Positions 1 through 64,000 of a stretch of DNA of 64,000 nt are shown here, in pieces. How positions within the stretch are numbered: position 1 is the first letter of the stretch; the number at the start of each line of letters is the position of its first letter. The DNA is from a virus (taxonomy: Duplodnaviria; Caudoviricetes): the IMG/VR virus record IMGVR_UViG_3300031555_004271, positions 21,818 to 85,817 of that record. One strand, given 5' to 3'. The translations under genes and the position numbers were made by a program. The notes beneath the pieces were generated by a model that did no database searches, had not been told where the DNA came from, and was given only the letters and a program-made list of their open reading frames with translations.

Positions 1-1
1 G

Positions 2-606
2 GCTAATTTCAATAGAGAGGTTTACAATCTATGTCTAGAATTGGTTAAGAAAACCAAACATGGATTGTTAGTAATAGGTATTAGAAACCCGACAATTGCA
101 AGAGGATCTGTACAGGTACTTCGAATTGCTCATGTAAAGGAAGACATTTCAGATTTAACAACGTCAGTTCATAACTGTATCTTAGAGTTATGGGGTGGGG
201 ATTGAAATTTCGTAGTCGTCTGTGTTAGTAATAATACAGAGTATCATTTCAAGAATTGCTGGAAAACCTTAAAAGATGATCAGCATCCAGTTATATACTG
301 GTTCAACGACTAATACCTTAAGAATTTAGGGTTAGTATGAAACATTCTTTATAGAATGAAGATATAGTCTGAACTCTATAGTTATATAGAGTTTGTAAGT
401 CTAATAAACTTACTTCAACATGTAAATAGTACGATGGTGACGTTGTTAACTTCTTCCCACTAATGGATAATGAATACAAGACTGAGTTCTACAGAGTTTT
501 CAGTCCTGATAAGATGTTCATTAGTAACAATACTGGTGCATTTAATGCTAAACTTTCTATTGACCGTGATCAAGTTATTGGTATTCATCAGTTTAATCTA
601 GACTAA
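2..606 (+). CDS. Non-virion RNA polymerase beta' N subunit, 3' part, join(<2..202,430..606); catalytic GGD|YDGD split by group I intron
   Basis: Frame 2 reads ...IGIRNPTIARGS...LELWGGD then TGA; 430-606 reads YDGDVVNFFPLMD...IHQFNLD*. The joined product restores the DxDGD motif and resembles the C-terminus of AR9 nvRNAP beta'N as recalled. Not in the ORF track. Confidence 0.9.
203..429 (+). mobile_element. Group I intron (227 nt, no ORF) in nvRNAP beta'N
   Basis: 5' exon ends in U (gat), intron ends in G (aatag). Core elements aattgctggaaa, gttcaacgacta (301-312), aagatatagtct (359-370). IGS tcgta-gtc pairs with exon gat (P1) and 3' exon tacga (P10). P9 hairpin aactctata/tatagagtt. Confidence 0.92.
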
Positions 607-620
607 TGAGGTCATTTCAC

Positions 621-1103
621 ATGAGTAATATTTACGAAGGTTTAATAGAAGGATTAGAAGAAGCTCTGGAATACGAAAAAGGTAATTTAGAGCTTCCTAC
701 TAAAATCCTAACTACAACAAAAAATAAGTACAATCTAAAACCTAGTGATATCAACAAGTTAGTCATATTAGATAGATCTCAGATTGAAGAAAATCCTATG
801 TTTTGGAGAAATGAAGTAATACAAGCGTATTGTATTACAAGAGAATTTGGTAGTCCTGCTGATTTTAGATTTAGTACAGAGAATTCTGTATGGATTGGTA
901 TCTATGATGAAGATGCTAAAGCTTATAAGAACAAAGTAAGATATTTTTGCACTAGTTATGGTGGAATGTGTGGTTATAAGTTTAAGACATTCTTCAATGA
1001 AAAAGAGATAGATAACAACAATGATCTAAGTGCTCAGATATTCCTATTAGAGACAATAAATTCACTATTAGATTTAGGAATTTTAGGATTACCTAATAAG
1101 TAA
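621..1103 (+). CDS. Hypothetical protein; N-terminal ~25 aa resembles HigA/XRE antitoxin N-terminal helix
   Basis: RBS gaggt before ATG 621; MSNIYEGLIEGLEEALEYEKG. Confidence 0.6.
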   Translation: MSNIYEGLIEGLEEALEYEKGNLELPTKILTTTKNKYNLKPSDINKLVILDRSQIEENPMFWRNEVIQAYCITREFGSPADFRFSTENSVWIGIYDEDAKAYKNKVRYFCTSYGGMCGYKFKTFFNEKEIDNNNDLSAQIFLLETINSLLDLGILGLPNK

Positions 1104-1111
1104 AGTATAAA

Positions 1112-1153
1112 AAGGAAAGATTAACCAAATGTGTTAATCTTTCCTTATTTTTT
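1112..1153 (+). terminator. Intrinsic terminator
   Basis: ggaaagattaac/gttaatctttcc stem followed by a T-run. Confidence 0.8.
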
Positions 1154-1154
1154 T

Positions 1155-1166
1155 AACAATACATTA
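1155..1166 (+). promoter_or_regulatory. Late-type promoter AACA-N6-TA (one of 18 intergenic copies listed in findings)
   Basis: aaca-atacat-ta upstream of 1221; matches AR9 nvRNAP late promoter consensus as recalled. Confidence 0.65.
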
Positions 1167-1220
1167 GAAACTTTAAACCATTAAAATTTTTATTACAAAA
1201 AGAGAGTTGGTGAATATCAT

Positions 1221-1955
1221 ATGGATTTTGATATCAATTCTTTTCTTGAACTTCTTATTGGTAGCGTAAAAGGAAGAGAGATTCCTTTTATTTACTATAT
1301 GATAATTCTGATAGCATTATTGACTTTTTTTGCTATCAGAGATTTTTTATTAGTAAAGAAAGAGGATTTAGAAGAAAATAGAAAATCAAAGATTTCTGAT
1401 TTTACATTAGATATAGTAACATCTTTAGTATCAAGTGTTATTTGTCTATCTTTATCAGAAAATACTTTAGTTTCTGTTCTTCTTGGTATTTTAAGTGCTA
1501 TTTATATAGTACCTAAAATATCACCTAAGATTATCAAAAAGAAAGATAGTGGAAAAGAAGATAAAAAAGCTATTGAAAATAATGTAAATGTTGTAATTAA
1601 CAATAACACTGACGATGAAAAAGAAAGTCTATTACCATCTTTCTATGATCCTAACAATTTGAAGCTACCTGAGAACATAACTTCTTATAATCAGCTCAAT
1701 ATCATAATGATTCTTGAGATGTATGGTTATATTTCTCCTAATCAGAAGTTCAAAATGATTACTCAGTCATTATTTGAAACTCCTGATGAACAAGTAGAAA
1801 AGCTATTAGAAATGTATGTTTTGAATAAAGACGAATTAGACGAAGCTAGAGCTATATTAAATCTAATAAAGCTAAACAATCGTTTAATCTCTAAAGAAGA
1901 AGCATTACATTGTATAATGGAAGTAAAAAATAAAGGAAATCAGAAAGGGGGGTAA
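1221..1955 (+). CDS. Hypothetical membrane protein (N-terminal TM helices)
   Basis: Hydrophobic segments FIYYMIILIALLTFFAI and IVTSLVSSVICLSL..LVSVLLGILSAIYIV. Confidence 0.6.
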   Translation: MDFDINSFLELLIGSVKGREIPFIYYMIILIALLTFFAIRDFLLVKKEDLEENRKSKISDFTLDIVTSLVSSVICLSLSENTLVSVLLGILSAIYIVPKISPKIIKKKDSGKEDKKAIENNVNVVINNNTDDEKESLLPSFYDPNNLKLPENITSYNQLNIIMILEMYGYISPNQKFKMITQSLFETPDEQVEKLLEMYVLNKDELDEARAILNLIKLNNRLISKEEALHCIMEVKNKGNQKGG

Positions 1956-1963
1956 TTGTATAA

Positions 1964-3073
1964 ATGAGAAAAGTAAACGTTAGTGATATAGCTAAACATG
2001 AGGGAGAATTTCTGGCAAGAGACGTCTTTCATAATGGACAATTACTCGCCCAAAGTAACTCTGTAATTGATACATCACTTATTAATAGAATAACTGAATT
2101 AAGTGATCATATTTTCTATATTTTTACTTATAGTAGTGATACCTTAAATAACGACATTACAAATCTTATTACTGATGACATCTTAGACATCATTAAACAT
2201 GAAATGGATTTGATACTTAAACGTTATTCACATTCTGGTATAGAAGATATAGATTTACTCAAAAAAATCATAGATATTTTCTTAAACAATATCCTAAGAG
2301 AGAAGTATTTCAAGAACTATCTAGAGAATTTGTTTATTCTAAACTCTAAACTATTTGGTCATTCAATCAGAGTTACTATTATATCTCTTATTTTAGCTAT
2401 AAAGGCTAATTTAAGTAGCGATCTAATCAATGGCATTGCTATTGGTAGTATCTTACATGAAATTGGTAGAAACAAGTTATTTATAAAGTTTCCAATTTTA
2501 GCAGAAACTAATCATAGTTATAGTTTCGAAGAATATACTTTAATTAAAACAGTTCCAACGCTAGGTTATAATGAAGTTCTTAATAACAAGCTAGTACCAC
2601 CAGTTAGTAAAAAAATTATCTTAATGCATGATGTATGGGAGGACTTTGATAAGTCATATGATGAAGATAAAAAACTCCATATGTCATTTCCATCATACTA
2701 TCAAGATAAAAAAATTGAAAGCGAACAAAAAGGTATAGCTGTAAATATTGTACAGGCTGCAAACTATTTTGATATGTTTGCTATGAAGTTTAAGAATAGT
2801 TTCCCATCACTAGATGATCGTAAAAATATAAACAAGTTCTTTGTAAAAAATTCTAATAACATCTTCTCTAGAGAAGCATCTGAACTCATAACAAAATATA
2901 TCTCATACTTTTCAGTAGGTGAAAAAGTAACACTCTCTAATGGTAAAAAAGCAACTATAGAAAAACATACTAATGATCCAATGCATCCAATTGTAAGATT
3001 AAAAGACGATACTATACTAAATCTATCTGATGTTAAAGATAAGATTTCAATTGTTAGCATGATCAGCAAATAA
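1964..3073 (+). CDS. Degenerate HD-GYP (c-di-GMP phosphodiesterase-like) domain protein
   Basis: RpfG-like architecture: LARDV N-domain, HSIRV, ILHEIG (HD>HE), C-terminal VGEKVTLSNG; GYP and other metal ligands are substituted. Confidence 0.75.
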   Translation: MRKVNVSDIAKHEGEFLARDVFHNGQLLAQSNSVIDTSLINRITELSDHIFYIFTYSSDTLNNDITNLITDDILDIIKHEMDLILKRYSHSGIEDIDLLKKIIDIFLNNILREKYFKNYLENLFILNSKLFGHSIRVTIISLILAIKANLSSDLINGIAIGSILHEIGRNKLFIKFPILAETNHSYSFEEYTLIKTVPTLGYNEVLNNKLVPPVSKKIILMHDVWEDFDKSYDEDKKLHMSFPSYYQDKKIESEQKGIAVNIVQAANYFDMFAMKFKNSFPSLDDRKNINKFFVKNSNNIFSREASELITKYISYFSVGEKVTLSNGKKATIEKHTNDPMHPIVRLKDDTILNLSDVKDKISIVSMISK

Positions 3074-3098
3074 AAAAGGAAAGAAGTGATAAGAATTA

Positions 3099-4361
3099 AT
3101 GAAAGGTATGTCAAAGAAAACAGTAATAACTTGTAATGTTTCTAACTCTATTTGCTCTCTCTTAAGTTCTATGACAGGCTTTGCTAAAGATCTTATCATG
3201 GATTTTTTCCCAGATGAATACTTTAAAAGTGTTTATGTTTCTACTGCATTAGCCTCATCTGAACAAGCTGGTGTAAACGATGATGATATTCCATTAAAAC
3301 ATTATCCACAGTTATCAATAACGCCTTCATTTGTCCCGGATTATGATGATACTTATGGTGGTCCATATCCTACTTGGAGACGTGGAGTATTTCAAACATT
3401 TAATCACTATTCTGATCGATATGGTTATAAGAAAGTTTTTTACAATGATGAAGATAACCTTATAATCTCTGCTATACCTAATAGAATCAAATTTTCTTTT
3501 GATTACAAGATAAAAGTAGAAACTTATTTACAAAAGATGGATGTTGTCTATATGCTTAGACAAAAATTCCATAATAATGACAGAGTCTATTGGAATAACC
3601 AGTTATTAAAAGCTCAAATTCCAAATACTCTTATAAAAGCATTATCTAGTTGTAAAGATTTAGATATCAAAGATCCTCATGACAGAGAGAAATTTTTAGA
3701 CTATCTTAAAAATCATTCTCAAGGTCATATAGAACCAGTTATATATACTGGTAGTGGTAATCATACATTTGTCCATACCTATGCAGCTAATATTCTAGTA
3801 ACTGTTGAAAATCCTCCAGATACTGATGAGAAAAATGTTAGTAAAGTCAATATGGCTAGTCATGAAGAGGTAGTAGAAATGACTCTAAATATGGAACTAT
3901 GGATTCCTTCAAACTATATGTTTGAATGTAATTCTTTACCAACAGGTAAGTATGAACCTACTTTAGAAGAAAGTAAGGTGTACATTTTTGGTAATGTTCC
4001 TCTTAGACCAAACAATACTTTCATGGATAAAACTCTTATCAAATGGCAAGAACTTCTAACTGAAGTAAATACTCCACTAGATAGTATAGACATGGACGAT
4101 TTCTTACCTTTTGAAACTCTAGAATATGTAAATGAACAGTTAGAAAAAAGAGATTATGAATGTCTTGATTGTACTTTTATGTTCGTTTTATATAGAGATA
4201 GGAAAAAACTAGAATATGGTAAAGATTTTCTTGTTGATTGGAAAAACAAGAAAGTTGTTTTGGTTAACCCTTTATTTAATTATAATCATTATATTGGTTG
4301 CTATGCTAATCAGGCGACCCTATATGAATGGAAAGAAATAAAGAGAAGAAAAGAAGAATAA
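3099..4361 (+). CDS. Conserved jumbo-phage hypothetical protein, probably virion structural
   Basis: 420 aa ORF in a late-promoter operon; no catalytic motif recognised. Confidence 0.45.
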   Translation: MKGMSKKTVITCNVSNSICSLLSSMTGFAKDLIMDFFPDEYFKSVYVSTALASSEQAGVNDDDIPLKHYPQLSITPSFVPDYDDTYGGPYPTWRRGVFQTFNHYSDRYGYKKVFYNDEDNLIISAIPNRIKFSFDYKIKVETYLQKMDVVYMLRQKFHNNDRVYWNNQLLKAQIPNTLIKALSSCKDLDIKDPHDREKFLDYLKNHSQGHIEPVIYTGSGNHTFVHTYAANILVTVENPPDTDEKNVSKVNMASHEEVVEMTLNMELWIPSNYMFECNSLPTGKYEPTLEESKVYIFGNVPLRPNNTFMDKTLIKWQELLTEVNTPLDSIDMDDFLPFETLEYVNEQLEKRDYECLDCTFMFVLYRDRKKLEYGKDFLVDWKNKKVVLVNPLFNYNHYIGCYANQATLYEWKEIKRRKEE

Positions 4362-4398
4362 AAAAATGGAGAATCACATTTAGTGATTCTCCATTTTT
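4362..4398. terminator. Bidirectional terminator between convergent genes
   Basis: aaaaaatggagaatcac-attta-gtgattctccattttt. Confidence 0.85.
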
Positions 4399-4407
4399 AA
4401 TTAAAGA

Positions 4408-4710
4408 TTAATCCTGAGCAGCAGTTTTACCATCATCTTCGCTCTGAACAGCAGTTACGTCAGTTAAAACTACTTCATAAACAGCACCCTGGACAGGAAT
4501 TGCATTAACAGCAAATAAAGGACGATCTAAACCTAATGCATCATAAGTGGTAACACCAGCCTCAACCATAATTACTTTATGACCTGCATCAGTAGCCTCA
4601 ATTTTAGTTACCTTGCAAACTTTACCATCAAAACGAACTTTGTCACCAACTGCGACCCAGCCCTCTAGACCTAGAGTCTTAGACTGAACTCTCTTAATTA
4701 CCATAGCCAT
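4408..4710 (-). CDS. Small hypothetical protein, likely abundant virion protein
   Basis: RBS gaaaggag before ATG 4710; AACA-N6-TA at 4765-4776; biased codon usage. Confidence 0.55.
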   Translation of the reverse strand: MAMVIKRVQSKTLGLEGWVAVGDKVRFDGKVCKVTKIEATDAGHKVIMVEAGVTTYDALGLDRPLFAVNAIPVQGAVYEVVLTDVTAVQSEDDGKTAAQD

Positions 4711-4915
4711 AATTCTTTTATCTCCTTTCAAAATTTTATTTTTTAACTAATATATAATTAGTTTTATTAATATGTTGTTTGTTAAATATTCCAATTTTTC
4801 TTCATTTCCTTTTTAAGTTTTAATGCAACTATTAGATTTCTAACATTTATGATAAGTGCTATAACATTTATAATTAATGCGACATAACATAAAACTATAA
4901 TAAAAATCCTTTCAT

Positions 4916-5977
4916 TTATATGAAATTTGACTTTAGCTTTATACGGTTTAACTTAGTTCCATAATCCTTTTCTATAGAATTATAGAGTATTTTTACTCGA
5001 TTACTACCCATAACTGAATTTTGTCTTTTCAAGTTATAATACAAACCCATATTTACATCAGCATCAGAATAGATAGTAATATCCATATTGAGAAATCCTA
5101 ATCTAGCAAAATGGTTTACTATCAAACCATAACCTTTACCATTAACTGAAGTAAAGATTTTGTTTTCTGTATTTCCTTTATAGAAATACTCTCTAATACC
5201 AACTATATCAAATGGACCTTCTGACATTACTAGCTCTATCTTTGGTGTTAATAAATCTATCCTAGAACTACATGTATAAAATCTTTTTCCAGCTTGATTA
5301 TTAAAAATGTTATACATATAGTATCGTTCATTTTTCTTACAATTAGGATCTATATTACGGAATATAATGTATGATTGATCGGAACTTAAGAAACCTATAT
5401 AGTTTCTAATAATGTTCTTTAGCATATAATCATTTAGATTTATATCCTCAATCTCATTTTGTTCTATAAACTGCTTAAATGAGAATATAACTTTATAATC
5501 TTGTATATATTGTTCTGGTTCTAGATCAAAACTATAGCGAGAGTTAATGTAGTCTAACTTTGCTTTTTCTCTAGAAGTTCCATTAAAATCTGGTAGTACT
5601 AGATTCTCCTTTTTCAATAAAGACTTTACATCATAAGTACTGTCTGAAAATTTTTTATTTTTTCTTGTTCTTGTATTTTCCTTATTGAATTTTTCCAATT
5701 CTCCCATGAGTACATAATCTAGAACATTTATATCCTTAAGAAAGTTTCTATCAACATTTCCAGAACTAGTACATTTCTGACAGTAATATGGAAAACAGTA
5801 AGCATTGTCTAATCCAATATACATATGAGTATGAAGTGCTGACTTTTGTGAATCTCCACAGTAACAACACCGTATCATCAATTCGTTCTTTGCACTGTTT
5901 AAATTAGCAGGATGTACATTTGATTGTATACTTTTAATAAGTCTTAATTTTAAGTCTTCATGTGTCATATCAATCAT
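4916..5977 (-). CDS. DNA primase (Zn-finger + TOPRIM)
   Basis: CCYCGDS...CQKC zinc motif, SEGPFD and YSDAD TOPRIM motifs. Confidence 0.88.
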   Translation of the reverse strand: MIDMTHEDLKLRLIKSIQSNVHPANLNSAKNELMIRCCYCGDSQKSALHTHMYIGLDNAYCFPYYCQKCTSSGNVDRNFLKDINVLDYVLMGELEKFNKENTRTRKNKKFSDSTYDVKSLLKKENLVLPDFNGTSREKAKLDYINSRYSFDLEPEQYIQDYKVIFSFKQFIEQNEIEDINLNDYMLKNIIRNYIGFLSSDQSYIIFRNIDPNCKKNERYYMYNIFNNQAGKRFYTCSSRIDLLTPKIELVMSEGPFDIVGIREYFYKGNTENKIFTSVNGKGYGLIVNHFARLGFLNMDITIYSDADVNMGLYYNLKRQNSVMGSNRVKILYNSIEKDYGTKLNRIKLKSNFI

Positions 5978-6785
5978 CCATTTCTACTCTATATGATAAA
6001 AGTGACTCATATAGTATATTAGGAATCTTATCTTTATATTCATCAGCTACTTTCTTAATTAAAGCTTCTTTTTCTTCTTTATACCATTTAAATGCAGTTA
6101 TTTCATCTTTAAAGAATTTTGTTTTTTGTTTACCCAAAATATTTAATCCTGCTTGATAGCAATCGTATTTTTTAACATATTTTACTCCAATTACACAATC
6201 TCCTCTAAACTTTTCATTTCTTATAAAAAGTTTATTAATTCTATCTGGAACAAAGCAACAATTATCACTATTGTAAATCTTATTATGCTTAACTATAATA
6301 TCTTTATCTAAACACATAGTTTCATTTTCTACAGTATAATAGTTTTTGTCAAACCAAAATGCAAAATTATCGTAATTAAGCCATTCATCACTAACTTTAC
6401 AATCTATATAAGTTGGAAGTTTCTTTAAAGACTTTTTATCATAACATCGCACTAACATATCACGCCATGTATCATAACATTTACTATGTTTGCCATTTTC
6501 CATTATTAAATGGCTATGTTCTTTATAAAGACCTAAACATCCAACATCTAAGATAGTTTTTTGAAATGGATTCTTTACATTATTTTCTAAAATATGATCT
6601 AGTCTCGTTATATACGTATATTCATTCTCATCTAAAAATTTAATTTCAACTTTTTTATTACTTTCGTAATTTACAATTTCAAAAGGTGTATTATTTATAG
6701 TCTTTATATTTTCTTTAAAATCATCTTTATTTAAAGGATTGAACGTTCGTCCAATATATTCATCTTTTAAATTAGTATAAAACAT
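5970..6785 (-). CDS. Free-standing HNH-type homing endonuclease
   Basis: WRDMLVRCY, VSDEWLNYDNFAFWF, CLDKDII...YNSDNCCFVP motifs plus AP2-like C-terminus. Confidence 0.8.
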   Translation of the reverse strand: MFYTNLKDEYIGRTFNPLNKDDFKENIKTINNTPFEIVNYESNKKVEIKFLDENEYTYITRLDHILENNVKNPFQKTILDVGCLGLYKEHSHLIMENGKHSKCYDTWRDMLVRCYDKKSLKKLPTYIDCKVSDEWLNYDNFAFWFDKNYYTVENETMCLDKDIIVKHNKIYNSDNCCFVPDRINKLFIRNEKFRGDCVIGVKYVKKYDCYQAGLNILGKQKTKFFKDEITAFKWYKEEKEALIKKVADEYKDKIPNILYESLLSYRVEMDD

Positions 6786-6865
6786 ATTACCGATTATTCT
6801 CCTTTCTAATCAAAAAATTTTCCCTATAATTCTTAGTTTTTAAGAATTATAGGGAAATAAAATTT

Positions 6866-8362
6866 TTATATCAGTTTTATAAAGCTTAGAATTTCATCAG
6901 CAAGATCGTCCACTCTACAGATAATTTCTTCTGGTTCATACTCTTCAGTCGGATTGTACTCTTCAAAGGGGATTAGATAATTGTACTTACTAACAGAAAT
7001 ATTACCAACTAGTTTGATTATCAGTTTAGACTGAATAATGTTTTGACTAATGTAACTGTACTTATTACGAATTAGATCTTTATAAGTTCTAGATTCAGTA
7101 ATTCTTTCAAATAGTTTAGAATTCTTAGTTGTCATACGTTTTTCATTGAGTCTATCTGGGAGCGCTATGATATACTCAGCTAAACAACTATAATCGTTCA
7201 TCTTTAACCATTTGTAAAGTAGAATTACTAGATAGATATACTCATCACGATTACAATTATACAGATTACTATAAGAACCCATATATTTTGCAAAGAATAG
7301 AAATAACAAGTTAGTCTGAAACTTATTAATGTGAATATGTTTTTTGTAATACTCAAATTCATCCTGAGAAATTCTAATTTTAAACTCATTCTGAATATTT
7401 TCAATCTGATACTGAATGGAAAGCTGATTAATAATGATTTTACTCTCGTCTCGCTTACTCATATTAGCTTCCCATTTATCAAACATTGTTAATCCTTCAC
7501 GATCAACTTGATTCAGATTAACAGGTTTAAACGTAATCTTGTAGTTCTTAGAGAATTCAAATGTAATCTTACGTTTAATAACGACATGGAATAGATTAAT
7601 GATATTTCTATCACTAATAGTTTTAGGTAGAATACCAATTACTATGTCCTTCAAAAACTCCATAGTAATGACATTTACATCTTTGGATTTATTAGTTAGT
7701 AGATTCCAGATAGTCTTATCACTATATTGTGTGGATACAACACGAGAATAAACAAATCTGTGAATCTTGTTCATCATTTCAATTTTTCCTTGATAAAGCT
7801 TTATAATAGCTTCAAAAACATCATATAAAGTATCATTTACCTCGTGTTTTCTTCTCTCGCAAAATTCAGTAATTAAAGGAATAGATAGTCGAATACTTTC
7901 TGCTGCTTTTAATAGGATTTTTACATGTTCATCTGTGAACTGTAATTCTTGGTTGATCTTCTTAGTCTTTTTAGTTTCCTCTGTCTGTTCATCAAGCTCT
8001 TCTACATAATTACCGTTTATATACTCACTAACAAAATTTTTCACTGTTTTGTTATTAATAACAGTAACTATATCATTGATCATTTCTTCTTTAGTATATT
8101 CATTTTCTAGATTCTTTACTTTATATGCAATTTGTAGGTAAGGAAGTATAATTTTTTCATTACAAGTATTAAAAACTCGTTTTATAGAATCTGTTATAAG
8201 ATTATTGATGGTATAGTATGAACGTTTCTTTAATGAGAAATCATTCATGTGGGATATTCCATCTTCATTGAAAATCTTATCGAATTCTATGATAACGAAT
8301 TTTCCATCTTCATTTTCATGTATAAAATCATCATAGATAATCTTCGCATTTCCTATTTCCAA
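6866..8362 (-). CDS. Sigma-like promoter-specificity subunit of nvRNAP (AR9 gp226-like)
   Basis: FDKIFNEDGISHMNDFSLKKRSYY, INQELQFTD, YSRVVSTQYSDKTIW and LADEILSFIKLI match the recalled AR9 gp226 sequence over its full length. Confidence 0.8.
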   Translation of the reverse strand: MEIGNAKIIYDDFIHENEDGKFVIIEFDKIFNEDGISHMNDFSLKKRSYYTINNLITDSIKRVFNTCNEKIILPYLQIAYKVKNLENEYTKEEMINDIVTVINNKTVKNFVSEYINGNYVEELDEQTEETKKTKKINQELQFTDEHVKILLKAAESIRLSIPLITEFCERRKHEVNDTLYDVFEAIIKLYQGKIEMMNKIHRFVYSRVVSTQYSDKTIWNLLTNKSKDVNVITMEFLKDIVIGILPKTISDRNIINLFHVVIKRKITFEFSKNYKITFKPVNLNQVDREGLTMFDKWEANMSKRDESKIIINQLSIQYQIENIQNEFKIRISQDEFEYYKKHIHINKFQTNLLFLFFAKYMGSYSNLYNCNRDEYIYLVILLYKWLKMNDYSCLAEYIIALPDRLNEKRMTTKNSKLFERITESRTYKDLIRNKYSYISQNIIQSKLIIKLVGNISVSKYNYLIPFEEYNPTEEYEPEEIICRVDDLADEILSFIKLI

Positions 8363-8460
8363 TTTAGTCCACCTATCCTTCCATTACTATTTACACTTTT
8401 GGTAAAAAATAAGTCTTGTTGACCTATTGATAATATATTTTTATAGAAAAGTTTAACGTT

Positions 8461-8715
8461 TTAAAATTTCTTATCTACGTCATTGAAAAACAAATCTTCA
8501 ATAGGAAATACGAAGAACTTACCATCATCCCAATCAAAACCAAGTCCAGCAAAAGGAAGACAAATAGTGCATGGACTAGGACCTATATATGCTTTACCAG
8601 ATAAAGGTTTAGATCTTATAGCAATAGGAATATCTTTATTATCATCATTTACTATTTCATTTAGAACGTCTTTTAGTTGTCCTATAGTTAAATACTTTTT
8701 TTCTTGATTTTTCAT
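8461..8715 (-). CDS. Small hypothetical protein
   Basis: RBS ggaggt; TATATAT motif upstream. Confidence 0.6.
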   Translation of the reverse strand: MKNQEKKYLTIGQLKDVLNEIVNDDNKDIPIAIRSKPLSGKAYIGPSPCTICLPFAGLGFDWDDGKFFVFPIEDLFFNDVDKKF

Positions 8716-8873
8716 TTTTTAAATACCTCCATTTTTTATATTGCTATTTTTAAGATATATAGTCATAACTAATTTTAAACTATGACTTAAAACAATTTTA
8801 TAATAGAGTATAATGAAAAATGTATTTTTTTTTATACTAAAGATTCTATAATGAAGAAAGGAATGTAATAAAT

Positions 8874-9926
8874 ATGGATAATGTTAAATTTTGTCAAGCT
8901 GTTCCTTCTTTAGAAGTTGTTTTAAAGTTTTTTTATGATGACGAGACTATTAAAGAAGTAGTTATTGAAGAAGGTAAATTATTAAAAAATGTATCTTATC
9001 TAGATATGGATAGTGGTGAAATAAAAACTGTTAACGGTTTATTGAAAGCTATTAACTTTACTTCTAGAGCATTTACATCTGGTAGAGATTATTGTATTCA
9101 TGATGATGAATCAGTATTTGATAAATATGTAAGAATTAATTCTTTAATTCTAGACTGTTCTGATAAATATGAATGTAATGTAATTTCTATTCCAGTTAGA
9201 ATGTTAAAAGATGTTGGAGGCATGGAAAATGCTCCTGTTATTGCTATTAATGGTGTAAGATATGCAAATATGGCTACAGCTATTGCTAATGCTGAAACTG
9301 GTAGTACTGTTACATTAGTAGAAGATACTGCTGATGATGGTATTAAAATTGAAGAGGGTAAAGAGATTGTAATTGACTTAAATGGTCATACTTATTCATT
9401 ACTAGGTGGTGTTGGTAGTCCTGGTACTACTGCTAATGGTCTACAACTACTAGAAGGTAGTAACGTAACTATTAAGAATGGTACTCTAACAGTTCCTTAT
9501 ACTCATAAGGATAAATTTGGTACTGGCATCCAAAACTATGCTAACCTAACATTAGAAAATGTAATTCTTGATGGTAAACATCTAGATAGACATGCTTTTA
9601 ACAGTGGTGTATCTTATGCACTATCCAATAACTGTGGTACTATTAACATTATCGGTAACACTAGTATTATCGCTAATGACGATGGTGATAAGGCATTTGC
9701 ATTTGATGTTTGCAAGTTTAGGGATTATGAACCTCCTATCGTAAATGTTAATACAACTGGTACTATTCGTGGTAACATTGAAGTCTCTGAAGGTTTAGAT
9801 GCTAACTTAAGAATTACTGGTGGTACATTTACTATGGATGTATCTAAATGGGTACCTGAAGGCTTTGCTGTTACTGCAAATGAAGATGGTACTTATACTG
9901 TTAAGGCAGAAGAAGTTACTGAATAA
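8874..9926 (+). CDS. Virion structural protein with C-terminal beta-helix (pectin-lyase-like) region
   Basis: G/N/T-rich beta-strand repeats (IVIDLNGHT, NVTIKNGTL, LTLENVIL); late promoter at 8791-8802. Confidence 0.55.
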   Translation: MDNVKFCQAVPSLEVVLKFFYDDETIKEVVIEEGKLLKNVSYLDMDSGEIKTVNGLLKAINFTSRAFTSGRDYCIHDDESVFDKYVRINSLILDCSDKYECNVISIPVRMLKDVGGMENAPVIAINGVRYANMATAIANAETGSTVTLVEDTADDGIKIEEGKEIVIDLNGHTYSLLGGVGSPGTTANGLQLLEGSNVTIKNGTLTVPYTHKDKFGTGIQNYANLTLENVILDGKHLDRHAFNSGVSYALSNNCGTINIIGNTSIIANDDGDKAFAFDVCKFRDYEPPIVNVNTTGTIRGNIEVSEGLDANLRITGGTFTMDVSKWVPEGFAVTANEDGTYTVKAEEVTE

Positions 9927-9933
9927 AAATTTA

Positions 9934-9972
9934 AAAGTAAGTATAGGCTTAATTGCCTATACTTACTTTCTT
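9934..9972. terminator. Bidirectional terminator
   Basis: aaaagtaagtataggc-ttaatt-gcctatacttactttc. Confidence 0.85.
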
Positions 9973-10781
9973 TTACTAAATACGGATTTAAATCCAGATG
10001 CTTTCTTTTTATTAATTGTTTTACTAGTACTAGGTTTCTTAGCAGCTGCTTTTTGTACAGCTTGATTATATTGTGTATTAGAATTTCTAGCTTTAGCTTC
10101 TCTTTCTTTTCTCTTTAGATCAGCATACTTTTTCTTAACAGCTTCATATTGCAAGTACTTAGATTCTTGAGACATTATAGAGTTAAGTAATTCTAATCTA
10201 GTAGTTTTTGTAATTTCAGTTGAATTTCTTTCAATTTCTGATTTTGTATATAATTTCTTTTCATTAATGTATTTACAAGCATAATAGCATGATTTTTCAA
10301 AACCAAATATCTCTACTGGATTAGTTACTTTAGGACGATTCTTTAAAGCTTCTTTAGAGTATTTTGTAGATTTCAACATATCTACTAAAAGATGTTCTTG
10401 ATTTAATACATATGTGTAAGTAAACATCATATGAGGAGAATTACTAAAGAAATTCATGGAGTAATCATTAATAGTAGAGAACTTTTCTTGTGTTTTATCT
10501 GTTGGAACAAACTCTAAAACCACATCATAATAGATTTCTTTATAGGTTTCTGATGGGATCTTAAACCAAAAGAAGTATACATTTTTATCTATATAGACTT
10601 TATAACTAAAAGTACCATTTTTAGTAGAATTTTTAAGCAAACTATAGTATTTCGCATTAAGGTTCTTTTTGATTTCCTCACGTTTACCCATCATAGAACT
10701 ACCTTTACCCGTTGGATTGGTAAGAAATTGATCAAGTGTTATAATAGTTCTTCCATTGAATATAGGAAAATTTAGTGGCAT
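9963..10781 (-). CDS. Hypothetical protein with basic C-terminal tail
   Basis: 272 aa ORF; late promoter at 10804-10815. Confidence 0.55.
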   Translation of the reverse strand: MPLNFPIFNGRTIITLDQFLTNPTGKGSSMMGKREEIKKNLNAKYYSLLKNSTKNGTFSYKVYIDKNVYFFWFKIPSETYKEIYYDVVLEFVPTDKTQEKFSTINDYSMNFFSNSPHMMFTYTYVLNQEHLLVDMLKSTKYSKEALKNRPKVTNPVEIFGFEKSCYYACKYINEKKLYTKSEIERNSTEITKTTRLELLNSIMSQESKYLQYEAVKKKYADLKRKEREAKARNSNTQYNQAVQKAAAKKPSTSKTINKKKASGFKSVFSKRK

Positions 10782-10867
10782 TTACAATCACCTACTTTCT
10801 TTATAATAAAGTGTTTAAAGTATGATTAAAAAGTCAAAAAAAAAGTGAACTATGAGTTAGTTCACTT

Positions 10868-11263
10868 TTAAGTTAGATAGTATTCTAGAAAATCATACAC
10901 AAATAAATCATCTTCTATATCATAATTTGGTTCTATATTATTAGTCTTTGCTTCTGCCCAAATAATCTGATTCTTAAAATCCTTAAGAAATTCTGAAATA
11001 AAATCTTTTCCATGTTCTTCAATATAGACATTCATAGTAATAAAGGGTGATGTTATTACTCTTATAAATTCTATCCAGAAATTAGAATTGTTATACCATT
11101 CTTCTCCATAATCTCTAATACACCAAGTATTTGCCGCAAAGTATTTTGTATCAGAACATTCTTTTATGTAATATATATTGGGTTTTGGATATTTAAAAAT
11201 TTTTTCATAGTTTCTTAATTTACAATTGAAGATCTGTTTTTTAGTTGGTTTAGGAAAATCCAT
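10868..11263 (-). CDS. Hypothetical protein, paralog of 11264-11674
   Basis: Shared FP..TK.QIFN.K..NY and YG.EWY.N..FWI.F motifs. Confidence 0.65.
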   Translation of the reverse strand: MDFPKPTKKQIFNCKLRNYEKIFKYPKPNIYYIKECSDTKYFAANTWCIRDYGEEWYNNSNFWIEFIRVITSPFITMNVYIEEHGKDFISEFLKDFKNQIIWAEAKTNNIEPNYDIEDDLFVYDFLEYYLT

Positions 11264-11674
11264 TTAAATCCTCCTAGGTTTTATAATCTTTTCTTCATTA
11301 AAGAATCTTTCTAAAAACTCAGTGTCATCTTCTTCAAGATATTTTCTATTGATAAGTGGTAATTCTAACTGACATTGAGTGCTAAAAGCTTCTCCATAAA
11401 GTATCTGTTTCTTAAAGTCTATAAAAAATTCCATAACCAGTTTTTTACTACCATTGTTTATAAAAAGTTGTAAGTAACCATACACCTCATATATACGATC
11501 TACAAAATCAATCCAAAATGCTGGATTAAGATACCATTCATCTCCATATTCAACGATATTCCAATATAGAATCTTTTCATTATCACCATACCCTTGTATA
11601 CATTTGAAAATTTGATTGTAGTTCTTTACTTTTATATTGAATATCTGATTTTTAGTAATTATAGGAAACTTCAT
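11264..11674 (-). CDS. Hypothetical protein, paralog of 10868-11263
   Basis: Shared motifs as above; RBS gaaagga. Confidence 0.65.
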   Translation of the reverse strand: MKFPIITKNQIFNIKVKNYNQIFKCIQGYGDNEKILYWNIVEYGDEWYLNPAFWIDFVDRIYEVYGYLQLFINNGSKKLVMEFFIDFKKQILYGEAFSTQCQLELPLINRKYLEEDDTEFLERFFNEEKIIKPRRI

Positions 11675-11787
11675 TATATACATTCCTTTCATAATAGTAT
11701 TCTACATTTAGTATATATAGATAAAATAATGATAAAAATCTAAAAAAAAGAAAGTCTTAAACATAGTAAGGCTTTCTTTTTATATCT

Positions 11788-11997
11788 TTATTCCTCCTTA
11801 TTTTCCTCTTCTTTTCTGAACGTTACTTCATGTTCATAGAAAACCAAGTTAGAACCATGGGAATCTCTAACCTCAACAAGCTTTCTACCAGCACAATTTC
11901 TAGAGTATCTAATGACAACACCATCATGCCACCACAAACCACACTCGGTATAAGATACTAAGTCACCTACTTTGAACTTATTTTCTCTTTCAAGCAT
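11788..11997 (-). CDS. Small SH3/KOW-like beta-barrel protein, paralog of 12419-12613
   Basis: ENKFKVGDLV.Y...G.W..DGVV...NC.G..LV. Confidence 0.6.
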   Translation of the reverse strand: MLERENKFKVGDLVSYTECGLWWHDGVVIRYSRNCAGRKLVEVRDSHGSNLVFYEHEVTFRKEEENKEE

Positions 11998-12024
11998 ATT
12001 TGTTACACATTCCTTTATAAAATT

Positions 12025-12387
12025 TTATGAAGCAATATAGTCTTTATACTTAACCATATCCTGCTTAAAACGAATCCAGTCACCAATAGAAGGTGTAGGA
12101 AGTCTATACTCCTTATTAGAATAGTAAGAAGTAGTCAAAAAGATACCGAATTCCAAATTACGATGTTCGATTACCTTTCTGTAATTTTGGTTTTTACCAG
12201 ATTTAGTATGTAGAAATGTATATCTACCAAACTCATTAACACTTCTAGTGTTTACTTTGACGATATCATTTCCGCATTTAATTTCTACTAATCCGTCAGG
12301 ATTCTCTTGGTAATTAATACCCCAAAGATCATTTGCATAGTTTAACAGATTTACATAATCAGGGGAAGAAGCAGGTTGGATATTCAT
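12025..12387 (-). CDS. Hypothetical protein
   Basis: 120 aa ORF with RBS gaaagg. Confidence 0.6.
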   Translation of the reverse strand: MNIQPASSPDYVNLLNYANDLWGINYQENPDGLVEIKCGNDIVKVNTRSVNEFGRYTFLHTKSGKNQNYRKVIEHRNLEFGIFLTTSYYSNKEYRLPTPSIGDWIRFKQDMVKYKDYIAS

Positions 12388-12418
12388 ATAAAACCTTTCC
12401 TTTCTATCTAATACATTA

Positions 12419-12613
12419 TTATTTTCTTAACATAATTTCACTTTCATATAAAACCAAAATAGAACCATTAGAAGTTCTAATACGGACTAAGTTCTTTCCA
12501 GAACAGTTTTTCAAGTTCCAGACAACTACACCATCATTTTTCCAAACACCACGATTGTAATAGATGACTAAATCACCTATCTTGAACTTATTTTCTTCTT
12601 TTGTTATATCCAT
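12419..12613 (-). CDS. Small SH3/KOW-like protein, paralog of 11788-11997
   Basis: ENKFKIGDLVIY..GVW..DGVV...NCSGKNLV. Confidence 0.6.
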   Translation of the reverse strand: MDITKEENKFKIGDLVIYYNRGVWKNDGVVVWNLKNCSGKNLVRIRTSNGSILVLYESEIMLRK

Positions 12614-12615
12614 TT

Positions 12616-12804
12616 TTATTCACCTTCTTTATTAAATTTTGCCTTATTTTGTTCTATAAGTGCTTCAAGACTCATAGTTTCAATAAGACGGATATTAATA
12701 GATTCTATATTTTTCTTTTTATTAGTTTTATTGTTTACTTTTTCATTAACCTCTTTCTTAGCTCCTTCAATATCTCGTTTTCCAAATTCATTAAACATAC
12801 TCAT
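12616..12804 (-). CDS. Small hypothetical protein
   Basis: RBS gaggag; TATATAT motif upstream. Confidence 0.55.
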   Translation of the reverse strand: MSMFNEFGKRDIEGAKKEVNEKVNNKTNKKKNIESINIRLIETMSLEALIEQNKAKFNKEGE

Positions 12805-12917
12805 AATCTCCTCTTTATTATATTTATTTCTATATTAATGATATATATCTATAAAGTCTTAAAATGCGAAATTTTAGAGTATAATCCTTTAATTGGATTA
12901 TACTCTAAAAATACTTT

Positions 12918-14657
12918 TTATCTACTCATAGGATTTGTAGTAATAAACTGATTACTAGTAGCTAATAGACCAATGATAGAGAAGCTAGCTTTAATGATCT
13001 CGATGTCAGTCTGAGCGGAGTTAATTACATTAGTTTCATTATCTTTCTCATATCTACGTAACTTTACATTATAGACCTTATCTTCATTCAAACAAGTATC
13101 CATAATCTTTTCAGCTTTATCATTGGAAATATGAGCATTATCTAATACAGTTAAGAAAGATTTCTCAAATGCATATAGAATCTTTTCAATGACGAAAGTA
13201 ATAGCACTCATGAAACTATCTCTATCATCATAAATGTTACTTAGATAATTTAAACGATCATCATTTACAGTATCTTCAATGATAACATCTTCATACTTCA
13301 TAATTAGTTTAGGTAGAATCATGTTACCACCGACTACATAACCATACTCAATTGAAGAACGACATGCATATACAGCGTCTTCCATTAGGAACTTTCTAGT
13401 AGTTCTTTCCATTTCAGAACCACCACCAACATAGAGAGTTGCCATAGAAGATGTTAAAGTAGCAATACGCTTCTTAATTTGGAATAGATCCTTTTCACGA
13501 TTATCATGAACTTCGTCCATATGGTATAGTCTTTGATATTCGTCTTCTAGATTTTTTATATGTTCCTGAAGTGCATTTGCATTAGAAGTATAACCATCAC
13601 CGTCAATAAATGTAGTTCTTAGATCATCACCCTTGATTCTCTTACATCTACCTAGATCTTTAATAGAGAATTCTTTGATATCTTCCATACCATTATACTT
13701 ATCATAGTAGTGACAACCTAATGCTAGAGCTAAATCCTCAAATCTTTCTCTACCATTTTTAGTAGAAGCATCAATGTCGATAGCGACTACTGGAAGGTGT
13801 TTATTTTTTTGTAAATTAGCATCAAAGAAAGACTTAACAGAACTAGTATAATTAGTAGCAATTAGTACTAAAGGAATATTCTGTCTGATACATACAGTAT
13901 CCATAACACTAGCAATAAAATCGATTTCATCATCAGACATGATATCATTCATCATGAATACTAAAGCATTTTCATACTCTACTGAAATACGATCACTTTG
14001 GTTGGCCATTCTCGCATTAATCCAACCTCTAGGTACTTCAATACCTTGTACTTTCTCGAAATAGTCCTTACTAGACTTACCATTTTCTAGATTAATGAAA
14101 CCATAACGACCGATGGACTTGAAAATATCACAGAATAGTTTACCAGATTCTTGATTGTTATTGCAAGAAATAGTGGCAATTTTAGTAATAGTTTCATCAA
14201 AATTATCATCAGTAATTTGGGTTGCATTATCTAGAATCATAGTTTCAAACTTTTCAGATAATACAGTGAAAATCTCTAGAATATCCTGTGGAGCTAACTC
14301 TAGTTCTTTTGAAATTTCATTAATAGAATTGAATAACTCATTAGCAATAATGACTGAAGAAGTACTACCATCACCAACAGTTCTAACTAGGGACTTAGAA
14401 ATCTTCTTAACGATATCTAATACAGTACGAGAGATATCATAATTGTAGTTCATAGCCTTTAAGATAGTATAACCATCTTTAGTCATATAGTGGTCACCAA
14501 GTCTATCTTCAATGATAGTAGTAGAACCATATGGACCTAGAGATTTACTAACTTCTTGTGCTATTTTGTTTAAAGTAGACTTAATCTTTTCTTTAGCTTC
14601 AGTTTCATCTATAATGTTAGAATTAAGAAATATGTTATCGATTGTTGTTTGAGCCAT
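12918..14657 (-). CDS. groEL: Phage chaperonin, GroEL-like
   Basis: SLGPYG, TKDG, VGDGSTS, LYVGG and GYVVGG motifs. Confidence 0.92.
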   Translation of the reverse strand: MAQTTIDNIFLNSNIIDETEAKEKIKSTLNKIAQEVSKSLGPYGSTTIIEDRLGDHYMTKDGYTILKAMNYNYDISRTVLDIVKKISKSLVRTVGDGSTSSVIIANELFNSINEISKELELAPQDILEIFTVLSEKFETMILDNATQITDDNFDETITKIATISCNNNQESGKLFCDIFKSIGRYGFINLENGKSSKDYFEKVQGIEVPRGWINARMANQSDRISVEYENALVFMMNDIMSDDEIDFIASVMDTVCIRQNIPLVLIATNYTSSVKSFFDANLQKNKHLPVVAIDIDASTKNGRERFEDLALALGCHYYDKYNGMEDIKEFSIKDLGRCKRIKGDDLRTTFIDGDGYTSNANALQEHIKNLEDEYQRLYHMDEVHDNREKDLFQIKKRIATLTSSMATLYVGGGSEMERTTRKFLMEDAVYACRSSIEYGYVVGGNMILPKLIMKYEDVIIEDTVNDDRLNYLSNIYDDRDSFMSAITFVIEKILYAFEKSFLTVLDNAHISNDKAEKIMDTCLNEDKVYNVKLRRYEKDNETNVINSAQTDIEIIKASFSIIGLLATSNQFITTNPMSR

Positions 14658-14700
14658 ATCTAGACTCCTTTCTTTTCTTAATCTATATGAAAAAATAAAA

Positions 14701-14737
14701 AAAGAAACTGCCTTGTTCCCAGCAAAGCAGTTTCTTT
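14701..14737 (-). terminator. Intrinsic terminator
   Basis: aaagaaactgc/gcagtttcttt stem with T-run on the minus strand. Confidence 0.75.
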
Positions 14738-14977
14738 ATAAATAGAAAAGTATACTTAGAGAAGTCACTCAAGTATATTTTAATTATAACCTTCTCCAGA
14801 ACTATAACAAAATATCTTCTCTAAGTAGTACTTTCTTTGTAATAAGATAAGTGTTATTTGAAAATATACATCCGCCATCCCACTGAAATCAAGATATATA
14901 ATTCTCAAAAAACTTATATTCGTCTCTATCTTATTACATCTTTAAAATATATAACTATAAATCATTATAATACGTTT

Positions 14978-15319
14978 TTAACGAATCATAATTTTTATAC
15001 AGTTTTCATCTATAACCAATGTTTTAAAAATTTCATTACATTTTTTAGAATTATTAAAAAATTCAATCACATTTCTTATTTCACCATCAGACACTTCTAA
15101 AACAATGTCTTTAAACTTATTACAATTATTGTTATAAATGGTATAACCTTTAAAACCTTCCAATACTTTATACTTAATAGATCTTTCATCTAATAATAAA
15201 AGTAATTCGATAAACTTAAAAGCTTCATTTAAAAAAAGGGTAGCTTCTAATAAGTTTTCAACCTTGTTATCATCTACCCATGTAGTAAGTACTTTAAATT
15301 TTTTCAATTTTGGATTCAT
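14978..15319 (-). CDS. Hypothetical protein
   Basis: 113 aa ORF, RBS caggtg. Confidence 0.55.
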   Translation of the reverse strand: MNPKLKKFKVLTTWVDDNKVENLLEATLFLNEAFKFIELLLLLDERSIKYKVLEGFKGYTIYNNNCNKFKDIVLEVSDGEIRNVIEFFNNSKKCNEIFKTLVIDENCIKIMIR

Positions 15320-15410
15320 TATTTTGAATCACCTGACTTTCTGTAATTTTATCAATCATCAATAAATGGTATTTTCGCCTAATTACAGAAATCAAAATGA
15401 ATGAAATTTT

Positions 15411-15680
15411 TTAACGTTGATTGTAGATTTTATTCATATCACCATAAGCTTTATCCTGTTCGATCTTAGCCATGGCTTGTGCTTTTGCCTTTTCTTTTTC
15501 TTCTAAGAGTTTAGTTCGTGCTTCACATATTTCTTTTAAAAAAGCAATCTCACTATTAAGAACTTCGTCTAAAGAAATTTGTCCTGCAAACAGGTCTAAA
15601 ACTGAGACAATGAAGTCACTATCAGCTGCTCTTGAAAGTTTATAACTTACGTTGCCGTGCTCGTCCTGTTTATTCGTGTA
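15411..15680 (-). CDS. -1 frame C-terminal extension of tail assembly chaperone (G-T-like frameshift product)
   Basis: 89 open codons (YTNKQDEHG...VLDLFAGQISLDEVL...NQR*) lacking an early ATG/GTG/TTG start; overlaps the end of 15647-17167 at C CTT TTT (15686-15680). Confidence 0.65.
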   Translation of the reverse strand, partial: YTNKQDEHGNVSYKLSRAADSDFIVSVLDLFAGQISLDEVLNSEIAFLKEICEARTKLLEEKEKAKAQAMAKIEQDKAYGDMNKIYNQR

Positions 15681-17167
15681 AAAAGGATTGTTTCGATATC
15701 TACAGGAATGCCAGGTAGCTTAGTCTTACAGTGAGAACAAGTTACATTATGAATTTCATAATCAATCTTATACTTACCTAGCTTCTCCTCAATAGCATTC
15801 TCTAACTGTTCGCCATCCTTATTGGATAACTTCAGTAGGATATTTAACAATCTAGCCTTATCAGCAACCTCATAATAAGTTGCCTTACCAGTATTATATG
15901 TCTGAGCTAAGTCTAGCATGTACATATGAGAGATGAATAACATAGCACTAAATGCATCAGCATACTCTTGTAGAGTCTGCTGATTAGAGATCTTAAGTAG
16001 AGATAGATGATCATGTAGAGAAGGAGTAGATACATCTACGATAATCTTACTATCATTTAACATAACTCTTTCATCCTTATGAACAATAGATGCAGCAACT
16101 AATTCTTCACCAGTCTTAATAGAACCAATGATTTCATCACGCTTCTCATAAGTAGCTCTATCTCTAACTTCTACTAGAGATTGGTTGTTTACAGTTACAG
16201 AGGTAGTTTTACCACACTTACCACAGGTAATATCAAAATCATTGTTATCAATGAAAGTTTGACAATAAATACCAAATAGTAAAGTAGATAGATCATTAAA
16301 GGATGTAATCTTAAGCCAGTTATTGAAATCAGGCTTAGGGATAGACATGGTATGGATCTTGTTATAAACAGTTCTATATAACTTTTCTCTCATCTGGAAA
16401 ATATTACCATCAGAGTTATTAATAGCATTCTTTTCAGCTAGAGTTAAACCAGACATATTTGCTGTATAACCAGACTGACAACAAATAACAGTAAATGTAG
16501 CAACATTATTATTGAAAACTAGATCAATATCCTGTGCTTGCTGAATTGCAGGTTTATTAGTAATAGTAATCTCATTTAGATCAACTGTAATCTTATCCAT
16601 AAATGCTAATTTAGGATTATTACCTCTAGAAGAGACTCTGTTATTAGCATAACTATGATAGATATACTTTTCTTCATTTTTAGATTGAGTTACAGTTTCT
16701 TCATTTAATGCTTCTTCTACAGATTTATCAGAAGATTCCTCTTTAGAAAAATCAATGTCATCTGCATTAAAATCAATACCGAAATCAATATCGTTATGGA
16801 TATAATTGGCTTCTTCTTCAGGTTCTTCATCAAGATTTCCTAATACAGAACTAAGTCCTGCAGATTCATCCATAGGAATATCTGAAATATCTAAAGTAGA
16901 TTTAACATGAGTTTCATTAACTTTAGCATCAATTGAAGTGACATTGGCTGTTATTACACCATTTGCTTCTTTAGTAACCTCGTCTCTTACAGCATTTAGT
17001 TTAGCTAAAATCTGTTCTTTATTACCAGATTTTAGTAGTTCGTCTAAAGACGCTTCTTCAATCTTAGTTTCTCTTGCAGAAAGTGTATTATCATCAATCA
17101 AAATATTGTCAATTTTAGAATTTTCATTTAGAGTATCATTAAACTCTACTGGAATATTTTCAATCAA
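15647..17167 (-). CDS. Baseplate hub / tail assembly chaperone-like protein
   Basis: TTG start with gaggagg RBS; acidic N-region, CGKC and CSHC motifs; adjacent to gp25-like gene. Confidence 0.6.
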   Translation of the reverse strand: MIENIPVEFNDTLNENSKIDNILIDDNTLSARETKIEEASLDELLKSGNKEQILAKLNAVRDEVTKEANGVITANVTSIDAKVNETHVKSTLDISDIPMDESAGLSSVLGNLDEEPEEEANYIHNDIDFGIDFNADDIDFSKEESSDKSVEEALNEETVTQSKNEEKYIYHSYANNRVSSRGNNPKLAFMDKITVDLNEITITNKPAIQQAQDIDLVFNNNVATFTVICCQSGYTANMSGLTLAEKNAINNSDGNIFQMREKLYRTVYNKIHTMSIPKPDFNNWLKITSFNDLSTLLFGIYCQTFIDNNDFDITCGKCGKTTSVTVNNQSLVEVRDRATYEKRDEIIGSIKTGEELVAASIVHKDERVMLNDSKIIVDVSTPSLHDHLSLLKISNQQTLQEYADAFSAMLFISHMYMLDLAQTYNTGKATYYEVADKARLLNILLKLSNKDGEQLENAIEEKLGKYKIDYEIHNVTCSHCKTKLPGIPVDIETILFTRINRTSTAT

Positions 17168-17240
17168 AATCTTTTACCTCCTCTTTAAAATAACAAGAAT
17201 TATTTTAGTGTTACTATATACTTTTTATTATAAAAAATTC

Positions 17241-17663
17241 TTAAATATATACTTTACTAATAATCTTACCAGTTTTACCAACTTTTTCAAAAGTTAAAAC
17301 CATATTGTCTTTAGAATTAACTAGGTTTATAAGAACACCAATAGTATTCTTCTGTCCACCTTTATCGCTATCAATAACCTCTACTAGAATATTCCCTATT
17401 TTAGAATTAGGAATATATCTATTTATTTGATTTCTAGCTCTTTCATTTATCTCACTCAATGTAATCTTATCCATAAATTCAAATTCATAATTAGCAATTC
17501 CAATACCCATATCTGGATCATCTGGATAACTCATAGGTTGCATTATAAAAAGTCTTTGGATTAATCTTGCTAATGCTGGCAGTTCACCATATGTAGATAC
17601 TTTTCCAAAATCATCAATTGATAGAAAACATTCATTTTTCATACATTCTTCAATATTAGCCAT
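17241..17663 (-). CDS. Baseplate wedge subunit, T4 gp25-like
   Basis: LIQRLFIM.P.SYPDDPDMGIGI..Y.FE...I...RYIP pattern. Confidence 0.75.
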   Translation of the reverse strand: MANIEECMKNECFLSIDDFGKVSTYGELPALARLIQRLFIMQPMSYPDDPDMGIGIANYEFEFMDKITLSEINERARNQINRYIPNSKIGNILVEVIDSDKGGQKNTIGVLINLVNSKDNMVLTFEKVGKTGKIISKVYI

Positions 17664-17769
17664 TCTCTATAATCCCCTTTCTTATTCATTTAAAGATTGT
17701 TTGTAATTACTTGTTAAACAAATATATAAACAATAAAAAACTTGCTTTATGAAAGACGGTGAAAAAATA

Positions 17770-18597
17770 ATGGAATTTTTAAACGAAAAATTATTATCTG
17801 AAGGACTCTTTAGTAGTTCTTTACAGGAAATTTCATATACAGATGTTTTAGAACAATTCAAAAAGCTAAATAAACAATTATCTGAGGCTATTAAAAAAAC
17901 TACTGCTTGTAAATCTATTAAAACATATGAAGAGATTTATCCTAACATATTTGTTATATCCAATAAGGATTATAGAATGACAATGCAGCAGTATGTTAGT
18001 GAGACTTTCTCTATTTTTGATTTAGCTAGAGAATCTGAAATGACTGAGAATATCGTTATTAGTGAACTTAATAGTATCTTTGATGAGATTAACTATGCAT
18101 ATAAAGATGTATCTATTACATTTTTAAGAACTAATGAAGGTAGTGATACTTATAGATTCTATGCTTATTTAGATTTTAAGAAATGTCTAAAGAATATTTT
18201 AAGTTACAAGCAACCTAAAGAGCAATTATTTGCTAAAGATATGATCAAAGAGTTTAAGGATAAAAAGGATACTGTAATTACTACTATTAAAAAGCATCCT
18301 TTAGGAAAATCTTTACGATTTGATAAATCCTATGAATCTGAAATTTATAAATACCAAGCTACTTCTGGTAGTGGTATTTGCTACTGTTTACAGAGTGATA
18401 CTAATGGCTTTATAGATAAAGATTTTAGTAACTTTACACCTAAACTAAGTTCATGGTCAGTTAGTATGAATCTGGCATATGAGTTAAGTGAAACTATTTT
18501 AAAGGATACTCATATGACCTTAACTAGATTCCCTAATAGAAATGGTAGTTCTAGTTTATGGCTAATTAGTAATCCAAATATAAAAATAACATATTAA
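17770..18597 (+). CDS. Putative virion head protein with L-x-E N-terminal motifs
   Basis: MEFLNEKLLSEGLF; late promoter at 17717-17728. Confidence 0.45.
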   Translation: MEFLNEKLLSEGLFSSSLQEISYTDVLEQFKKLNKQLSEAIKKTTACKSIKTYEEIYPNIFVISNKDYRMTMQQYVSETFSIFDLARESEMTENIVISELNSIFDEINYAYKDVSITFLRTNEGSDTYRFYAYLDFKKCLKNILSYKQPKEQLFAKDMIKEFKDKKDTVITTIKKHPLGKSLRFDKSYESEIYKYQATSGSGICYCLQSDTNGFIDKDFSNFTPKLSSWSVSMNLAYELSETILKDTHMTLTRFPNRNGSSSLWLISNPNIKITY

Positions 18598-18613
18598 AAG
18601 GAGTTGAAATAAT

Positions 18614-19573
18614 ATGGCTTTTAAAATAGCAATAAGTGCTGGTCATGGTCGATATACTGCTGGTAAACGCTGTATGAAAGCTATTGACCCTAATGAAACA
18701 AGAGAATGGGTATTAAACTCTAGAATTGCTGAAAAAGTAGAAAAAATTTTAAAAGAATATTCTGATTGTGAAGTCCTACGTGTTGATGATAGAGATGGTA
18801 GTACTGACATTAGATTAATTGATCGTGCAAATGCATCTAATAATTTTGACGCAGATTTTTATTTAGCTATCCATCATAATGCTGGTATTAAAGGCAATTC
18901 TGGTGGTGGTATTATGGTATTCTCATATAAGTATGGTTCTACAGAATCTTTTGAATGGCAAAAAGAGCTATATAATGCGCTAATTAAGGAAACTGGTTTA
19001 AAAGGTGACAGAAGTAATCCAATAACTAAATCTAGTTTATATGAATGCCGTGTACCCAAAGCACCTGCAATTTTATTAGAATTAGGTTTTATGGATAGCA
19101 CTACTGATACACCTATTATCTTAACTGAAAAGTATGCAGATCAATGTGCAAAAGCTATTACTGATGTAATTATTAAAAGAGAAAAATTAACTAAAAAGAT
19201 AGTTAGTAAACCTGTTGTATCTGAACCTAAAGAAGAAATTATTATCGATAAAATAGATGAGTATTCTTTAACTGATTTTGTTAAAGACGTTCAGAAAGCA
19301 TGCGGTGCTAAAGTTGATGGTATTGCTGGTTCTGAAACTCTATCTAAAACTATCACTATTTCTGCAACGAAAAACAATAAACACGCAGTAGTTAAGGCTA
19401 TTCAAAAGAGATTAACTACTCTAGGTTATACTCAAGTAGGTACTATTGATGGCGTTGCTGGTGCTAAATTTACTACAGCAGTTAAAGCTTTCCAAAAAGA
19501 TAATAATTGCACTAAAGATGGTGAAATTACAGCCAAAATGACTACTTGGAAAAAATTATTAGGTATGAAGTAA
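18614..19573 (+). CDS. Endolysin: N-acetylmuramoyl-L-alanine amidase (Amidase_3) with C-terminal peptidoglycan-binding repeats
   Basis: ISAGHG, E, LAIHHNA and AILLELGFM zinc motifs; VDGIAG, IDGVAGAK and VKAFQ PG-binding motifs. Confidence 0.92.
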   Translation: MAFKIAISAGHGRYTAGKRCMKAIDPNETREWVLNSRIAEKVEKILKEYSDCEVLRVDDRDGSTDIRLIDRANASNNFDADFYLAIHHNAGIKGNSGGGIMVFSYKYGSTESFEWQKELYNALIKETGLKGDRSNPITKSSLYECRVPKAPAILLELGFMDSTTDTPIILTEKYADQCAKAITDVIIKREKLTKKIVSKPVVSEPKEEIIIDKIDEYSLTDFVKDVQKACGAKVDGIAGSETLSKTITISATKNNKHAVVKAIQKRLTTLGYTQVGTIDGVAGAKFTTAVKAFQKDNNCTKDGEITAKMTTWKKLLGMK

Positions 19574-19696
19574 ATTATAACAAATGAGGATATCTGAAAG
19601 GATATCCTCATTTAATTTTTCCCTAACAATTTTAATACATCTATAACAAACTATTAATAAGTCATTTATTCCAATAGAAGTAGGTGAAATTGTATA

Positions 19697-20272
19697 ATGA
19701 AACTAAATGAGAATCAAATTGAAATTCAATCAAAAACTATGTTTTTGAAAGATATAGCTTCAAATTTTTATAAAGAACTACCATTTATCGATAAGTTCAA
19801 TGCTACAGAAATGAATAAGATGAACTATGATTTACGTTTTGTCACTTTCAAAAAAATTGAAAGAATGATGAAAGTATCACAGTTCTACAATAGTCTATAT
19901 TCAGTAAGTTTGCCTAACGAAACTAAACTCCATGAAGAAAAACTTAAACATATGAGATGGTTTGTCGATAAGTACAAAGATACACTAAACTATACTGATA
20001 GAATCAAATTTACATTTACACTTATAGATCCTGATTGTAACTATTCAGATGGCGTATATGAACAGTATAGTCAACTAAATTTCCAAAAGATTCTAGAAGA
20101 TGGTAGAAAGATTATTAGATCCATTGCAGGAAACTTTAAGATTCTACATCAACACAATAACAGAACTATGGAAAAGTTTGAAATATATGATGCTCCTAAT
20201 AGTAATTTCGTATTTCGTTTATGTTACTATCCAAATAAGAAAGCTTGGATAGAAATCGAGAGTAAGGAGTGA
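19697..20272 (+). CDS. Hypothetical protein
   Basis: 191 aa ORF; late promoter at 19645-19656. Confidence 0.6.
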   Translation: MKLNENQIEIQSKTMFLKDIASNFYKELPFIDKFNATEMNKMNYDLRFVTFKKIERMMKVSQFYNSLYSVSLPNETKLHEEKLKHMRWFVDKYKDTLNYTDRIKFTFTLIDPDCNYSDGVYEQYSQLNFQKILEDGRKIIRSIAGNFKILHQHNNRTMEKFEIYDAPNSNFVFRLCYYPNKKAWIEIESKE

Positions 20273-20279
20273 TTCATAT

Positions 20280-21047
20280 ATGGCTAGAACTATTTTTAAA
20301 TGTCCATATTGTGATAATAGATATATAGCTAATGATAAGAAGGATTATCCAAAAGCTAAGTCTGCACTCTATACACATATGGAAACAACACATAAAGACA
20401 AATTAGGTGATTTATCACCTGCACAAGCTTACTTCAACTTTAAGTATAAAAAAACTCATGGTTCTTGTGTAATGTGTCACAAAGAGACTAAATGGAATGA
20501 ATCTGTCGAACGATATGAACGATTCTGTTCTGAAAAATGTAAAGAAGCTTATCGTGAAATGTTTAAGCAGAGAATGATGAAGAAGTATGGTAAAGAACAT
20601 TTGTTAGATGATCCTTCACAACAAAAAAAGATGCTCGAAAACCGTAGCATTTCTGGTAAGTATAAATGGAGTGATGGTAAATCAGAAACCAAGTATACTG
20701 GTAGTTATGAGAAAGAATTCTTAGAGTTCTTAGATGTGGTTATGAATATGTCTCCTACTGATGTATTTTCTCCAGCACCACAGATTTTCCATTATGAATA
20801 TGAAGGTAAAGACCATTTCTATATACCTGATTTCTATATTGCAACTTTAAATCTAATTGTTGAGATTAAAGATGGAGGTTCAAATCCTAATAACCATCAG
20901 AAAATTCAACAAGTTGATAAAGCTAAAGAAAAGTTAAAAGATACTGTAATGAAAAAGCAAAAAGAACACAATTACATTAAAGTGATTGATAAAGATTACA
21001 GTATTTTCTTAAACTATCTGTTAGAACTAAAGTATAAAGAAAATTAA
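20280..21047 (+). CDS. Zn-finger + PD-(D/E)xK (TnsA-like) endonuclease
   Basis: CPYC..H, CVMC, HFYIPDFYIATLNLIVEIKD. Confidence 0.75.
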   Translation: MARTIFKCPYCDNRYIANDKKDYPKAKSALYTHMETTHKDKLGDLSPAQAYFNFKYKKTHGSCVMCHKETKWNESVERYERFCSEKCKEAYREMFKQRMMKKYGKEHLLDDPSQQKKMLENRSISGKYKWSDGKSETKYTGSYEKEFLEFLDVVMNMSPTDVFSPAPQIFHYEYEGKDHFYIPDFYIATLNLIVEIKDGGSNPNNHQKIQQVDKAKEKLKDTVMKKQKEHNYIKVIDKDYSIFLNYLLELKYKEN

Positions 21048-21064
21048 AAGAGGTGAAATTAAAA

Positions 21065-21673
21065 ATGATCCTTAATGAAAAACAAATAGAAATGTATAAT
21101 GATTGTATTTTCTTAAATGAAGGTTTATTTAAATCTAGAGAAGAAAGACGACAGGAAAAAGAAAGAAAGCGTCAAGAAAAGGAAAGATTAAATAAATGTA
21201 AACAGGAAGCTTATAATCAAGCAAAGAATAATGCATTGAAAATGTGTCCTTCTCTACAATCAACTTGTAAGACAGCTATAACTGGTTTCAATAAACCAAA
21301 AATGCCATACCTGAAGATTGATACAGATATTAAAAAAATTAGTCAATGGATGTATCGTGGAGATAGTCCAAGTTATGAACATGGTGAGTATACGTTATAT
21401 TTTTTAATACTAACTGTACCACACCCATATGCAGATTCAATTAAAGGATATGAAAAAGATGAAGATGGTGAAAATATCGGTTATGCAAATAATTTAAAAA
21501 ATTATTTAGCCTATATCCATAATTCATTAGAAAAACGAATAGGTAATAAAAATTTTAAAATAGATGTTTTTAGAGAACATGAACATGGTGAAAAAGAATT
21601 TTATATATATGGAATTGATTTTAGAGAAGAATACAATAAAATCTTTGAATCATTAAAGAATAAGAATAATTAA
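21065..21673 (+). CDS. Putative virion head protein
   Basis: MILNE...FLNEGLF propeptide-like N-terminus. Confidence 0.45.
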   Translation: MILNEKQIEMYNDCIFLNEGLFKSREERRQEKERKRQEKERLNKCKQEAYNQAKNNALKMCPSLQSTCKTAITGFNKPKMPYLKIDTDIKKISQWMYRGDSPSYEHGEYTLYFLILTVPHPYADSIKGYEKDEDGENIGYANNLKNYLAYIHNSLEKRIGNKNFKIDVFREHEHGEKEFYIYGIDFREEYNKIFESLKNKNN

Positions 21674-21693
21674 AGTACAATGAAAATAAAAAA

Positions 21694-21730
21694 AAAAGAG
21701 ATATGGTTACAAAAACCATATCTCTTTTTT
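21694..21730. terminator. Bidirectional terminator
   Basis: aaaaaagagatatggtt-acaa-aaccatatctcttttt. Confidence 0.85.
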
Positions 21731-21732
21731 AC

Positions 21733-22380
21733 TTAGATTACTTCACCAGGTTTAGCACAAGATGCTAACATATCATAGATTCTATCATAGGTTTCCTTAG
21801 AAATTTTACCCATAATAGAATACATATTGTAGCAGATACTATTTAGATTTCTTAGGTCAATATTTGCATCATATTCAATGTAACCATTCATGAAAAGAAT
21901 ATGCATCATGAACTTATAGTTTTCGAAATCAATCTTTCCATTTCTGACATTTCTAGTAAATAGACCTACTAAGAATTGAGTATCATCATCCAATGTTTGC
22001 ATTTTACTAGTTACATTAGAATTGATATATTCTACAATTTGTTTAGTTTTATATTCTGTACTATTCAGACTACTAAGTTCATCATATCTCTGTTTAAAAG
22101 CTTCTGTATTAAGCTTTTCCTGAATTGCATTGAAAGGAATATGATACCAATTATCGATAAGAACTTTATCAACTTTAGTTCCATCAGGTCTGATAACACA
22201 GTTGAATTCTGCTACATACTTACCTACAGAAACTTCATCTTTACCCTCAATAGTAAACAGTACAGAATCACCATTTTCTACAGGAATCGTCTTGTCAAAA
22301 CATTCTCCTGTAATAGTAATTCCATTGTTTTCTTCTTCAGGATTCATCATATCCTTTTCTAAATCTTGAGCGTGAGGCAT
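21733..22380 (-). CDS. Hypothetical protein
   Basis: 215 aa ORF with RBS aggag. Confidence 0.65.
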   Translation of the reverse strand: MPHAQDLEKDMMNPEEENNGITITGECFDKTIPVENGDSVLFTIEGKDEVSVGKYVAEFNCVIRPDGTKVDKVLIDNWYHIPFNAIQEKLNTEAFKQRYDELSSLNSTEYKTKQIVEYINSNVTSKMQTLDDDTQFLVGLFTRNVRNGKIDFENYKFMMHILFMNGYIEYDANIDLRNLNSICYNMYSIMGKISKETYDRIYDMLASCAKPGEVI

Positions 22381-22392
22381 CTTTATTCTCCT

Positions 22393-23967
22393 TTACTTTT
22401 GATTTAAAACATTGTTGATTCTTTCAAATATAGCTTCACTGACTTTTGTATTAAAGTCACCATTTAGCATTTCTGTAAAGATTTCTTTCTTCATAGACAG
22501 AATATCAGAATCTTCTATGATAGAATTAATTCTATCTAGAATTTTTACATTTAGATTCTTTAATTCGCCTTTTATCATACTAGTAAGGATTTCATTCTTA
22601 ACTAATTTCAAATCCTCATCAGCTTTATGTCTTTCAGAACCAAGCCATCTACACATTTCAAAATTAGGATTACCAGATTTACAAACTGCAATACAGAAAT
22701 TGTTACTTATAAACCAATCATTATAATTGATTTTTTTAATTTCCATTAATTGATCCTTAAAATACTTGAGCATTTCTTTAATAGAAAAATATTTATCTCT
22801 ATCATGTAATAAGAAATCTACAAGATTTTCATCTTCAATATACTTACTAAACTTGACTACAAATTCCTTAAATCTCTTTTTATCATTTCTACTAAAGTCT
22901 ATAAACACATCTCTAGTAAATTTACTCCAATCGATTTGTCTACAATAAGTTTCATAGAAATCATTAGAATATCTACCGTAAAGAACATTAGGATTTATTG
23001 AGAAACTATCCCAGAGTATGACTTCTGGATTATGAGAATTTTTTTCTATGAATTTTTCAGTAAAATTTACATTTTGATTGATGTATATCCTATATCTTTT
23101 GAACATACTCTTTTGTTTGAATCTTAGAATAAGATTCTCAGTTATATTTTGAGTTCTAAAGATAGTAGTAAGAATATTATCAAATACATAATCTCTTCGA
23201 TTTTTCTCTAAATCTTTACATTTCTTTACTGTATTGAGAATTGTAAACAAATGATCCTCATCGAAATCATGTGAATCTAAAAGAGTTTCTAATAAATGAC
23301 TAGTAGACAAACTAAACTTGTAGATATCACTAAATTCTTTACCTGAACTTAAACTTTCAATCATAAACTGTAAACATTCTTTATCATAGGTCTGTTTCTT
23401 ATTACCATAGAAGGTAGATTCATCATAAAAGTACTTAAAGTACTTCTTTACATGCTTAGTCTCTAATGGAATATTTTTACTAAGAATAGTCTTCCAATTT
23501 AGTTTGTCAGCATATTTCTCAATAATCTCATCGTGTTTCTCAAAATCCAATCTATTAGAAAGTTCACTCGGATACAGTTCAGCAACTTTGAAAATATCTA
23601 CAAAAGACATAGTTATAGAATTGGTATCAATGATTCTTAAGAGGAATCTAAAATCGATAATAGGAAGATTTAAAATAAGATCCTTATAGGAGGTTCTTCT
23701 ACAATCTCCATAACAGTCATAGTATAGGTATGTACCACTTAAAGCCTCATCTTCACTACGACTACAATTAGATTTAACCCTTTCACCAGTTTCTTCATCG
23801 ATATGATAATAAATACATAATAGATCATGTACATTTGTCAGATCTACTAAACCTTTATAATAATCGTTTTTAATCATTGCATAGAACTTTCTTTCATCGT
23901 TGTCTTCAAATGTGAAGGTGTAAAAACCATCATCATCGTATAGTCTTCTTTTACGCATTTTCATCAC
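22393..23967 (-). CDS. Large protein with tryptophan-repeat-like units
   Basis: YADKLNWKTILS, FIEKN..ILWDSFS and YCRQIDWSKF units resembling the 51.5-55.4 kb family. Confidence 0.5.
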   Translation of the reverse strand: MMKMRKRRLYDDDGFYTFTFEDNDERKFYAMIKNDYYKGLVDLTNVHDLLCIYYHIDEETGERVKSNCSRSEDEALSGTYLYYDCYGDCRRTSYKDLILNLPIIDFRFLLRIIDTNSITMSFVDIFKVAELYPSELSNRLDFEKHDEIIEKYADKLNWKTILSKNIPLETKHVKKYFKYFYDESTFYGNKKQTYDKECLQFMIESLSSGKEFSDIYKFSLSTSHLLETLLDSHDFDEDHLFTILNTVKKCKDLEKNRRDYVFDNILTTIFRTQNITENLILRFKQKSMFKRYRIYINQNVNFTEKFIEKNSHNPEVILWDSFSINPNVLYGRYSNDFYETYCRQIDWSKFTRDVFIDFSRNDKKRFKEFVVKFSKYIEDENLVDFLLHDRDKYFSIKEMLKYFKDQLMEIKKINYNDWFISNNFCIAVCKSGNPNFEMCRWLGSERHKADEDLKLVKNEILTSMIKGELKNLNVKILDRINSIIEDSDILSMKKEIFTEMLNGDFNTKVSEAIFERINNVLNQK

Positions 23968-24166
23968 CTTTATGTTTTAGATTTCTTTCAACTTCGTTTA
24001 AATAGATTTGATCGATACTGACAAATTCTTGCCTAGTATCTTTTTTTATTCTATATGTTATGTTTGACTTAGCTTTTTGAATAGATGGTGCAGTAGTGTA
24101 TGCTTTATAGTTTCCGATAAAACCACTGTTACTATATACGGGTCCGTCATACAAGTATGTTTTCAT
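23951..24166 (-). CDS. Small hypothetical protein
   Basis: RBS aaggag; TATATATACTAA motif upstream. Confidence 0.6.
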   Translation of the reverse strand: MKTYLYDGPVYSNSGFIGNYKAYTTAPSIQKAKSNITYRIKKDTRQEFVSIDQIYLNEVERNLKHKGDENA

Positions 24167-24299
24167 GTTGTCATTCTCCTTTTTAGTATTTATCATTGGT
24201 TTCTACAATTAGTATATATATTTAAAAACCAATTAGGTACTTTTTATAGAAAAAACATGGAAAAACAACCTTTTAATTTCCATTAAAGAAGGTGTATTT

Positions 24300-24779
24300 A
24301 TGAGTTTCATAGACAAACTAGCCATTTTTATATCTAGAACTGCCAAAGTAGCCAATATAGTTTCAAAAGGACTTTCCATCTCAGATGAAGTTATAAAAGA
24401 ATTCAGTAAAAGTGGTACTGATCCTAGATTATCCAGACCTGTTAGAGAAATAATGGAAGTATTAGATACATACAATATCCGTTATGAAACTGAAAAGAAG
24501 TTTGATGATTGTAGAAACATCCGTTGTTTACCATTTGATTTTTGCATTTATACTAACAACAGATTTTTCTTAATAGAGTATGATGGATTGCAACACTATG
24601 AACCTTGTTTTGGATTAAATGAAGAACAGAAATTAGAGAACTTTAATCGTACTAAATACAATGATAGTATAAAAGAACAGTATTGTCGGGATCATAACAT
24701 TACACTTCATAGAATTAGGTATGATGAAGATCATGTAACAAAAATTACAGCTATTCTAAGAAGACATAGAATGATATAG
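24300..24779 (+). CDS. PD-(D/E)xK endonuclease, DUF559/Vsr-like
   Basis: YETEKKFDDC..CLPFDF..LIEYDGLQHY..DSIKEQYC..I.L.RIRY. Confidence 0.75.
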   Translation: MSFIDKLAIFISRTAKVANIVSKGLSISDEVIKEFSKSGTDPRLSRPVREIMEVLDTYNIRYETEKKFDDCRNIRCLPFDFCIYTNNRFFLIEYDGLQHYEPCFGLNEEQKLENFNRTKYNDSIKEQYCRDHNITLHRIRYDEDHVTKITAILRRHRMI

Positions 24780-24813
24780 GATTAAGACTTTTAAAGTCTT
24801 AATCCTATTATTT

Positions 24814-25608
24814 TTATTCATCATCTTCAAATACTACTGTTAAGTAAATAGTACCACTTTCGCCAATAGCATATGTTTCATCTTCAATATCTGTAGTATC
24901 TACAATTTTTTCAATAAAACCTAATTCTTCAACTAGATCAAATGTGTCCTTATTAATCTTATAGAACATTAGAGTATCTAATTCAACTACAGTTATAGAA
25001 TTATCAATTTCCTCTTCTTGAGTCTCATCTAGATTAGTTATAATAGTTTCTTCATCATCTATAGGAGTATATGATTGATCGTCTTCATTGTAAACAACAG
25101 CAATCGTATCATTCTCAATACTAGTTGTGCTTTCTACAATACTATCGATATTCAAATCAGTTAGTTCATCATCTAACATTTGATCGATACTACTCTCATC
25201 GTATATAACAGCTTCTTTAGAAAGTTGATGTTTATCAGGTATATATTGGAATTCATTAGCAATCTTCTTATATAGTTCAGCAGTGAAAGAATCCAAACCT
25301 TCAGAAGATTCTTTAGAAGCATTTTTCTCCTTAAATGCAAAGTCTGTAATGTTTTTCTTCATATCAGCTTTTTGCTTTATATAATTCAGTTTTGCAGTTT
25401 TAAGGGATATCAAGTTACTAGTTTGATCTTTAACGAATGATAGACTTCCTCTAGCTTGTGATCCTTTTATAGCATCAAAATGTCCTTTTAATTCACTGTA
25501 TAAACTATCTAACTCATCGATCTCTTTATTGATCATTTCCATTTCATCATCAAAAAGACTCTTATCATACATTGATTCTTGTTTCTTTTCATTAGTCACT
25601 TCTATCAA
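24814..25608 (-). CDS. Hypothetical coiled-coil/acidic protein
   Basis: 264 aa ORF; late promoter at 25635-25646. Confidence 0.6.
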   Translation of the reverse strand: MIEVTNEKKQESMYDKSLFDDEMEMINKEIDELDSLYSELKGHFDAIKGSQARGSLSFVKDQTSNLISLKTAKLNYIKQKADMKKNITDFAFKEKNASKESSEGLDSFTAELYKKIANEFQYIPDKHQLSKEAVIYDESSIDQMLDDELTDLNIDSIVESTTSIENDTIAVVYNEDDQSYTPIDDEETIITNLDETQEEEIDNSITVVELDTLMFYKINKDTFDLVEELGFIEKIVDTTDIEDETYAIGESGTIYLTVVFEDDE

Positions 25609-25715
25609 CTCCTTTCAAAAAAAGGTAAAAATTTTATAGATTTGTTATTCTCTATACTTTTCTGTATAAAGAAATAAGAGAAGAGGGGTTACCTCTTCTC
25701 TTATTATAATTTTTA

Positions 25716-25799
25716 TCACAAAGGTCTCTCACTTACATAATTTACATCTAAAATATCTTGAGTACGGTTTGTTTTCATATATAGGGATGGTGTATACAT
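25716..25799 (-). CDS. Micro-ORF, 27 aa (MYTPSLYMKTNRTQDILDVNYVSERPL)
   Basis: AAGGAG RBS 7 nt upstream, AACA-N6-TA at 25817-25828, terminator hairpin 25676-25705. Confidence 0.55.
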   Translation of the reverse strand: MYTPSLYMKTNRTQDILDVNYVSERPL

Positions 25800-25931
25800 T
25801 TTAAAACACTCCTTTGTAAACTAATGTTCCTATAGAGTTAAAGAACTAGTTTACGAATTTTGAAAGGTTAACTCTTAGTAACTCTTTAATGATATATAGA
25901 TATAAAGACTAATAATGCGTAAAGATTCTTC

Positions 25932-27667
25932 TTAATCTCTAGTTAGAGTGTATAATGTCTGAATACCCTCATTACGAAGAACTCTAGTAGTTTTACCTGT
26001 AACGTCTAGTAGGTATTTAGATGAGTTAATCAACTTTTCACATTCAGCATTTGCTTCTTGTGAGTAGACAGATCTTAGTGAAACCGTGTCACCGTCAAAC
26101 AATAATCTTATGCTTTAGAATTGTTAATTCTAAAATGCTTTGTATTTCAATACAAAGATGAGACTATATCTTTATATTCTCATTTTCACTATACTTATAG
26201 TGTAAATTAGTCGTTGAACTAGTATAATTCTAGCTGCTGATTATCCTTTAGGATTTTCCAGCAATTAAAGAACTTTATAGCGAACTTTTATGGTTAATCC
26301 GCTCCCAATGCTTCCAACATGGTATTATGAGGTATAATGGTGTCAATATAGTTGATATTTTCATCTATAACAGGACTATCCTCACTCCTAGTAATTACAG
26401 GATACTCATCATAGTATTTATTGGCAATCTCAATCTGTTGAGTCTTATAAGTAGTCATTATCTTGATTCTACTAGGGTAAATACTTTGATAGTTTTCAAT
26501 AGGAAATCGAGTAACATATACATGTTTATCTTTACATACTCTAGTAGCGACAATATAGATAAGATCTAGTAGAGTAAACTGTCTTTTAAGCTCGTCTTGG
26601 AATAGATTTAATGGAGTATCTTTTACACTACCATCATCCATCTTAACAGGAACTAAAATAGGGTCTAGTCTGTTATCAGGAGATTTGATGTAAAGATTCA
26701 ACATTCCCTTGATCTTCTCAGTTGTAAACTTGGACATTGGATTCACCAGTGTATAGTACTTTCCATTAGCAGCTTTAAGTTCACGTACTGAAGCAAAAGT
26801 TTCTCTAGCAAAATTATCAATCTCATATTGGAAGAAAGGATAGAAAAGGTTACATAAATGGGATAAAGGAATACCAGTATATGTAAACTTTACTAACTGA
26901 TCTGCAGGTTTATTGGAATTAACACGACCTGCTGAGATAACACCTCTAGTACTATAGTCCACTGTCTTGCCGAGCAGACTATTCTTGAGAAGTCCACTCT
27001 TACCCTTAATATAGCTAGTCAAGTATTCATAAATCTCAACTAATTGTTTCTGTAATCTACTTTCAGTAATATGACCCATAAAATCAAAGTCACTATTAGA
27101 ACTAGCTAGGGAAATTAGATTAGCATACATTTTGTTAATCTCATCTTCAGAAACTTTACCATGGTCTAATTTCTGTATATTAGAATCTCGGTAGGATGCA
27201 GGAATTACCAACCAGTACTTGACAAAGATCTCATCAATATCTAACTTGTTAAGTAAGTCTATAGTTCTATCACGTTCACCAGATCCAGATTTTTTGAACT
27301 TTAGTTTCTTAAAGTTGTCATACAACCAATTAATACCAGTATTACCATTTACATTGTCGGCAACTAACTCGCCTTTCTCATTAATTGAGAAATAACCACT
27401 ACCATCAATGACTCTGACAAAGTTTCTATTCATCTTAGTAAGTCTCTGGTATAATAAAGGATGTAGAAAATGTCCTTTTAAATCTATATATCCGAATAAG
27501 GTTCTTCTATCATAACTACCAACTTGACCAAAGATTCTATAAGAAAGTAGACCGTCATCAGTAGGATACCATCCTTGATCGAATCTAATTGGATTAGTAA
27601 CTTCCTGTAAATTGTTTACTTTTATGAATTTTTCTAGGTTACAAATATCTATCTTCAAAGGAAACAT
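25932..27667 (-). CDS. Virion RNA polymerase beta' N subunit, complement(join(25932..26099,26297..27667)); LGAD|FDGD split by group I intron
   Basis: DGLLSYRIFG, GYIDL, LLGKTVDYSTRGVI and VTRFP motifs; exon 2 FDGDTVSLRSV...TLTRD* restores the catalytic motif. Assigned to the virion enzyme because the 2-606 copy matches the non-virion one. Confidence 0.88.
26100..26296 (-). mobile_element. Group I intron (197 nt, no ORF) in vRNAP beta'N
   Basis: Exon gcggat pairs with gttcgc (P1); terminal G at 26100; core aattgctggaaa, gttcaacgacta (26208-26219), aagatatagtct (26161-26172). Confidence 0.92.
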
Positions 27668-27761
27668 CCTCCTTTCATTATTTTTCTATAATTGTTTGTT
27701 CTAGGATATAAAAATTGACAAAAAAAGATGATAGTTTTTAGAAAACTATCATCTTTGTATT

Positions 27762-28502
27762 TTAAATCACATCCATATAGAATGTTTGTAAGTTGTAGTT
27801 ATCTACTAGTTTAGTAAATCTTTCATCAGGTTTGTTATAACCATAACTAGGAATCAGGATTTCATTACCAAAACCCTGACCATACAGTACTATATCATAG
27901 ATACACTCTAATCTATCATCTGCAAATATATCCCACTTAATTCCCATTTCCATAATAGGAATAGACTTTCTAGTATCAATAGTTGGAATAAACTCTATCT
28001 TTTCTGGATGAGCACAATCTTTAAAAAATTCTGCAGTACAATCTATTTTTGCATTGATTGAAGTATCAGATAGACAATGGGATACAATATAGATTTTCTC
28101 ACAATATTCTTGATCTACATATTGTCGCAGGGAATATGCAAATTTTGTAAATGGAATATCCTTATAGAAATCTGGATGATTGAAGAAATCTGTAACTTCT
28201 TCTACAATATGCTTTGGTACTTCATCTACATCATTACGTTTTAACCAATCACAAGTATAGTACTTAGTTCTATCATACAGAAAACGATTAGACATTGGTC
28301 GAATGTTCATATACTTGCGATATTCCTCTAGATTCTTAGACTCTAGAATCATTTTCAGTTGCTTTGGTACGATTAAAGCTAGTGTATCATCAAAATCTGT
28401 TACTAGTACTTTAGGCTCTTTACCAGTACGTTCCGCTGCTTCTTGTGGTGTTTGTATGATGTTATAAGGTTTGACTTCTCTACCATTAAACAACATAATC
28501 AA
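27762..28502 (-). CDS. HAD-superfamily phosphatase, 5'(3')-deoxyribonucleotidase-like
   Basis: LVTDFDDTL (DxDxT) motif I, IVS motif II, K, FADDR motif IV. Confidence 0.7.
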   Translation of the reverse strand: MIMLFNGREVKPYNIIQTPQEAAERTGKEPKVLVTDFDDTLALIVPKQLKMILESKNLEEYRKYMNIRPMSNRFLYDRTKYYTCDWLKRNDVDEVPKHIVEEVTDFFNHPDFYKDIPFTKFAYSLRQYVDQEYCEKIYIVSHCLSDTSINAKIDCTAEFFKDCAHPEKIEFIPTIDTRKSIPIMEMGIKWDIFADDRLECIYDIVLYGQGFGNEILIPSYGYNKPDERFTKLVDNYNLQTFYMDVI

Positions 28503-28622
28503 TAATCATTCCTTTCTATAAAAATTTGCTAAAAAATAAAGGACTGTATAAATATACAGTCCTTTATTCCATCTGATAACTAATCGATTATGCCTTTAGA
28601 AATATAGAAAGGTAAATCGCTA

Positions 28623-29465
28623 TCAGTCATCCTCCTCATCGTCATCATCTAACAAAGCCTTCATGTTAGAAGCCTTAGTTAGACTAGAAGAAGGCTTTCT
28701 ACCAGTTTTTCTAGGAGTTACTTCCTCTTCATCTTCATCATCTTCAGAAATGGCTTCAGCTCTCTTAGAACCTAGAGTGCTACGTACAGAACGCTTTAAA
28801 CCACCAGCTACCTTGCCGCCAGACTTAGCTTCACCACTTCTACCATTAATAGTAAAACCATTAACTTCAAATACGGAGTCTACTAGGCCAGATACCATAC
28901 CATAAGCAGTATTGAATAGTTCCTTAATAGCTACGATATCCATATTGACAACATCTTCAGATTCTACACCTTCATCATTGTAGAATCTTAGAGTCTGGTC
29001 GTTGCTCAATACATGCTTGTATTCTGCAGTAACTTCTGCATTCTGCACATAAGTAATGTAGACAGATACGCCATCTTCTTCAGCTACGATTTCAAACTGA
29101 GAACCATTGTTAGACTGAGCAGAGATATGGTTGATAATGATACCACCGATAGTACCTGCATCCATATCATTAGTGGGGAACATCTGCTCTAGCTGATACT
29201 TTACCTTTGATACTTCAAGTGCAGAGAAGTTAAAGTAACCATTATCAAAAGTACCATCTTCGTTCTTAACGAACTTACCATCATCGTCCAGAGTCTGAAT
29301 TTTTAGAACCAGTTCATAGAAATTCTTATCAGACTTTCTTAGTGCTGCCAATAGAACTGTCTTATTCTCTCTCTGCCAATAGTTGGGACCACTGTTGCCC
29401 CACTTGTAAGTAATCTTTTCTCTTTCATTATTATTGCTTTTACTACCCTTATTAACTACTGCCAT
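28623..29465 (-). CDS. Putative single-stranded DNA-binding protein
   Basis: Acidic C-terminal tail LLDDDDEEDD, high-expression codon bias, next to DNA polymerase; function inferred. Confidence 0.45.
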   Translation of the reverse strand: MAVVNKGSKSNNNEREKITYKWGNSGPNYWQRENKTVLLAALRKSDKNFYELVLKIQTLDDDGKFVKNEDGTFDNGYFNFSALEVSKVKYQLEQMFPTNDMDAGTIGGIIINHISAQSNNGSQFEIVAEEDGVSVYITYVQNAEVTAEYKHVLSNDQTLRFYNDEGVESEDVVNMDIVAIKELFNTAYGMVSGLVDSVFEVNGFTINGRSGEAKSGGKVAGGLKRSVRSTLGSKRAEAISEDDEDEEEVTPRKTGRKPSSSLTKASNMKALLDDDDEEDD

Positions 29466-29528
29466 TTAAAATCTTCCTCCTTAAATTTTTGGGTGTGTTA
29501 AATGTTAAAACTAGATTTAATAGAATTA

Positions 29529-29575
29529 TTAAAACAGTTTCTAAATGTATTATATATGTTTAGAAACTGTTTTAA
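29529..29575. repeat. Perfect 17-bp inverted repeat enclosing a TATATA motif
   Basis: ttaaaacagtttctaaa-N13-tttagaaactgttttaa. Confidence 0.85.
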
Positions 29576-29579
29576 CATT

Positions 29580-31511
29580 TTAAAAACTGATAAAGGTGCT
29601 ATAATACTCTTTGTTATTATATTGCATGAGCTTAATACCTAGACTCTCTAATAGCAAATTACCAACACGAATGTTATCATCAACGATATCTTCATAGTTG
29701 ATAAATGGAATTAGTTCTTTAGGAATCTTAGTAACTGACTTTGGCATACAAATAGCAGTCATACCATAATGAGCTAAGTTTTCATCATTGAAAATTTCAC
29801 TCTGAATTGTCTCAAAGAACTCAGTTCCATAGATAGGTTCCAGATCAGTAATGTCATTGATCTTTAACTTCAATAGATTGACTTTAGCAGGTGTTTGGAT
29901 TGTGTTATTAGGATATAACTTATTCCAAATAATAGAACCTCTAGCACTAGCTACTTGATATGCATTTTTATAAGAATCGAAATCATTACACTTACCAGGA
30001 GTTAAAAATGTAATCTCACCATTCTTTAGAGAATTTCTAATCTCATCTTCAAATGCTTTAAAGATTCCTAAAATCTCAGCTATGTTAATAACTGGATCGT
30101 TTAGAATCTTTTTCTCAATCATATCTGTGAAAACTTTTCTAGTACGATTGTTAACATTTGCCTTCTTAATAGACATACCCTTCATGTCTATTTTTCTTTT
30201 GATATTACCTTCTTGTAATTCTAACTGTCCTGTGTACTGCTTCTTGTTTCGTGTAAGCATTAGTCGGGAGTAGAGGAACTCGCTCTTCATGTTGATAATT
30301 GGCTGCTTAACTTCAGTAACATTACAATTTTCTGTTAAACGATTCAATTCTTTCTGAATGAATTTTGCTAGAAATAGTATAGCTGAGTTAGGAATACTAT
30401 ACATCAACTTATCTGAATCTGGTAGATGTATAGTCTTGTGTACCCATTTCACATACGAGTCTAAAGCGATAAAGTTACTGTCAGTGTCGACTGTCAGTAT
30501 AGTACTTCTTTCCATACTAAATGCTCTTTCAGCTCTATTCCAGTACTGATAGTCATAGACTACAAACTCTTCTAATAAACTCCACAACTTATCTAGATTC
30601 TCTTTAGTTTCATCATTAATCTCATTAGGATCAATAATCTCAAATTGTAGAATATTCTCTAGATATTGCTTTACTTTTTCATTTTCTAAGAATTCATAGA
30701 TGTTGTTCTTGTAATAGACACGATTTACAGACTCTTTATCCAATCCATTAATCAATGTCTTTAAAGCAGATTTCTCTTCTTTAGTTAGTTCAACGTCCAT
30801 TATTTCATACAATTTCTCTAACAAATCTTGCTTTTTCTTTACATTTTCTTTATCTAGAACTTTTAGAATTTTCATCTCACTATTGATGTTTTCTAGACAG
30901 TTATTGATATAAATGCAAAGATCACTGAAATTATCATAATGAACATTATTACTAAGGAAAGACTCGAAAGCTAGAATGGAAGTCGTAATTATGGAGTATC
31001 CCGTGTATGTTACAGAAGCCGGAATAACAGGATTATAGAACTGACTGTTCTTCTCACCAGTAGCACCATAATAGGAGTTATTCAATAGCTTAAATGTCTT
31101 CTGCATCATTTCATAGAATGACTCTTTAGCTACATCACCTTCATTAAGTGCTGCGAACTGAGCTTTCTTAGCAACTTTTCTTTCAGACATCAACCAGCTA
31201 ACAAAGTCAGCATTTAAATTAATTGCCTTTTCATGTTGCTTGAACATAACTCCATAGCCAGTCATAATAGGTTTCTTATTCTCATAGAAATCTAAGACAT
31301 TTAATAATGTATAATCATTCTCTACATTTTCATAGTTGTTTCTAATAGTTAAATTCTTTTCATTTGAGTTAAGTTTCTGATTTTCTTCTATTTGTTTATC
31401 TATTAGTTCTTCTAAAGTTTCTCTAGGAACATCTGGTTTTAGTTTTGTTAGAGTTGCTAACATATCTCGCTTATACTTTTGTACGAAAGTACTGTTCTGA
31501 ATATCAGACAT
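29580..31511 (-). CDS. Family B DNA polymerase, polymerase-domain subunit (split gene typical of phiKZ/AR9 group)
   Basis: KLLNNSYYG, VDTDS and KKQY motifs; no exonuclease domain in this ORF. Confidence 0.88.
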   Translation of the reverse strand: MSDIQNSTFVQKYKRDMLATLTKLKPDVPRETLEELIDKQIEENQKLNSNEKNLTIRNNYENVENDYTLLNVLDFYENKKPIMTGYGVMFKQHEKAINLNADFVSWLMSERKVAKKAQFAALNEGDVAKESFYEMMQKTFKLLNNSYYGATGEKNSQFYNPVIPASVTYTGYSIITTSILAFESFLSNNVHYDNFSDLCIYINNCLENINSEMKILKVLDKENVKKKQDLLEKLYEIMDVELTKEEKSALKTLINGLDKESVNRVYYKNNIYEFLENEKVKQYLENILQFEIIDPNEINDETKENLDKLWSLLEEFVVYDYQYWNRAERAFSMERSTILTVDTDSNFIALDSYVKWVHKTIHLPDSDKLMYSIPNSAILFLAKFIQKELNRLTENCNVTEVKQPIINMKSEFLYSRLMLTRNKKQYTGQLELQEGNIKRKIDMKGMSIKKANVNNRTRKVFTDMIEKKILNDPVINIAEILGIFKAFEDEIRNSLKNGEITFLTPGKCNDFDSYKNAYQVASARGSIIWNKLYPNNTIQTPAKVNLLKLKINDITDLEPIYGTEFFETIQSEIFNDENLAHYGMTAICMPKSVTKIPKELIPFINYEDIVDDNIRVGNLLLESLGIKLMQYNNKEYYSTFISF

Positions 31512-31579
31512 TTATAAAAACCACATCCTTTCTTAGTATGTAATAGATTTTTAAATGGAACTTTTTTGGATTAGGATTT

Positions 31580-31927
31580 TTAATTTAACTTATACTCTTT
31601 TACATATTCTGGAATATCAATCATTCTACTACATAAACCAGGAAATTCACTTAAATAAGCGTTGTCAAATTTTCTTACAGCATAAGAACTATCATTCATA
31701 TCTATAGTAATATATGCTTTATTTTCCATTAATCCCTTGATATAAGGATCTTTATACATAAATACTCTATCAGGTTCATTATCACTACGCCCAAGATTAT
31801 CTAAAATTTTCAGAAGTTTAGGTGAATCTTCGTTAGTTTTGAAGTTTATAACTTTACTTGAATCTTTATTAAATACTCCCATTTCTAAGTCAAACATAAA
31901 CTTTCTTTCAATGTCTCTATTTGTCAT
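31580..31927 (-). CDS. FDL-motif array member 15
   Basis: MTNRDIERKFMFDLEMG...IPEYVKEY. Confidence 0.8.
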   Translation of the reverse strand: MTNRDIERKFMFDLEMGVFNKDSSKVINFKTNEDSPKLLKILDNLGRSDNEPDRVFMYKDPYIKGLMENKAYITIDMNDSSYAVRKFDNAYLSEFPGLCSRMIDIPEYVKEYKLN

Positions 31928-32265
31928 ATTTGATACTCCTTTATATAGTTTGGAATTCTATTCCATCTTACTAATAATAGTTCTTTATTACTTGTAAATC
32001 TTCCAGTACAATCGCCTAAACCAAATACTTTACCTACTGGATCTATCCATACATAAGCTTCACCTTTATACAACCAATTTTTTACTTTATCTATATCTTC
32101 ACGTTCATTAAGTTCTAAATACCTATTATATCCGATATTGTATAAAAGATTGTATAACTTAAAGGCTTTTTTACCTTTTCTGAAGTATATAGTATGAAAA
32201 AATAGATCAAATCTTCCCATATTCAAATCAAATAAGAATCTTCTTTCAATTTCTTCATTAGTCAT
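31924..32265 (-). CDS. FDL-motif array member 14
   Basis: MTNEEIERRFLFDLNMG...IPNYIKEY. Confidence 0.8.
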   Translation of the reverse strand: MTNEEIERRFLFDLNMGRFDLFFHTIYFRKGKKAFKLYNLLYNIGYNRYLELNEREDIDKVKNWLYKGEAYVWIDPVGKVFGLGDCTGRFTSNKELLLVRWNRIPNYIKEYQI

Positions 32266-32603
32266 AATTTACACCCCATATTCAATTTAGTGTATTCCAA
32301 TAGATAATCTGGTATCTCATTAAAGTATTTAAAAGCTGCTTCAGTACGTACACTAATATGACCAGTAGTATATGAGTTATATTCGTTTGAAAACCATATA
32401 TACGAAGTTGAATATTCATTAGGAAAATGCTTTATTGCTTCATCAGAACCATCTCTAAATCCTATATTGGTTAATAGGATAAACAGATTCTTATATTTGA
32501 GTGTGTCTCTAGTTTTGAAGAAAAACATACCAGCATCATCTGTTATAAATCTTCTCATATTCATATCAAACTTGAATTTCTTTTCAATCTGTTCATTAGT
32601 CAT
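32262..32603 (-). CDS. FDL-motif array member 13
   Basis: MTNEQIEKKFKFDMNM...IPDYLLEY. Confidence 0.8.
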   Translation of the reverse strand: MTNEQIEKKFKFDMNMRRFITDDAGMFFFKTRDTLKYKNLFILLTNIGFRDGSDEAIKHFPNEYSTSYIWFSNEYNSYTTGHISVRTEAAFKYFNEIPDYLLEYTKLNMGCKL

Positions 32604-32941
32604 AGTTGATAGTCCTTTATATATTTTGGTATTTGATTTACATTTGGATAATCACATTTATAAGTATATCTTTCAGATTTCATAAATTCCTTTTTTTCAG
32701 GAAATAAATTTACATAGAATGTTCTAGGATTTTTATTCCGTTTCCATTCTTTTAATATACCTTTCTCTAAAAGTCCTTTATAATAGTCTTTATAGCCAAT
32801 ATCTTCTAAACACTTAAGAAATTTATCATAATTAACATTTCCTTGAAAACTTATTCTAATACAATTTCTATTATCTTCTCTTTTGAATCTATCAAAATTT
32901 AAGTCAAATTCTAATCTTTTTCTAATTTCTTCATTAGTCAT
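32600..32941 (-). CDS. FDL-motif array member 12
   Basis: MTNEEIRKRLEFDLNF...IPKYIKDY. Confidence 0.8.
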   Translation of the reverse strand: MTNEEIRKRLEFDLNFDRFKREDNRNCIRISFQGNVNYDKFLKCLEDIGYKDYYKGLLEKGILKEWKRNKNPRTFYVNLFPEKKEFMKSERYTYKCDYPNVNQIPKYIKDYQL

Positions 32942-32947
32942 CTAATT

Positions 32948-33274
32948 TCACTCCTTTATAGATTCCCTTATAAAATCTGGAAATCGATTTTTAGGTGTTG
33001 ATTTACTATCAAAATATGGAGCAGATGGTACGATTCTATAGTTTCTTCTATCTAAATAGACCTTTATAGTATTACTATTTTTATATTGACCACTTACATG
33101 TCTATATCCAATTCTGTCTAAAACCTTTTTTAGTTCGATTAACATACTATATGATTCACGATGATCTAAAACAAAATACACTATTCTATGATTCTCAGTA
33201 CGCTTTACTTTATAAATTCCAAGTTCTAGTTCTAGATCGAATTTGAATCTTCTAACAACATTTTCATCAATCAT
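32948..33274 (-). CDS. FDL-motif array member 11
   Basis: MIDENVVRRFKFDLEL...FPDFIRE. Confidence 0.75.
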   Translation of the reverse strand: MIDENVVRRFKFDLELELGIYKVKRTENHRIVYFVLDHRESYSMLIELKKVLDRIGYRHVSGQYKNSNTIKVYLDRRNYRIVPSAPYFDSKSTPKNRFPDFIRESIKE

Positions 33275-33582
33275 ATTTTATACCTTTTCACATAGTCTGG
33301 TACTTTATTGTAATACCAATCAGGATTTAAATATTCGTTATTTCTTATATTGTACTTTTTATTACGAGTACTTATTGTTACAATTATCATATTTCTTGGA
33401 GATAGGTGATATTCGTTTCTTTCAAAACCTAAATTATCCAGAATACTTATTAGTCTAAATCTAGATTTATCTCTTTTTCTTTCTATAAATCTAATTACTG
33501 TTGGATAATCACCATTTATACATCTAAATACTCCCATATTCAAATCAAATAGGAAACGTTTTTCTATTTCTTCATTTGTCAT
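33271..33582 (-). CDS. FDL-motif array member 10
   Basis: MTNEEIEKRFLFDLNMG...VPDYVKRY. Confidence 0.8.
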   Translation of the reverse strand: MTNEEIEKRFLFDLNMGVFRCINGDYPTVIRFIERKRDKSRFRLISILDNLGFERNEYHLSPRNMIIVTISTRNKKYNIRNNEYLNPDWYYNKVPDYVKRYKI

Positions 33583-33597
33583 AATTCTAATACCTCT

Positions 33598-33879
33598 TTA
33601 ATAAAGCCTAAAGTCCTTTATATATTCTGGTGCTTCATAACTTCTATAAGTCTTATCTTTCATTCCATAAGTGAAAGTTCTATTTACCTTATTTATGAGA
33701 ATGTATTCTATATTTTCATAATCATGAGAATATATTGATGTATAAGAATAACCCCATAATTGTACTATTCTCATTATTCTTCTAGTAATTCTATATGGGG
33801 CATAAAATATTACTGAATCACCACTATATTTGATTTGTAAATCAAAATCAAATCTTTTCATAATTTCTGTATTAGACAT
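33598..33879 (-). CDS. FDL-motif array member 9
   Basis: MSNTEIMKRFDFDLQI...APEYIKDF. Confidence 0.8.
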   Translation of the reverse strand: MSNTEIMKRFDFDLQIKYSGDSVIFYAPYRITRRIMRIVQLWGYSYTSIYSHDYENIEYILINKVNRTFTYGMKDKTYRSYEAPEYIKDFRLY

Positions 33880-33887
33880 AACATCAC

Positions 33888-34214
33888 CTAAAAATTATCA
33901 CGTATTGAATATTCTCTAACATATTCTGGTATAGGATTTGTTACTAAACCAGATACTTTAGTGTATCTGCTATAAATGGAATATGTCTTATTTGATATTA
34001 TAATTCCAATGTATACAAAATGATTCATACTCGTTCTTGAGGCATAATTACTACGACATTCAAAACCTGCATAATTTAACAATTCACATAAAGGATTGCA
34101 TTCAAAAATACTTTTAGTTTCAAACCATATATGAAAATCATCTGAACTTAATTTTTTAAATAATCCCATTTCTAAATCGAAAAAGAATCTTTTTTCTATT
34201 TCTTTATTTGTCAT
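33888..34214 (-). CDS. FDL-motif array member 8
   Basis: MTNKEIEKRFFFDLEMG...IPEYVREY. Confidence 0.8.
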   Translation of the reverse strand: MTNKEIEKRFFFDLEMGLFKKLSSDDFHIWFETKSIFECNPLCELLNYAGFECRSNYASRTSMNHFVYIGIIISNKTYSIYSRYTKVSGLVTNPIPEYVREYSIRDNF

Positions 34215-34219
34215 ATACT

Positions 34220-34556
34220 CTAATCACTATCCTTTGTTAGAATGTACTCTGGAATTGGATTTTCATAATAGTTATATAATCTAGTATAATCATCATAGTA
34301 GCTATAAAGTTTACTAGTTGTATTTATAAGTATACCATCTCTAGCTAAGACTAAAACACTTATATCTTCATAGAAACCTATAACCAATCTGATTTAAAAA
34401 GTTTTTCATCTCTTTCATTTTAGCAAAGTTCTTATTATCAAATGGATAATCTTCCTCTTTAAATACTATAATTTTTCCATATTTAGTTTCGTGACCTTTT
34501 ATTAAACCTAATTCTATATCAAATAAGAATCTTTTTTCTAATTCTGTATTACTCAT
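34220..34556 (-). pseudogene. FDL-motif array member 7, frameshifted (or +1 recoded)
   Basis: Frame 0 stops at TGA (34368); the +1 frame continues F-YEDISVL...NPIPEYILTKDSD* to 34220. Confidence 0.7.
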
Positions 34557-34927
34557 ACATAGAATCCTCCTATAGTGTATTTCTTACAATTATGAGATAT
34601 TACATAATCTTTGATATACTCTGGTAATTCAGAAATCTCTTTACTATGAGGTAAACTACGAATGCTTATATTATCATAACATTGAAAGTATTTTTCTCCA
34701 TTATATATCTTGATAATTCTCTTAGATTTTCCATACTCATAGTATCCATAAACATTCTCATCTAAAAATGAGAATTTCTGTGAATATCCATTGAATGCAA
34801 GTATGGTTTCTATATCTGAAATGTTATCATAAAAGTCATAGAAAACTATAGAACCATCGTCATTGGTTTTAAATACTCCCATATTTAAATCAAATAAAAA
34901 TCTTCTATCTTTTTCTTCTTTAGTCAT
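34553..34927 (-). CDS. FDL-motif array member 6
   Basis: MTKEEKDRRFLFDLNMG...LPEYIKDY. Confidence 0.8.
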   Translation of the reverse strand: MTKEEKDRRFLFDLNMGVFKTNDDGSIVFYDFYDNISDIETILAFNGYSQKFSFLDENVYGYYEYGKSKRIIKIYNGEKYFQCYDNISIRSLPHSKEISELPEYIKDYVISHNCKKYTIGGFYV

Positions 34928-35271
34928 TTACTATCAACTTCTTTCTTACTTATATCGTATCGTTTTATGTAATTCGGTATGGTGTTATAATAATTTTCAT
35001 AACAATGCAATCGATCAACTATATGAAATTCTTTATTTTCAATGGATATATTTATACTGAATCTTTTATTAAAGTTTCTTAAATCTTTCCTAGTGTATTT
35101 ATATCCTTTTACAGTAACTTCCTTAAAACCATTATTTTCCAATAATCTTACTAGTCTTATGATATTTCTATCACATTTAAATGCACACAATTTATCGTAA
35201 TGACCATATGGTTTAAATATACCCATATGAAGATCGAATAAGAATTTTTTCTCTATTTTTTCACTATCCAT
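34924..35271 (-). CDS. FDL-motif array member 5
   Basis: MDSEKIEKKFLFDLHMG...IPNYIKRY. Confidence 0.8.
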   Translation of the reverse strand: MDSEKIEKKFLFDLHMGIFKPYGHYDKLCAFKCDRNIIRLVRLLENNGFKEVTVKGYKYTRKDLRNFNKRFSINISIENKEFHIVDRLHCYENYYNTIPNYIKRYDISKKEVDSK

Positions 35272-35282
35272 TTATAATACTC

Positions 35283-35624
35283 CTAAAGAGGTTTTTTCAT
35301 GTAGTAGTTATTTACATAATCTGGAATTTCATTTACTAATCCTTTTGATATATAGAATGTGTGTATTGTAACATTGTTATTAGAGTAATGGAAAGAGTAT
35401 TTTTTATCTAACCTATCAATTTCCAATATATCCTCATTACCACAGTAGTAATTGTATTCAGATTCTTTATAACCTAACTCTTTTAATATATTTGAGATCT
35501 TAAATAAGGATTCACTAGAACCCTTAAAAATCAAAAATTCCTTACCATATATTTTCTTAGTCTTAAAAATACCTACATCTAAATCAAATTGGAATTTCTT
35601 TTCTATCTGTTTATAGTCTGTCAT
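35283..35624 (-). CDS. FDL-motif array member 4
   Basis: MTDYKQIEKKFQFDLDVG...IPDYVNNY. Confidence 0.8.
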   Translation of the reverse strand: MTDYKQIEKKFQFDLDVGIFKTKKIYGKEFLIFKGSSESLFKISNILKELGYKESEYNYYCGNEDILEIDRLDKKYSFHYSNNNVTIHTFYISKGLVNEIPDYVNNYYMKKPL

Positions 35625-35968
35625 GTTTTATAATCCTTTACATAATCTGGAAGTAAGTATATAGATTTATCCATACGCACATCACTTTCATACTTTGTTG
35701 CAATAAACAATTTCAATTCATTATCTATACCAATTTTAATATATTTATAGTTGGTATATGGATAATCTACAGGTTGTCTAGTATAATAATCAGTATCATG
35801 ACCACAAAGATCTTTATAACCATTCTTTTTTAAAATAGTTATTACTATTAGTACATTCTGTATAGTATCACCAAAAGTTACATCATTACGCAAATCTTTT
35901 TGATATACAGTATTTAAATCAAATATGAATCTTTTCTCTATTCTTTCATTACTTTGTCTATCATACAT
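35621..35968 (-). CDS. FDL-motif array member 3
   Basis: SNERIEKRFIFDLN...LPDYVKDY. Confidence 0.8.
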   Translation of the reverse strand: MYDRQSNERIEKRFIFDLNTVYQKDLRNDVTFGDTIQNVLIVITILKKNGYKDLCGHDTDYYTRQPVDYPYTNYKYIKIGIDNELKLFIATKYESDVRMDKSIYLLPDYVKDYKT

Positions 35969-36288
35969 TTGTAATACTCCTTTTCATCAAATTCGTCAAT
36001 GTAATCTGGTATTTCATTAACAGTGTCATTAAAATGTCTAGCAAATATTCCATATGGTGACATTATAACATAATTTCTAGATTCCTTATAGATAGCAATT
36101 GGACTATCCCAATATATTGGAAAACCACCCTTGTATTCTAATGTGATTAGTACTTTTACAAGTTTTCTATTATCTTTTGCTCTAAAAATATAGTATCCAC
36201 CCTCATTAACATTTGTATTTATAGTAAACTTGAATAAACCCATTTCTAAATCGAATTCGAATCTTTTTAAGATTTCTTCATTAGACAT
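35938..36288 (-). CDS. FDL-motif array member 2
   Basis: MSNEEILKRFEFDLEMG...IPDYIDEF. Confidence 0.8.
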   Translation of the reverse strand: MSNEEILKRFEFDLEMGLFKFTINTNVNEGGYYIFRAKDNRKLVKVLITLEYKGGFPIYWDSPIAIYKESRNYVIMSPYGIFARHFNDTVNEIPDYIDEFDEKEYYKCMIDKVMKE

Positions 36289-36827
36289 TTTAACACATCC
36301 TTTATACAATCAAATACAGTATACTTATACTCACTTACATATTCTGGAATTTCATTAATAGAGTTTTCCTCAAATTTACCAGTTGATCCACATAAATTAA
36401 CCCAAGTATGAAATTTCTTTTCATCCTTATCTATACATAAAAATACTAATGTAATATAGTTTCTATTTTTATTATCTTTAACAAAATACTTATCATGATT
36501 AAGATTTATTTCATTTACAAAGTCTAATTCTTCTAGAATTTTTATTAACTTTAAATATAGCTTTTTATTATATGGAGGAATAGAAAATAGTATTTCTCTT
36601 GTAGGTCTATCTTCAACTTCACTAATATACATATTACCATTTGCATATGTTACAACTGTTCTACTACCATATGCAAAACTACTATTACCAAAAGTAACAG
36701 TATTAGCACTATATGCATAGCTTCCATTATGATGATTATTTAAAATAGATTTTTCTTTAATAGATTCTTTGAATCTACATACTTCTAGATCAAATTGAAA
36801 TCTTTTCAAAATTTCTTGATTAGTCAT
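36267..36827 (-). CDS. FDL-motif array member 1 (with ~60 aa insertion)
   Basis: MTNQEILKRFQFDLEV...IPEYVSEY. Confidence 0.8.
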   Translation of the reverse strand: MTNQEILKRFQFDLEVCRFKESIKEKSILNNHHNGSYAYSANTVTFGNSSFAYGSRTVVTYANGNMYISEVEDRPTREILFSIPPYNKKLYLKLIKILEELDFVNEINLNHDKYFVKDNKNRNYITLVFLCIDKDEKKFHTWVNLCGSTGKFEENSINEIPEYVSEYKYTVFDCIKDVLKCLMKKS

Positions 36828-36924
36828 TTAGTTCTCACCTCTTTTATAAAACTTTCTATCTTAAAACAATTATATATATTTGATAAACAAATTAACTCTA
36901 CAGAAAGTAGGTGACTTATAAACT

Positions 36925-37362
36925 ATGGCAAGAAAATGGATTTATTTAGATGAAGAAGTTAATACAAATGAAATAAAGGATCAAACTGGTGTTGATGCTA
37001 AACGTAAAGAACTTACTGATCGTAAGGAAGAATTAAGAAAAGAAAGAGCAACACTAGCTGGTCAGGTTAAAAACAATCTAGTTAATACAAAAAATAACTT
37101 TAATGATGAGAGAAAATTAAGACAACATGAAAAGAATCTTAATGCTAAAAATAATAACCCTCAAGTTCAGCAGGGTATAAATACTGGTACTGCTTCATCC
37201 TCTTTATTAGATGAAGAAAAGGAAGATGCTTCCATTAAGGATAATACTTCTAAGGACGATTTCACTAAAGAAATGAAGAAAAATCCTGAAGAAAGTATTA
37301 AAAATGAGAAGCAACCTTTACAGGAATTTGTAGAACTTTTCAAATCTTTTAAGACTCTATAA
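36925..37362 (+). CDS. Hypothetical charged protein, late
   Basis: AACA-N6-TA at 36865-36876. Confidence 0.55.
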   Translation: MARKWIYLDEEVNTNEIKDQTGVDAKRKELTDRKEELRKERATLAGQVKNNLVNTKNNFNDERKLRQHEKNLNAKNNNPQVQQGINTGTASSSLLDEEKEDASIKDNTSKDDFTKEMKKNPEESIKNEKQPLQEFVELFKSFKTL

Positions 37363-37486
37363 TTTTTCTGTGTTCCTAGTGTTGTTTTTTACTTATTAAA
37401 TCGAAAGATTTAAACAATCTAATAAAGCTTTATATGAGACTTTTATTTTTCACATAAATCAAATTAAGAAAGAAAGGTGTTAAAAT

Positions 37487-37978
37487 ATGTTACTTGATGA
37501 TTACAAGAATGTAAATAAAAAGCTAACTTCTGAGGAAGTTGAAAAAGAGCTAATTATGCAGGAAGACTTCGATGCTATCGTTGAATGGATTCAGGAGAGT
37601 GGCTATCTAGCTAACTCTGATGAGTATTCTGTTTATGATGAAGCTGTTAGTATTCGTACTAAGAAGCTAACTGGTAAGGAAGTTATGAGTAAGGAGCAGT
37701 ATGAGTCTCTAGTTCGTTCTAAGGCTGCTCTAGCTGCCGCTAAGTCTGCTGGTAGTGCTGACTACGCTAAGCTAGTTAAGGTTTCTCGTCTACGTAAGAA
37801 GCTAATTGCTAAGATCAACAAGCAGTATGCTTCTACCGCTAGAAAGACTGCTAAGGCTGCTGTTAAGGCTGCTAAGAAGACTTCTAATACTGTCGTTAAG
37901 ACTGCAAAGGAAGGCAAGGGCGGTACTAATGGTACTCCTAATAAACCAAAGGTTGTTAAGGAAAGCGATAAGAAGTAA
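37487..37978 (+). CDS. Abundant head core-like protein: acidic N-region, Lys/Ala-rich basic C-region
   Basis: Strong codon bias (AAG, GCT, CGT); late promoter at 37413-37424; function inferred. Confidence 0.5.
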   Translation: MLLDDYKNVNKKLTSEEVEKELIMQEDFDAIVEWIQESGYLANSDEYSVYDEAVSIRTKKLTGKEVMSKEQYESLVRSKAALAAAKSAGSADYAKLVKVSRLRKKLIAKINKQYASTARKTAKAAVKAAKKTSNTVVKTAKEGKGGTNGTPNKPKVVKESDKK

Positions 37979-38156
37979 TTCTTTTAGTTTTCAATAACTT
38001 TACTTTAACTAAAAAATAAAATAAAAAACACAATCATACTAACTGGGTTTATTACCAGTTAGTATGATTTTTTACTTTAGTTTCATTTATATATACTAAT
38101 AACGATAATAGTTTAACTATATCAATCTATTAGTAAGATAAGGAGAATCTAGTTAA

Positions 38157-38522
38157 ATGAAAATAGCAATGGTTTCGCAACCAATGACAGGAAAATCAGA
38201 AGAAGAAGTTAAACGAGTTAGAAAAGATGCTATCAAAAAACTATGTGAATTAGGATATGAAGTAGTTGCAACTACTTATGTAAATGAGGAAGAACATAAG
38301 AAATATCTAAAAAGTAAAACTATAATTCAACATCCTATTTTCTATTTATCCAAAACATTAGAACAAATGTCTTTTTGTAATGCAGTATATTTTTGTAAAG
38401 GTTGGAGTAATTCTAAGGGTTGTATGATTGAACATTATGTAGCATCTATTTATGGATTAACTATGATTTATGAGGATGATAAAGAAAGGATTGATTTCAT
38501 AAATGGCAAAGAAAACTATTAA
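38157..38522 (+). CDS. DUF4406 / nucleoside 2-deoxyribosyltransferase-like protein
   Basis: MVSQPMTGKS..EV..VR, CNAVYFCKGWSNSKGCMIEH. Confidence 0.7.
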   Translation: MKIAMVSQPMTGKSEEEVKRVRKDAIKKLCELGYEVVATTYVNEEEHKKYLKSKTIIQHPIFYLSKTLEQMSFCNAVYFCKGWSNSKGCMIEHYVASIYGLTMIYEDDKERIDFINGKENY

Positions 38523-40413
38523 TCTAAATGAATTGATAGCTAATAAGGAAGAATTCTATCAAAAACTAGATCTGTATGAAAGAAAAGTATTAGATGTATA
38601 TAAACGAAGAAAGATTGAAGTTACATTCTCTCTTAATGATGTAGTTTATGAATGTAGTTTAGCTAATCTAATTACTCAGATGATTCTGTTTATTCCATTT
38701 GTTAATTTGAATGAAATTCCTTCTAACGATTTTGTAATTCTAGACAAGATTAAGAACTTCAGTAAAGGTACAATAATCTCATACTTCAATGACATTATCA
38801 ATCACGTTATCAATGAACTAGAGATTACTGACAAAGAGTATTATGACAAACTAAATGTTTCTATTAAGGAATCTATTAATCACTTATCTGACTTGAGTGG
38901 TAAGTTCAATGTCTACTCTGGTAGTACTATCATGCTTCACGATTTGATAAATCTTTATAGCGAGAATGAAAGATTTAAAGAACTAGTTGATGAAGAAGTA
39001 CCTAATGGATTAGACTTCTCTGAGATTGAAGAGTTTGTCAATAAGGAATTTGATGAATTGATGAACATTCTTGAAGTAGAGGATACTTGTTTTAGACCTT
39101 ACTTTAATGCTAAGACTGGTATTAACAGAAAACAGTTTAAAGAAATTGTCTCTACGATTGCTCTGAAAGCTGACTTGGATGGTAATTTGATTCCTTATTG
39201 TATTCAAGCTAACTATCTTAAGGGTTTGAACAATATTACTGACTTCTTTATTGTTTCTATTCTGGCAAGAAAAGCCTTGATAACTAGCCATAAGCGAGTG
39301 AAAGAAAGTGGGTATTTGACTAGAAAATTGTCACTACTTTTGATGGACACCTTCTTATCCAAGGAAGAGGATTGTGAAACTGATGAGTATATTGAAGTTT
39401 TAGTAGATTCTAAGGATACTGCAAAACGTTACAATTTGAGATATTTCCTGAATAAAAAGGAAAATTGTCTAGAAAGATTTGATACTAAGTTACATGAAAA
39501 CCTAATTGGTCAAACTCTAAAGTTCCGTAGTCCTATTAAATGTAAATGTAAAGATGGTAAAATCTGTCATACTTGTTATGGTGATCTATCTAATGTGAAT
39601 AATGATATTCATGTAGGTATCCTAGCAGTTCTAGAGCTTACTGAACAGCTTACTCAGAAATTGCTTAGTGCTAAGCACTTACAGACAACTGCCTCGGACG
39701 TTATCGATTGGCCTAAAGAAATGTTACAATACTTCATTGTAGATAAGGGTTCTGTATACATTGATACTGAGAAAGAAAAGTCTGGTGCATTTATCGTAAT
39801 TGATGATGATGACATTGAAAGAGACGATGATGATAATAGCATCATTATAAACAAGTTCTCCATTAGAAGTCGTCTAGGAACTGAAATTGAGATTACTCCT
39901 CCTATCAGATTAGTATTCTCTAGAACACTTACTGATCTAATTGAGAATAATCCAGTAAGAGATTCCAATAACAAAATTACAATGAGTGTTAAATCTCTAT
40001 GTGCTATTAACGATGCTATCTTTACTTTCAATCTAGAGAATAATGAGCTGTCTACTTCCCTACAGGCAATTATTAATCTGATTGAAAGTTCTGATCATCT
40101 AGGTATTAGTAACATTGATGAAATGACAAATAAGTTCCTAGAACTACTAAATGAAGGTGATATTGGACTAAATGCAGTTCATGCTGAATTGATTCTAAGA
40201 GAACTATGTAGAGATGCTAATAGTCTCACTAAGAAACCTGAAAGATATGATAATGAGGAGAATTATCAGATTCTAAAGGTTTCTGATGGTATTTTCAATT
40301 CTCCTTCTTCTGCTGTATCTCTAAGTTTCGAGCATTTGAAGAAACAAATCCAGTCACCTGAACTTTATGAAAAGGATGGTACATCTATTCTAGATGACCT
40401 GTATTTTAACTAA
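38503..40413 (+). CDS. Non-virion RNA polymerase beta' C subunit (AR9 gp154-like)
   Basis: ARKALIT..VKESGYLTRKL, EDC, RSPIKC, ICHTCYG, LTQKLLSAKH. Confidence 0.9.
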   Translation: MAKKTINLNELIANKEEFYQKLDLYERKVLDVYKRRKIEVTFSLNDVVYECSLANLITQMILFIPFVNLNEIPSNDFVILDKIKNFSKGTIISYFNDIINHVINELEITDKEYYDKLNVSIKESINHLSDLSGKFNVYSGSTIMLHDLINLYSENERFKELVDEEVPNGLDFSEIEEFVNKEFDELMNILEVEDTCFRPYFNAKTGINRKQFKEIVSTIALKADLDGNLIPYCIQANYLKGLNNITDFFIVSILARKALITSHKRVKESGYLTRKLSLLLMDTFLSKEEDCETDEYIEVLVDSKDTAKRYNLRYFLNKKENCLERFDTKLHENLIGQTLKFRSPIKCKCKDGKICHTCYGDLSNVNNDIHVGILAVLELTEQLTQKLLSAKHLQTTASDVIDWPKEMLQYFIVDKGSVYIDTEKEKSGAFIVIDDDDIERDDDDNSIIINKFSIRSRLGTEIEITPPIRLVFSRTLTDLIENNPVRDSNNKITMSVKSLCAINDAIFTFNLENNELSTSLQAIINLIESSDHLGISNIDEMTNKFLELLNEGDIGLNAVHAELILRELCRDANSLTKKPERYDNEENYQILKVSDGIFNSPSSAVSLSFEHLKKQIQSPELYEKDGTSILDDLYFN

Positions 40414-40473
40414 TTAAAAATTTGTAGAATAAGTATATAACACATACTTATTCTACATTTTTTTGAAAGGAAG

Positions 40474-41034
40474 TTGCAAAAGATGATGAATTTTGAATCT
40501 GAATTTAGACAGTTACAGAGTGAATTTTATAGAATACGTAGTGAATTTGATAGTTTCCAAGGTCAGATAAATACTAAGCTAAATAATAAGTATGATTGTG
40601 ATTCCGTAGAATACAAACTAGAACAGATAAGACAAAGTATAATGATTTTAGAAGCTAGAATAGAAGAAAAATTTTCACTATTACCCCATCAGCAAGTATT
40701 AAATGTTTACTACTTAGAACATAAAGAGAACTATAATAGTGTATTCTATGATCTATATGAATTATCAGAATTCTTAAAGGAAAAGATCTTTAAAGATGAA
40801 AATGTTCATTTTAAAGTATTTAGTTATAATACTGAGTATTCTTTTCATGTAAATCTAAACTCTAGAGATACATATTTCCAGTATTCCAATTTTGAAGCTA
40901 GAGATTTTCTAATCAAAATTCCATGTTTTGATGAAGAAAATCCAACTCTAGAACACTATAAGTATTGTATAAATACTGAAGTATTAGTTAGAAAACTAAA
41001 AGAGACTATTTTCAATGGTATTATGACAAACTAA
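40474..41034 (+). CDS. Hypothetical protein, N-terminal coiled coil; C-terminus related to 41045-41710
   Basis: YCINTEVLVRKLKETIFN vs FYVNTENLLAILKKATFN. Confidence 0.6.
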   Translation: MQKMMNFESEFRQLQSEFYRIRSEFDSFQGQINTKLNNKYDCDSVEYKLEQIRQSIMILEARIEEKFSLLPHQQVLNVYYLEHKENYNSVFYDLYELSEFLKEKIFKDENVHFKVFSYNTEYSFHVNLNSRDTYFQYSNFEARDFLIKIPCFDEENPTLEHYKYCINTEVLVRKLKETIFNGIMTN

Positions 41035-41044
41035 TAGAAAGGAA

Positions 41045-41710
41045 ATGATTGTAATGACAAATTATCTTGATGCTAAATCTGCTATTTCAACTTGTGAAAG
41101 CTATGTAGATAATTCTATCTCTTCAGTTTCAAACATTAATGTTACTGATGTTTCTTTAAATTCTATTCTCTCATCTAAAACTATAGATGATTCAGGACTA
41201 AGTGATTGCGCAACATCATCAAAAACAATTACTATTAATTCAAATGATATTAGTAGTAATTGGTGGACTACTACAGGTGGTACTTCTATAGGTACTATTA
41301 GTCCTAGTTATGATTATGTTACTGTATCTGGCACTTTAAATGGTTATCTTAGTAATAATGAAGCAAAAATACAATTTAGTATTTTAGAAAGATATTTTAA
41401 GATGGGTTTTGTTAAGTCTAATAAATACGATAAAGAGCTAACTAAGAGTGAATTCCTAGATTTAGTAACACTCTATATAAACAGACTTACTAAACGAGAT
41501 GATTGTAAAGTAAGTTTTGATAAGGATATAATGTTAGAAACACTTACTTTTAATATTGATAGATCTACATCTTTCACTCTAGATAATGATAAAGACTTAT
41601 TACCAGAAACTTACCTATACTTTATGGACAAATTCTATGTAAATACAGAAAATCTCTTAGCTATTCTAAAGAAAGCTACATTTAACAGACTTCTAGATGT
41701 ACAAGTATAA
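41045..41710 (+). CDS. Hypothetical protein, Ser/Thr-rich N-terminus
   Basis: 221 aa ORF; shared C-terminal motif with the upstream gene. Confidence 0.6.
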   Translation: MIVMTNYLDAKSAISTCESYVDNSISSVSNINVTDVSLNSILSSKTIDDSGLSDCATSSKTITINSNDISSNWWTTTGGTSIGTISPSYDYVTVSGTLNGYLSNNEAKIQFSILERYFKMGFVKSNKYDKELTKSEFLDLVTLYINRLTKRDDCKVSFDKDIMLETLTFNIDRSTSFTLDNDKDLLPETYLYFMDKFYVNTENLLAILKKATFNRLLDVQV

Positions 41711-41825
41711 AAATCTGTAATAAAGAATTTTTTAAATATATATTCTAAATTTGTATAGTACGTAAATCTTTCTATGTACTATACAGATAAAACTTTTTTA
41801 CTATTTTTAAAGGAGACTAAACACT

Positions 41826-42854
41826 ATGACTAATCCCACAATTACTAATGAATTAACTAAGAAGATCAAATCTAGTAAGATCTATGGCTTTTTCCATAAC
41901 GATCTGGACGGATATGGATGTGGTAAAGTAGGAGACTGCTTCGTAAATCTTGCAGGCGCAAGCTATCTAACTTACGGAAAAGTAGATAGCGCAATCGATG
42001 AATACTGCAATAAGACATACAAAGAATATGATGGTCTGATTGTAGCAGATCTTAATCTAAGTATGGAAAAGTTGGAAAAGCTTAACAAGCTGGTCGAAGA
42101 AGGTCATATCGTTATGTATTTTGACCATCACTTCAAGTCTTTGGATCAGTTTGATTTCTTTAAGAAGTCCAATATCATCTTCAAGTACGATAAGGATTAT
42201 TGTGCTACTTACATCATGTTCAAGTATTTCATGTCTAATGGTTATACTACAGATGTAAATACTGAAAAGTTCGGTGAGGTTATCACCTTGATTGATTCTT
42301 GGGATATGTATAAGTGGAAGGATCCTAATACTTTTGAAGTAGTTAATGAGAATGCTTATAGTCTCAGTCTCTACTTCAAGAATTTTGGTTTTGTAAAGAC
42401 CATTATGAAGATCGATAACTACATTAACGATAGATTTAACAATCTCTTTAGTAATACTGAAATTTCTATCATTGACTTCCTTAAGAGAGACATCAAACGT
42501 GGAGTCTATGATAGAAACAAGAATCTTGTTGTAATGCCTTATACTTTTGAAGATGAGACAATGGATATTGGTGTTACTTTTGCAGATAAGGATGTTACTG
42601 AAATTGGCACTATGTTGAATGTTCTGAATAAGAATCTTTCTTTCATTGTAGTCGTTGATATGACCCATAAGAGTGTTAATTTCAGAACCATTTTCAATAA
42701 GCCTAATCTTGCAAAGATTGCTGCTGTTTATGGTGGTGGCGGTCATCCCAAGGCGGCTGGTTGTGTATTAACCAATGAAGCTTTCAATGATTTTGTAAGT
42801 AGGACTTCTAATAGAGGTGAATCTTTTATCTCTTTAGAAAAAACTGAAGAGTAA
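41826..42854 (+). CDS. DHH-DHHA1 family phosphoesterase (NrnA/NrnB-like)
   Basis: HNDLDG, VADL, FDHH, GGGGHPKAAG. Confidence 0.88.
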   Translation: MTNPTITNELTKKIKSSKIYGFFHNDLDGYGCGKVGDCFVNLAGASYLTYGKVDSAIDEYCNKTYKEYDGLIVADLNLSMEKLEKLNKLVEEGHIVMYFDHHFKSLDQFDFFKKSNIIFKYDKDYCATYIMFKYFMSNGYTTDVNTEKFGEVITLIDSWDMYKWKDPNTFEVVNENAYSLSLYFKNFGFVKTIMKIDNYINDRFNNLFSNTEISIIDFLKRDIKRGVYDRNKNLVVMPYTFEDETMDIGVTFADKDVTEIGTMLNVLNKNLSFIVVVDMTHKSVNFRTIFNKPNLAKIAAVYGGGGHPKAAGCVLTNEAFNDFVSRTSNRGESFISLEKTEE

Positions 42855-42984
42855 TAATATAAAAAGGGGTATTAGATTCTTATCTAATACCCCTTTTTTC
42901 AAATTGAAATAAACAAATTTATCTATACATTTTAAAAACTAGGTGTATAGTAAAATTAATAAAATTAGGAGAGAAAAGACAAAT

Positions 42985-44265
42985 ATGAAGACTAAAATTA
43001 ATAAGAGATATATGTTCGGTATAAAAATTCTTTCTATACTGATTTTACTTCTCTTTACAACTTTCGTGATCGTATCTGTTATTAGATCAACTAATAATGT
43101 ACAAGATATTATTGTATTTGAAGAATCAAAAGAAGCTATTAGTGAAGAATCTGGTGGTTTACAATCAACTAATAAAGTTACATACGCCAATTTGATTGAA
43201 ACATCTTTTGATTCTGAGGGAAAATCTTTTAATGAAAATATTAATTATAGTCTACTAATAGAAGAGTCATTAAATGATATTCAAAATACCGATTTTAATC
43301 AGGTAAAAGAATATGAAAGATTAAATAATCTTAAGGTAGATTATATGAAATTAGATAGTCCTAAGATTGAATATTTTAAAGATTTTAATTCTTGGGAAGA
43401 ATTATTCATGAGTGATACCTTGGATGATTACTTTATTGAGAAAGATGAAAAATACATGATTGTAAATGTAACATCTTGTGTAAATTTAAGAAGTGGTCCT
43501 AGTACTTCATATGATGTAGTAGATACACTTAAGAATTATACACCTGTTACTTTCCTTGGTTTAATTGTAAGTGAGGAAAATGGAACATGGTATAAAGTTT
43601 TATCTAATGAACAAATAGGATTTATTCATGGTGATTATGTATCAATCTATGATGAATCTATCATTCAAAATTCTATTAAAACAAATTCTACAAATACAAC
43701 TACTACTTCTAAAGAAGAAAATATTCCTAAAAAGGAAGATGTTTTAGTAGAAGAAACTATTCCTCCTACAGATAATAATACAGAAGAAACACCATCGGTT
43801 GAAGAAACCATTCCTACTACTGATTCTATTGAGGATGATAATGTGACTGATGTTCCTGAAGAAACTATTCCTTCTGAAGAAACTACTCCTGAAAATAGTG
43901 ATATTGATGAAGAAGATCTTTATTGGTTATCAGTGGCAATCACTATGGAAGGCGGCTGTTCTTGGTATCCTGAGTGGTTAAGAAATTACATCGGTTGTGT
44001 TGTACTAAATCGTGTAGAATGTCCCGATCTTTATTCTGACACTATTTATGGAGTACTTCATGATCCTGGTCAATATCCTTGGGCGGGAGGATGGCATAAA
44101 GAACCTTATGAATGGTGTGTTGATACAGCTAGGGATTTGTTAAATGGTAATAGAATGTTACCTTCTGACATAATCTATCAAGCTGGTTTCAAACAGGGAA
44201 GCTACGTATATGAACAGTATTATGATGATGTATTAGGTAGTTATTTCTACTTCTGTGGTAGATAA
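42985..44265 (+). CDS. Membrane-anchored cell wall hydrolase: TM + SH3b + acidic linker + SleB-like Hydrolase_2
   Basis: N-terminal TM; VNLRSGPST...WYKV...GFIHGDYV; AITMEGG, VVLNRV, GVLHDPGQY. Confidence 0.85.
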   Translation: MKTKINKRYMFGIKILSILILLLFTTFVIVSVIRSTNNVQDIIVFEESKEAISEESGGLQSTNKVTYANLIETSFDSEGKSFNENINYSLLIEESLNDIQNTDFNQVKEYERLNNLKVDYMKLDSPKIEYFKDFNSWEELFMSDTLDDYFIEKDEKYMIVNVTSCVNLRSGPSTSYDVVDTLKNYTPVTFLGLIVSEENGTWYKVLSNEQIGFIHGDYVSIYDESIIQNSIKTNSTNTTTTSKEENIPKKEDVLVEETIPPTDNNTEETPSVEETIPTTDSIEDDNVTDVPEETIPSEETTPENSDIDEEDLYWLSVAITMEGGCSWYPEWLRNYIGCVVLNRVECPDLYSDTIYGVLHDPGQYPWAGGWHKEPYEWCVDTARDLLNGNRMLPSDIIYQAGFKQGSYVYEQYYDDVLGSYFYFCGR

Positions 44266-44366
44266 CATAGAAAGAAGATAAGGATTCATTTCCTTATCTT
44301 CTTTTTTTTTATTAAAAAAAACTAGAAATATATATTATAAAGATGAAAATTCTATAGAAATGGAGG

Positions 44367-46952
44367 TTGAATCTTTTGTATAAGATAGAAGTACTGACAT
44401 CTAGTATAGTGATTCACGACTATAAAAAAGGTAACTATATTAGCTTTAAGAATAAACTATCTGTATGGCAAAAAACAAAAGGTGGTGGAAGTTATATAAC
44501 TTGGTCGGCTTATGAAGAAGATGAAGAAAATGAAACATTACGTATTCATAAAGGTATTAAGTTAAATGAGTTAATGTACTATTTTCCTAAACACACTTTA
44601 GAATATGATACAAGTGGAAATCCTTGTAAGTACATGAAACTAAATTTAACAGTAAAACCTAGAAGTGAGATACAGGAAAAGAGTATAGAGTACCTTTTAA
44701 ACAAGAGTGAATTTTCAGAATTTAAGAATGAAACACAAAAATTCCTATGCTTGAAGCCAGGTGATGGAAAAGCACAACCAGTTAATACTGTCATTCCTAC
44801 ACCTAATGGTTTTAGACAACTTGGTGATTTAAATGTAGGTGATTATGTATTTGATAGAAATGGTAATCCTACTAAAGTTACTGGAATTTTTAGGAGAGGT
44901 AAATTAGACAATTTTAAAGTTGAGTTAAGTGATGGTCGTATAACATATTGTAATGACGACCATCTATGGACAGTTAAATACGCATCTATTGACAATAATA
45001 CTAAACAAAGAGTTATTAAAGAACGCACTATTCCGCTTAGTGAGATTATATCAAAAGGTGTACTAAATAAACAGAAAAGATATAATTTCTGGATTCCTAT
45101 GAATGGAGAAGTTGAATATCCAGAAGTAACACTTCCTGTTGATCCTTATGTTTTAGGATGTTTTATTGGAGATGGATGTCTTACTGAAAAGGCTCTAACA
45201 TTGAGTGCAAAAGATGAATTTATTACAAACAAAGTAGCTAATATATTAGATTGTAAGCCATTTAAATATCATAAATCTAATTATAGTTATAAATTTGAAA
45301 TGAAACATAAACTATTTTCAGAAGATAGTCATACTTTTTATAAATACATTAGAACTAAGGATATTTTTGAAAATAATGAATTTAATCTAGTTGGATATAA
45401 GTCTGATAACAAGTATATTCCAGAAATTTATAAAACTGCAAGTGTAGAACAACGTTATCAATTACTTCAGGGTTTATTTGATACAGATGGATATATTGCA
45501 GATAATGATAGATGTCACGTAAGATATGATACTATTTCTAAAAATTTGGCAGAAGATATAAAAGAAATTTTAACATCATTAGGTTTATCAGCTACTATTT
45601 GTGAAAATACTAGAGAAAATAGAGAAAATTATAAATGTTATGTAGTTCGTGTTAATATTCCAAATTATAAAAAAGTTAAACTTTTCTCTATGCCAAGAAA
45701 AGTAGCAATTGCTGAAAAACATAAAGATGAAATTAAAAGAAGAGATTATGATTATATAGCTATTACATCTGTCGAGAAAATGGATAATCAAGAAGAAATG
45801 CTTTGTATCAGAGTAGATAATCCAGATCATCTATACCTTACCTCAGACTATATAGTAACACATAATACGTATACAGCTATCAACTATGTAACTAAATCTG
45901 GTAGAATCCCAATTATTGTAGTTGACAATGATAAAATTTTAAATCAATGGAAAGAATCTTTTAAGAAATTTACTGATATAGAAGATGATGAATTATTTGT
46001 AATTTCTGGTAGTTCTACTATCAAGAAACTAATGAAACAGACTAATAACCCATACAAAGTATACTTAGCTAGTCATAGAACTCTAGATTCATATTGTAAT
46101 GGTAATTGGGAGCTGATAAACGACCTATTCCAAAAACTAGGTATTGGTGATAAGATTTTTGATGAAGCTCATATAGAATGGAGAAACATTTTCTACATTG
46201 ACATTAATACAGATGTAAAAAATACAATCTATCTAACAGCTACACCAGCTCGCAGTCAATATAATGAACAAGAAGTATATAGTCGTTTATTTGATGGTAT
46301 TGTTACATTTGGTTTAACTGAGTCTAGAGATGTAAAATATATCAGATATATAGAATATTTATGGAGTTCTCACCCTACAGAATTTCAAGAATTGAATATG
46401 TCTAATGCACATGGATTTGATAGTAATGCTTATAATGATTATCTATTAAAACTCAAGTATGATAGATTCTTTAAACTATTAAAGACTCTATTGAATGATC
46501 TATGGAATAAAGATCCAGATCAGAAGATTGCTATAGTTGTAAACTGTAACAATATGATAGAAAAACTATATGATGACTTTTCAAAATCCATTTTCATTAA
46601 TAGTCAAACTAAGAAAGCTAGAAAAATTAAAGTTGGTAGATTTTGCGGTTTAGTACCTAAGTCCTCTAGAGATAAAGAGTTAGATAATCAGCTAATTCTA
46701 ACAACGCTTAAAGGATTTGGTAAAGGTGTAGATGTTGATGGACTATGTATTGTTATTAATACTGTTAGTGTATCTTCATCAGTTATAATGGAGCAATTGT
46801 CAGGTAGATTAAGATATAAAGATGGTGTAAAAAAGTATTTCATACAGTTAACAGATCAAGGTTTTAAACAATGCCGAAATCATAGTAAAATTCGTAATAA
46901 ATTCATGCAAAAAGTAGCTAAAAAATCTTTTATTTTAAACGAAAAAAATTAA
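44367..46952 (+). CDS. Superfamily II helicase (UvsW-like) containing an intein
   Basis: Spliced Walker A PGDGK|T, DEAH, TAT, QLSGR. Confidence 0.88.
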   Translation: MNLLYKIEVLTSSIVIHDYKKGNYISFKNKLSVWQKTKGGGSYITWSAYEEDEENETLRIHKGIKLNELMYYFPKHTLEYDTSGNPCKYMKLNLTVKPRSEIQEKSIEYLLNKSEFSEFKNETQKFLCLKPGDGKAQPVNTVIPTPNGFRQLGDLNVGDYVFDRNGNPTKVTGIFRRGKLDNFKVELSDGRITYCNDDHLWTVKYASIDNNTKQRVIKERTIPLSEIISKGVLNKQKRYNFWIPMNGEVEYPEVTLPVDPYVLGCFIGDGCLTEKALTLSAKDEFITNKVANILDCKPFKYHKSNYSYKFEMKHKLFSEDSHTFYKYIRTKDIFENNEFNLVGYKSDNKYIPEIYKTASVEQRYQLLQGLFDTDGYIADNDRCHVRYDTISKNLAEDIKEILTSLGLSATICENTRENRENYKCYVVRVNIPNYKKVKLFSMPRKVAIAEKHKDEIKRRDYDYIAITSVEKMDNQEEMLCIRVDNPDHLYLTSDYIVTHNTYTAINYVTKSGRIPIIVVDNDKILNQWKESFKKFTDIEDDELFVISGSSTIKKLMKQTNNPYKVYLASHRTLDSYCNGNWELINDLFQKLGIGDKIFDEAHIEWRNIFYIDINTDVKNTIYLTATPARSQYNEQEVYSRLFDGIVTFGLTESRDVKYIRYIEYLWSSHPTEFQELNMSNAHGFDSNAYNDYLLKLKYDRFFKLLKTLLNDLWNKDPDQKIAIVVNCNNMIEKLYDDFSKSIFINSQTKKARKIKVGRFCGLVPKSSRDKELDNQLILTTLKGFGKGVDVDGLCIVINTVSVSSSVIMEQLSGRLRYKDGVKKYFIQLTDQGFKQCRNHSKIRNKFMQKVAKKSFILNEKN
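44772..45866 (+). mobile_element. Class 3 (Ala-start) intein, 365 aa, with LAGLIDADG endonuclease
   Basis: AQP start, block B HLW, block F MLCIRV, block G VTHN followed by +1 Thr; LGCFIGDG and LQGLFDTDG motifs. Confidence 0.9.
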
Positions 46953-46994
46953 AACAAAGTATTACAAAAAGGTATGTGAAGAAAGGGAATACTT

Positions 46995-47744
46995 ATGAAT
47001 TTCGGTAATCTAGAAAAAATTGAAGAACTTATTCTAAGACCGTCTAGTAAGTTTTCTATAAAGAATACAGTCATTTTAGGTAGAAGAAATACTAAGACTG
47101 GTAATAGAATAGACTGTTTTAAAGAAGATTGTTACAAAAGCAATAAATATACTAACTATCAGTATGTTGGAAATTTGTATATAGAAAGTTCAGACTTTTT
47201 AGTATTTAGTTGTAAAGATAATGATACTAATAAAGTAAATGAAGTATATAGTTCCTATCAGCATATACAAAAGATAAGAAATGCATTTAATAAAGTTGCA
47301 GAAGATATAGAAGATGCTTTTAGAATTTTTGAAGATGGTACTATTGTATTAAAGCCAGAATATGAGGACTATGCAGTAAAGATTAACAATTTAGTGGGTA
47401 ACCATTGTATACAAATCGTATTTGATGTAGTTTATGATGAAGATAGCGTGAGTAATAAGTATGATAGAGGAGTAACTATCTTCTTTAATGAGGAGAACTA
47501 CTATACGACCATTAAAGAAGAAGAATTACATGGTATAACATACTTTATAAACAATTTTAATCTGTTATCTTCATCACAACATTTAAAACAAATGGCATAT
47601 ATGCAACAATTAGCGCATTCTTTAGAATTAGAAAATATAGAAATGTTACCTGTAGAATATAGCTATGGTAGTGGCGGTAAAATAGCAACTAATAGAAAAA
47701 GAAACTTTAAAAAAGTTTCTAAAGAAGATGTAGAAGAAGAATAA
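46995..47744 (+). CDS. Hypothetical protein
   Basis: 249 aa ORF with RBS. Confidence 0.65.
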   Translation: MNFGNLEKIEELILRPSSKFSIKNTVILGRRNTKTGNRIDCFKEDCYKSNKYTNYQYVGNLYIESSDFLVFSCKDNDTNKVNEVYSSYQHIQKIRNAFNKVAEDIEDAFRIFEDGTIVLKPEYEDYAVKINNLVGNHCIQIVFDVVYDEDSVSNKYDRGVTIFFNEENYYTTIKEEELHGITYFINNFNLLSSSQHLKQMAYMQQLAHSLELENIEMLPVEYSYGSGGKIATNRKRNFKKVSKEDVEEE

Positions 47745-47764
47745 AAAGAAAGGAAAGTATAACT

Positions 47765-48394
47765 ATGGAGCAGATACAGTATATAAAAGTTAATGACAAG
47801 TTTATAAAACTACATACTGAGTTTGATGAATATTCAGTAGTTAAAGATGATGCATATTTGGTTAATGATCAGATTTTTATATACAAAGGAAAATATATCA
47901 AGAGTAAGCAACCAAAACCTACAGGTTTATATCTAAAAGATGATGGTACTTTTATAAAAGTTGGTAAATCAGATATTTCTAAAGATAGCATTGTAAAGAA
48001 AGACAATAATGATTCTCTAAGTTCTTTACTATCGAATATAAGAAAAATGGATAAACCAACAGGTACTAAAAATTCGACTAGTAAAGTTTCAGTTAAAAAA
48101 ACATCTGCTAAAGAAAAGAGAAAGTTAGAGAATAACAAACGTATTAAGCGAGACGAAGTACTAAACTTCTCTATTTTCCCTGAAGACGATCCAATGGTTA
48201 GAATCATCAAGGAAAAGATAAATTCCATTTCCCTCACAATGGCTGATATCTATGAAGTTGTAGATTCTGATAGTGTTGGTTATAATCTATTCTATGGTTT
48301 ATCAACTAGACCTAACATGACTTGGAAGACTTTTGAAGTATGGTGTAATATCCTAGAAGTAGAACCTAATTTGACTATTAAAGACAAAGATTAA
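47765..48394 (+). CDS. Hypothetical protein, possible C-terminal HTH
   Basis: LTMADIYE...GYNLFYGL...MTWKTFEVWCNILEV resembles an XRE-type HTH. Confidence 0.45.
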   Translation: MEQIQYIKVNDKFIKLHTEFDEYSVVKDDAYLVNDQIFIYKGKYIKSKQPKPTGLYLKDDGTFIKVGKSDISKDSIVKKDNNDSLSSLLSNIRKMDKPTGTKNSTSKVSVKKTSAKEKRKLENNKRIKRDEVLNFSIFPEDDPMVRIIKEKINSISLTMADIYEVVDSDSVGYNLFYGLSTRPNMTWKTFEVWCNILEVEPNLTIKDKD

Positions 48395-48397
48395 AAA

Positions 48398-48444
48398 ATG
48401 AAAATAGACTCATATACCATAATAGGTATATGAGTCTATTTTTT
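48398..48444. terminator. Bidirectional terminator
   Basis: aaaatagactcatatacc-ataata-ggtatatgagtctatttttt. Confidence 0.85.
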
Positions 48445-48457
48445 TAAGTATTTTCCA

Positions 48458-49042
48458 TTACTCGCCTTCGAATTCTACTTCAGGGTTAGAATCCATTACT
48501 AACTTCTTTAGTAGAGTGAAGGTAGCACTGTCTTCATATTGTACCTGTCTTGCAGATAAAATTTTTTTACATAATGCTTTAGAAGAAAGGAAAGTTTCAT
48601 TGTAGTATGCTTCAGCACTTAAGTCTGGATCATCTACTAGAATCTCTTCAACCTCTTCTTCTTCAGTAACTATAACTTTTTCCTCATCAGTTTCAATTAC
48701 TGGTTGCTCTTCTTCATGAACAACTTCTTCTACTGCAGGTTCTTCTTGAACTTCTACAGTATTTTCAGCAACTACTTCTTCTTGCTGTTGTACAGGTTTT
48801 TCTTCTTCTACAACAGGAGGAATAAAATCAGGAATTTTAGTTTCCTTTACATCAATTGTCTTTTTTACAGAAGGATTCTCAATAATCTTAACTGGATAAC
48901 CTAGTTTGGTTAGATGATTGTAAAGCTCTTCAGTAATTAGAACAGGTCTCCGAATTGGACCTAGACCCAACTGTGGAATATGACCTCTTTTATTGATAGT
49001 CACCTTAATACGACCCAAGTTCTTTCTCACCTGCACTTTCAT
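48458..49042 (-). CDS. Acidic hypothetical virion-associated protein
   Basis: E/V-rich linker; late promoter at 49116-49127. Confidence 0.55.
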   Translation of the reverse strand: MKVQVRKNLGRIKVTINKRGHIPQLGLGPIRRPVLITEELYNHLTKLGYPVKIIENPSVKKTIDVKETKIPDFIPPVVEEEKPVQQQEEVVAENTVEVQEEPAVEEVVHEEEQPVIETDEEKVIVTEEEEVEEILVDDPDLSAEAYYNETFLSSKALCKKILSARQVQYEDSATFTLLKKLVMDSNPEVEFEGE

Positions 49043-49139
49043 TTTTATTTAAATATTCTATATTAAAAGTTTATACAATTCGTCTACTAATTATAGAAAC
49101 TTTTATTATATAACGTATTTAATTGTTAGATATATAGGA

Positions 49140-50009
49140 TTAAGCAAACCAATCAAGAATGTTGTAAGATTCTTTTAATTCTTTTTTCTCATCTTCTTCG
49201 GATTCTTCCTCTTCATCAGAGTCATCATCCTCATCTTTATCTTCTTTATCCTCTTCTTCGGACTCGTCTTCATCCTCATCATCGTCGTCCTCATCAGCGG
49301 ACTCGAATAAAGCATTAAACTCTTCCTCTAAAGAAGCGAAATCTTCATCTAATTCTTCATCTTCATCTACTTCCATTTCCTCTTCTTCAGAAACAGGTTC
49401 GACTAGACCACCTTTAGGAGCCTCAGTATCACAAACCTTAGCTTCATCAGCCTGTGGAATTACATCACCCTCATCAGGACAATCTACTTCTAGATTAGTA
49501 CCATCGCACTCTTGAGCTTCTAATAGTTCCATAGCACCTAAGATGTCACCCATCTCAAATAGGAACTCAGCAGCTTCATTACTAAACTCATCAATATTTA
49601 CAGGAGTCTTCTGATTATCAGCATAATCAACTTCCTTATTTAGCTTAGTATCTGCATCTGCATCACTAGCATACTGAGTGGAGAAATCATCCTTGTAATC
49701 TTCAGGCTCTTGAAGCTTAGTAGTCTCATCAGTGTCAGAAACAGGCTTCTTCTCGAAGTTGTCCTCATACTCTACTTCATTCTGAAGATTAGTAATTAGA
49801 TCATCATCAACTACAGTATCCTCAATGAATAAAAATGGCATCTCATTTTTTAACATTTCGTTATTCACTCCATTCTCACTAATATTTAAAATTCTATTAT
49901 CAATAAAGTTTTCAAATTCGGTGTCTTCATGAATGAGCATATAGAAATCTTTCTGATCCTGCTCTTTCTGAAGGTTAGCATTAATTTTCTTAGAAATATT
50001 GTTTAGCAT
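49140..50009 (-). CDS. Highly acidic prohead core/scaffold-like protein
   Basis: D/E-rich, with LFES and LKES motifs; RBS ggaggg; function inferred. Confidence 0.5.
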   Translation of the reverse strand: MLNNISKKINANLQKEQDQKDFYMLIHEDTEFENFIDNRILNISENGVNNEMLKNEMPFLFIEDTVVDDDLITNLQNEVEYEDNFEKKPVSDTDETTKLQEPEDYKDDFSTQYASDADADTKLNKEVDYADNQKTPVNIDEFSNEAAEFLFEMGDILGAMELLEAQECDGTNLEVDCPDEGDVIPQADEAKVCDTEAPKGGLVEPVSEEEEMEVDEDEELDEDFASLEEEFNALFESADEDDDDEDEDESEEEDKEDKDEDDDSDEEEESEEDEKKELKESYNILDWFA

Positions 50010-50048
50010 AGGAGACAAATGCCCTCCTTCCATTTATTTTATATATTT

Positions 50049-51401
50049 TTATGAATTTGTTAATAGTTCTATCTCATTTTTTAATATAAAAATGAGACAA
50101 GGTATCAAAAGATACTCTCTATAAGTAGGGAAGAAATTATGTTTCTTAAGACTAGTTAAGAAATCATCATCTATTTCTAATTTTTTGTTAAAATACTTGA
50201 TAAGAATATTCTCTAAAAAGTATTCCTTATCATTATCATAAAGAATATCGCTATTGCAATTAACAACAAACTCAGACTTATGAGGTGTAATAAAAGCATG
50301 TCGCACTAAATGTTCTGGGTCAGCTTTATCTATAAAACCATAATTAGTATTACCTAGTCTACCAAAGACATCATCATATGATAAAGAGATAGTTTTCTGA
50401 GTTTTATAGTTCTCATAACTAGTATCTAGTTCTTTAATAACTTCATTATGACTATCAGATGGAACATAACATACTCTATAGTACTCGTTATAGTCTAGAC
50501 TAAATGGATTATTCTTTAAATTCTTTATGATTTCCATAGTTACCATATCTTCTAGTTTGAAATAGTCGATATCGTTTTCTTCTAATGCTTTATAGATAGT
50601 CATATCATAAAGTTCATAGAAAGCTGGGGAATCAACAAAGATATCCTGTACATAATAAGAACCTAAGAAAGTTCTTTGAGTGTTATCTAAGATTCCATTG
50701 TTAATTAAGAATCTGATTAGGAATTCATTATAGATGTTCTTATCATTATAACGATAAGTAAAGACATTGTACTTTCTATTTAAGAAAGAATTAATGAAGA
50801 ATTTCTTAATCTTTACTAGGTAATCATTGATATTCTGAATTAGCTGATACTTTGACTCTTCTATAATAGGATTATTCTTAGTACCTATATTGTCATATTC
50901 GACTGAATATTCAGTATCTACTTTTTCTTCAGCATCATCTACTTCATGATGAGATAACTCATACTCAATCTTATAGAATTTCTGACCATTAACCTTATCT
51001 ACCTCATATTTAGTAACTCTGAATAGATACTCTTCTTCCATATAGTCAATATGGAAAAGATCATCTACATATGGTTTTATCATATTTGGTAGAATTACTG
51101 CTTCACCATTACTCTCAGTATTTAGACCAAATGCTTCATCAATTTCGATATTTGGATTTACTTCACTAGCTAGATATAGAGGAAAATCATTAATTTTGTT
51201 GTAAGCAACAGGACTTTCATATCCTAATAAATCCTTAACAGTTTCTAAAGGTTGATCTTGTTCAGATGCAGCTAAATTTCTGTTATAGTAGGTTACAAAG
51301 ATAGGAGTACCTTGTAAACGTTTAGACTGATAGGAATAAGAATTCTGTAAGTGTCTTAAAATATTTTCATGTATTATCTTTTGTTCTAATAACTTTGCCA
51401 T
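50049..51401 (-). CDS. Virion structural protein (possibly neck/head-closure)
   Basis: 450 aa; GTPIFVTYYN...SPVAYNKI.DFPLY; late promoter at 51438-51449. Confidence 0.45.
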   Translation of the reverse strand: MAKLLEQKIIHENILRHLQNSYSYQSKRLQGTPIFVTYYNRNLAASEQDQPLETVKDLLGYESPVAYNKINDFPLYLASEVNPNIEIDEAFGLNTESNGEAVILPNMIKPYVDDLFHIDYMEEEYLFRVTKYEVDKVNGQKFYKIEYELSHHEVDDAEEKVDTEYSVEYDNIGTKNNPIIEESKYQLIQNINDYLVKIKKFFINSFLNRKYNVFTYRYNDKNIYNEFLIRFLINNGILDNTQRTFLGSYYVQDIFVDSPAFYELYDMTIYKALEENDIDYFKLEDMVTMEIIKNLKNNPFSLDYNEYYRVCYVPSDSHNEVIKELDTSYENYKTQKTISLSYDDVFGRLGNTNYGFIDKADPEHLVRHAFITPHKSEFVVNCNSDILYDNDKEYFLENILIKYFNKKLEIDDDFLTSLKKHNFFPTYREYLLIPCLIFILKNEIELLTNS

Positions 51402-51463
51402 ATGATTACATTCACCACTTTTCTGTATTAGACTCTATATGAAAATGTTTAATTTATTGTTTG

Positions 51464-51477
51464 AATATATATTATAA
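51464..51477 (+). promoter_or_regulatory. Early-type TATATAT-core promoter motif (representative copy)
   Basis: aatatatattataa upstream of the tryptophan-repeat array; similar copies precede many accessory genes. Confidence 0.6.
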
Positions 51478-51504
51478 AGTAAGAAAGGATAGGAGGATAA
51501 AACT

Positions 51505-52275
51505 ATGTTAAATAATAAAAAGATTCAGGATACTCTTAGTAAAATCGTAGAATTACAAGGTGATAAAAGTTATAAAACAATTGATGAAATGTGTGATTGG
51601 TTTTCTAAGAAGGATAAAGATTGGTTGTGGAAAGATAAATTGGAAGAAGAAACATTCTATATTTCTGAAGATCCAGATGACTATATAATCGCTACTAGAC
51701 AATTATCTAAAAAACATATTTTCGATTTTGAGATTAAGTATAGACCAATTTTAGTACAACACCCTGTATGTAAAGTAAATGATGATACTAAACTGACATT
51801 AAAACTATTAGACACTATAATCAGTGGAGGTTTATTACATACATTCTTCAATAAGGAAGGTAATGTTAGTGTATTTGATTTCCTAGACAGTTATAAAGAC
51901 ATTATAGCATGGTTTGATTTTCTATACAATAATGAGACACTTGCTAGAAAAGAAATCTATAAAATCACTGAAAAATACAGTGAATTTTTTAATAATGAAT
52001 GTTGGCAGCGTCTTACTTACTACTGCTATGATTATAGAGATGGAAGAAAATATAGAAGCAACTATATTAGAAAGTATAGAGAAAAATTAGATTGGAAGTA
52101 TCTAAGTGGAAGCGATATAGATCTAGATCCATACTTCATTTTAGAAATGAGAAACTATATAGATTTTAATATGTATTTTAGTAACCTTAATAAACATAGT
52201 CAGCTTAGAAATCAGATGAAACTTTATACTCTTAATAATCTAGGAGAGGTATTAACCTATAGAAAAGAGGAATAG
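51505..52275 (+). CDS. Tryptophan-repeat family protein
   Basis: YIRKYREKLDWKYLS. Confidence 0.75.
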   Translation: MLNNKKIQDTLSKIVELQGDKSYKTIDEMCDWFSKKDKDWLWKDKLEEETFYISEDPDDYIIATRQLSKKHIFDFEIKYRPILVQHPVCKVNDDTKLTLKLLDTIISGGLLHTFFNKEGNVSVFDFLDSYKDIIAWFDFLYNNETLARKEIYKITEKYSEFFNNECWQRLTYYCYDYRDGRKYRSNYIRKYREKLDWKYLSGSDIDLDPYFILEMRNYIDFNMYFSNLNKHSQLRNQMKLYTLNNLGEVLTYRKEE

Positions 52276-52279
52276 ATAG

Positions 52280-52861
52280 ATGGATGATAGAGTCATTAAC
52301 AAACAACATATCTTCAATTATGAGTTAAAACATAAGGCTTTTTTAAAGAAATACATTATTATCAACCCAAAACTTTTTGGATTTTATGATAATAATGATG
52401 AATTCGATCTAGATAAACTAACACTAAACCTCATAGACAATTTAGTAAGGGATAAATTCTTCGACACATATAGATTTGAGAAAAATGAAGTGTATGATTT
52501 CATATCTGATTATAAAGATCTTATTGATATATATTCATTTATGACAACTAATGTACTATTTACTAGACAAAATCTAGAGTTTATCGCAGATACTTTTAAG
52601 AAACAGTTTGATGAAGATCCTATATTGTGGAAATATGTAATGGATGTATTTATGACAGAATACCACGATAATAGAAATGTTTTAATGAAGTATAAAGATA
52701 AATTCGATTGGGATTTATTTAATAGATGTGTTTTTAATCATGATGCCCTAGACTATTTGAAAAATAAAACTATATGCAAATATTCATCCTATTTTAAAAT
52801 TGTAGATAAAATAAAAGACTATGTAATAAAACATTTAGATGAAATTTTATTTGACAATTAA
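52280..52861 (+). CDS. Tryptophan-repeat family protein
   Basis: LMKYKDKFDWDLF. Confidence 0.75.
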   Translation: MDDRVINKQHIFNYELKHKAFLKKYIIINPKLFGFYDNNDEFDLDKLTLNLIDNLVRDKFFDTYRFEKNEVYDFISDYKDLIDIYSFMTTNVLFTRQNLEFIADTFKKQFDEDPILWKYVMDVFMTEYHDNRNVLMKYKDKFDWDLFNRCVFNHDALDYLKNKTICKYSSYFKIVDKIKDYVIKHLDEILFDN

Positions 52862-52878
52862 GAAAGTGTAGATTAAAG

Positions 52879-53193
52879 ATGTGTAACAGATATGTAACAA
52901 AACAGGATGTTTTCAATTTTGAATTGAAACATAAACCTTGGTTAATTCAATATAACTCGTCTGGAATTGAAAGTGATATAGAATTTTCTATAGAAGTTCT
53001 GGATAGTATCTTTGAAAGAAATATCTTTGGTCTAAGTTGCTATGAAATTTCTAAAATCTTTGAATTTTTAGACGATTATAAGGATATCATGGATTGGAGT
53101 ATATTCTTAAAACATGATACTCGAATTATATCATATTATGGTCTTGAAATTCTATCTAGATACGGTAAATATCTACCTGTTAGAAAGAGGTAA
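52879..53193 (+). CDS. Tryptophan-repeat family protein (short)
   Basis: TKQDVFNFELKH; YKDIMDWSIF. Confidence 0.75.
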   Translation: MCNRYVTKQDVFNFELKHKPWLIQYNSSGIESDIEFSIEVLDSIFERNIFGLSCYEISKIFEFLDDYKDIMDWSIFLKHDTRIISYYGLEILSRYGKYLPVRKR

Positions 53194-53199
53194 TTATAC

Positions 53200-53772
53200 A
53201 TGAGAAGAAAACTAACTAAAAAACACTTATTTGATTATGAAATGAAGTACAAACATATATTAAGTAGACCATATAATTATGAAAAATTAACACTAAGAAA
53301 CTTTGATCAGATTGTATATAATGTCTATTATAGTTTCAGTAGTAGTGATTACAAAACAATTTTCAAATTCATAGATGACTATATAGATCTTATAGACTTT
53401 GAAAAATTTGTTATCAATAACTATGTATTTATAAATGGACATTATAGACTGTTTATAAGTAAGTACAATAAGCAATTCAATCAAAAAGTATGGAGTAAAC
53501 TTACACATAGATTGACTTATAAAGGTAATGAGGATCTTATTAGAAGATATAAGGAACATTTAGACTTTAGTATCTTACAAAACTATCATATATTCTCACC
53601 AGAACTTCTACTAGAACTTAAAGATAAAGTAGATGTTAAAAAGGTATTATCTAAAATGGGTGCTATAAACTATGAAACCTATAATCGTGAAGTGAACAAG
53701 AGAATCAATAACTACATAGTAGACCATTTAGAAGAAGTACTAACCTATAAAAAGGATGATAATAACAAATGA
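53200..53772 (+). CDS. Tryptophan-repeat family protein
   Basis: LTKKHLFDYEMKY; LIRRYKEHLDF. Confidence 0.75.
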   Translation: MRRKLTKKHLFDYEMKYKHILSRPYNYEKLTLRNFDQIVYNVYYSFSSSDYKTIFKFIDDYIDLIDFEKFVINNYVFINGHYRLFISKYNKQFNQKVWSKLTHRLTYKGNEDLIRRYKEHLDFSILQNYHIFSPELLLELKDKVDVKKVLSKMGAINYETYNREVNKRINNYIVDHLEEVLTYKKDDNNK

Positions 53773-54392
53773 AAAGAAGATTAACAAAGAAGGAAAAATT
53801 CAATATAGACATATTCTATAGACCATTTCTTGTAAACAGACGTAACAAAAGAACTGGCTTCATCTTTCAGTATGAGAATAATTTTGAAAGTTTATCCCAT
53901 TTAAAAATCCTAGAAATTTTTAGTAGAGACTATCTTGATGATTATTTCAAAAATAAAGACAAAGATGAATTCTACATGTTCTTAAATGATTATGAAGATC
54001 TACTAAATTGGAGGGCTATTATACCACGTGCATTGAATCTAGCAGTTAACTTCAAAGATGTTGTAAACTTTGTTGATTGTTTTAAGGAATACTTTGATGA
54101 TGTTTCTTGGAAGAATACATCTAGAAAATACGAGTGTTTTCATAACAATGAATTTCTTAGAAAGTTTAAAGACAAATTAGATTGGGAGTTTATTACTAGA
54201 AATCGTTGGTTTGAACCAGAATATCTACTGGAGTTTAAGGACTATATAGATTTCAATCATATATTCGAACATTTACATGTTAGAGGAGACTTTAGATATC
54301 TCGTAAAAGACTATATGGTAGAGAACATTGAAGACATGGTGAGTTACATCATTCAGAAAAAGAAAGAGGAATCAGAGAATGGCGACAAATAA
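53769..54392 (+). CDS. Tryptophan-repeat family protein
   Basis: FLRKFKDKLDWEFIT. Confidence 0.75.
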   Translation: MKRRLTKKEKFNIDIFYRPFLVNRRNKRTGFIFQYENNFESLSHLKILEIFSRDYLDDYFKNKDKDEFYMFLNDYEDLLNWRAIIPRALNLAVNFKDVVNFVDCFKEYFDDVSWKNTSRKYECFHNNEFLRKFKDKLDWEFITRNRWFEPEYLLEFKDYIDFNHIFEHLHVRGDFRYLVKDYMVENIEDMVSYIIQKKKEESENGDK

Positions 54393-54987
54393 TAAACCTC
54401 CATTGACTAAGGAGCAGATTTTCAATCTAGAAATGCTCTATAAACCAATGTTCTTCTCACACTATAAAAATGAAAAAGCTATTGATTACTATAGTTTAGA
54501 AGACTTAAAAACAGATAACAAAAAGTTTCTAAGATGTATATCAAAAAGGTTAAGCTCCGTATTCACAGGTATAGATAAGGATAGACTATACGTTTTCATA
54601 GAAGAGTATAAAGAATATTTAGATTGGAAAGGTATTTTAGAAAGTATACCACAGGAAATCATACTAACTGATGGTACAAACATTACAATTAACAATATAG
54701 TTCCTAAATACGAGACATATTTTAATGAACATACTTGGAATTACGTTACAAAAGTATTAAAGTATGGAAATGAGGATTTCATTAGAAAATACAAGTATAA
54801 GCTAAACTGGAATTATCTATCAAAGAAATATCGTTTTACGTATGATTTCATAAAGGAAATGATTGATTTTGTCATTCTACCACATTACTTTAGTTACAAT
54901 ACAAGTTCTGGTTCTAATAGAATAAAGAATGAACTATTAAAGCAATTGAAAGGAAGTATAAAAGGAGAGATAAATGAATCTAAATGA
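54379..54987 (+). CDS. Tryptophan-repeat family protein
   Basis: FIRKYKYKLNWNYLS. Confidence 0.75.
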   Translation: MATNNKPPLTKEQIFNLEMLYKPMFFSHYKNEKAIDYYSLEDLKTDNKKFLRCISKRLSSVFTGIDKDRLYVFIEEYKEYLDWKGILESIPQEIILTDGTNITINNIVPKYETYFNEHTWNYVTKVLKYGNEDFIRKYKYKLNWNYLSKKYRFTYDFIKEMIDFVILPHYFSYNTSSGSNRIKNELLKQLKGSIKGEINESK

Positions 54988-55420
54988 AAGAGAAATAAAA
55001 CGAGTACAAAAGTATAATTATTCTAGTCCTTATCAAAATAAATATCCGACTTGGTGGAATCGTAAGGAATACTGGAAGGATATACAAATACATCAAAAAC
55101 TAAGTAGTAAATTCATAGAAGAATTTGCTATCTATCTAGATTTTCAATTAATGTCATCCACTCAAGTACTAGATGAAGATATTATGACAAAATATAGTGA
55201 CTATCTAGATTGGCACGACATTTCTATGGTACAAATCTTACAACAAGATTTCATCATCAAGAACAAAGACCTAGTAGATTGGGATATGATTTCCTACTAT
55301 CAAAAACTATCAAGAAGCTTCATAGTAAAATATAAATGGAAACTGAACTGGTGTAACATTTTTAGAAATGAAAAAATTTCTGACAACATAAAATCATCAC
55401 TAATAGAAAGTATCGAGTGA
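54974..55420 (+). CDS. Tryptophan-repeat family protein (canonical 24-aa repeats)
   Basis: QKLSSKFIEEF..LDF, LDWHDIS..Q, VDWDMIS..QKLS, KLNW. Confidence 0.8.
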   Translation: MNLNEREIKRVQKYNYSSPYQNKYPTWWNRKEYWKDIQIHQKLSSKFIEEFAIYLDFQLMSSTQVLDEDIMTKYSDYLDWHDISMVQILQQDFIIKNKDLVDWDMISYYQKLSRSFIVKYKWKLNWCNIFRNEKISDNIKSSLIESIE

Positions 55421-55433
55421 ATGGGAGGTTTTT

Positions 55434-55943
55434 ATGTTAAAAGAATTATTTACAGTAACCGTTTTAATCTTTTTCCTATCAAGTTTGATAAATGTAATCA
55501 TATCCACTATGAAAACAGTATTAACTGTTAAAGCATCTAAGCAAGTAGCTACATTTATAAACTGTCTTAACTATACTATCAATACTGTTATAATCAAACA
55601 AATTACAGAATGTGAAACTTGGATAGCAGCTATAGTTACTTTCTTTACTAACCTAATAGGTGTATATTTTGCACTATGGTTGATTGATAGGTTCAGGAAA
55701 GACAAAGTATGGAAAATAACAGTAACTATAAAAGCTCTTGAAGTACTATATCAGGTAGTAGACACTTTAGAAGACATAGGTATAGAATACAGATACACTA
55801 CTGTATACTATGGTAAGATGAAAAAAGGTGGAAGTCTTGAGATCTTTGTTAGAACTAAAGATGATAGTAGATTAGTAAAAGAAATCCTAGATTCTATTAA
55901 TTGTAAGTACGATGTAGTAGAAGTGTTAAGGAACGAATTATAG
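55434..55943 (+). CDS. UPF0316-like (DUF5698/DUF2179) membrane protein
   Basis: Three TM helices (NVIISTMKTVL, AAIVTFFTNLIGVY) plus small C-terminal alpha/beta domain. Confidence 0.65.
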   Translation: MLKELFTVTVLIFFLSSLINVIISTMKTVLTVKASKQVATFINCLNYTINTVIIKQITECETWIAAIVTFFTNLIGVYFALWLIDRFRKDKVWKITVTIKALEVLYQVVDTLEDIGIEYRYTTVYYGKMKKGGSLEIFVRTKDDSRLVKEILDSINCKYDVVEVLRNEL

Positions 55944-55988
55944 GAAAGACTAAAGGGATTTTATTCCCTTTAGTCTATTTTTTTTTAT

Positions 55989-56714
55989 TTAAATCTCTAG
56001 TTCATCAGCATGACTACTAATCCAACCACGATAGTTCTTAGTTAGAGTACATACTTGTGTTCTTGGATCATCTCTAAAATGTTCTATATATCTAACAAAA
56101 CCACTATGTTCAGGATGTTCATATAGATCAATCTGACCACTATGACCTATAACGATTACCTTACAATTATCATGAATTCTTGTTAGTACTTTCTTTAATT
56201 CATCAGCATACATATTCTGTGTTTCATCAATAATGACAACTTTCTTTTCGAAATTACAGCCACGTAAGTATGTATGTGCCATCATATCAATGTAACCTTC
56301 AGCATTTTTCTCATCAGCAATGTCTATTAGTTGATTAACATATCTTTCTGGAATTACATCTATCTTTAAAAGAGCCTGAATAAAAGGTTCAAAATAAGGA
56401 AGAGATTTTGCATTTAGATCACCAGGTAAGAAACCCATTTTCTGTTCTTGAACGGGAGCTGCTATAAATACGATACCATCGTATAAACCATATTTAACTA
56501 AAAGATCTGCAGTTGCAGTAGCAATAGTTGTCTTACCAGTACCAGCTTTACAGTCAGCAAATATGATAAGTTTTTCAGGATTCCATATAGCATCTCGAAA
56601 TTTTCTTTGATCCGCATCTAGAAATAGACCATAAAAAGGGTGATCATCTAGAGTTTGAGGAGGATTCTTTTTATACTCTTCGAATTCTTTATTCGCTGTA
56701 TGTTTCTTAGCCAT
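55989..56714 (-). CDS. phoH: PhoH-like ATPase
   Basis: AGTGKT, GFLPGDL, YLRG, IIDETQN, GHSGQID. Confidence 0.92.
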   Translation of the reverse strand: MAKKHTANKEFEEYKKNPPQTLDDHPFYGLFLDADQRKFRDAIWNPEKLIIFADCKAGTGKTTIATATADLLVKYGLYDGIVFIAAPVQEQKMGFLPGDLNAKSLPYFEPFIQALLKIDVIPERYVNQLIDIADEKNAEGYIDMMAHTYLRGCNFEKKVVIIDETQNMYADELKKVLTRIHDNCKVIVIGHSGQIDLYEHPEHSGFVRYIEHFRDDPRTQVCTLTKNYRGWISSHADELEI

Positions 56715-56860
56715 ATTAAAATAGCTCCTTTCGAGATAGAAAGTATATTTCTACGATATTTTATAAGAAATTTCTATTAGGAAATTCCTTATAATAATAG
56801 ATTGTTAAGTTACAAAAAAATAGCACTAAAAGAAATTATAAAAAAAAAAGAAGATCCAAA

Positions 56861-56980
56861 TTAATGGATCTTCTTCTCTTTAACTTTTTTTGCTAATTTT
56901 TGAATTAATCCTTCTTTTGGGAGAAATTTTAAAAGATATTTAGAAAATGGAATAAATACAGAATTATTAGAACTTTTCAT
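56861..56980 (-). CDS. Micro-ORF, 39 aa cationic amphipathic peptide
   Basis: AAGGAGG RBS, TATATATTCT motif at 57010-57024, stop codon in terminator loop; MKSSNNSVFIPFSKYLLKFLPKEGLIQKLAKKVKEKKIH. Confidence 0.65.
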   Translation of the reverse strand: MKSSNNSVFIPFSKYLLKFLPKEGLIQKLAKKVKEKKIH

Positions 56981-57048
56981 AGAATATAAACCTCCTTATT
57001 CTATCAAAATAAGAATATATATTTATAATTCTAAGAAATTCATTTTTT

Positions 57049-57957
57049 TTATTCACCCATCATCAATTTAGTAAACTTTGGACTAAATATAGCTAAAGTA
57101 TTCCATAATGCATGTATAAATACAGAAATGCCAAAACCTAATGTTTTAGATTTTTCATCATCTAGTTTTAAGAATTTTTGTACCTTTTCATTCTTAGCTA
57201 ACCAATGAACTATTGTAGTAGATAAATGCATTAAAACCGCAAAAGTTCTTACTCTTATTGCTTTTAATAAAGGCATTTTGTTTATTTTTGTTAACTGTAA
57301 TACATATGATGTAAATTCATATCCATTAAAAATTACGAAAAATTCTTTCTCAAAATTACCTGATGCTGCAAATTTCTTAGCTAGTTCTTCAGTTAAAGGT
57401 GCAGCAATACATGCAGTAAGTATTGTACCAATTTGTTGACCAGTAATAGTTATAAAAACAATCATGAATACTATTTGTGCCAACATCATCCATAGAAAAC
57501 ATCTTAGACCGTTTTTTAGCTTAGTAACATCATACTTTCCATTTTCTAATTTTTCAGTATCCAAACTTTCAAATAAAAGAGCTTCTAGTTTTTTAAATAA
57601 AGCTTCTAGTTTATGTGAAATTGATTTTGATGTATCTTTTTTAACACCATTAGTTTTTATATCTGAAACTATTGATGATGCAGTGGATTTAACAGCAATT
57701 TTAGCTTTTTGATAATTTCTATCATTATTATTAAAAAGCTTCTTTAAATCTCTATCAATTACATCTTGAATCTTTTCCTTTACATTAAATGATTCCTGTA
57801 ACATATAATCTAAATCCATTGATTCAGATAGTAAATTACAATGCTCAGATAATTGTTGAATTTGTTCAGGAGTTACTAAAACATCAGGAGTTATATAACC
57901 ATTTTCATTTAAGTCTTTAAGGAATATACAATTTTCGTATAAAGAGACGTTATTCAT
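57049..57957 (-). CDS. PrsW-family intramembrane metalloprotease with head-protein-like N-terminal extension
   Basis: APLTEELAK (EExxK), FNGYE (FxxxE), LMHLS and IHALWN motifs within TM helices. Confidence 0.75.
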   Translation of the reverse strand: MNNVSLYENCIFLKDLNENGYITPDVLVTPEQIQQLSEHCNLLSESMDLDYMLQESFNVKEKIQDVIDRDLKKLFNNNDRNYQKAKIAVKSTASSIVSDIKTNGVKKDTSKSISHKLEALFKKLEALLFESLDTEKLENGKYDVTKLKNGLRCFLWMMLAQIVFMIVFITITGQQIGTILTACIAAPLTEELAKKFAASGNFEKEFFVIFNGYEFTSYVLQLTKINKMPLLKAIRVRTFAVLMHLSTTIVHWLAKNEKVQKFLKLDDEKSKTLGFGISVFIHALWNTLAIFSPKFTKLMMGE

Positions 57958-58101
57958 TTTATAAGTTCACCTACTTTTTATAAAATTTTGTATCATTAAT
58001 TTAATGTTTTTATGAAAATCTATATTTTTCTTTTATAAAACTCATAGACAACATTCAATTAATCAGTTTATTACTAAAGGAAAGGAGGAAATTTATAACT
58101 T

Positions 58102-60820
58102 ATGCAAATGGATACTTCCTATATCATAGATACTCAAACTGATAATCTATCCTTTAAGAAGATGTATAAGGTTCTTAAAGCCAAAGGTATAAAAAACAAT
58201 AAGTTCTTTCTAAAACTTTATGATAAAACATTACAAGGTGTGAATCCTAGAGATGAAGCTAATTTAACTAAAGAACAGAAAATTCGTATTTTAGCTGAGA
58301 TTAAACGAAATCCTTGGTACTTCTTAAGAGAGGTTGTTATTCTTAATGTTGCAGGTGGTAAAAAAAGATACGAACTACATCGTGGTAATTTGGCACTTTC
58401 ATGGTGTATGTTTAACAATCTTAATTCAATTATGTTACTACCTCGTCAGCATGGTAAAACAATGTCATCTATATGTAACTATGAATGGTTTTATAGATTC
58501 GGTACATTGAACTCAAACATGCTATTCATGCATAAAGACTTTGGTGGTAGTAAGAACAACCTTAAAATACTTAAAGAAATAGATGAAAATTTACCATCAT
58601 ATCTGAAAACTAAAGATAAAAAAGATATCGATAATCTAGAATACATTACAAATACTACTACTGGTAATACCATTAGAGCATTATCATCTGCTATGTCAGC
58701 TGCAGAATCAGATAAGAGAGGTAGAGGTCTTACTGCACCTTTGGTACTTTGGGACGAGTTCGCTTTCTTAAAATACAACAAAATTGTTTTCCAAGCAGCT
58801 GCACCTGCACAGTCTCAGGCTAGAGTTGAAGCTCGTAAACATAATTCTTTCTATGGTGCTACCATTATTACTACACCTAATAATATAGATAACAATCCTG
58901 AATCAGAGGGTACTTGGTGTAAGACAGAAATGGTAGAAAAAGCATGTAGATTTGATGAATCTATGTATGATTGGACTTTAGAAGAAGTTCAAGAATGTCT
59001 AGATAAGAAATCTGATAATGACTTCCTTTACATTGAATTCTCTTATAAACAACTAGGTCGTGATGAAGCATGGTACAGAGAAAACTGTCGTGCATTGAAT
59101 AATGACTTACTAAAGATCAAACGTGAGATTCTACTAGAATGGACAAAGGCATCTGACGTCTCTGTCTTCTCAGAAGAACAATTAGTTGCAATTGAAAAAC
59201 ATCTTAAGGAACCAGTAGGTAAAATAGTTCTTAATAAATTCTGGACATTAGATCTTTATAGAACTGACATAGATTACAATATACCTTGGGTTGTATCATG
59301 TGACGTTGGTACAGGTCTATCACAAGACTCTTCAGCTATTACTATATTCAATCCATTAACATTTGAGATCATAGGTGAGTTTAGAGAGAATAAGATCAGC
59401 ACAGACGACTTTAAAGACTTTATTTATCAACTTGTAGGATTATATTTCCGTAATTCTATGGTAGTTATAGAAAACAACTCTATTGGTATAGCTATACTTC
59501 AAGCTTTAATGAAAACTGCTATTTCTAGAAATTTGTATTATGAATATAAAGATAGAAAAGCACAAAAAATAGAAAAATCTAAAACTGAAATTGTCCATGT
59601 AAGTAAAAAAGAAAAATTACAGATCTATGGTGTTTCTACTACTAGTTCTTCTCGTGATTTAATGCTCGAAATTTTAAATGATACAGTTAATGATAGCCCT
59701 GAAAAACTTGCTACTCCTAACCTTTATTCAGACATTAAAGGATTGGAACGTGATAATAAGGGTAGAAAATTTTGCTCTTTTCTAAAAAATTTTCTTAATT
59801 GCTGGAAATTCTTATAACGATTATAAGAGAATCAGCAGCTATTAAAAACGTAAAAAAAAAAGAACTCATATTAGAATGAGTTCTTTTATGGGGTTATTAT
59901 GCTTCTTCTTCAGAAGCGGTAGTTTCTTCTTCGGTAACGGTTTCTTCAACGGTTTCTTCTACAGGCGCTTCTTCTGCAGCAGGTTCCTCGGCAATAGGCT
60001 CTTCATAAGTAGTCTCAGTAGCTACCTTTTCAGCCTTCTTGGTCTGGATAATCTTGTCAACCTTCTTGGCACCCTTGACACCACCATAGAAGGATGCACC
60101 GCCAAGAACACCAATGCCGACAGTCTTCAAGATAGTACCGACGACGACCTTTGCTGCAATACCTGCTACAACACTAATACCGATCATAATAATTTACTCC
60201 TTTTATATTGTAAAAAATTTTAGAAGATATTAAACTTTTATCTTCTTTTCTACAATTATAATATATAAATATAAATACTGAAAATACGTTTTTAATAGTT
60301 CAACGACTAAATAGTACATTATGAGTATAATGGAAATAGAAAACTTTTACTATCTTTATAGTAATTGAAGATATAGTCTCGGTCACTATGGATACATAGT
60401 GTATGACATCTTACAAATGTCAAGATAAGGCTGCCAAAAATTGGTCATGGTGTAGGACTTCATGATGATAGTCTATTCTCTTACTTAGTTGGTAGGTATG
60501 CTTTAGCATATGGTACTAATCTATCTAGGTTCCAAATGCCTATTAATGGTAAAACTCCAAAAGATAGAAAATCTAGTATGTATAGAATGTCTCATAATCT
60601 GTCTGAGGTTAATAGAAATTCTGCTAGAGTTAGAGCTAGTAAAGCTAGTAGTTACAATGGATTAGCCAACGATATGATTGAAGAATCTGCTTATTTAGAT
60701 TTAAGAAGGAAGATAGATAGTGGTGGACGTATAGGTGCTTATACTACACTAAGTCAAATTGAAGAATTAAATAGATTTGATAGAAATCAGTCTGCAGGAC
60801 ATGATTTATGGAAAAAATAA
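58102..60820 (+). CDS. terL: Terminase large subunit, join(58102..59763,60434..60820) (exon 2 may start at 60437)
   Basis: LPRQHGKT Walker A, LWDEFAF Walker B, CDVG nuclease Asp; exon 2 supplies KIGHGVGLHDD. Confidence 0.88.
59852..59886 (-). terminator. Terminator of the intron-borne antisense gene
   Basis: aaaagaactcat-loop-atgagttctttt with a long T-run on the minus strand. Confidence 0.8.
59897..60187 (-). CDS. Intron-encoded 96 aa protein: Gly-rich hydrophobic N-terminus, basic linker, acidic tail
   Basis: AAGGAG RBS at 60197-60202, TATATATTATAA motif at ~60256-60269, own terminator; no nuclease motif. Confidence 0.8.
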   Translation of the reverse strand: MIGISVVAGIAAKVVVGTILKTVGIGVLGGASFYGGVKGAKKVDKIIQTKKAEKVATETTYEEPIAEEPAAEEAPVEETVEETVTEEETTASEEEA

Positions 60821-60826
60821 AAAAAT

Positions 60827-60858
60827 AGAGGAATATCCAAATTAATGGATATTCCTCT
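60827..60858. terminator. Terminator hairpin, identical copy at 62285-62316
   Basis: agaggaatatccaaattaatggatattcctct. Confidence 0.85.
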
Positions 60859-60868
60859 ATTTATTTCA

Positions 60869-62215
60869 TTAATACGTATAATTTTTAGCTGAAAAATGAC
60901 CAACAGATTGGTATCTGCTAAATTCACTCTTAAGTATCTTAGCAGCAGTTGACCAGTCAGTTAATTTCTTTTTATCTGGTGCGTTCTGACCCATAAATCC
61001 AAAATTAGTAGTAAATTCAAGTTCTCCACTATCAAATTTTTCATCTACTTTTTCATAATAGGTTGATATTTCACGAAATGCGTAACTTAAAGATTTATAT
61101 TTAATTATTAAACTTTTAACCTCTTCACTATTACATCTTTTAATTCTTCTTTTTTCATCGTAATAATAATATTCTCTATTTTCTACTATATTTTCTTTAA
61201 TTTCTTTAAATTTACTACTTATAACGTCTCTAATTTTATCTAAACTACGATTATCAATAGCCTTGTTTATATCATCTTTCATATTTTCTAATTCTTTTTC
61301 ATATTTTCTAATTGGTTCCCAATATTTATCTGATTTTTCTCTCTTACTGTCATACCATGTACTAAAAGATTCAATGCCATAGCAAATTTTAAAACAGCCA
61401 GATATAATCTTTTGAATAGCAAGAATACAACCATTGATAATTCTTTGGAAGTAAGTAGCGTTAGCAGTGTATTTAGATTCTTTAAAAACTTGACTTAATT
61501 TAGTTTTAGCTTCAGCTTTAGCAGTTTCTAAAGATTTAATCCAATGTGGACCATAATCAGTAATAATAGTAAATGCATTAATAACATCAATTACTCTAAA
61601 ATCATTACTGGTAAAATTTTTAGAAATATTTGATTCACCTTTTTCATCATTACCGTATTTTCTTATATCATCTAAAATACTTTTAGCTTTTTTGTTATCA
61701 AATTCATCATTTTTTAAAAGCTCTTTCAAATCACTAATAGTACTATTAATTTTCTTTGTAAAATTAGCTGGATCAGATAAAACTAACTTATTCATATAAA
61801 TATTTTCAGTTATATAAATACTTTTTCTACGTTGTTCAGGAGTATTATACTTAGACTGTTTCATCTTTTCAATAACTTCTTTTACATTACTTTCAAGATT
61901 TTCATTTATTTTAAACCTCATTTTAAACTTGCTAATGGTTTTATTAATTGCAATAATGCAATTTTGAATCATAATAACAATTTTATTCCAAATAGCTTTT
62001 AAAGTAGAACCAACATTATTTTTATATTCTTCTTCAGCTAATATCATCATATTACTATCTTCATTTACAATACAATGATGTTCGCATTTAATCATCTTCA
62101 TATCTAGTTCATGAATAGTAGATTGGTATTCTAATAGATACTCATATGATTCATTTACTAGACTATCAAGATTCATAGAATTATCTAAAGTTTTATCTAA
62201 AAACATTTTTATCAC
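60869..62215 (-). CDS. Internal head protein (phiKZ inner-body-like family), paralog of 62325-63992
   Basis: LVNESYE...EH..IVNED...AEE..K...LK.(I/A)WN.I segment shared with the neighbour; late promoter at 62257-62268. Confidence 0.6.
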   Translation of the reverse strand: MIKMFLDKTLDNSMNLDSLVNESYEYLLEYQSTIHELDMKMIKCEHHCIVNEDSNMMILAEEEYKNNVGSTLKAIWNKIVIMIQNCIIAINKTISKFKMRFKINENLESNVKEVIEKMKQSKYNTPEQRRKSIYITENIYMNKLVLSDPANFTKKINSTISDLKELLKNDEFDNKKAKSILDDIRKYGNDEKGESNISKNFTSNDFRVIDVINAFTIITDYGPHWIKSLETAKAEAKTKLSQVFKESKYTANATYFQRIINGCILAIQKIISGCFKICYGIESFSTWYDSKREKSDKYWEPIRKYEKELENMKDDINKAIDNRSLDKIRDVISSKFKEIKENIVENREYYYYDEKRRIKRCNSEEVKSLIIKYKSLSYAFREISTYYEKVDEKFDSGELEFTTNFGFMGQNAPDKKKLTDWSTAAKILKSEFSRYQSVGHFSAKNYTY

Positions 62216-62284
62216 TCTCTTTCATCAAATTTGATTATCATCAATAATCATATACTTATGTAATTGTTTTCTTTGACTTTATAA

Positions 62285-62316
62285 AGAGGAATATCCAAAT
62301 TAATGGATATTCCTCT
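62285..62316 (-). terminator. Terminator hairpin, identical to 60827-60858
   Basis: agaggaatatccaaattaatggatattcctct. Confidence 0.85.
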
Positions 62317-62324
62317 ACTATCAA

Positions 62325-63992
62325 TTATTCTTCAAATCCTAGGTAAGATTCGTTAGTATAACCCATACGGATTACTTTCTTACGAAGAGTTTTCATTTCA
62401 TCTCTATCAGTGTAATCACTCTTAATGACCATTCTAATATAATCTAACCATTCTTTTTCATCTTTAGCTAGATTTACATACTCACCATCTTTATAGATTC
62501 TTGTACCATTATCAGTCCACTTAGAACTATCAGATTTATCTACTTCAGGTTCAGATGGTTTCTTAGATTTAACTTGTTCATATGCTTTCTTCTTACTATC
62601 TTCATAATTACTGTCAGTATAATTACTACCATTATCATAACTAGCTTTTTCATGTTCTACTAGTTTATCAAATAGATTCATTACTTTAATAGCATCAATA
62701 GTCATATAATTAATAGAAAATACAATAGAGTTAGTTGCTCTTCTAATATTGGAAATATTTAAACGATCTTCAGACTTTAATTTACCATCTTGAATATTCT
62801 TTAGATCTTCTTTATATTGTTTTAAGCCATTAGTCTTTAGCTTCTTTAAAATATCAATCCAAGATTTACGTTTTTCAAAAACATTATAGCAACATTCAAC
62901 TAGCTCATTAGCATTACTATAACCAAAATATTCTTTGTTTAGTAAAACACCATACTCAACTTTCATAGTTGCCCCTCTAAATTGCTTTAGACTATCAATG
63001 ACCTTATTTAATTCATCAATATTTCCAACTAGACTTCTTTCAGTTAGTTTTTCAACACTACTAATACCCTTATCTAACTTATTCCAAGCTTTAATACGAG
63101 ATAGCTGTCTACTCTCAATACTAGATTTTTTAAGCAAAGCATTAAATCGTACTTTAGTTTCTGGGTCGTTATTATTCTTTACAAATTTCTCAATTTCAGC
63201 TCTTTTATTCTGATTTAAGAACTTTGAATGAATCTTTACTTGTAAAGAAGAAATAGTTGCAATTGCCTTATTAATAAAGTTTACAAACTCATTCCAAGCT
63301 GTCTTTAAAGTATTAATTAGCTTAGTTTTAAAATCTTCTTCTGCTTCTTTTAAAAGAACAATATCTTCATTTACAATAGCGTTATGCTCTTTCTTAGCCA
63401 GATCCATAAATAGATTGTGAACATTATCTTCAAAGATAATAATCTGTTCATAAGATTCATTGACCAGTTCATGTAAATCAACAGATTCTTCAACTTTCTT
63501 AAAACCAGAATTAAGAATCGTATTGATTTTCTTGATCATTTTATCGATCTTCTCAATCTGTTCTTCGTCTTTAATTTTCTTTTTAGTATTCTGTAATTTG
63601 GACTTAATCTTTCTAAGCTCATTAAAATCACTGTCAAGCTTTCCTTGATTGTTAAAAAATAGGATACAATTAATAATAGTCAATACTGCAACTAAAATTT
63701 GTTCACCAATCTTAACAAATCCAGGAAATACCGTAGTTGCTAAATTAAGGAATATAAATCCTAGATTTGCATAATACATTAGCTTACCTTTAAACTTTAG
63801 CTTATTAGTAGATTGTCTATATTCATTTATAATCTGTTTAGTATCTTCTAAGTACTTACTAACATCTTCTTCTAATTTCTCTTTAGAAGCTTCATTTAAT
63901 AAAAATTTTCCACTAATTTTTACATTATTATATGTTTCAGAAAGAAAAGTATATCTTTCTGATAGAACTTTAACTTCTTCATTTAAAGTCAT
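62325..63992 (-). CDS. Internal head protein paralog with extra N-terminal TM-containing domain
   Basis: TLNEE, FLSE and LLNEAS motifs; hydrophobic pair LGFIFLNLATTVF/ILVAVLTIINCILFF; then shared LVNESYE domain. Confidence 0.6.
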   Translation of the reverse strand: MTLNEEVKVLSERYTFLSETYNNVKISGKFLLNEASKEKLEEDVSKYLEDTKQIINEYRQSTNKLKFKGKLMYYANLGFIFLNLATTVFPGFVKIGEQILVAVLTIINCILFFNNQGKLDSDFNELRKIKSKLQNTKKKIKDEEQIEKIDKMIKKINTILNSGFKKVEESVDLHELVNESYEQIIIFEDNVHNLFMDLAKKEHNAIVNEDIVLLKEAEEDFKTKLINTLKTAWNEFVNFINKAIATISSLQVKIHSKFLNQNKRAEIEKFVKNNNDPETKVRFNALLKKSSIESRQLSRIKAWNKLDKGISSVEKLTERSLVGNIDELNKVIDSLKQFRGATMKVEYGVLLNKEYFGYSNANELVECCYNVFEKRKSWIDILKKLKTNGLKQYKEDLKNIQDGKLKSEDRLNISNIRRATNSIVFSINYMTIDAIKVMNLFDKLVEHEKASYDNGSNYTDSNYEDSKKKAYEQVKSKKPSEPEVDKSDSSKWTDNGTRIYKDGEYVNLAKDEKEWLDYIRMVIKSDYTDRDEMKTLRKKVIRMGYTNESYLGFEE

Positions 63993-64000
63993 TATTACTT

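Follow-up and report, generated by a model that had tools for sequence, protein, structure and literature searches.

The two genes encoding the beta'-N subunits of the non-virion (nv) and virion (v) RNA polymerases (RNAPs) of an uncultured phage are interrupted by small group I introns at one and the same codon boundary, right after the first Asp codon of the DxDGD Mg-binding motif. Independent insertion is the most likely explanation for this coincidence: each paralog was probably invaded on its own by an intron from an abundant family of group I (IA2-like) elements, small and devoid of endonucleases, found circulating among the AR9-like jumbo phages of this clade. Their location is explained by the habit of selfish elements of settling in conserved active-site codons.

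Source phage and identity of the interrupted genes

We analyzed a stretch of 64,000 nucleotides (hereafter, the window) corresponding to bases 21818-85817 of an 85.8-kb IMG/VR fragment, which represents ~33% of a genome. The source is an uncultured jumbo phage and a distant relative of Bacillus phage AR9/PBS1, the RNAP subunits of the two being ~41-45% identical in protein sequence. The related complete genomes used for comparison were G001 (319 kb) and G002 (299 kb), whose nv protein is 88-89% identical to that of the window. The nv gene is an ortholog of AR9 gp270 (nvRNAP beta'-N), with a match to chain d of PDB 7S00/7S01 (E 7e-68), and it also matches phiKZ gp55 in PDB 7OGP as well as phrog_2987. 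The v gene is an ortholog of AR9 g145 ('virion RNAP subunit'), to which its exon 1 is 45% identical and, in the last exon of g145, its exon 2 is 55% identical; it matches phrog_2986 with an E-value of 4e-101. A Pfam search with both beta'-N proteins and their neighbors found no family, and the identity of the genes rests on the PDB, PHROGs and tblastn comparisons. Megablast of both regions against cultured phages gave no match, since this phage is only ~45% identical to AR9 at the protein level.

Two introns at the same codon boundary

A sequence-only reading of this DNA had proposed two ORF-less group I introns, one in each gene, at the same codon boundary of the Mg-binding motif, and its coordinates (Table 1) proved right. 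The nv motif is uninterrupted in G001 and G002 (loci L012 and L013; GAT^TAT/TAC GAT/GAC GG, where the caret marks the insertion point, here and below) and the v motif is uninterrupted in G002, which has an empty site; these intron-less alleles fix the intron boundaries to the base. At the protein level, the alignment of nv exon 1 to AR9 gp270 (7S00 chain d) stops at residue 392, and that of exon 2 runs from 393 to 446. The joined v exons are colinear with AR9 g145, and the two exons are contiguous in the intron-less phages Goe21, BpSp, LPJP1, S6, PALS_2, SA1 and UFV_DC4. Removal of both introns restores the reading frame of the intron-less homologs.

Table 1 Exons, introns and intron elements of the two beta'-N genes (window coordinates unless stated otherwise; the caret marks the intron position).
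Feature	Position	Strand	Details
nv RNAP beta'-N exon 1	G000:C1:20811 (upstream of the window) to window 202; in-window part 2-202	+	ends ...WGGD; ...TGG GGT GGG GAT
nv intron	203-429	+	227 nt, ORF-less; starts TGA (in-frame stop), ends G429; splits GGD^YDGD
nv intron elements, hand-read	guide 210-220 (P10 part 210-214, P1 part 215-220); P2 219-240; P3 247-251/338-342	+	
nv intron elements, hand-read	P4 257-262/280-285; P6 287-291/297-301; P7 308-312/365-369; P7.1 315-332	+	
nv intron elements, hand-read	P8 343-358; P9 374-391; P9.1 395-413; terminal G 429	+	
nv RNAP beta'-N exon 2	430-606, stop codon included	+	YDGDVVNFF...; starts TAC GAT GGT GAC
v RNAP beta'-N exon 1	27667-26297	-	457 aa; ends ...LGAD; ...GGA GCG GAT
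v intron	26296-26100	-	197 nt, ORF-less; starts TAA (in-frame stop), ends G26100; splits GAD^FDGD
v intron elements	guide GUUCGCU 26285-26279; P3 5' strand 26273-26268; P4 5' strand 26263-26258	-	
v intron elements	P7 26212-26208/26166-26162; terminal G 26100	-	
v RNAP beta'-N exon 2	26099-25932, stop codon included	-	FDGDTVSLRS...; starts TTT GAC GGT GAC

The group I assignment was borne out by Infernal searches with the Rfam family RF00028 (Intron_gpI). Both introns matched in local searches, the nv intron with 54.9 bits (E 2.5e-13), above the gathering score of 50, and the v intron with 46.2 bits (E 8.8e-11), below it; in a whole-contig search, the E-values were 1.1e-14 and 4.5e-12, respectively. 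A cmscan of the whole window (1-64000) at the gathering threshold with default filters returned neither intron, though the nv intron scored above gathering when 451 nt were searched alone; Infernal speed filters hide these AT-rich introns in whole-window scans. Neither intron contains an endonuclease-size ORF (overlapping ORFs are all <=53 aa, and none lies inside on the sense strand), and the ORFs flanking the introns gave no match to any endonuclease family. Readings as inteins, split genes or frameshifts were ruled out: the inserts match an RNA family and begin with stop codons, and exon 2 has no ribosome-binding site. The window holds a third group I intron at 59754-60433 (+ strand), with its 5' half at ~59754-59919, its 3' half at 60298-60401 and an insert between them.

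Intron architecture and proposed splicing

The nv intron possesses helices P1, P2 (9 bp, with a GUAA loop), P3, P4, P5, P6, P7, P7.1, P8, P9 and P9.1, and its free-energy fold (z-score -3.2) predicts P1, P2, P6, P7.1, P8 and P9. The v intron possesses P3, P4, P5, P6, P7 and P7.1 and has neither P2 nor P8; its fold has a z-score of -4.3, with a predicted P1 of 7-8 bp. P8 is normally a conserved, constant helix of the group I core. In the alignment of the v intron to RF00028, all P8 positions are deleted, and our family alignment has a P8 gap in the window's v intron and in its G001 ortholog alike. Because the v intron scores below the Rfam gathering threshold and lacks P8, its autonomous activity appears less certain. 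In this intron and the G001 ortholog (L015:4372-4572), P7.1 is followed by P3' and then directly by J8/7, with no P8 hairpin, and a second family intron in G001 (at 261655; L040:1490-1645, - strand) appears to lack P8, too. We also considered an alternative reading of the v intron, with the hairpin as P8 and AAUUU as P3', and ruled it out, since family members have the same hairpin, then P3', and then a separate P8. Covariation across 16 family members showed an invariant P4, many compensatory changes among the 4 pairs of P6 and one compensatory change in P7.

The guide sequences are fitted to each intron's own exons, as the sequence-only reading had stated. By sequence inspection, the v guide GUUCGCU pairs perfectly with the exon AGCGGAU over 7 bp, which include the P1 wobble U26297.G26285. 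The nv guide GUCGUC pairs with the 5' exon GGGGAU at 5/6 positions, with the wobble U202.G215 and one internal GxG mismatch in P1, and the nv UCGUA pairs at 5/5 positions with the 3' exon UACGA to form P10. Against GGC GAU, which other nv genes have at these codons (e.g., L060 and L065), the nv guide would pair without a mismatch.

By standard group I chemistry, the last exon U of the pre-mRNA (in GAU, the first Asp codon) would form a U.G wobble in P1 with the guide, exogenous guanosine would attack at this wobble, and P10 would align the 3' exon, so that the exons would be joined and the terminal G (429 or 26100) released. Ligation would restore GGD-YDGD and GAD-FDGD. Unspliced RNA would halt at once at the TGA or TAA codon, yielding a subunit devoid of two Mg-binding aspartates. 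With an in-frame stop opening each intron within the motif, the production of both catalytic subunits would thus depend on splicing, as had been proposed. The gene of a beta'-C-like subunit upstream is also split by an intron and would need splicing as well, and the same holds for AR9.

Two members of one intron family

Both introns are members of a single family of small IA2-like introns, and a prolific one. RF00028 matched 5 times in this 86-kb fragment, 8 times in G001, 7 in G002, 18 in AR9 and 5 in Staphylococcus phage MarsHill, counts that include matches that are halves of a single intron. The shared core elements pointed out earlier are real: the window contains 3 copies of GTTCAACGACTA, where 0.24 would be expected. 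This sequence is the family's generic core and no special mark of the nv and v pair, and the motifs GUUCAACGACUA and AAGAUAUAGUCU, common to both introns, are likewise family core. The IA2 introns of T4 td, nrdB and nrdD and Twort orf142, located in essential phage genes, have a similar core (GUUCAACGACUA ... AAGAUAUAGUC) with P7.1 between P7 and P3'; unlike the window's v intron, they have P8.

Full-length identity between the nv and v introns is 63%, lower than any other value in the comparison set; the nv intron is 68-74% identical to introns in other genes, including 74% to a G002 intron in the beta'-C-like RNAP gene, 72% to the ribozyme of an ORF-bearing G001 intron and 68% to two more introns. 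Nor is either the other's best match, v ranking 4th for nv and nv 6th for v by local alignment. In its 5' part (P1-P2-P3), the nv intron shares 87% identity with an ORF-bearing G001 intron in another gene, and P2 shows compensatory changes between the two. A maximum-likelihood tree of the ~160-nt core, although nearly unresolved, placed nv and v on opposite sides of a weak split, not as sisters; forcing them into one clade costs 14 log-likelihood units, and the AU test (p 0.125) neither supports nor rejects such a joint clade. Their architecture differs in P2 and P8, present in nv and missing in v. Common descent of both introns within the family, at some depth, is certain, and a direct, recent link between them is disfavored. 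The sequence-only reading had a single intron lineage colonizing the catalytic site of both paralogs, a claim that the identity, ranking, tree and architecture do not support; the timing of the two gains (see below) also speaks against it.

Other members of the family occur in other genes. A beta'-C-like RNAP gene, with a weak match to 7S00 chain D (E 3e-7), lies ~5 kb upstream of the window (G000:C1 ~15300-15900; L007) and is cut in a bridge-helix-like segment (...YARAKL ^ ...KNTEVGGYLVKQSRSGY) by a family intron in G000, G001 and G002. Introns of this gene are found at G001:66462-66669 and at G002:180037-180250 and 180603-180849; the second G002 intron, further down the gene, is the closest full-length relative of the nv intron (the 74% match above). 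Locus L040 (G001:261890-262975, - strand) comprises an intron in a structural, possibly portal gene, with an ORF of ~280 aa inserted in the P5 region that carries a C-terminal VSR/PD-(D/E)XK-like motif; no other ribozyme matches the 5' part of the nv intron as well as that of this intron.

Age and distribution of each intron

We surveyed the D^xDGD insertion site in cultured phages, IMG/VR and metagenomes. The v intron is present at the same site in G001 and two other contigs (L014-L016). Between the window and G001, this intron is 84% identical, the exons 82% and the third codon positions 62%. Intron and exon divergence thus keep pace, which indicates that the v intron is old, was inherited vertically under constraint and predates the split from G001.

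At the nv site, the survey revealed no second D^YDGD intron: it is absent in every other nv homolog sampled (~18 genomes and contigs from cultured phages, IMG/VR and metagenomes), the empty sites including those of G001, G002, L050, L052, L053, L061-L065, phiR1-37, BpSp, LPJP1 and Goe21. We infer from this distribution that the nv intron was gained later, in the window's lineage only, and from a source other than the resident v intron, because a copy of that intron younger than the split would be expected to exceed 84% identity, against an actual 63% and a different architecture. Its guide best fits the nv-type site GGC GAU^UAC GA, which points to a putative gain by recombination or homing from another phage's nv gene, with an endonuclease ORF lost or never present. 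A search for a donor with the exact P1-P2 pattern gave 0 matches, and the P7/P9 pattern gave 28 matches in unrelated contigs, each <=50 nt and none of them a donor; the fragment covers only 33% of the genome, and a closer relative of the nv intron could lie in the rest. Sliding-window divergence against L012 and L013 showed no peak indicative of a co-conversion tract around the nv intron, these relatives being, at 18-21% divergence, too far for this test.

The catalytic motif as an intron hot spot

The codons of the DxDGD loop are a known intron hot spot in both paralogs of jumbo phages. Group I introns need a U as the last exon base at their 5' splice site, and U-ending boundaries occur in the motif after GAT, after GGT and also after TTT (v) or the second GAT (nv), which leaves ~2-3 usable boundaries per gene. 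The shared codon boundary can be explained because introns favor the conserved motif and the 5' exon must end in U; given these boundaries, insertions made in the motif independently of each other would stand a chance of about one third to one half of sharing one. According to reviews, introns favor conserved active-site residues, the reason given being that imprecise loss there is lethal (PMC12908238; PMC11620839).

The sequence-only reading had noted that RNAP introns are known in AR9 and phiKZ-like phages, which is true and yet understated: AR9 already has introns inside both catalytic motifs. A study by Lavysh et al. from 2016 is reportedly linked to the introns of AR9/PBS1 g270 and g145. 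In AR9 (joins of GenBank KU878088), the same two genes, whose proteins are 41-45% identical to those of the window, carry group I introns in the DxDGD codons of both polymerases. However, the AR9 sites, DYDG^D in g270 (nv) and DYD^GD in g145 (v), lie 3 and 2 codons downstream of the site used in the window phage, both introns contain homing-endonuclease ORFs (HNH and Hef-like, respectively) and span 0.9-2 kb, and the AR9 v gene has a second, group II-looking intron near residue 394. An intron near residue 394 of the vRNAP beta'-N is thus found in AR9 (g145 intron 1, L011 ~2646-4197) and also in G002 (L057/L058, G002:139959-141487) and several Staphylococcus jumbo phages; it contains a domain-V-like hairpin CUGUGUGAGGUGAAAGUCUCACGCACAG and for this reason looks like group II. 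The window's v gene does not have it.

In phiKZ (gp55/gp56/gp56.1), the nv beta'-N homolog is likewise cut within NADFDGD. This is a distant phage (~30% identity), though, with the site 2 codons upstream (N^ADFDGD) and an intron that carries the ORF of the HNH protein gp56; a chain of PDB 7OGP is named PHIKZ055 + PHIKZ056.1, the joined phiKZ protein in solved structures. The vRNAP beta'-N gene of MarsHill has a group I intron of ~190 nt in the v motif, ORF-less as in the window phage, and that of L017 (IMG/VR contig UViG_3300029305_002869) has one carrying an ORF; both differ from the window in their site, DFDG^D. A metagenomic nv beta'-N gene (L060:3166-3560) is interrupted at DYDG^D by an ORF-less intron related to that of AR9 g270, with a 5' exon that apparently ends in C (GGC^A), not U. 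The gp210 intron of PhiPA3, also of group I, sits in the vRNAP beta-subunit gene, beside conserved aspartates of the catalytic region, and exemplifies why introns target sites of this kind (Birkholz et al. 2024, PMC11620839). It differs from the window introns, which have no endonuclease, in that it interrupts beta instead of beta' and encodes an HNH endonuclease, an active nicking enzyme whose competitive role has been demonstrated (PMC11620839).

Alternative explanations

A single lineage might instead have passed from one catalytic site to the other, through reverse splicing or through ectopic homing of an endonuclease that reads the conserved GAY^TWY GAY GGT GAY DNA of either gene, with the common boundary as the footprint of this event. 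The exon DNA is indeed alike at the nv and v sites (of the central 24 bp, 18 are identical, and 20 if the empty L013 allele is taken for nv), which makes cross-recognition by one endonuclease conceivable. The introns are also of the same family, with the core and the P7.1, P9 and P9.1 design in common; the order of gain, v first and nv later, is compatible; other phages use the DxDG^D boundary in both paralogs; and the AU test leaves the joint clade standing. Nevertheless, we consider this movement quite improbable: the pair has the lowest identity of the whole set, with P2 and P8 in nv alone; a copy younger than the split from G001 should resemble the v intron more than the 84% identical v ortholog does; and, by sequence inspection, the nv guides GUCGUC and UCGUA suit the exons of nv, while on those of v two P1 positions and P10 would be mispaired. 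We likewise give little credence to the joint reading in which the coincidence of boundaries results from cross-paralog homing by an endonuclease now lost or unsampled and the v intron is a functional natural ribozyme without P8 and P2. A different possibility is that loss of P8 and P2 has left the v intron unable to act as an autonomous ribozyme, so that it needs a protein or RNA helper from the phage or the host, or splices poorly. The Rfam alignment without P8 positions, the score below gathering and the P8 gap common to the window and G001 favor this idea, which we nonetheless regard as unlikely given that the intron was kept and its helices maintained while the exons diverged by 18%, that its P1 is perfect and the gene essential, and that a second family member (G001 at 261655) also apparently lacks P8.

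The sequence-only reading had further raised a possible GTP/Mg-sensitive checkpoint, in which splicing would have been co-opted to gate both polymerases by GTP, Mg or translation state. In its favor count the dependence of both catalytic subunits and of the upstream beta'-C-like gene on splicing, the in-frame stop that opens each intron, and the report that splicing of T4 introns varies with conditions (Sandegren and Sjoberg 2007, as cited in PMC10914365). However, the nv intron is absent in all relatives and the v intron in G002 and most AR9-like phages, so that this type of phage evidently functions without them; the introns have neither a sensor domain nor any extra structure; and the virion RNAP arrives pre-made, so early transcription need not await splicing. 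Cellular GTP is, moreover, far above the guanosine Km of group I introns. Such a checkpoint is, in our judgment, highly improbable. Separate insertion of two family members thus stands as our preferred explanation, and we infer that both introns self-splice and have no regulatory role, the nv intron having probably been gained by the route outlined above.

Implications

The two introns are a further case of a known phage-intron habit, and they leave the understanding of phage transcription unchanged. They provide a well-delimited example of the rule that, in essential phage genes, it is the most conserved codons that selfish introns occupy: in our survey, the RNAP catalytic loop (5-7 codons) has been invaded at at least 4 boundaries, in both paralogs, across jumbo phages. 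The practical use lies in genome annotation, where either catalytic subunit would pass for a truncated or split one if the exons were left unjoined. Finally, the empty and occupied alleles constitute a natural test set for intron gain, endonuclease loss and a minimal P8-less ribozyme.

Follow-up and report, generated by a model that had tools for sequence, protein, structure and literature searches.

Array layout and genomic neighbourhood

The window, a stretch of 64,000 nucleotides analysed as a whole, is derived from an uncultured AR9/PBS1-like jumbo phage, as indicated by its polymerase match and by synteny, and belongs to a contig that is an 86-kb fragment, 33 % complete by CheckV. The minus strand at positions 31580-36827 carries 15 head-to-tail paralogs of 93-124 aa, with one exception of 186 aa. 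The first-pass annotation had described 15 consecutive genes, and these were found from 36827 down to 31580, one of them broken. Gene 1 (36267..36827, 186 aa, profile E 3.5e-25) has a C-terminal tail and an insert of about 70 aa behind its N-terminal helix, and is followed by gene 2 (35938..36288, 116 aa from the ATG at 36288, overlapping gene 1 by 22 nt), gene 3 (35621..35968, 115 aa), gene 4 (35283..35624, 113 aa, with an ATGA overlap with gene 3), gene 5 (34924..35271, 115 aa) and gene 6 (34553..34927, 124 aa, with an ATGA overlap with gene 5). A +1 frame change divides gene 7 (34220..34556) into an N-terminal half (34368-34556, 62 aa) and a C-terminal half (34220-34387, 55 aa, +1 frame), which leaves 14 intact genes and one broken; the family profile covers only positions 1-55 of the first piece, and either pseudogenisation or an error of assembly would account for the break. 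The remaining members are gene 8 (33888..34214, 108 aa), gene 9 (33598..33879, 93 aa), gene 10 (33271..33582, 103 aa), gene 11 (32948..33274, 108 aa), gene 12 (32600..32941, 113 aa), gene 13 (32262..32603, 113 aa), gene 14 (31924..32265, 113 aa) and gene 15 (31580..31927, 115 aa), the last of the array.

The next gene on the minus strand encodes the catalytic subunit of a family B DNA polymerase (divDNApol, 29580..31511, PF20286, E 5e-47), the product of which is 40 % identical to the AR9/PBS1 polymerase. It is separated from gene 15 by a 68-nt spacer (31512..31579, minus strand), which holds a block of about 40 nt conserved in three phages; searches of it revealed neither a terminator nor a stable RNA fold. 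AR9 has an early promoter directly before its polymerase gene and, on the opposite side, a divergent virion gene and an RNA polymerase beta-prime gene. The same layout is repeated around the array, and gene-order comparison places the array, relative to AR9, as an insertion between an early-type promoter and the DNA polymerase gene. Tandem immunity proteins (SUKH, Imm) were considered as a candidate identity and rejected, the only match being Imm6 in one member at E 0.062 and 13.6 bits against a 25-bit cut-off. There was no toxin-like gene among the neighbours.

Early promoter-like element and junctions between genes

An early-type promoter had been proposed at about position 36875, and the array is indeed headed by an AR9-type early-promoter-like element (36869..36881, minus strand) that matches the AR9 early consensus AAATATATATTAT at 12 of 13 positions. 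The element sits within a TTATC(AAA)TATATATAATTGTTT block conserved in three phages, is carried at the array head in the related phages G001 and G003 as well, and is syntenic with the AR9 early promoter before the DNA polymerase gene. Besides the one consensus mismatch, the start nucleotide expected from AAATATATATTAT-(6N)-G is A instead of G. The AR9 early consensus has been defined experimentally and is recognised by the virion RNA polymerase, which is reportedly sensitive to single promoter changes, and the transcript on the polymerase side of AR9 is detectable 5 min after infection (PMC5312081). The late motif AACA-N6-T[AG] does not occur on the coding strand across the array, compared with a window average of about 0.9 per kb per strand, and no terminator was found in the array or in the stretch before the polymerase gene. 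Early transcription of the array, with or just before the replication genes, would probably be the work of the virion RNA polymerase that is injected, and from its placement the array should rank among the first things expressed after infection. Co-transcription of the array with the polymerase gene is uncertain, since the conserved block of about 40 nt before the latter is possibly a separate promoter. The arrangement resembles the early units of AR9 (Lavysh et al. 2017, PMC5312081) in its gene neighbourhood and in having the AT-rich early consensus directly upstream, and differs in that AR9 has no genes between the promoter and the polymerase gene and no member of the family anywhere in its genome.

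Intergenic spacing ranges from -31 to +15 nt, and seven junctions are ATGA overlaps, including those at genes 13 and 14. The sequence AAGGAG lies 7-9 nt ahead of the next ATG (8 nt in the case of gene 14), and it is supplied by the codons of a conserved C-terminal Lys-Glu/Asp-Tyr (AAGGAG or AAGGA), which serve as the Shine-Dalgarno sequence of the next gene. The motif lysine is encoded by AAG in 18 of 26 cases, compared with 155 of 730 lysines elsewhere (Fisher p = 3.8e-7); in gene 15, which has no family gene after it, the codon is AAA. The stop/start overlaps and embedded Shine-Dalgarno sequences fit the earlier description of the genes as mostly translationally coupled, and the genes are arranged for coupled translation. 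Part of the C-terminal conservation is a translational signal for the next gene, and what is new here is that one set of codons serves both a protein motif and a ribosome-binding site. This dual-use C-terminus is a clear case of operon mechanics imitating a conserved protein motif, and calls for care with inferences drawn from motifs when phage genomes are compact. The junction DNA had also been suggested to act as a repeat that drives gain, loss and shuffling of cassettes. Synonymous identity at the junctions is 1.06 times that expected and the longest exact repeat is 20 nt, so amino-acid conservation and codon bias fully explain the junction conservation and the suggestion found no support.

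Conserved motifs and predicted fold

Identity among the paralogs is down to about 25 % overall, and what they retain is the N-terminal helix, some residues of the core and a C-terminal N-x-I-P-x-Y-I-x-x-Y segment; amino-acid identity between pairs is 0.56 over the first 20 codons and 0.40 over the last 12, compared with 0.18 for the core. The three motifs named by the first-pass annotation (N-terminal, central and C-terminal) are real: in a family alignment of 166 sequences, residues M1, I6, K8, R9, F10, F12, D13, L14, F19, F32, L48, K75, N92, P95, Y97 and Y101 are each conserved in more than 80 %, and G52 and Y/F53 are strongly conserved too. The DNA encoding the N-terminal motif is present at each gene start, as had been claimed, and supplies the most over-represented 11-mers of the contig. 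With E values of 1e-20 to 1e-32 for the individual members against the family profile, the gene repeat is not due to chance. All members are hydrophilic, with pI values of 4.2-9.7, and 11 of the 33 members on the contig have a pI above 9.

The first pass had not recognised the family, and likewise no characterised family was matched in Pfam (nothing below E 0.05), PHROGs (a sole hit at E 0.0037 in one member only, with no significant family match), NCBIfam (isolated matches above E 0.005 in single members) or PDB sequences (best E 0.13). The product of gene 10 was chosen for structure modelling, and its AlphaFold model (pLDDT 87.6, pTM 0.82) consists of a helix, a strand, a helix, three strands and a short C-terminal helix, with residues 1-10 at pLDDT 98. 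Foldseek searches with the model gave a best E of 0.77 against the PDB and of 0.039 against BFVD, the latter to uncharacterised phage proteins, and VIA-align against 48,161 chains gave a best Z of 3.8 with none at or above 5, an absence of match that is no proof of a new fold. The family is previously undescribed and is predicted to comprise small soluble alpha/beta proteins. The earlier proposal of one diversified scaffold family agrees with a single confidently predicted fold having a constant helix and C-terminal segment and varied surfaces. LAGLIDADG homing endonucleases appeared only as weak structural matches (WhiA, I-DmoI and I-Tsp061I, Z 2.4-3.0) without a Pfam hit. The LAGLIDADG helix ends in a catalytic Asp or Glu with a Gly immediately after it. 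In the array family the invariant acid D13 lies four residues before G17, position 15 varies (E/N/H/D/Q), and the order of secondary-structure elements in the gene 10 model is unlike the alpha-beta-beta-alpha-beta-beta-alpha order of LAGLIDADG proteins.

The internal proteins IPI-IPIII of phage T4, encoded at hyperplastic loci, are small proteins that share a constant peptide at one terminus and differ greatly in the rest, and IPI has a role in counter-defence. The array family is similar in its constant terminus, its otherwise very different bodies and its plastic content between related phages, and it belongs to a phage family known for packaging many proteins. It might on these grounds encode virion-packaged proteins with an N-terminus that targets them to the capsid and is removed by a protease, the bodies being injected against host defences. 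This is very improbable, because the N-terminal helix is integral to the model (pLDDT 98) and contains the core residues F10, F12 and L14, and is thus no leader to be cleaved off. In addition, the C-terminus is conserved to the same degree, and the array has an early-type promoter ahead of it and a late motif neither before nor within it. There is also no sequence similarity to the T4 proteins, and T4-type internal proteins were rejected.

The genomes of AR9 and phiR1-37 contain uridine (PMC5312081), and an AR9-like phage might accordingly encode Ugi-like proteins that guard uracil-containing phage DNA by blocking the uracil-DNA glycosylases of the host or similar repair enzymes, with a diversity that covers different host enzymes. 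The size of the proteins, the order of their alpha and beta elements and their early position beside replication genes would suit such a role. Acidic DNA mimics are a poor match for the many members with a basic pI above 9, no Ugi, SAUGI or p56 chain was among the structural matches listed, and AR9 itself lacks the family; Ugi-type inhibitors were therefore set aside, and this is the least probable of the alternatives.

Copy number, divergence and proposed role

The contig holds at least 33 copies of the family, which take up about 14 % of its 86 kb, 18 of them outside the window; a third array on the same contig is possibly related to the family. Profile matches numbered 33 in this contig, 19 in G001 and 13 in G003. 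The first-pass annotation had envisaged cassette turnover, and gene content at the array site is not invariant across relatives, with 15 copies here and 9 or 13 in the related phages; the second locus has 18, 9 or 0 copies, depending on the phage. No family copies occur at the array site in phages with a polymerase at most 50 % identical. The best identity of members between phages is 26-45 %, apart from one pair at 57 % (gene 11 and a G003 member, SH-aLRT 99), and no clear one-to-one orthologues between phages were found by identity or in the tree, which is star-like with very long end branches and clusters members by locus type rather than by genome. With 33 tandem paralogs, absence from distant relatives and a copy number that differs among close ones, the array is a lineage-specific tandem expansion. 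Metagenomes contain about 200 clusters of the family at 50 % identity, whereas no match was found in cultured phages, and by these searches the family appears to be confined to uncultured AR9-like phages.

The term hypervariable core, used in the first pass, is overstated: paralog divergence is fast, and about equal to that of the fastest single-copy accessory genes nearby. Pairwise dN/dS among the paralogs is 0.3-0.8, with dS saturated, compared with 0.07-0.10 for the polymerase genes, and since dS is saturated and divergence is no faster than that of these neighbours, diversifying selection is not supported. The high ratios, the star-like tree and the frameshifted member would suit a largely neutral amplification, in which unequal crossing-over multiplied a small, once-useful gene whose copies now drift under weak constraint and have little present function. 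Such an origin is improbable, given that 14 of the 15 frames are intact although divergence has gone beyond saturation of synonymous sites, sixteen positions each remain conserved in over 80 % of the 166 sequences, the embedded ribosome-binding sites are maintained, and three phages with saturated synonymous sites between them all retain an array at this site. Selection is still acting on the array, as the intact genes and the retained motifs indicate, and the single broken member is compatible with its partial decay.

About two-thirds of the circumference of the N-terminal helix is conserved, including K8, R9 and D13. The constant parts would form the fold core, probably together with one shared interaction surface, in which K75, N92 and Y97 may join the conserved helix residues; the conserved residues may also be purely structural. 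The same conserved circumference, which includes the hydrophobic residues F12 and M16 on another face, could instead belong to interchangeable subunits of one oligomer, whose constant helix and C-terminal segment would provide the shared interface for co-assembly of the paralogs. Coupled translation, which suggests a fixed stoichiometry, would yield near-equal amounts of the subunits, and the position directly before the DNA polymerase gene would suit an early replication-associated or DNA-coating structure. This arrangement is unlikely: copy numbers of 9, 13 or 15, with one phage lacking the second array, are hard to square with a fixed complex, and the pI values of the members are widely spread (4.2-9.7).

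This tandem expansion behind an early-type promoter most likely provides a library of early accessory proteins that act on host factors and turn over by birth and death, a reading to which we assign a probability of roughly 0.5. The variable sheet and loops would give each paralog a distinct surface, and the members of the library may function in host takeover or counter-defence, each binding a different target or target variant. A more specific form, which we regard as possible and put forward tentatively, is an effector library of new fold, with a constant helix and C-terminal strap and a rapidly turning-over surface, in which each paralog neutralises a host defence or takeover target of its own.

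Lineage-specific expansions on this scale are uncommon in phages. Bacillus phage G has a lineage-specific expansion of about 35 zinc-ribbon copies, which was called 'unprecedented' (Iyer et al. 2021, PMC7824862), compared with at least 33 copies here. What the two cases share is a small protein with no assigned function that is present dozens of times in one jumbo phage and limited to one lineage. They differ in that the array family has a different, unmatched alpha/beta fold without zinc ligands, is organised in strict head-to-tail arrays with coupled translation, and has one array placed between an early-type promoter and the polymerase gene. Being unannotated, confidently foldable and without structural match, the family offers a tractable set of small proteins for screens against host factors and defence systems.

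The MGF families of African swine fever virus (ASFV) are likewise arrays of paralogs in tandem, which strains gain and lose, and are thought to act on host responses. The likeness lies in tandem arrays that differ in copy number between related viruses; the virus realm and the proteins are different, and the translationally coupled operon layout is specific to prokaryotes. If the effector-library reading is true, the arrays would be to jumbo phages what multigene families are to large eukaryotic viruses, and would yield new anti-defence proteins by the dozen.

Array anatomy and genomic setting

The array consists of 15 consecutive genes on the minus strand, from 36827 down to 31580, as determined by ORF listing and alignment. 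Fourteen of them are intact and encode proteins of 93-124 aa, except that the product of the first gene has 186 aa, with an insert of ~70 aa placed after the N-terminal helix. The coding sequence of gene 7 is broken into two partly overlapping ORFs (34368-34556 and 34220-34387) that lie in different frames, which reflects a frameshift in a pseudogene or an error of assembly. Every member has an N-terminal motif (M-T-N-E-E-I-E-K-R-F-x-F-D-L-x-M-G-x-F-K), a central motif (L-x-x-x-L-x-x-x-G-Y/F) and a C-terminal motif (N-x-I-P-x-Y-I-K-E-Y), and these features, together with the alignment, bear out the tandem array with constant termini described in the first-pass annotation. The paralogs have a mean pairwise identity of ~25%; at the amino acid level, identity is 0.56 for codons 1-20, falls to 0.18 in the core and rises to 0.40 for the final 12 codons. 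The spacing between genes is -31 to +15 nt and includes seven ATGA overlaps. A subset of metagenomic members, including P0021, P0060, P0061, P0084 and P0095, has an extra C-terminal tail (W-L-M-K-K-L-K-R-D-S-Y-L-I-like) past IPDYIKEY, and the C-terminal end of gene 1, L-K-C-L-M-K-K-S, is related to this tail.

The source contig is an 85.8 kb IMG/VR virus with a CheckV completeness of 33% and a G+C content of 25-30%. Among the flanking genes are those for a divergent family B DNA polymerase (PF20286; 29580-31511, minus strand), a fragment of a multisubunit RNA polymerase beta-prime subunit, a DHH phosphoesterase and a helicase that apparently bears an intein. This polymerase shares 40% identity with its counterparts in Bacillus phages PBS1 and AR9; identity to the enzymes of Staphylococcus, Listeria and Yersinia jumbo phages from the AR9/PBS1 group is lower. 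In AR9, which was used as the reference, an annotated early promoter lies immediately 5' of the DNA polymerase gene, and on its other side lie a virion-protein gene in divergent orientation and the genes for the beta-prime subunit of the non-virion RNA polymerase, a helicase, a DHH protein and an exonuclease. This gene order is kept on both flanks in the window, except that the 5.3-kb array separates the polymerase gene from the promoter region. The 861-aa helicase (ResIII; 44367-46952, plus strand) contains LAGLIDADG_3 and Hom_end domains in the middle of the protein and its AR9 counterpart gene is 1434 nt (~477 aa); the insert resembles an intein that contains a homing endonuclease. Between the DHH and helicase genes, at a position that is empty in AR9, a 440-aa protein (42943-44265, plus strand) combines an SH3_3 domain with a SleB-type cell-wall hydrolase domain, which hints at a Gram-positive host, possibly spore-forming.

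Transcription signals

The element AAATATATATAAT (36869-36881, minus strand) agrees at 12 of 13 positions with AAATATATATTAT-(6N)-G, the early consensus of AR9, which was established via 5'-end mapping (PMC5312081). The surrounding block, TTATC(AAA)TATATATAATTGTTT, is kept at the operon head in two further phages. The proposal that one early-type promoter heads the array was upheld at the level of sequence by this match, by synteny with AR9 and by conservation in three phages. Matches to the early consensus with one mismatch occur six times in the window, all of them falling between ORFs of 120 aa or longer and several being immediately 5' of a co-oriented gene, although this count does not differ significantly from the 3.1 expected. 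Overlapping the early-type element on the opposite strand is AACAATTATATA (36865-36876, plus strand), which fits the AR9 late consensus AACA-N6-TA and points to a divergent 145-aa gene at 36925; AR9 has early/late divergent regions of a like arrangement. The late motif was not found on the coding strand of the entire array (window mean ~0.9 per kb per strand), nor were terminator-like sites found within the array or 5' of the polymerase gene, and sigma-70-type promoters and terminators occurred at or below chance frequency. From the promoter match, the conserved block and the absence of late motifs and terminators, it is reasonable to infer that the array is transcribed early.

Two further kinds of intergenic element were observed. 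In the spacer that follows the array and precedes the polymerase gene (31512-31579, minus strand), a block of ~40 nt (AAAAAAGTTCCAT.TAAAAAT..ATTACA) is conserved in three phages, and its core, CTAAAAAT, is also present 5' of the AR9 polymerase gene. RNA folding of this spacer gave no stable structure (z = 0.34), and the block could be a second promoter, serving as the polymerase gene's own signal, or a translational operator. Near-palindromic elements of the form (A/G)AATATATATT(C/A)T, which read similarly on both strands, lie in intergenic gaps (for example at 41737-41748, 44329-44340, 51466-51477 and 57016-57027) and are probably the commonest early-promoter form of the present phage or bidirectional signals.

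Distribution and predicted fold of the family

A profile built from the window members gave 33 matches on their own contig, comprising the 15 in the window and 18 in a second array outside it (contig 3731-11826, minus strand). The second array is headed by TTTATCTATATATTC, an identical element heading the second array of the related phage G001, and is interrupted at intervals by ORFs unrelated to the family, three in all, of 124, 314 and 99 aa; the 99-aa ORF has a zinc-ribbon-like motif. A third array (contig 16351-19872; L036:4351-7872), comprising 8-10 small genes, has a related N-terminal motif, F-x-x-I-L-F-D-L-x-L-G, and lacks the C-terminal IPxY. It was not detected by an enlarged HMM of 166 sequences and is linked to the family solely by profile-profile comparison (hhalign, 41 columns, probability 59%, E 9e-5). 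Its model (pLDDT 75) has the first five elements of the family, helix-strand-helix-strand-strand, and its best structural match, the SepF C-terminal domain, had a Z of 5.0, under the stated noise level of the tool. The third array is possibly a distant branch of the family.

Within IMG/VR the family was found in three phage types, the present contig having 15 and 18 copies. The complete 320 kb genome G001, whose polymerase is 88% identical, has nine copies 5' of the polymerase gene, nine at a second locus and one elsewhere, and the complete 299 kb genome G003 (polymerase 77% identical) has 13, exclusively 5' of the polymerase gene. The content of the polymerase-side site is accordingly not invariant, with 15, 9 and 13 copies in the three phages. 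In G003 one unrelated ORF of ~165 aa (L015:5117-5610) separates the promoter element from the first family gene, so the operon head admits other cargo too. Two additional IMG/VR pattern matches were attributed to chance. The family was absent from phages with polymerases 31-50% identical, and the enlarged HMM had no match near the polymerase gene of distant relatives; in the two nearest non-carriers (46% and 50%) a different kind of gene precedes the polymerase gene, divergently in one, as in AR9. No family member was found by a profile search of AR9, by megablast of the region against cultured phages, by tblastn of three members against 50,697 deposited phage records (even at E 1) or, usably, in the ESM Atlas, and a pattern scan of 185,579 species-representative bacterial genomes gave chance matches only. 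An exhaustive profile search of 1.84 billion metagenomic cluster representatives returned 201 matches at E <=1e-3, of ~100-190 aa and all with the family termini; 39 of the best 150 were identical to proteins of the present phage, G001 or G003. Metagenomic proteins 95%, 81% and 60% identical to window members imply closer strains. A metagenome scan for the nearest relatives by polymerase gave none above 50% identity, and a locus search for the 95% identical protein found none.

The family had not been recognised in the first-pass annotation, and searches of Pfam, PHROGs, NCBIfam and PDB sequences likewise gave no significant match. An AlphaFold2 model of gene 10 (103 aa), built with a 14-sequence alignment (pLDDT 87.6, pTM 0.82), comprises a helix (3-16), a strand (29-35), a helix (40-50), three strands (54-59, 65-71 and 76-81) and a short helix (96-99). 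Foldseek against PDB and BFVD returned nothing under E 0.001, and structural alignment against 48,161 chains gave a top Z of 3.8, the typical best of the tool for unmatched models being 7-8. As modelled, the fold has no detectable structural relative, which falls short of proof of a new fold. Sixteen positions are more than 80% conserved among 166 aligned members (M1, I6, K8, R9, F10, F12, D13, L14, F19, F32, L48, K75, N92, P95, Y97 and Y101). Conserved residues span about two thirds of the circumference of the N-terminal helix (pLDDT 98), which suggests that it is buried on more than one side; the helix looks like part of the fold core, possibly with a shared interface, and not a detachable tag. 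The members are predicted to be soluble, without signal or membrane segments, and have pI values of 4.2-9.7.

Divergence of the array and its possible role

The recurring DNA at the gene junctions had been proposed to drive cassette shuffling, which was not borne out. Where residues are shared, the ratio of observed codon sharing to the codon-usage expectation is 1.06 at the N-terminus, 0.96 in the core and 1.04 at the C-terminus, and exact repeats in the array reach 20 nt at the longest. With synonymous identity at expectation and exact repeats this short, a selected recombination module is unsupported and the recurring motif follows from the conservation of the proteins in a genome rich in AT. 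The same measures gave no sign of recent gene conversion in the array. Unequal crossing-over at homologies of <=20 nt is possible; copy number has clearly changed, yet no special mechanism is indicated. Part of the conservation of the constant ends is also not at the protein level, since the codons of the C-terminal Lys-Glu/Asp-Tyr read AAGGAG or AAGGA, 7-9 nt 5' of the next start codon, the motif lysine is AAG in 18/26 cases against 155/730 elsewhere in the family (odds ratio 8.3, p = 3.8e-7) and is AAA in the last array gene, which has no family gene downstream, and ATGA overlaps force A as the first base of the second codon, consistent with the conserved Thr2.

Synonymous sites are saturated between the present phage and G001 even in the polymerase gene (dS ~1, dN/dS 0.08). 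Array members have no clear one-to-one counterparts across phages, the best identities being 26-45% and one pair reaching 57%, and nearby syntenic single-copy accessory genes are 32-38% identical. The dN/dS of the closest family pairs is 0.3-0.8 and that of the fastest single-copy neighbours 0.34-0.56, all values being at or near saturation and suited to a loose reading only. As these values and identities resemble those of the fastest single-copy neighbours, directed hypervariation of the core was not sustained. The family tree has a star-like shape, its terminal branches having a median length of 1.2 changes per site, and grouping by locus type (polymerase-side or second locus) takes 3 changes against 21 by genome, which points to two subfamilies older than the split of the three phages. 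Nine of the 13 members in the G003 array cluster as a local burst. Judged from these sequences, the evolution of the family is birth-and-death under weak constraint.

A literature search found no described equivalent of the family arrays, and the closest described phage parallel comes from Bacillus phage G, in which a zinc-ribbon protein has expanded to ~35 copies (PMC7824862). Less likely rivals for the role of the array are that its members are subunits of one oligomeric assembly, that the array is a nearly neutral amplification, that the products are internal proteins packaged in the virion or that they protect uracil DNA. We give about an even chance to the reading that the family comprises early accessory proteins acting on host components, on the grounds of its early position, its restriction to one lineage, its change in copy number, its conserved scaffold with varied surfaces and its lack of any enzyme-like match.

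What the first reader, a model, noticed from the sequence alone, without database searches (positions are those of the whole stretch)
59764..60433. Terminase group I intron hosts a complete antisense, non-nuclease gene
Seen: the intron core is split by a 434-nt insert (59852-60285) closed by a perfect 13-bp stem at the P6-equivalent position. The insert is a self-contained minus-strand unit: TATATAT-type promoter, AAGGAG RBS, a 96 aa ORF (Gly-rich hydrophobic helix, basic linker, Glu-rich tail; more GC-rich, high-expression codons) and a terminator. Known: ORFs in phage group I introns are almost always sense-strand homing endonucleases. Inference: the intron serves as a neutral landing pad for an early membrane-associated effector. 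Early antisense transcription could also suppress premature terminase expression, and late transcripts must read through the cargo hairpin and loop it out to splice.
Basis: partly seen in the sequence, partly recalled or inferred. Interest (0 to 1): 0.85.

Follow-up and report, generated by a model that had tools for sequence, protein, structure and literature searches.

The report
Backward accessory gene inside terminase intron
A self-splicing-type (group I) intron in the terminase gene of an uncultured AR9-like giant phage carries, in one outer loop, a complete backward-facing gene for a small non-nuclease, probably membrane-bound protein. The same promoter-plus-terminator "shell" holds other genes in other introns of this phage group, so the loop works as a cargo slot.

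Summary
TerL (exon 1 58102-59763; exon 2 from 60431 or 60434 to 60820) is split by a group I intron. Its P6 helix is a perfect 14-bp stem (59839-59852 / 60285-60298) enclosing 432 nt.

The insert is a minus-strand unit:
- an AR9-type early-promoter motif (60267-60256);
- a conserved leader hairpin and an AAGGAG RBS;
- a 96-aa ORF (60187-59897);
- a terminator scored only on the minus strand (59887-59858).

Four diverged alleles in relatives keep the ORF open. dN/dS is about 0.3 and lowest in this frame. Its dS (about 0.7-1.0) matches that of the TerL exons, so it is an old, selected, protein-coding resident.

The protein has a Gly-rich hydrophobic head, a basic linker and an acidic tail. It lacks His, Cys, Asn and Arg and matches no family, so it is not a nuclease.

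Relatives show three other states: no intron, the same intron with a compact P6 and a sense-strand endonuclease gene in P8, and the cassette form. The same shell carries a 51-aa ORF in an RNA-polymerase intron here and a 348-aa Myb-repeat gene in a sister phage's protease intron.

Expression, splicing and function are untested. This scan noted similar cassettes before on other giant-phage DNA (e1-5379637, e1-5459962).

The parts
58050..58061 (+). AR9-type late-promoter motif AACA-(6N)-TA, 41 nt upstream of the TerL start codon
   Evidence: Sequence read; the consensus AACA-(6N)-TA/G comes from PMC5312081. Motif match only.
58102..59763 (+). Terminase large subunit, exon 1 (554 codons). The frame runs on into the intron to a TAA at 59815-59817.
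   Evidence: phrog_32359 and phrog_2 terminase large subunit, E 2e-67 and 1e-41. 45% identity to intron-less Goe21 TerL up to residue 547.
59764..60430 (+). Group I intron (IA2-like), 667 nt, or 670 nt if the 3' splice site is G60433
   Evidence: Split Rfam Intron_gpI matches. Core aligned to sister introns. 18 of 24 pairs in the 3' domain show compensatory changes. Intron-less relatives join exactly here.
59758..59779 (+). P1: exon AAGGGU (59758-59763) pairs with the guide GCUCUU (59774-59779), with U59763-G59774 at the splice site
   Evidence: Covariation: relatives with exon AAAGGU have the guide GCUUUU (L014, L026).
59800..59837 (+). P4 (59800-59805 / 59832-59837) enclosing the P5 hairpin (59809-59817 / 59821-59829)
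   Evidence: MFE fold. P5 differs in sequence but stays paired across sister introns.
59839..59852 (+). P6 5' arm (CTATTAAAAACGTA)
   Evidence: 14-nt perfect inverted repeat. Occupies the P6 position of compact introns.
59858..59887 (-). Intrinsic terminator of the cargo gene: 12-bp stem followed by a T-run on the minus strand
   Evidence: Flagged on the minus strand only. The hairpin is kept with changed stem sequence in L015 and L026.
59897..60187 (-). Cargo gene, 96 aa: Gly-rich hydrophobic residues 1-40, basic linker 41-56, acidic tail 57-96
   Evidence: ORF. Four alleles with in-frame indels; omega 0.28-0.32, lowest of the six frames. Hydropathy. No family match.
60197..60202 (-). Ribosome-binding site AAGGAG, 9 nt before the ATG
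   Evidence: Sequence; conserved in L015, L026 and L027.
60222..60246 (-). Conserved hairpin in the 5' leader (GAAGATA...TATCTTC)
   Evidence: Sequence; conserved in relatives; seen in the fold.
60250..60270 (-). Early-promoter-like motif ATTTATATATTAT-(6N)-A/G; predicted start near 60251-60250. It overlaps a sigma-70-like -35/-10 pair (60284..60255).
   Evidence: AR9 early consensus AAATATATATTAT-(6N)-G from PMC5312081. 7 of 8 near-matches in the genome precede a same-strand ORF, 6 of them with a visible Shine-Dalgarno sequence.
60285..60298 (+). P6 3' arm (TACGTTTTTAATAG)
60299..60430 (+). Intron 3' domain: J6/7; P7 (GACU 60305-60308 / AGUC 60375-60378); P7.1 (60317-60332); P3' (60338-60343); P8 (60347-60364); P9 (60384-60401); P9.1 (60405-60421); terminal G at 60430 or 60433
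   Evidence: Rfam match; RNAalifold on nine sister introns; fold.
60431..60820 (+). Terminase large subunit, exon 2. It starts Leu-Pro-Lys-Ile-Gly-His, or Pro-Lys-... if spliced after G60433.
   Evidence: Aligns to Goe21 residues 547-608 and to relatives. The frame is open from 60407.

Best explanation
The large terminase gene of this AR9/PBS1-like giant phage is interrupted, just before a conserved Gly-His-Asp-Asp motif, by an IA2-like group I intron. The P6 loop of the intron has become a slot for an autonomous, moron-like expression cassette that faces backwards.

Shown by sequence and comparison:
- The cassette consists of an early-type promoter motif, a leader hairpin, an RBS, a 96-codon ORF and a minus-strand-specific terminator.
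- It lies entirely between the two arms of a 14-bp P6 stem.
- It has co-diverged with the phage and is under purifying selection as a protein.
- It is not a nuclease.

Inferred:
- Early in infection the virion RNA polymerase, and possibly host sigma-A polymerase, makes an mRNA of about 400 nt that ends inside the loop.
- That mRNA yields an abundant small protein whose Gly-rich hydrophobic head sits in the membrane, with the basic linker and acidic tail in the cytoplasm. It would act as an accessory early function such as superinfection exclusion or host-envelope takeover.
- Late in infection the non-virion polymerase reads from the AACA-type promoter through the cassette. On the sense strand the hairpin is followed by only UUUUAU.
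- The P6 stem then brings the two halves of the ribozyme together, the intron splices, and the cargo-complementary RNA leaves with it. Mature terminase mRNA therefore shares no sequence with the cargo mRNA.

The intron gives the cargo a harmless site inside an essential gene. The cargo gives an intron that lacks an endonuclease gene a reason to be kept.
For: Intron:
- Split Rfam matches.
- Core homology to sister introns, one of which is above Rfam's threshold.
- P1 covariation: AAGGGU/GCUCUU against AAAGGU/GCUUUU.
- 18 of 24 pairs in the 3' domain have compensatory changes.
- The MFE fold keeps the core helices and closes the insert with P6.
- Intron-less relatives (L018, L019, L021, Goe21) join the exons at this point.

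Gene:
- RBS, ATG, promoter motif and strand-specific terminator.
- Only two homologue clusters among 1.84 billion representative proteins, all in the same intron context.
- Omega 0.28-0.32 with dS 0.72-1.05, the lowest of the six frames.
- TerL exon dS 0.83-0.89, so the cassette is as old as the divergence of these phages.
- Codon bias at the top of the genome's range.

Promoter:
- Match to the experimentally defined AR9 early consensus.
- 7 of 8 near-matches precede same-strand ORFs, 6 of them with a visible Shine-Dalgarno sequence.
- TerL carries the AR9 late motif.

Not a nuclease:
- No Pfam, PHROG, NCBIfam, PADLOC or PDB match.
- No His, Cys, Asn or Arg.
- Modelled as two helices plus a disordered tail.

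Slot idea:
- L014 has the same intron with a compact P6 and a sense endonuclease gene in P8.
- Intron C of this genome and a protease-gene intron of sister phage G001 carry the same shell with unrelated ORFs.
- Orthologues of intron C in G001 and G002 have a compact P6.
Against:
- As a bare motif the promoter word is not enriched over shuffles in this AT-rich DNA. The predicted +1 is A, not the G of AR9, and 2 of 13 consensus positions differ; in AR9 a single mismatch can inactivate such a promoter.
- The P6 stem is invariant among alleles, so it shows no covariation within this intron.
- This copy has a 6-nt insertion (CTGCCA) between the homologous terminal G and the P10-pairing AAAAU. The 3' splice site is therefore uncertain and splicing could be less efficient.
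- A long sense-strand shadow frame is also open in all alleles, although its omega is higher.
- Membrane location rests on hydropathy and a model with pLDDT 50.
- The protein's function is a guess.
Confidence: 0.72

Rival explanations
1. The cargo is a membrane-damaging small toxin, similar to a type I toxin, a holin or a leaderless bacteriocin. Its expression would be checked by the complementary terminase pre-mRNA. The intron plus cassette would then behave as an addiction or lysis-timing module rather than carrying a benign accessory gene.
For: - Architecture of a Gly-rich hydrophobic head followed by charged residues.
- Sub-threshold resemblance of the conserved head to the GatB leaderless bacteriocin family (E 0.08, 13 bits against a cut-off of 35) and to TatA (E 0.029).
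- A built-in antisense partner, because late TerL transcription crosses the gene.
Against: - All family matches are far below their cut-offs.
- The protein is 85-99 aa with a long acidic tail, unlike typical type I toxins of 30-60 aa.
- Strong codon optimisation and an early promoter suggest abundant expression, which is odd for a toxin.
- No PADLOC match.
Confidence: 0.12
2. The main role of the cassette is regulatory. Early convergent transcription across the intron loop, or the resulting RNA duplex, would delay or tune terminase splicing and expression. The small protein would be secondary.
For: - Opposite orientation inside a late gene, with early-type and late-type promoter motifs on the two strands.
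Against: - The ORF is under purifying selection at the protein level in its own frame. Its RBS and start codon are conserved.
- The terminator confines the antisense RNA to the loop, so mature TerL mRNA is not targeted.
- Shells with unrelated ORFs sit in genes of different timing classes.
Confidence: 0.1
3. The ORF is a decayed remnant of a homing-endonuclease gene or a chance open frame, and the insert is only an extended P6 RNA.
For: P6 is a classic site for intron endonuclease genes. About 14 P6 inserts in the wider intron family carry sense-strand HNH-type ORFs.
Against: - The ORF is on the opposite strand with its own RBS, promoter motif and terminator.
- No similarity to any nuclease family, and no His, Cys, Asn or Arg.
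- Omega about 0.3, in-frame indels and four open alleles.
Confidence: 0.03
4. The intervening sequence does not splice, and the two terminase parts are made and used as separate polypeptides.
For: - The exon 1 frame ends 18 codons into the intron.
- The terminal-G/P10 geometry is disturbed by a 6-nt insertion.
- No Rfam match above threshold.
Against: - Exon 2 has no RBS or start codon at the junction; its first ATG lies 33 codons downstream at 60536.
- The ribozyme core is 87-89% conserved against dS of about 0.85 in the exons, with covarying helices and a covarying P1.
- Relatives without the intron have one continuous gene.
Confidence: 0.03

Closest known systems
Bacillus phage AR9 g190 (RefSeq BI022_gp189): HNH homing-endonuclease gene with its own early promoter inside a group I intron of the late virion-RNAP gene g189 (Lavysh et al. 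2017, PMC5312081)
   Same: Related giant-phage lineage. An independently transcribed early gene, with the same type of early promoter motif, sits inside a group I intron of a late gene.
   Different: The AR9 gene is on the sense strand and encodes a homing endonuclease. Here the gene is antisense, is not a nuclease, and is bounded by its own terminator.
Mycobacteriophage LittleE capsid-gene intron with endonuclease gene 14 on the bottom strand (Pope et al. 2013, PMC3706429)
   Same: A phage structural-gene intron carrying an ORF on the opposite strand; efficient splicing was shown by RT-PCR.
   Different: That cargo is a putative homing endonuclease, the host is high-GC, and no shared shell or cargo swapping was described.
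Didymium iridis Dir.S956-2 nuclear rDNA group I intron with an antisense homing-endonuclease gene (reviewed in PMC3679873)
   Same: An ORF in a peripheral helix of a group I intron, expressed from the antisense strand.
   Different: It is eukaryotic and nucleolar, and the cargo is an endonuclease.
Phage T4 td intron with the I-TevI ORF looped out of P6 and expressed from its own promoters (textbook knowledge, not checked here)
   Same: An ORF looped out of P6, with expression independent of the host gene.
   Different: Sense strand, and a GIY-YIG homing endonuclease.
IStrons such as CdISt1 of Clostridioides difficile (Hausner et al. 2014, PMC3984707)
   Same: A bacterial IA2 group I intron carrying non-homing-endonuclease cargo.
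   Different: The cargo is an IS605-type transposase module at the 3' end, on the sense strand, and serves the element's own mobility.
Phage 'morons' and single-gene portable transcription units (the concept from own knowledge; phiKZ examples in PMC10914365)
   Same: A promoter-gene-terminator unit with atypical composition, embedded on the opposite strand and present or absent among relatives.
   Different: Morons sit between genes. This unit sits inside a ribozyme loop within an essential gene.

Membership tests
Group I intron (Rfam RF00028, IA2-like) | Covariance-model match at the curated threshold | tested here: inconclusive
   Two partial matches (27.8 and 15.7-15.8 bits) flank the 432-nt insert; none reaches 50 bits. 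A compact sister intron in the same genome scores 54.9 bits and aligns along the whole core.
Group I intron (Rfam RF00028, IA2-like) | 5' exon ends in U paired to G of an internal guide sequence (P1) | tested here: met
   AAGGGU (59758-59763) pairs with GCUCUU (59774-59779). Relatives show the compensatory change AAAGGU/GCUUUU.
Group I intron (Rfam RF00028, IA2-like) | Conserved core helices P3-P9 supported by covariation | tested here: met
   P4, P5, P6, P7.1, P8 and P9 appear in the MFE fold. P7, P7.1, P8 and P9 have 18 of 24 pairs with compensatory changes across nine introns. P3 is an 11-nt complement (pair I22).
Group I intron (Rfam RF00028, IA2-like) | Intron ends in G, and exon ligation restores the host reading frame | tested here: met
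   G60430 (by homology) or G60433; both are in frame. They add 2 or 1 residues compared with intron-less relatives. The exact site is unresolved.
Group I intron (Rfam RF00028, IA2-like) | Self-splicing activity | not testable with these tools
Homing endonucleases (HNH, GIY-YIG, LAGLIDADG, His-Cys box, PD-(D/E)xK, EDxHD) | Profile or sequence similarity to a nuclease family | tested here: not met
   No match in Pfam, PHROGs, NCBIfam, PADLOC or PDB sequences for any allele. The P8 ORF of L014 does match phrog_559 'HNH endonuclease', E 1.5e-39.
Homing endonucleases (HNH, GIY-YIG, LAGLIDADG, His-Cys box, PD-(D/E)xK, EDxHD) | Catalytic residues and a globular fold | tested here: not met
   The 96-aa protein has no His, Cys, Asn or Arg. 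The invariant columns are Gly, Ala, Lys, Thr and similar. The model is two helices plus a disordered tail (low confidence).
Phage moron (autonomous accessory transcription unit) | Own promoter and own terminator flanking a single gene | tested here: met
   Promoter motif, sigma-70-like hexamers and a minus-strand terminator are present. These are sequence matches, not activity.
Phage moron (autonomous accessory transcription unit) | Atypical composition and presence/absence among close relatives | tested here: met
   GC 0.47 against about 0.30, and GC3 2.5 sd above the genome mean. The unit is absent from L014 (compact P6) and from the intron-less L018, L019 and L021.
AR9-type early (virion RNAP) promoter | AAATATATATTAT-(6N)-G(+1) | tested here: inconclusive
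   This site reads ATTTATATATTAT-AATTGT-A-G: 11 of 13 positions match, and the G lies one base late. The genome's own near-matches vary at the same positions, and 7 of 8 precede ORFs. The bare motif is not enriched over shuffles.
GatB/garvicin KS-type leaderless bacteriocins, TatA, type I toxins | Family profile match above the cut-off | tested here: not met
   Best scores are 13 bits (cut-off 35) and 14.7 bits (cut-off 115), each for one allele only.

The most novel reading that the evidence does not exclude
The P6 insert may be a portable 'expression shell'. It consists of inverted-repeat arms (AAAAACGTA / TACGTTTTT) that double as the P6 extension, an outward-facing terminator at one end and an early promoter at the other. 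This shell would move between group I introns of AR9-like giant phages and exchange its ORF. Cargo seen so far: the 96-aa membrane-type protein, a 51-aa peptide and a 348-aa Myb-repeat protein. By sitting in introns of essential genes, the cargo could spread between co-infecting phages through intron homing driven by endonucleases supplied in trans by sister introns such as the L014 form. Self-splicing introns would then be vehicles for accessory-gene exchange.
Probability: 0.35. Interest if true: 0.85.

Novelty: new variant of a known kind. Interest (0 to 1): 0.66.

Why it matters
Bacterial and phage group I introns are treated as selfish RNA plus a homing-endonuclease gene. The review I searched (PMC3984707) names no antisense or accessory cargo apart from IStrons.

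Here an intron without an endonuclease gene has kept a selected, non-nuclease, backward-facing gene for as long as the host phages have been diverging. The same shell carries other genes in other introns. This suggests two things:
- A route by which introns become useful to their phage and so escape the usual cycle of gain, decay and loss.
- A hidden place where giant-phage accessory genes reside. Gene callers may miss or misread them, because they lie inside a 'split' essential gene.

It also offers a natural test of how large a foreign, transcribed insert a ribozyme loop tolerates.

Tried and rejected
- Word-based homologue search for the 96-aa protein found only itself. tblastn against 50,697 phage records found nothing.
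- The ESM Atlas gave only low-score, unrelated neighbours.
- The exhaustive HMMER search gave two true homologue clusters. It also gave one 1399-aa hit (P0004) with 8 short stretches at 27% identity; I did not inspect it and set it aside as probably compositional.
- The PDB profile search gave only E > 0.05 hits to designed proteins.
- AlphaFold with a 4-sequence alignment gave pLDDT 50. I therefore ran no fold search, because matches to a low-confidence model mean nothing.
- The bare promoter words are not enriched over dinucleotide shuffles. The case for a promoter rests on context and on the AR9 consensus.
- I checked whether AR9's four TerL introns include this site. They do not: they lie at Goe21 residues of about 201-257, not 547.
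- I considered the sense-strand 115-aa ORF (59876-60223) as the real gene and rejected it. It has no RBS, its start codon lies inside the terminator stem, and no sense-strand frame has an omega as low as the minus-strand ORF frame.
- I considered recent horizontal acquisition as the cause of the high GC. The gene's dS equals that of the TerL exons and no outside homologue exists, so selection on codon use is more likely.
- No complex-prediction job was run.
Full report
**Source and setting.** The window is bases 21818-85817 of an 85.8-kb IMG/VR virus fragment estimated at 33% complete. Its terminase DNA is similar to Bacillus phages PBS1, AR9 and Goe21 and to staphylococcal giant phages. The minus-strand gene upstream (57049-57957) and the one downstream (60869-62215) have no PHROG match.

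**The host gene.** ORF 58102-59817 matches terminase large-subunit families (phrog_32359 at E 2e-67, phrog_2 at E 1e-41). tblastn with the intron-less Goe21 TerL (L010:3971-5941) aligns residues 3-547 to 58129-59766. It aligns residues 547-608 to 60437 onward, in another frame. The break lies just before a conserved Gly-His-Asp-Asp motif. AR9's own TerL is annotated as five joined pieces, but those introns lie at Goe21 residues of about 201-257, not here.

**The intron.**
- Rfam finds nothing at gathering score in the window.
- In E-value mode, Intron_gpI matches 60301-60401 (27.8 bits, E 7e-5, covering P8, the GAAGAUAUAGUCU element and P9) and 59800-59883 (15.7 bits).
- The genome holds at least three more introns of the same family. 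One of them scores 54.9 bits, above threshold.
- Alignment with the inserts removed shows a shared core: AATTGCTGG-[P5]-AATCAGCAGC-[P6]-GTTCAACGACTAA-[P7.1]-[P3']-[P8]-AAGATATAGTCT-[P9].
- RNAalifold on nine 3' halves recovers P7, P7.1, P8 and P9. Of 24 pairs, 18 show compensatory changes.
- P1 pairs exon AAGGGU (59758-59763) with GCUCUU (59774-59779), with U59763-G59774 at the splice site. Relatives whose exon reads AAAGGU have GCUUUU.
- At the 3' end, L015 and L014 read ...GATAAAG|AAAATC and ...GATAACG|AAAATT. This copy reads GATAAGG followed by CTGCCA and then AAAAATT.
- By homology the terminal G is therefore 60430, which adds Leu-Pro.
- The predicted P10 pairs AUUUU (59769-59773) with AAAAU (60437-60441). 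It fits the ancestral Gly|Lys junction, but no G precedes that point. The exact site needs RNA data.

**The P6 insert.**
- A 14-bp perfect inverted repeat (59839-59852 / 60285-60298) encloses 432 nt.
- Compact sister introns have a 4-7-bp hairpin at this position.
- The MFE fold of the whole intron closes the insert with this stem (15 pairs counting a G-U) and keeps P4, P5, P7.1, P8 and P9 (z = -5 against shuffles).

**The cassette, read on the minus strand.**
- Promoter motif: TATATATTATAA at 60267-60256, within ATTTATATATTAT-AATTGT-A-G.
- A leader hairpin (60246-60222) and AAGGAG (60202-60197).
- ATG at 60187, 96 codons, and TAA ending at 59897.
- A 12-bp hairpin followed by a T-run (59887-59858).
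- The terminator scan flags this hairpin only on the minus strand. On the plus strand the stem is followed by TTTTAT.
- A sigma-70-like TTTTCA-18-TATAAT overlaps the motif.

**How good is the promoter call?**
- The AR9 early consensus, defined by dRNA-seq and primer extension, is AAATATATATTAT-(6N)-G. The late consensus is AACA-(6N)-TA/G (PMC5312081).
- In the 85.8-kb genome, TATATATTATAA with at most one mismatch occurs 8 times. Seven of these are followed within 40-300 nt by a same-strand ORF, six of them with a visible Shine-Dalgarno sequence.
- As a bare word it is not enriched over shuffles in this AT-rich DNA. The promoter call is therefore by context and analogy.
- TerL itself has AACA-ttcaat-TA at 58050-58061.
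- In AR9 the gene next to the early g120 appears only from 20 min. By the RefSeq layout this gene is the terminase.

**Is the ORF a gene?**
- An exhaustive HMMER search of 1.84 billion representatives finds only two homologue clusters: P0002 (99 aa, 60% identity) and P0003 (85 aa, 56%). It also finds one uninspected 1399-aa hit made of 8 short stretches at 27% identity.
- Every contig that encodes these proteins shows the same context, with opposite-strand terminase pieces on both sides.
- There are four alleles: this one, L026, L015-L017 and L027/L028. All are open, their indels are in frame, and the RBS, the promoter motif and a terminator hairpin at the same place (stem sequence changed) are kept.
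- Nei-Gojobori estimates over the first 48 codons give omega 0.28-0.32 at dS 0.72-1.05. The other five frames give 0.42-2.9.
- A long sense-strand shadow frame is also open in every allele. It has no RBS and higher omega.
- TerL exons between the same phages have dS 0.83-0.89 and omega of about 0.1. The ribozyme core is 87-89% identical and the ORF 62% at the nucleotide level.
- The cassette has therefore been in this intron for the whole divergence of these lineages and is maintained as a protein.

**The protein.**
- Residues 1-40 contain 10 Gly, 3 Lys and no acidic residues. Kyte-Doolittle 19-residue means are up to 2.1.
- Residues 41-56 have 6 Lys and 2 acidic residues. Residues 57-96 have 17 Asp/Glu and no basic residue.
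- The invariant columns lie in the head: A-K-x-V-x-G-T-I-L-K-T-x-G-x-G-x-L-x-G-A-S-x-Y-x-G-x-K-G.
- The acidic tail varies in length and sequence. Omega is about 1.2-1.4 between L015 and L027.
- AlphaFold gives helix 4-28, a Gly-rich loop, helix 37-59 and a disordered tail, at pLDDT 50.
- There is no significant match in Pfam, PHROGs, NCBIfam, PADLOC or PDB. The best sub-threshold hints are a GatB leaderless bacteriocin model and TatA; these are leads only.
- The protein has no His, Cys, Asn or Arg, so none of the homing-endonuclease chemistries fits.
- Codon use: GC3 is 0.375 against a genome mean of 0.213 +/- 0.064. All 9 Lys codons are AAG, against 37% genome-wide, and there are no ATA, GGA or ACA codons.
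- This is at the top of the genome's range. The one real gene I checked at that level is a DHH phosphoesterase gene (41826-42854) that follows a one-mismatch copy of the motif.
- With no outside homologue and a dS equal to that of the exons, I read the bias as selection for expression rather than recent import.

**The natural series in relatives.**
- L018, L019 and L021 (78% TerL identity) have no intron here.
- L014 (89%) has the same intron with a compact P6 (CATAGTA-TT-TACTATG). It also has a 390-aa sense-strand ORF in the P8 loop that matches phrog_559 'HNH endonuclease' (E 1.5e-39) and phrog_9084 'homing endonuclease'.
- L015-L017 (87%), L026, L027 and L028 have the P6 cassette and a short P8.
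- I saw no copy with both inserts and no copy with neither.

**The shell recurs.**
- Intron C of this genome (G000:C1 about 15345-15850, in an RNA-polymerase subunit gene, phrog_2962) has its P6 opened by about 300 nt between CTTATATAAAATCGTAAA and TTTACGGTTTTATATAAG.
- Its insert has an A-run plus hairpin at the left end, a minus-strand 51-aa ORF with a GGAG RBS, and a 23-nt promoter stretch shared with the TerL cassette except at one position, AATTATAATATATA(G/A)ATATAAA.
- Orthologues of intron C in the complete sister genomes G001 and G002 have a compact P6, CTTAT-TT-ATAAG.
- A pattern built from the promoter plus the 3' arm hits only these two sites in this genome and two sites in G001. 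One is the G001 TerL intron. The other is an intron in the G001 prohead protease gene (Peptidase_S77).
- In that protease intron the arms CTTAAAAACGTA / TACGTTTTTAAG enclose a terminator and an antisense 348-aa ORF. The ORF is built of Myb-like DNA-binding repeats (PF00249, E 4e-25).
- So three introns and three unrelated cargos share one shell.

**How unusual is this?** I scanned IMG/VR for the P4-P5-P4' signature and examined 132 matches. Of the 91 where the J6/7 motif was found, 71 have a P6 of 13-46 nt. About 14 have real P6 inserts, and nearly all of these are sense-strand HNH-type ORFs. None has an antisense cassette.

**Published precedents.**
- An early-promoter-driven but sense-strand HNH gene in an AR9 intron.
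- An antisense endonuclease gene in the LittleE capsid intron, which splices efficiently.
- Antisense endonuclease genes in Didymium rDNA introns.
- IStrons.
- I found no report of an antisense, non-nuclease, promoter-and-terminator-equipped gene in a phage group I intron. The search covers open-access text only.
- This scan has unverified notes of similar cassettes in other giant-phage DNA, and one for intron C of this genome.

**Mechanism.** Shown by sequence: the cassette is self-contained, strand-specific and confined to the P6 loop, and the flanking ribozyme is intact and conserved. The timing, the splicing route and the role of the protein are inferred, as laid out under Best explanation. 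One further inference: even if the two RNAs paired, or the duplex were cut, the break would fall in a loop. The two ribozyme halves could stay joined through P6 and the tertiary contacts.

**Verdict.** This is a new variant of a known kind: a group I intron with an ORF in P6, but with antisense, non-nuclease, moron-like cargo in a shell that recurs.

Noticed in passing
G000:C1:15390-15728 (outside the window; L002:1209-1547): A second group I intron of this genome, in an RNA-polymerase subunit gene, has its P6 opened by an antisense cassette with the same promoter stretch and similar arms. Its cargo is an unrelated 51-aa ORF (L002:1272-1427, minus strand) with no family match. Orthologous introns in sister genomes G001 and G002 have a compact P6.
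   Followed up: partly
L156:1333-2760 (G001:C1 about 238222-239650): In a complete 319-kb sister phage, an intron in the prohead protease gene (Peptidase_S77) carries the same shell in P6. The antisense cargo is a 348-aa protein made of about six Myb-like DNA-binding repeats (L156:1577-2623).
   Followed up: partly
L014:3513-4685: The closest TerL relative has the same intron with a compact P6 but a 390-aa sense-strand HNH-type homing-endonuclease ORF in the P8 loop. L014 also has a second TerL intron near residue 206-217.
   Followed up: partly
window 59764-59795: The first 10 nt of the intron (AGAAAAUUUU) nearly repeat the P3' strand (AGAAAACUUUU, 60338-60348). They can pair with the P3 5' strand (59786-59795), and the MFE fold chooses this hairpin. 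It competes with both P1 and P3 and lies in the stretch that ribosomes would cross before the in-frame stop at 59815-59817. It may be a folding or translation-coupled switch.
   Followed up: no
window 60431-60436: A 6-nt in-frame insertion (CTGCCA, Leu-Pro) relative to L014 and L015 lies between the homologous terminal G and the P10-pairing AAAAU. It leaves the 3' splice site ambiguous.
   Followed up: partly
window 41737-42854: A DHH/DHHA1 phosphoesterase gene (41826-42854) follows a one-mismatch copy of the early-promoter word and a strong RBS. Its GC3 (0.357) is among the highest of the real genes in this genome, like the intron cargo.
   Followed up: partly
window 59876-60223 (+): A 115-aa sense-strand 'shadow' ORF overlaps the cargo gene, and a long sense frame stays open in all four alleles. 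It has no RBS and a higher dN/dS than the minus-strand frame.
   Followed up: yes
window 171-391 and 26138-26345: Two compact, ORF-less group I introns of the same family lie in the window (Rfam 54.9 and 46.2 bits). Earlier notes of this scan place them in the catalytic motifs of the two RNA polymerases.
   Followed up: no
L009 (AR9 NC_031039.1 94802-98003): AR9's terminase gene is annotated as five joined pieces, with a 40-aa sense ORF (gp121) inside one intron. None of its introns is at the site used here.
   Followed up: partly
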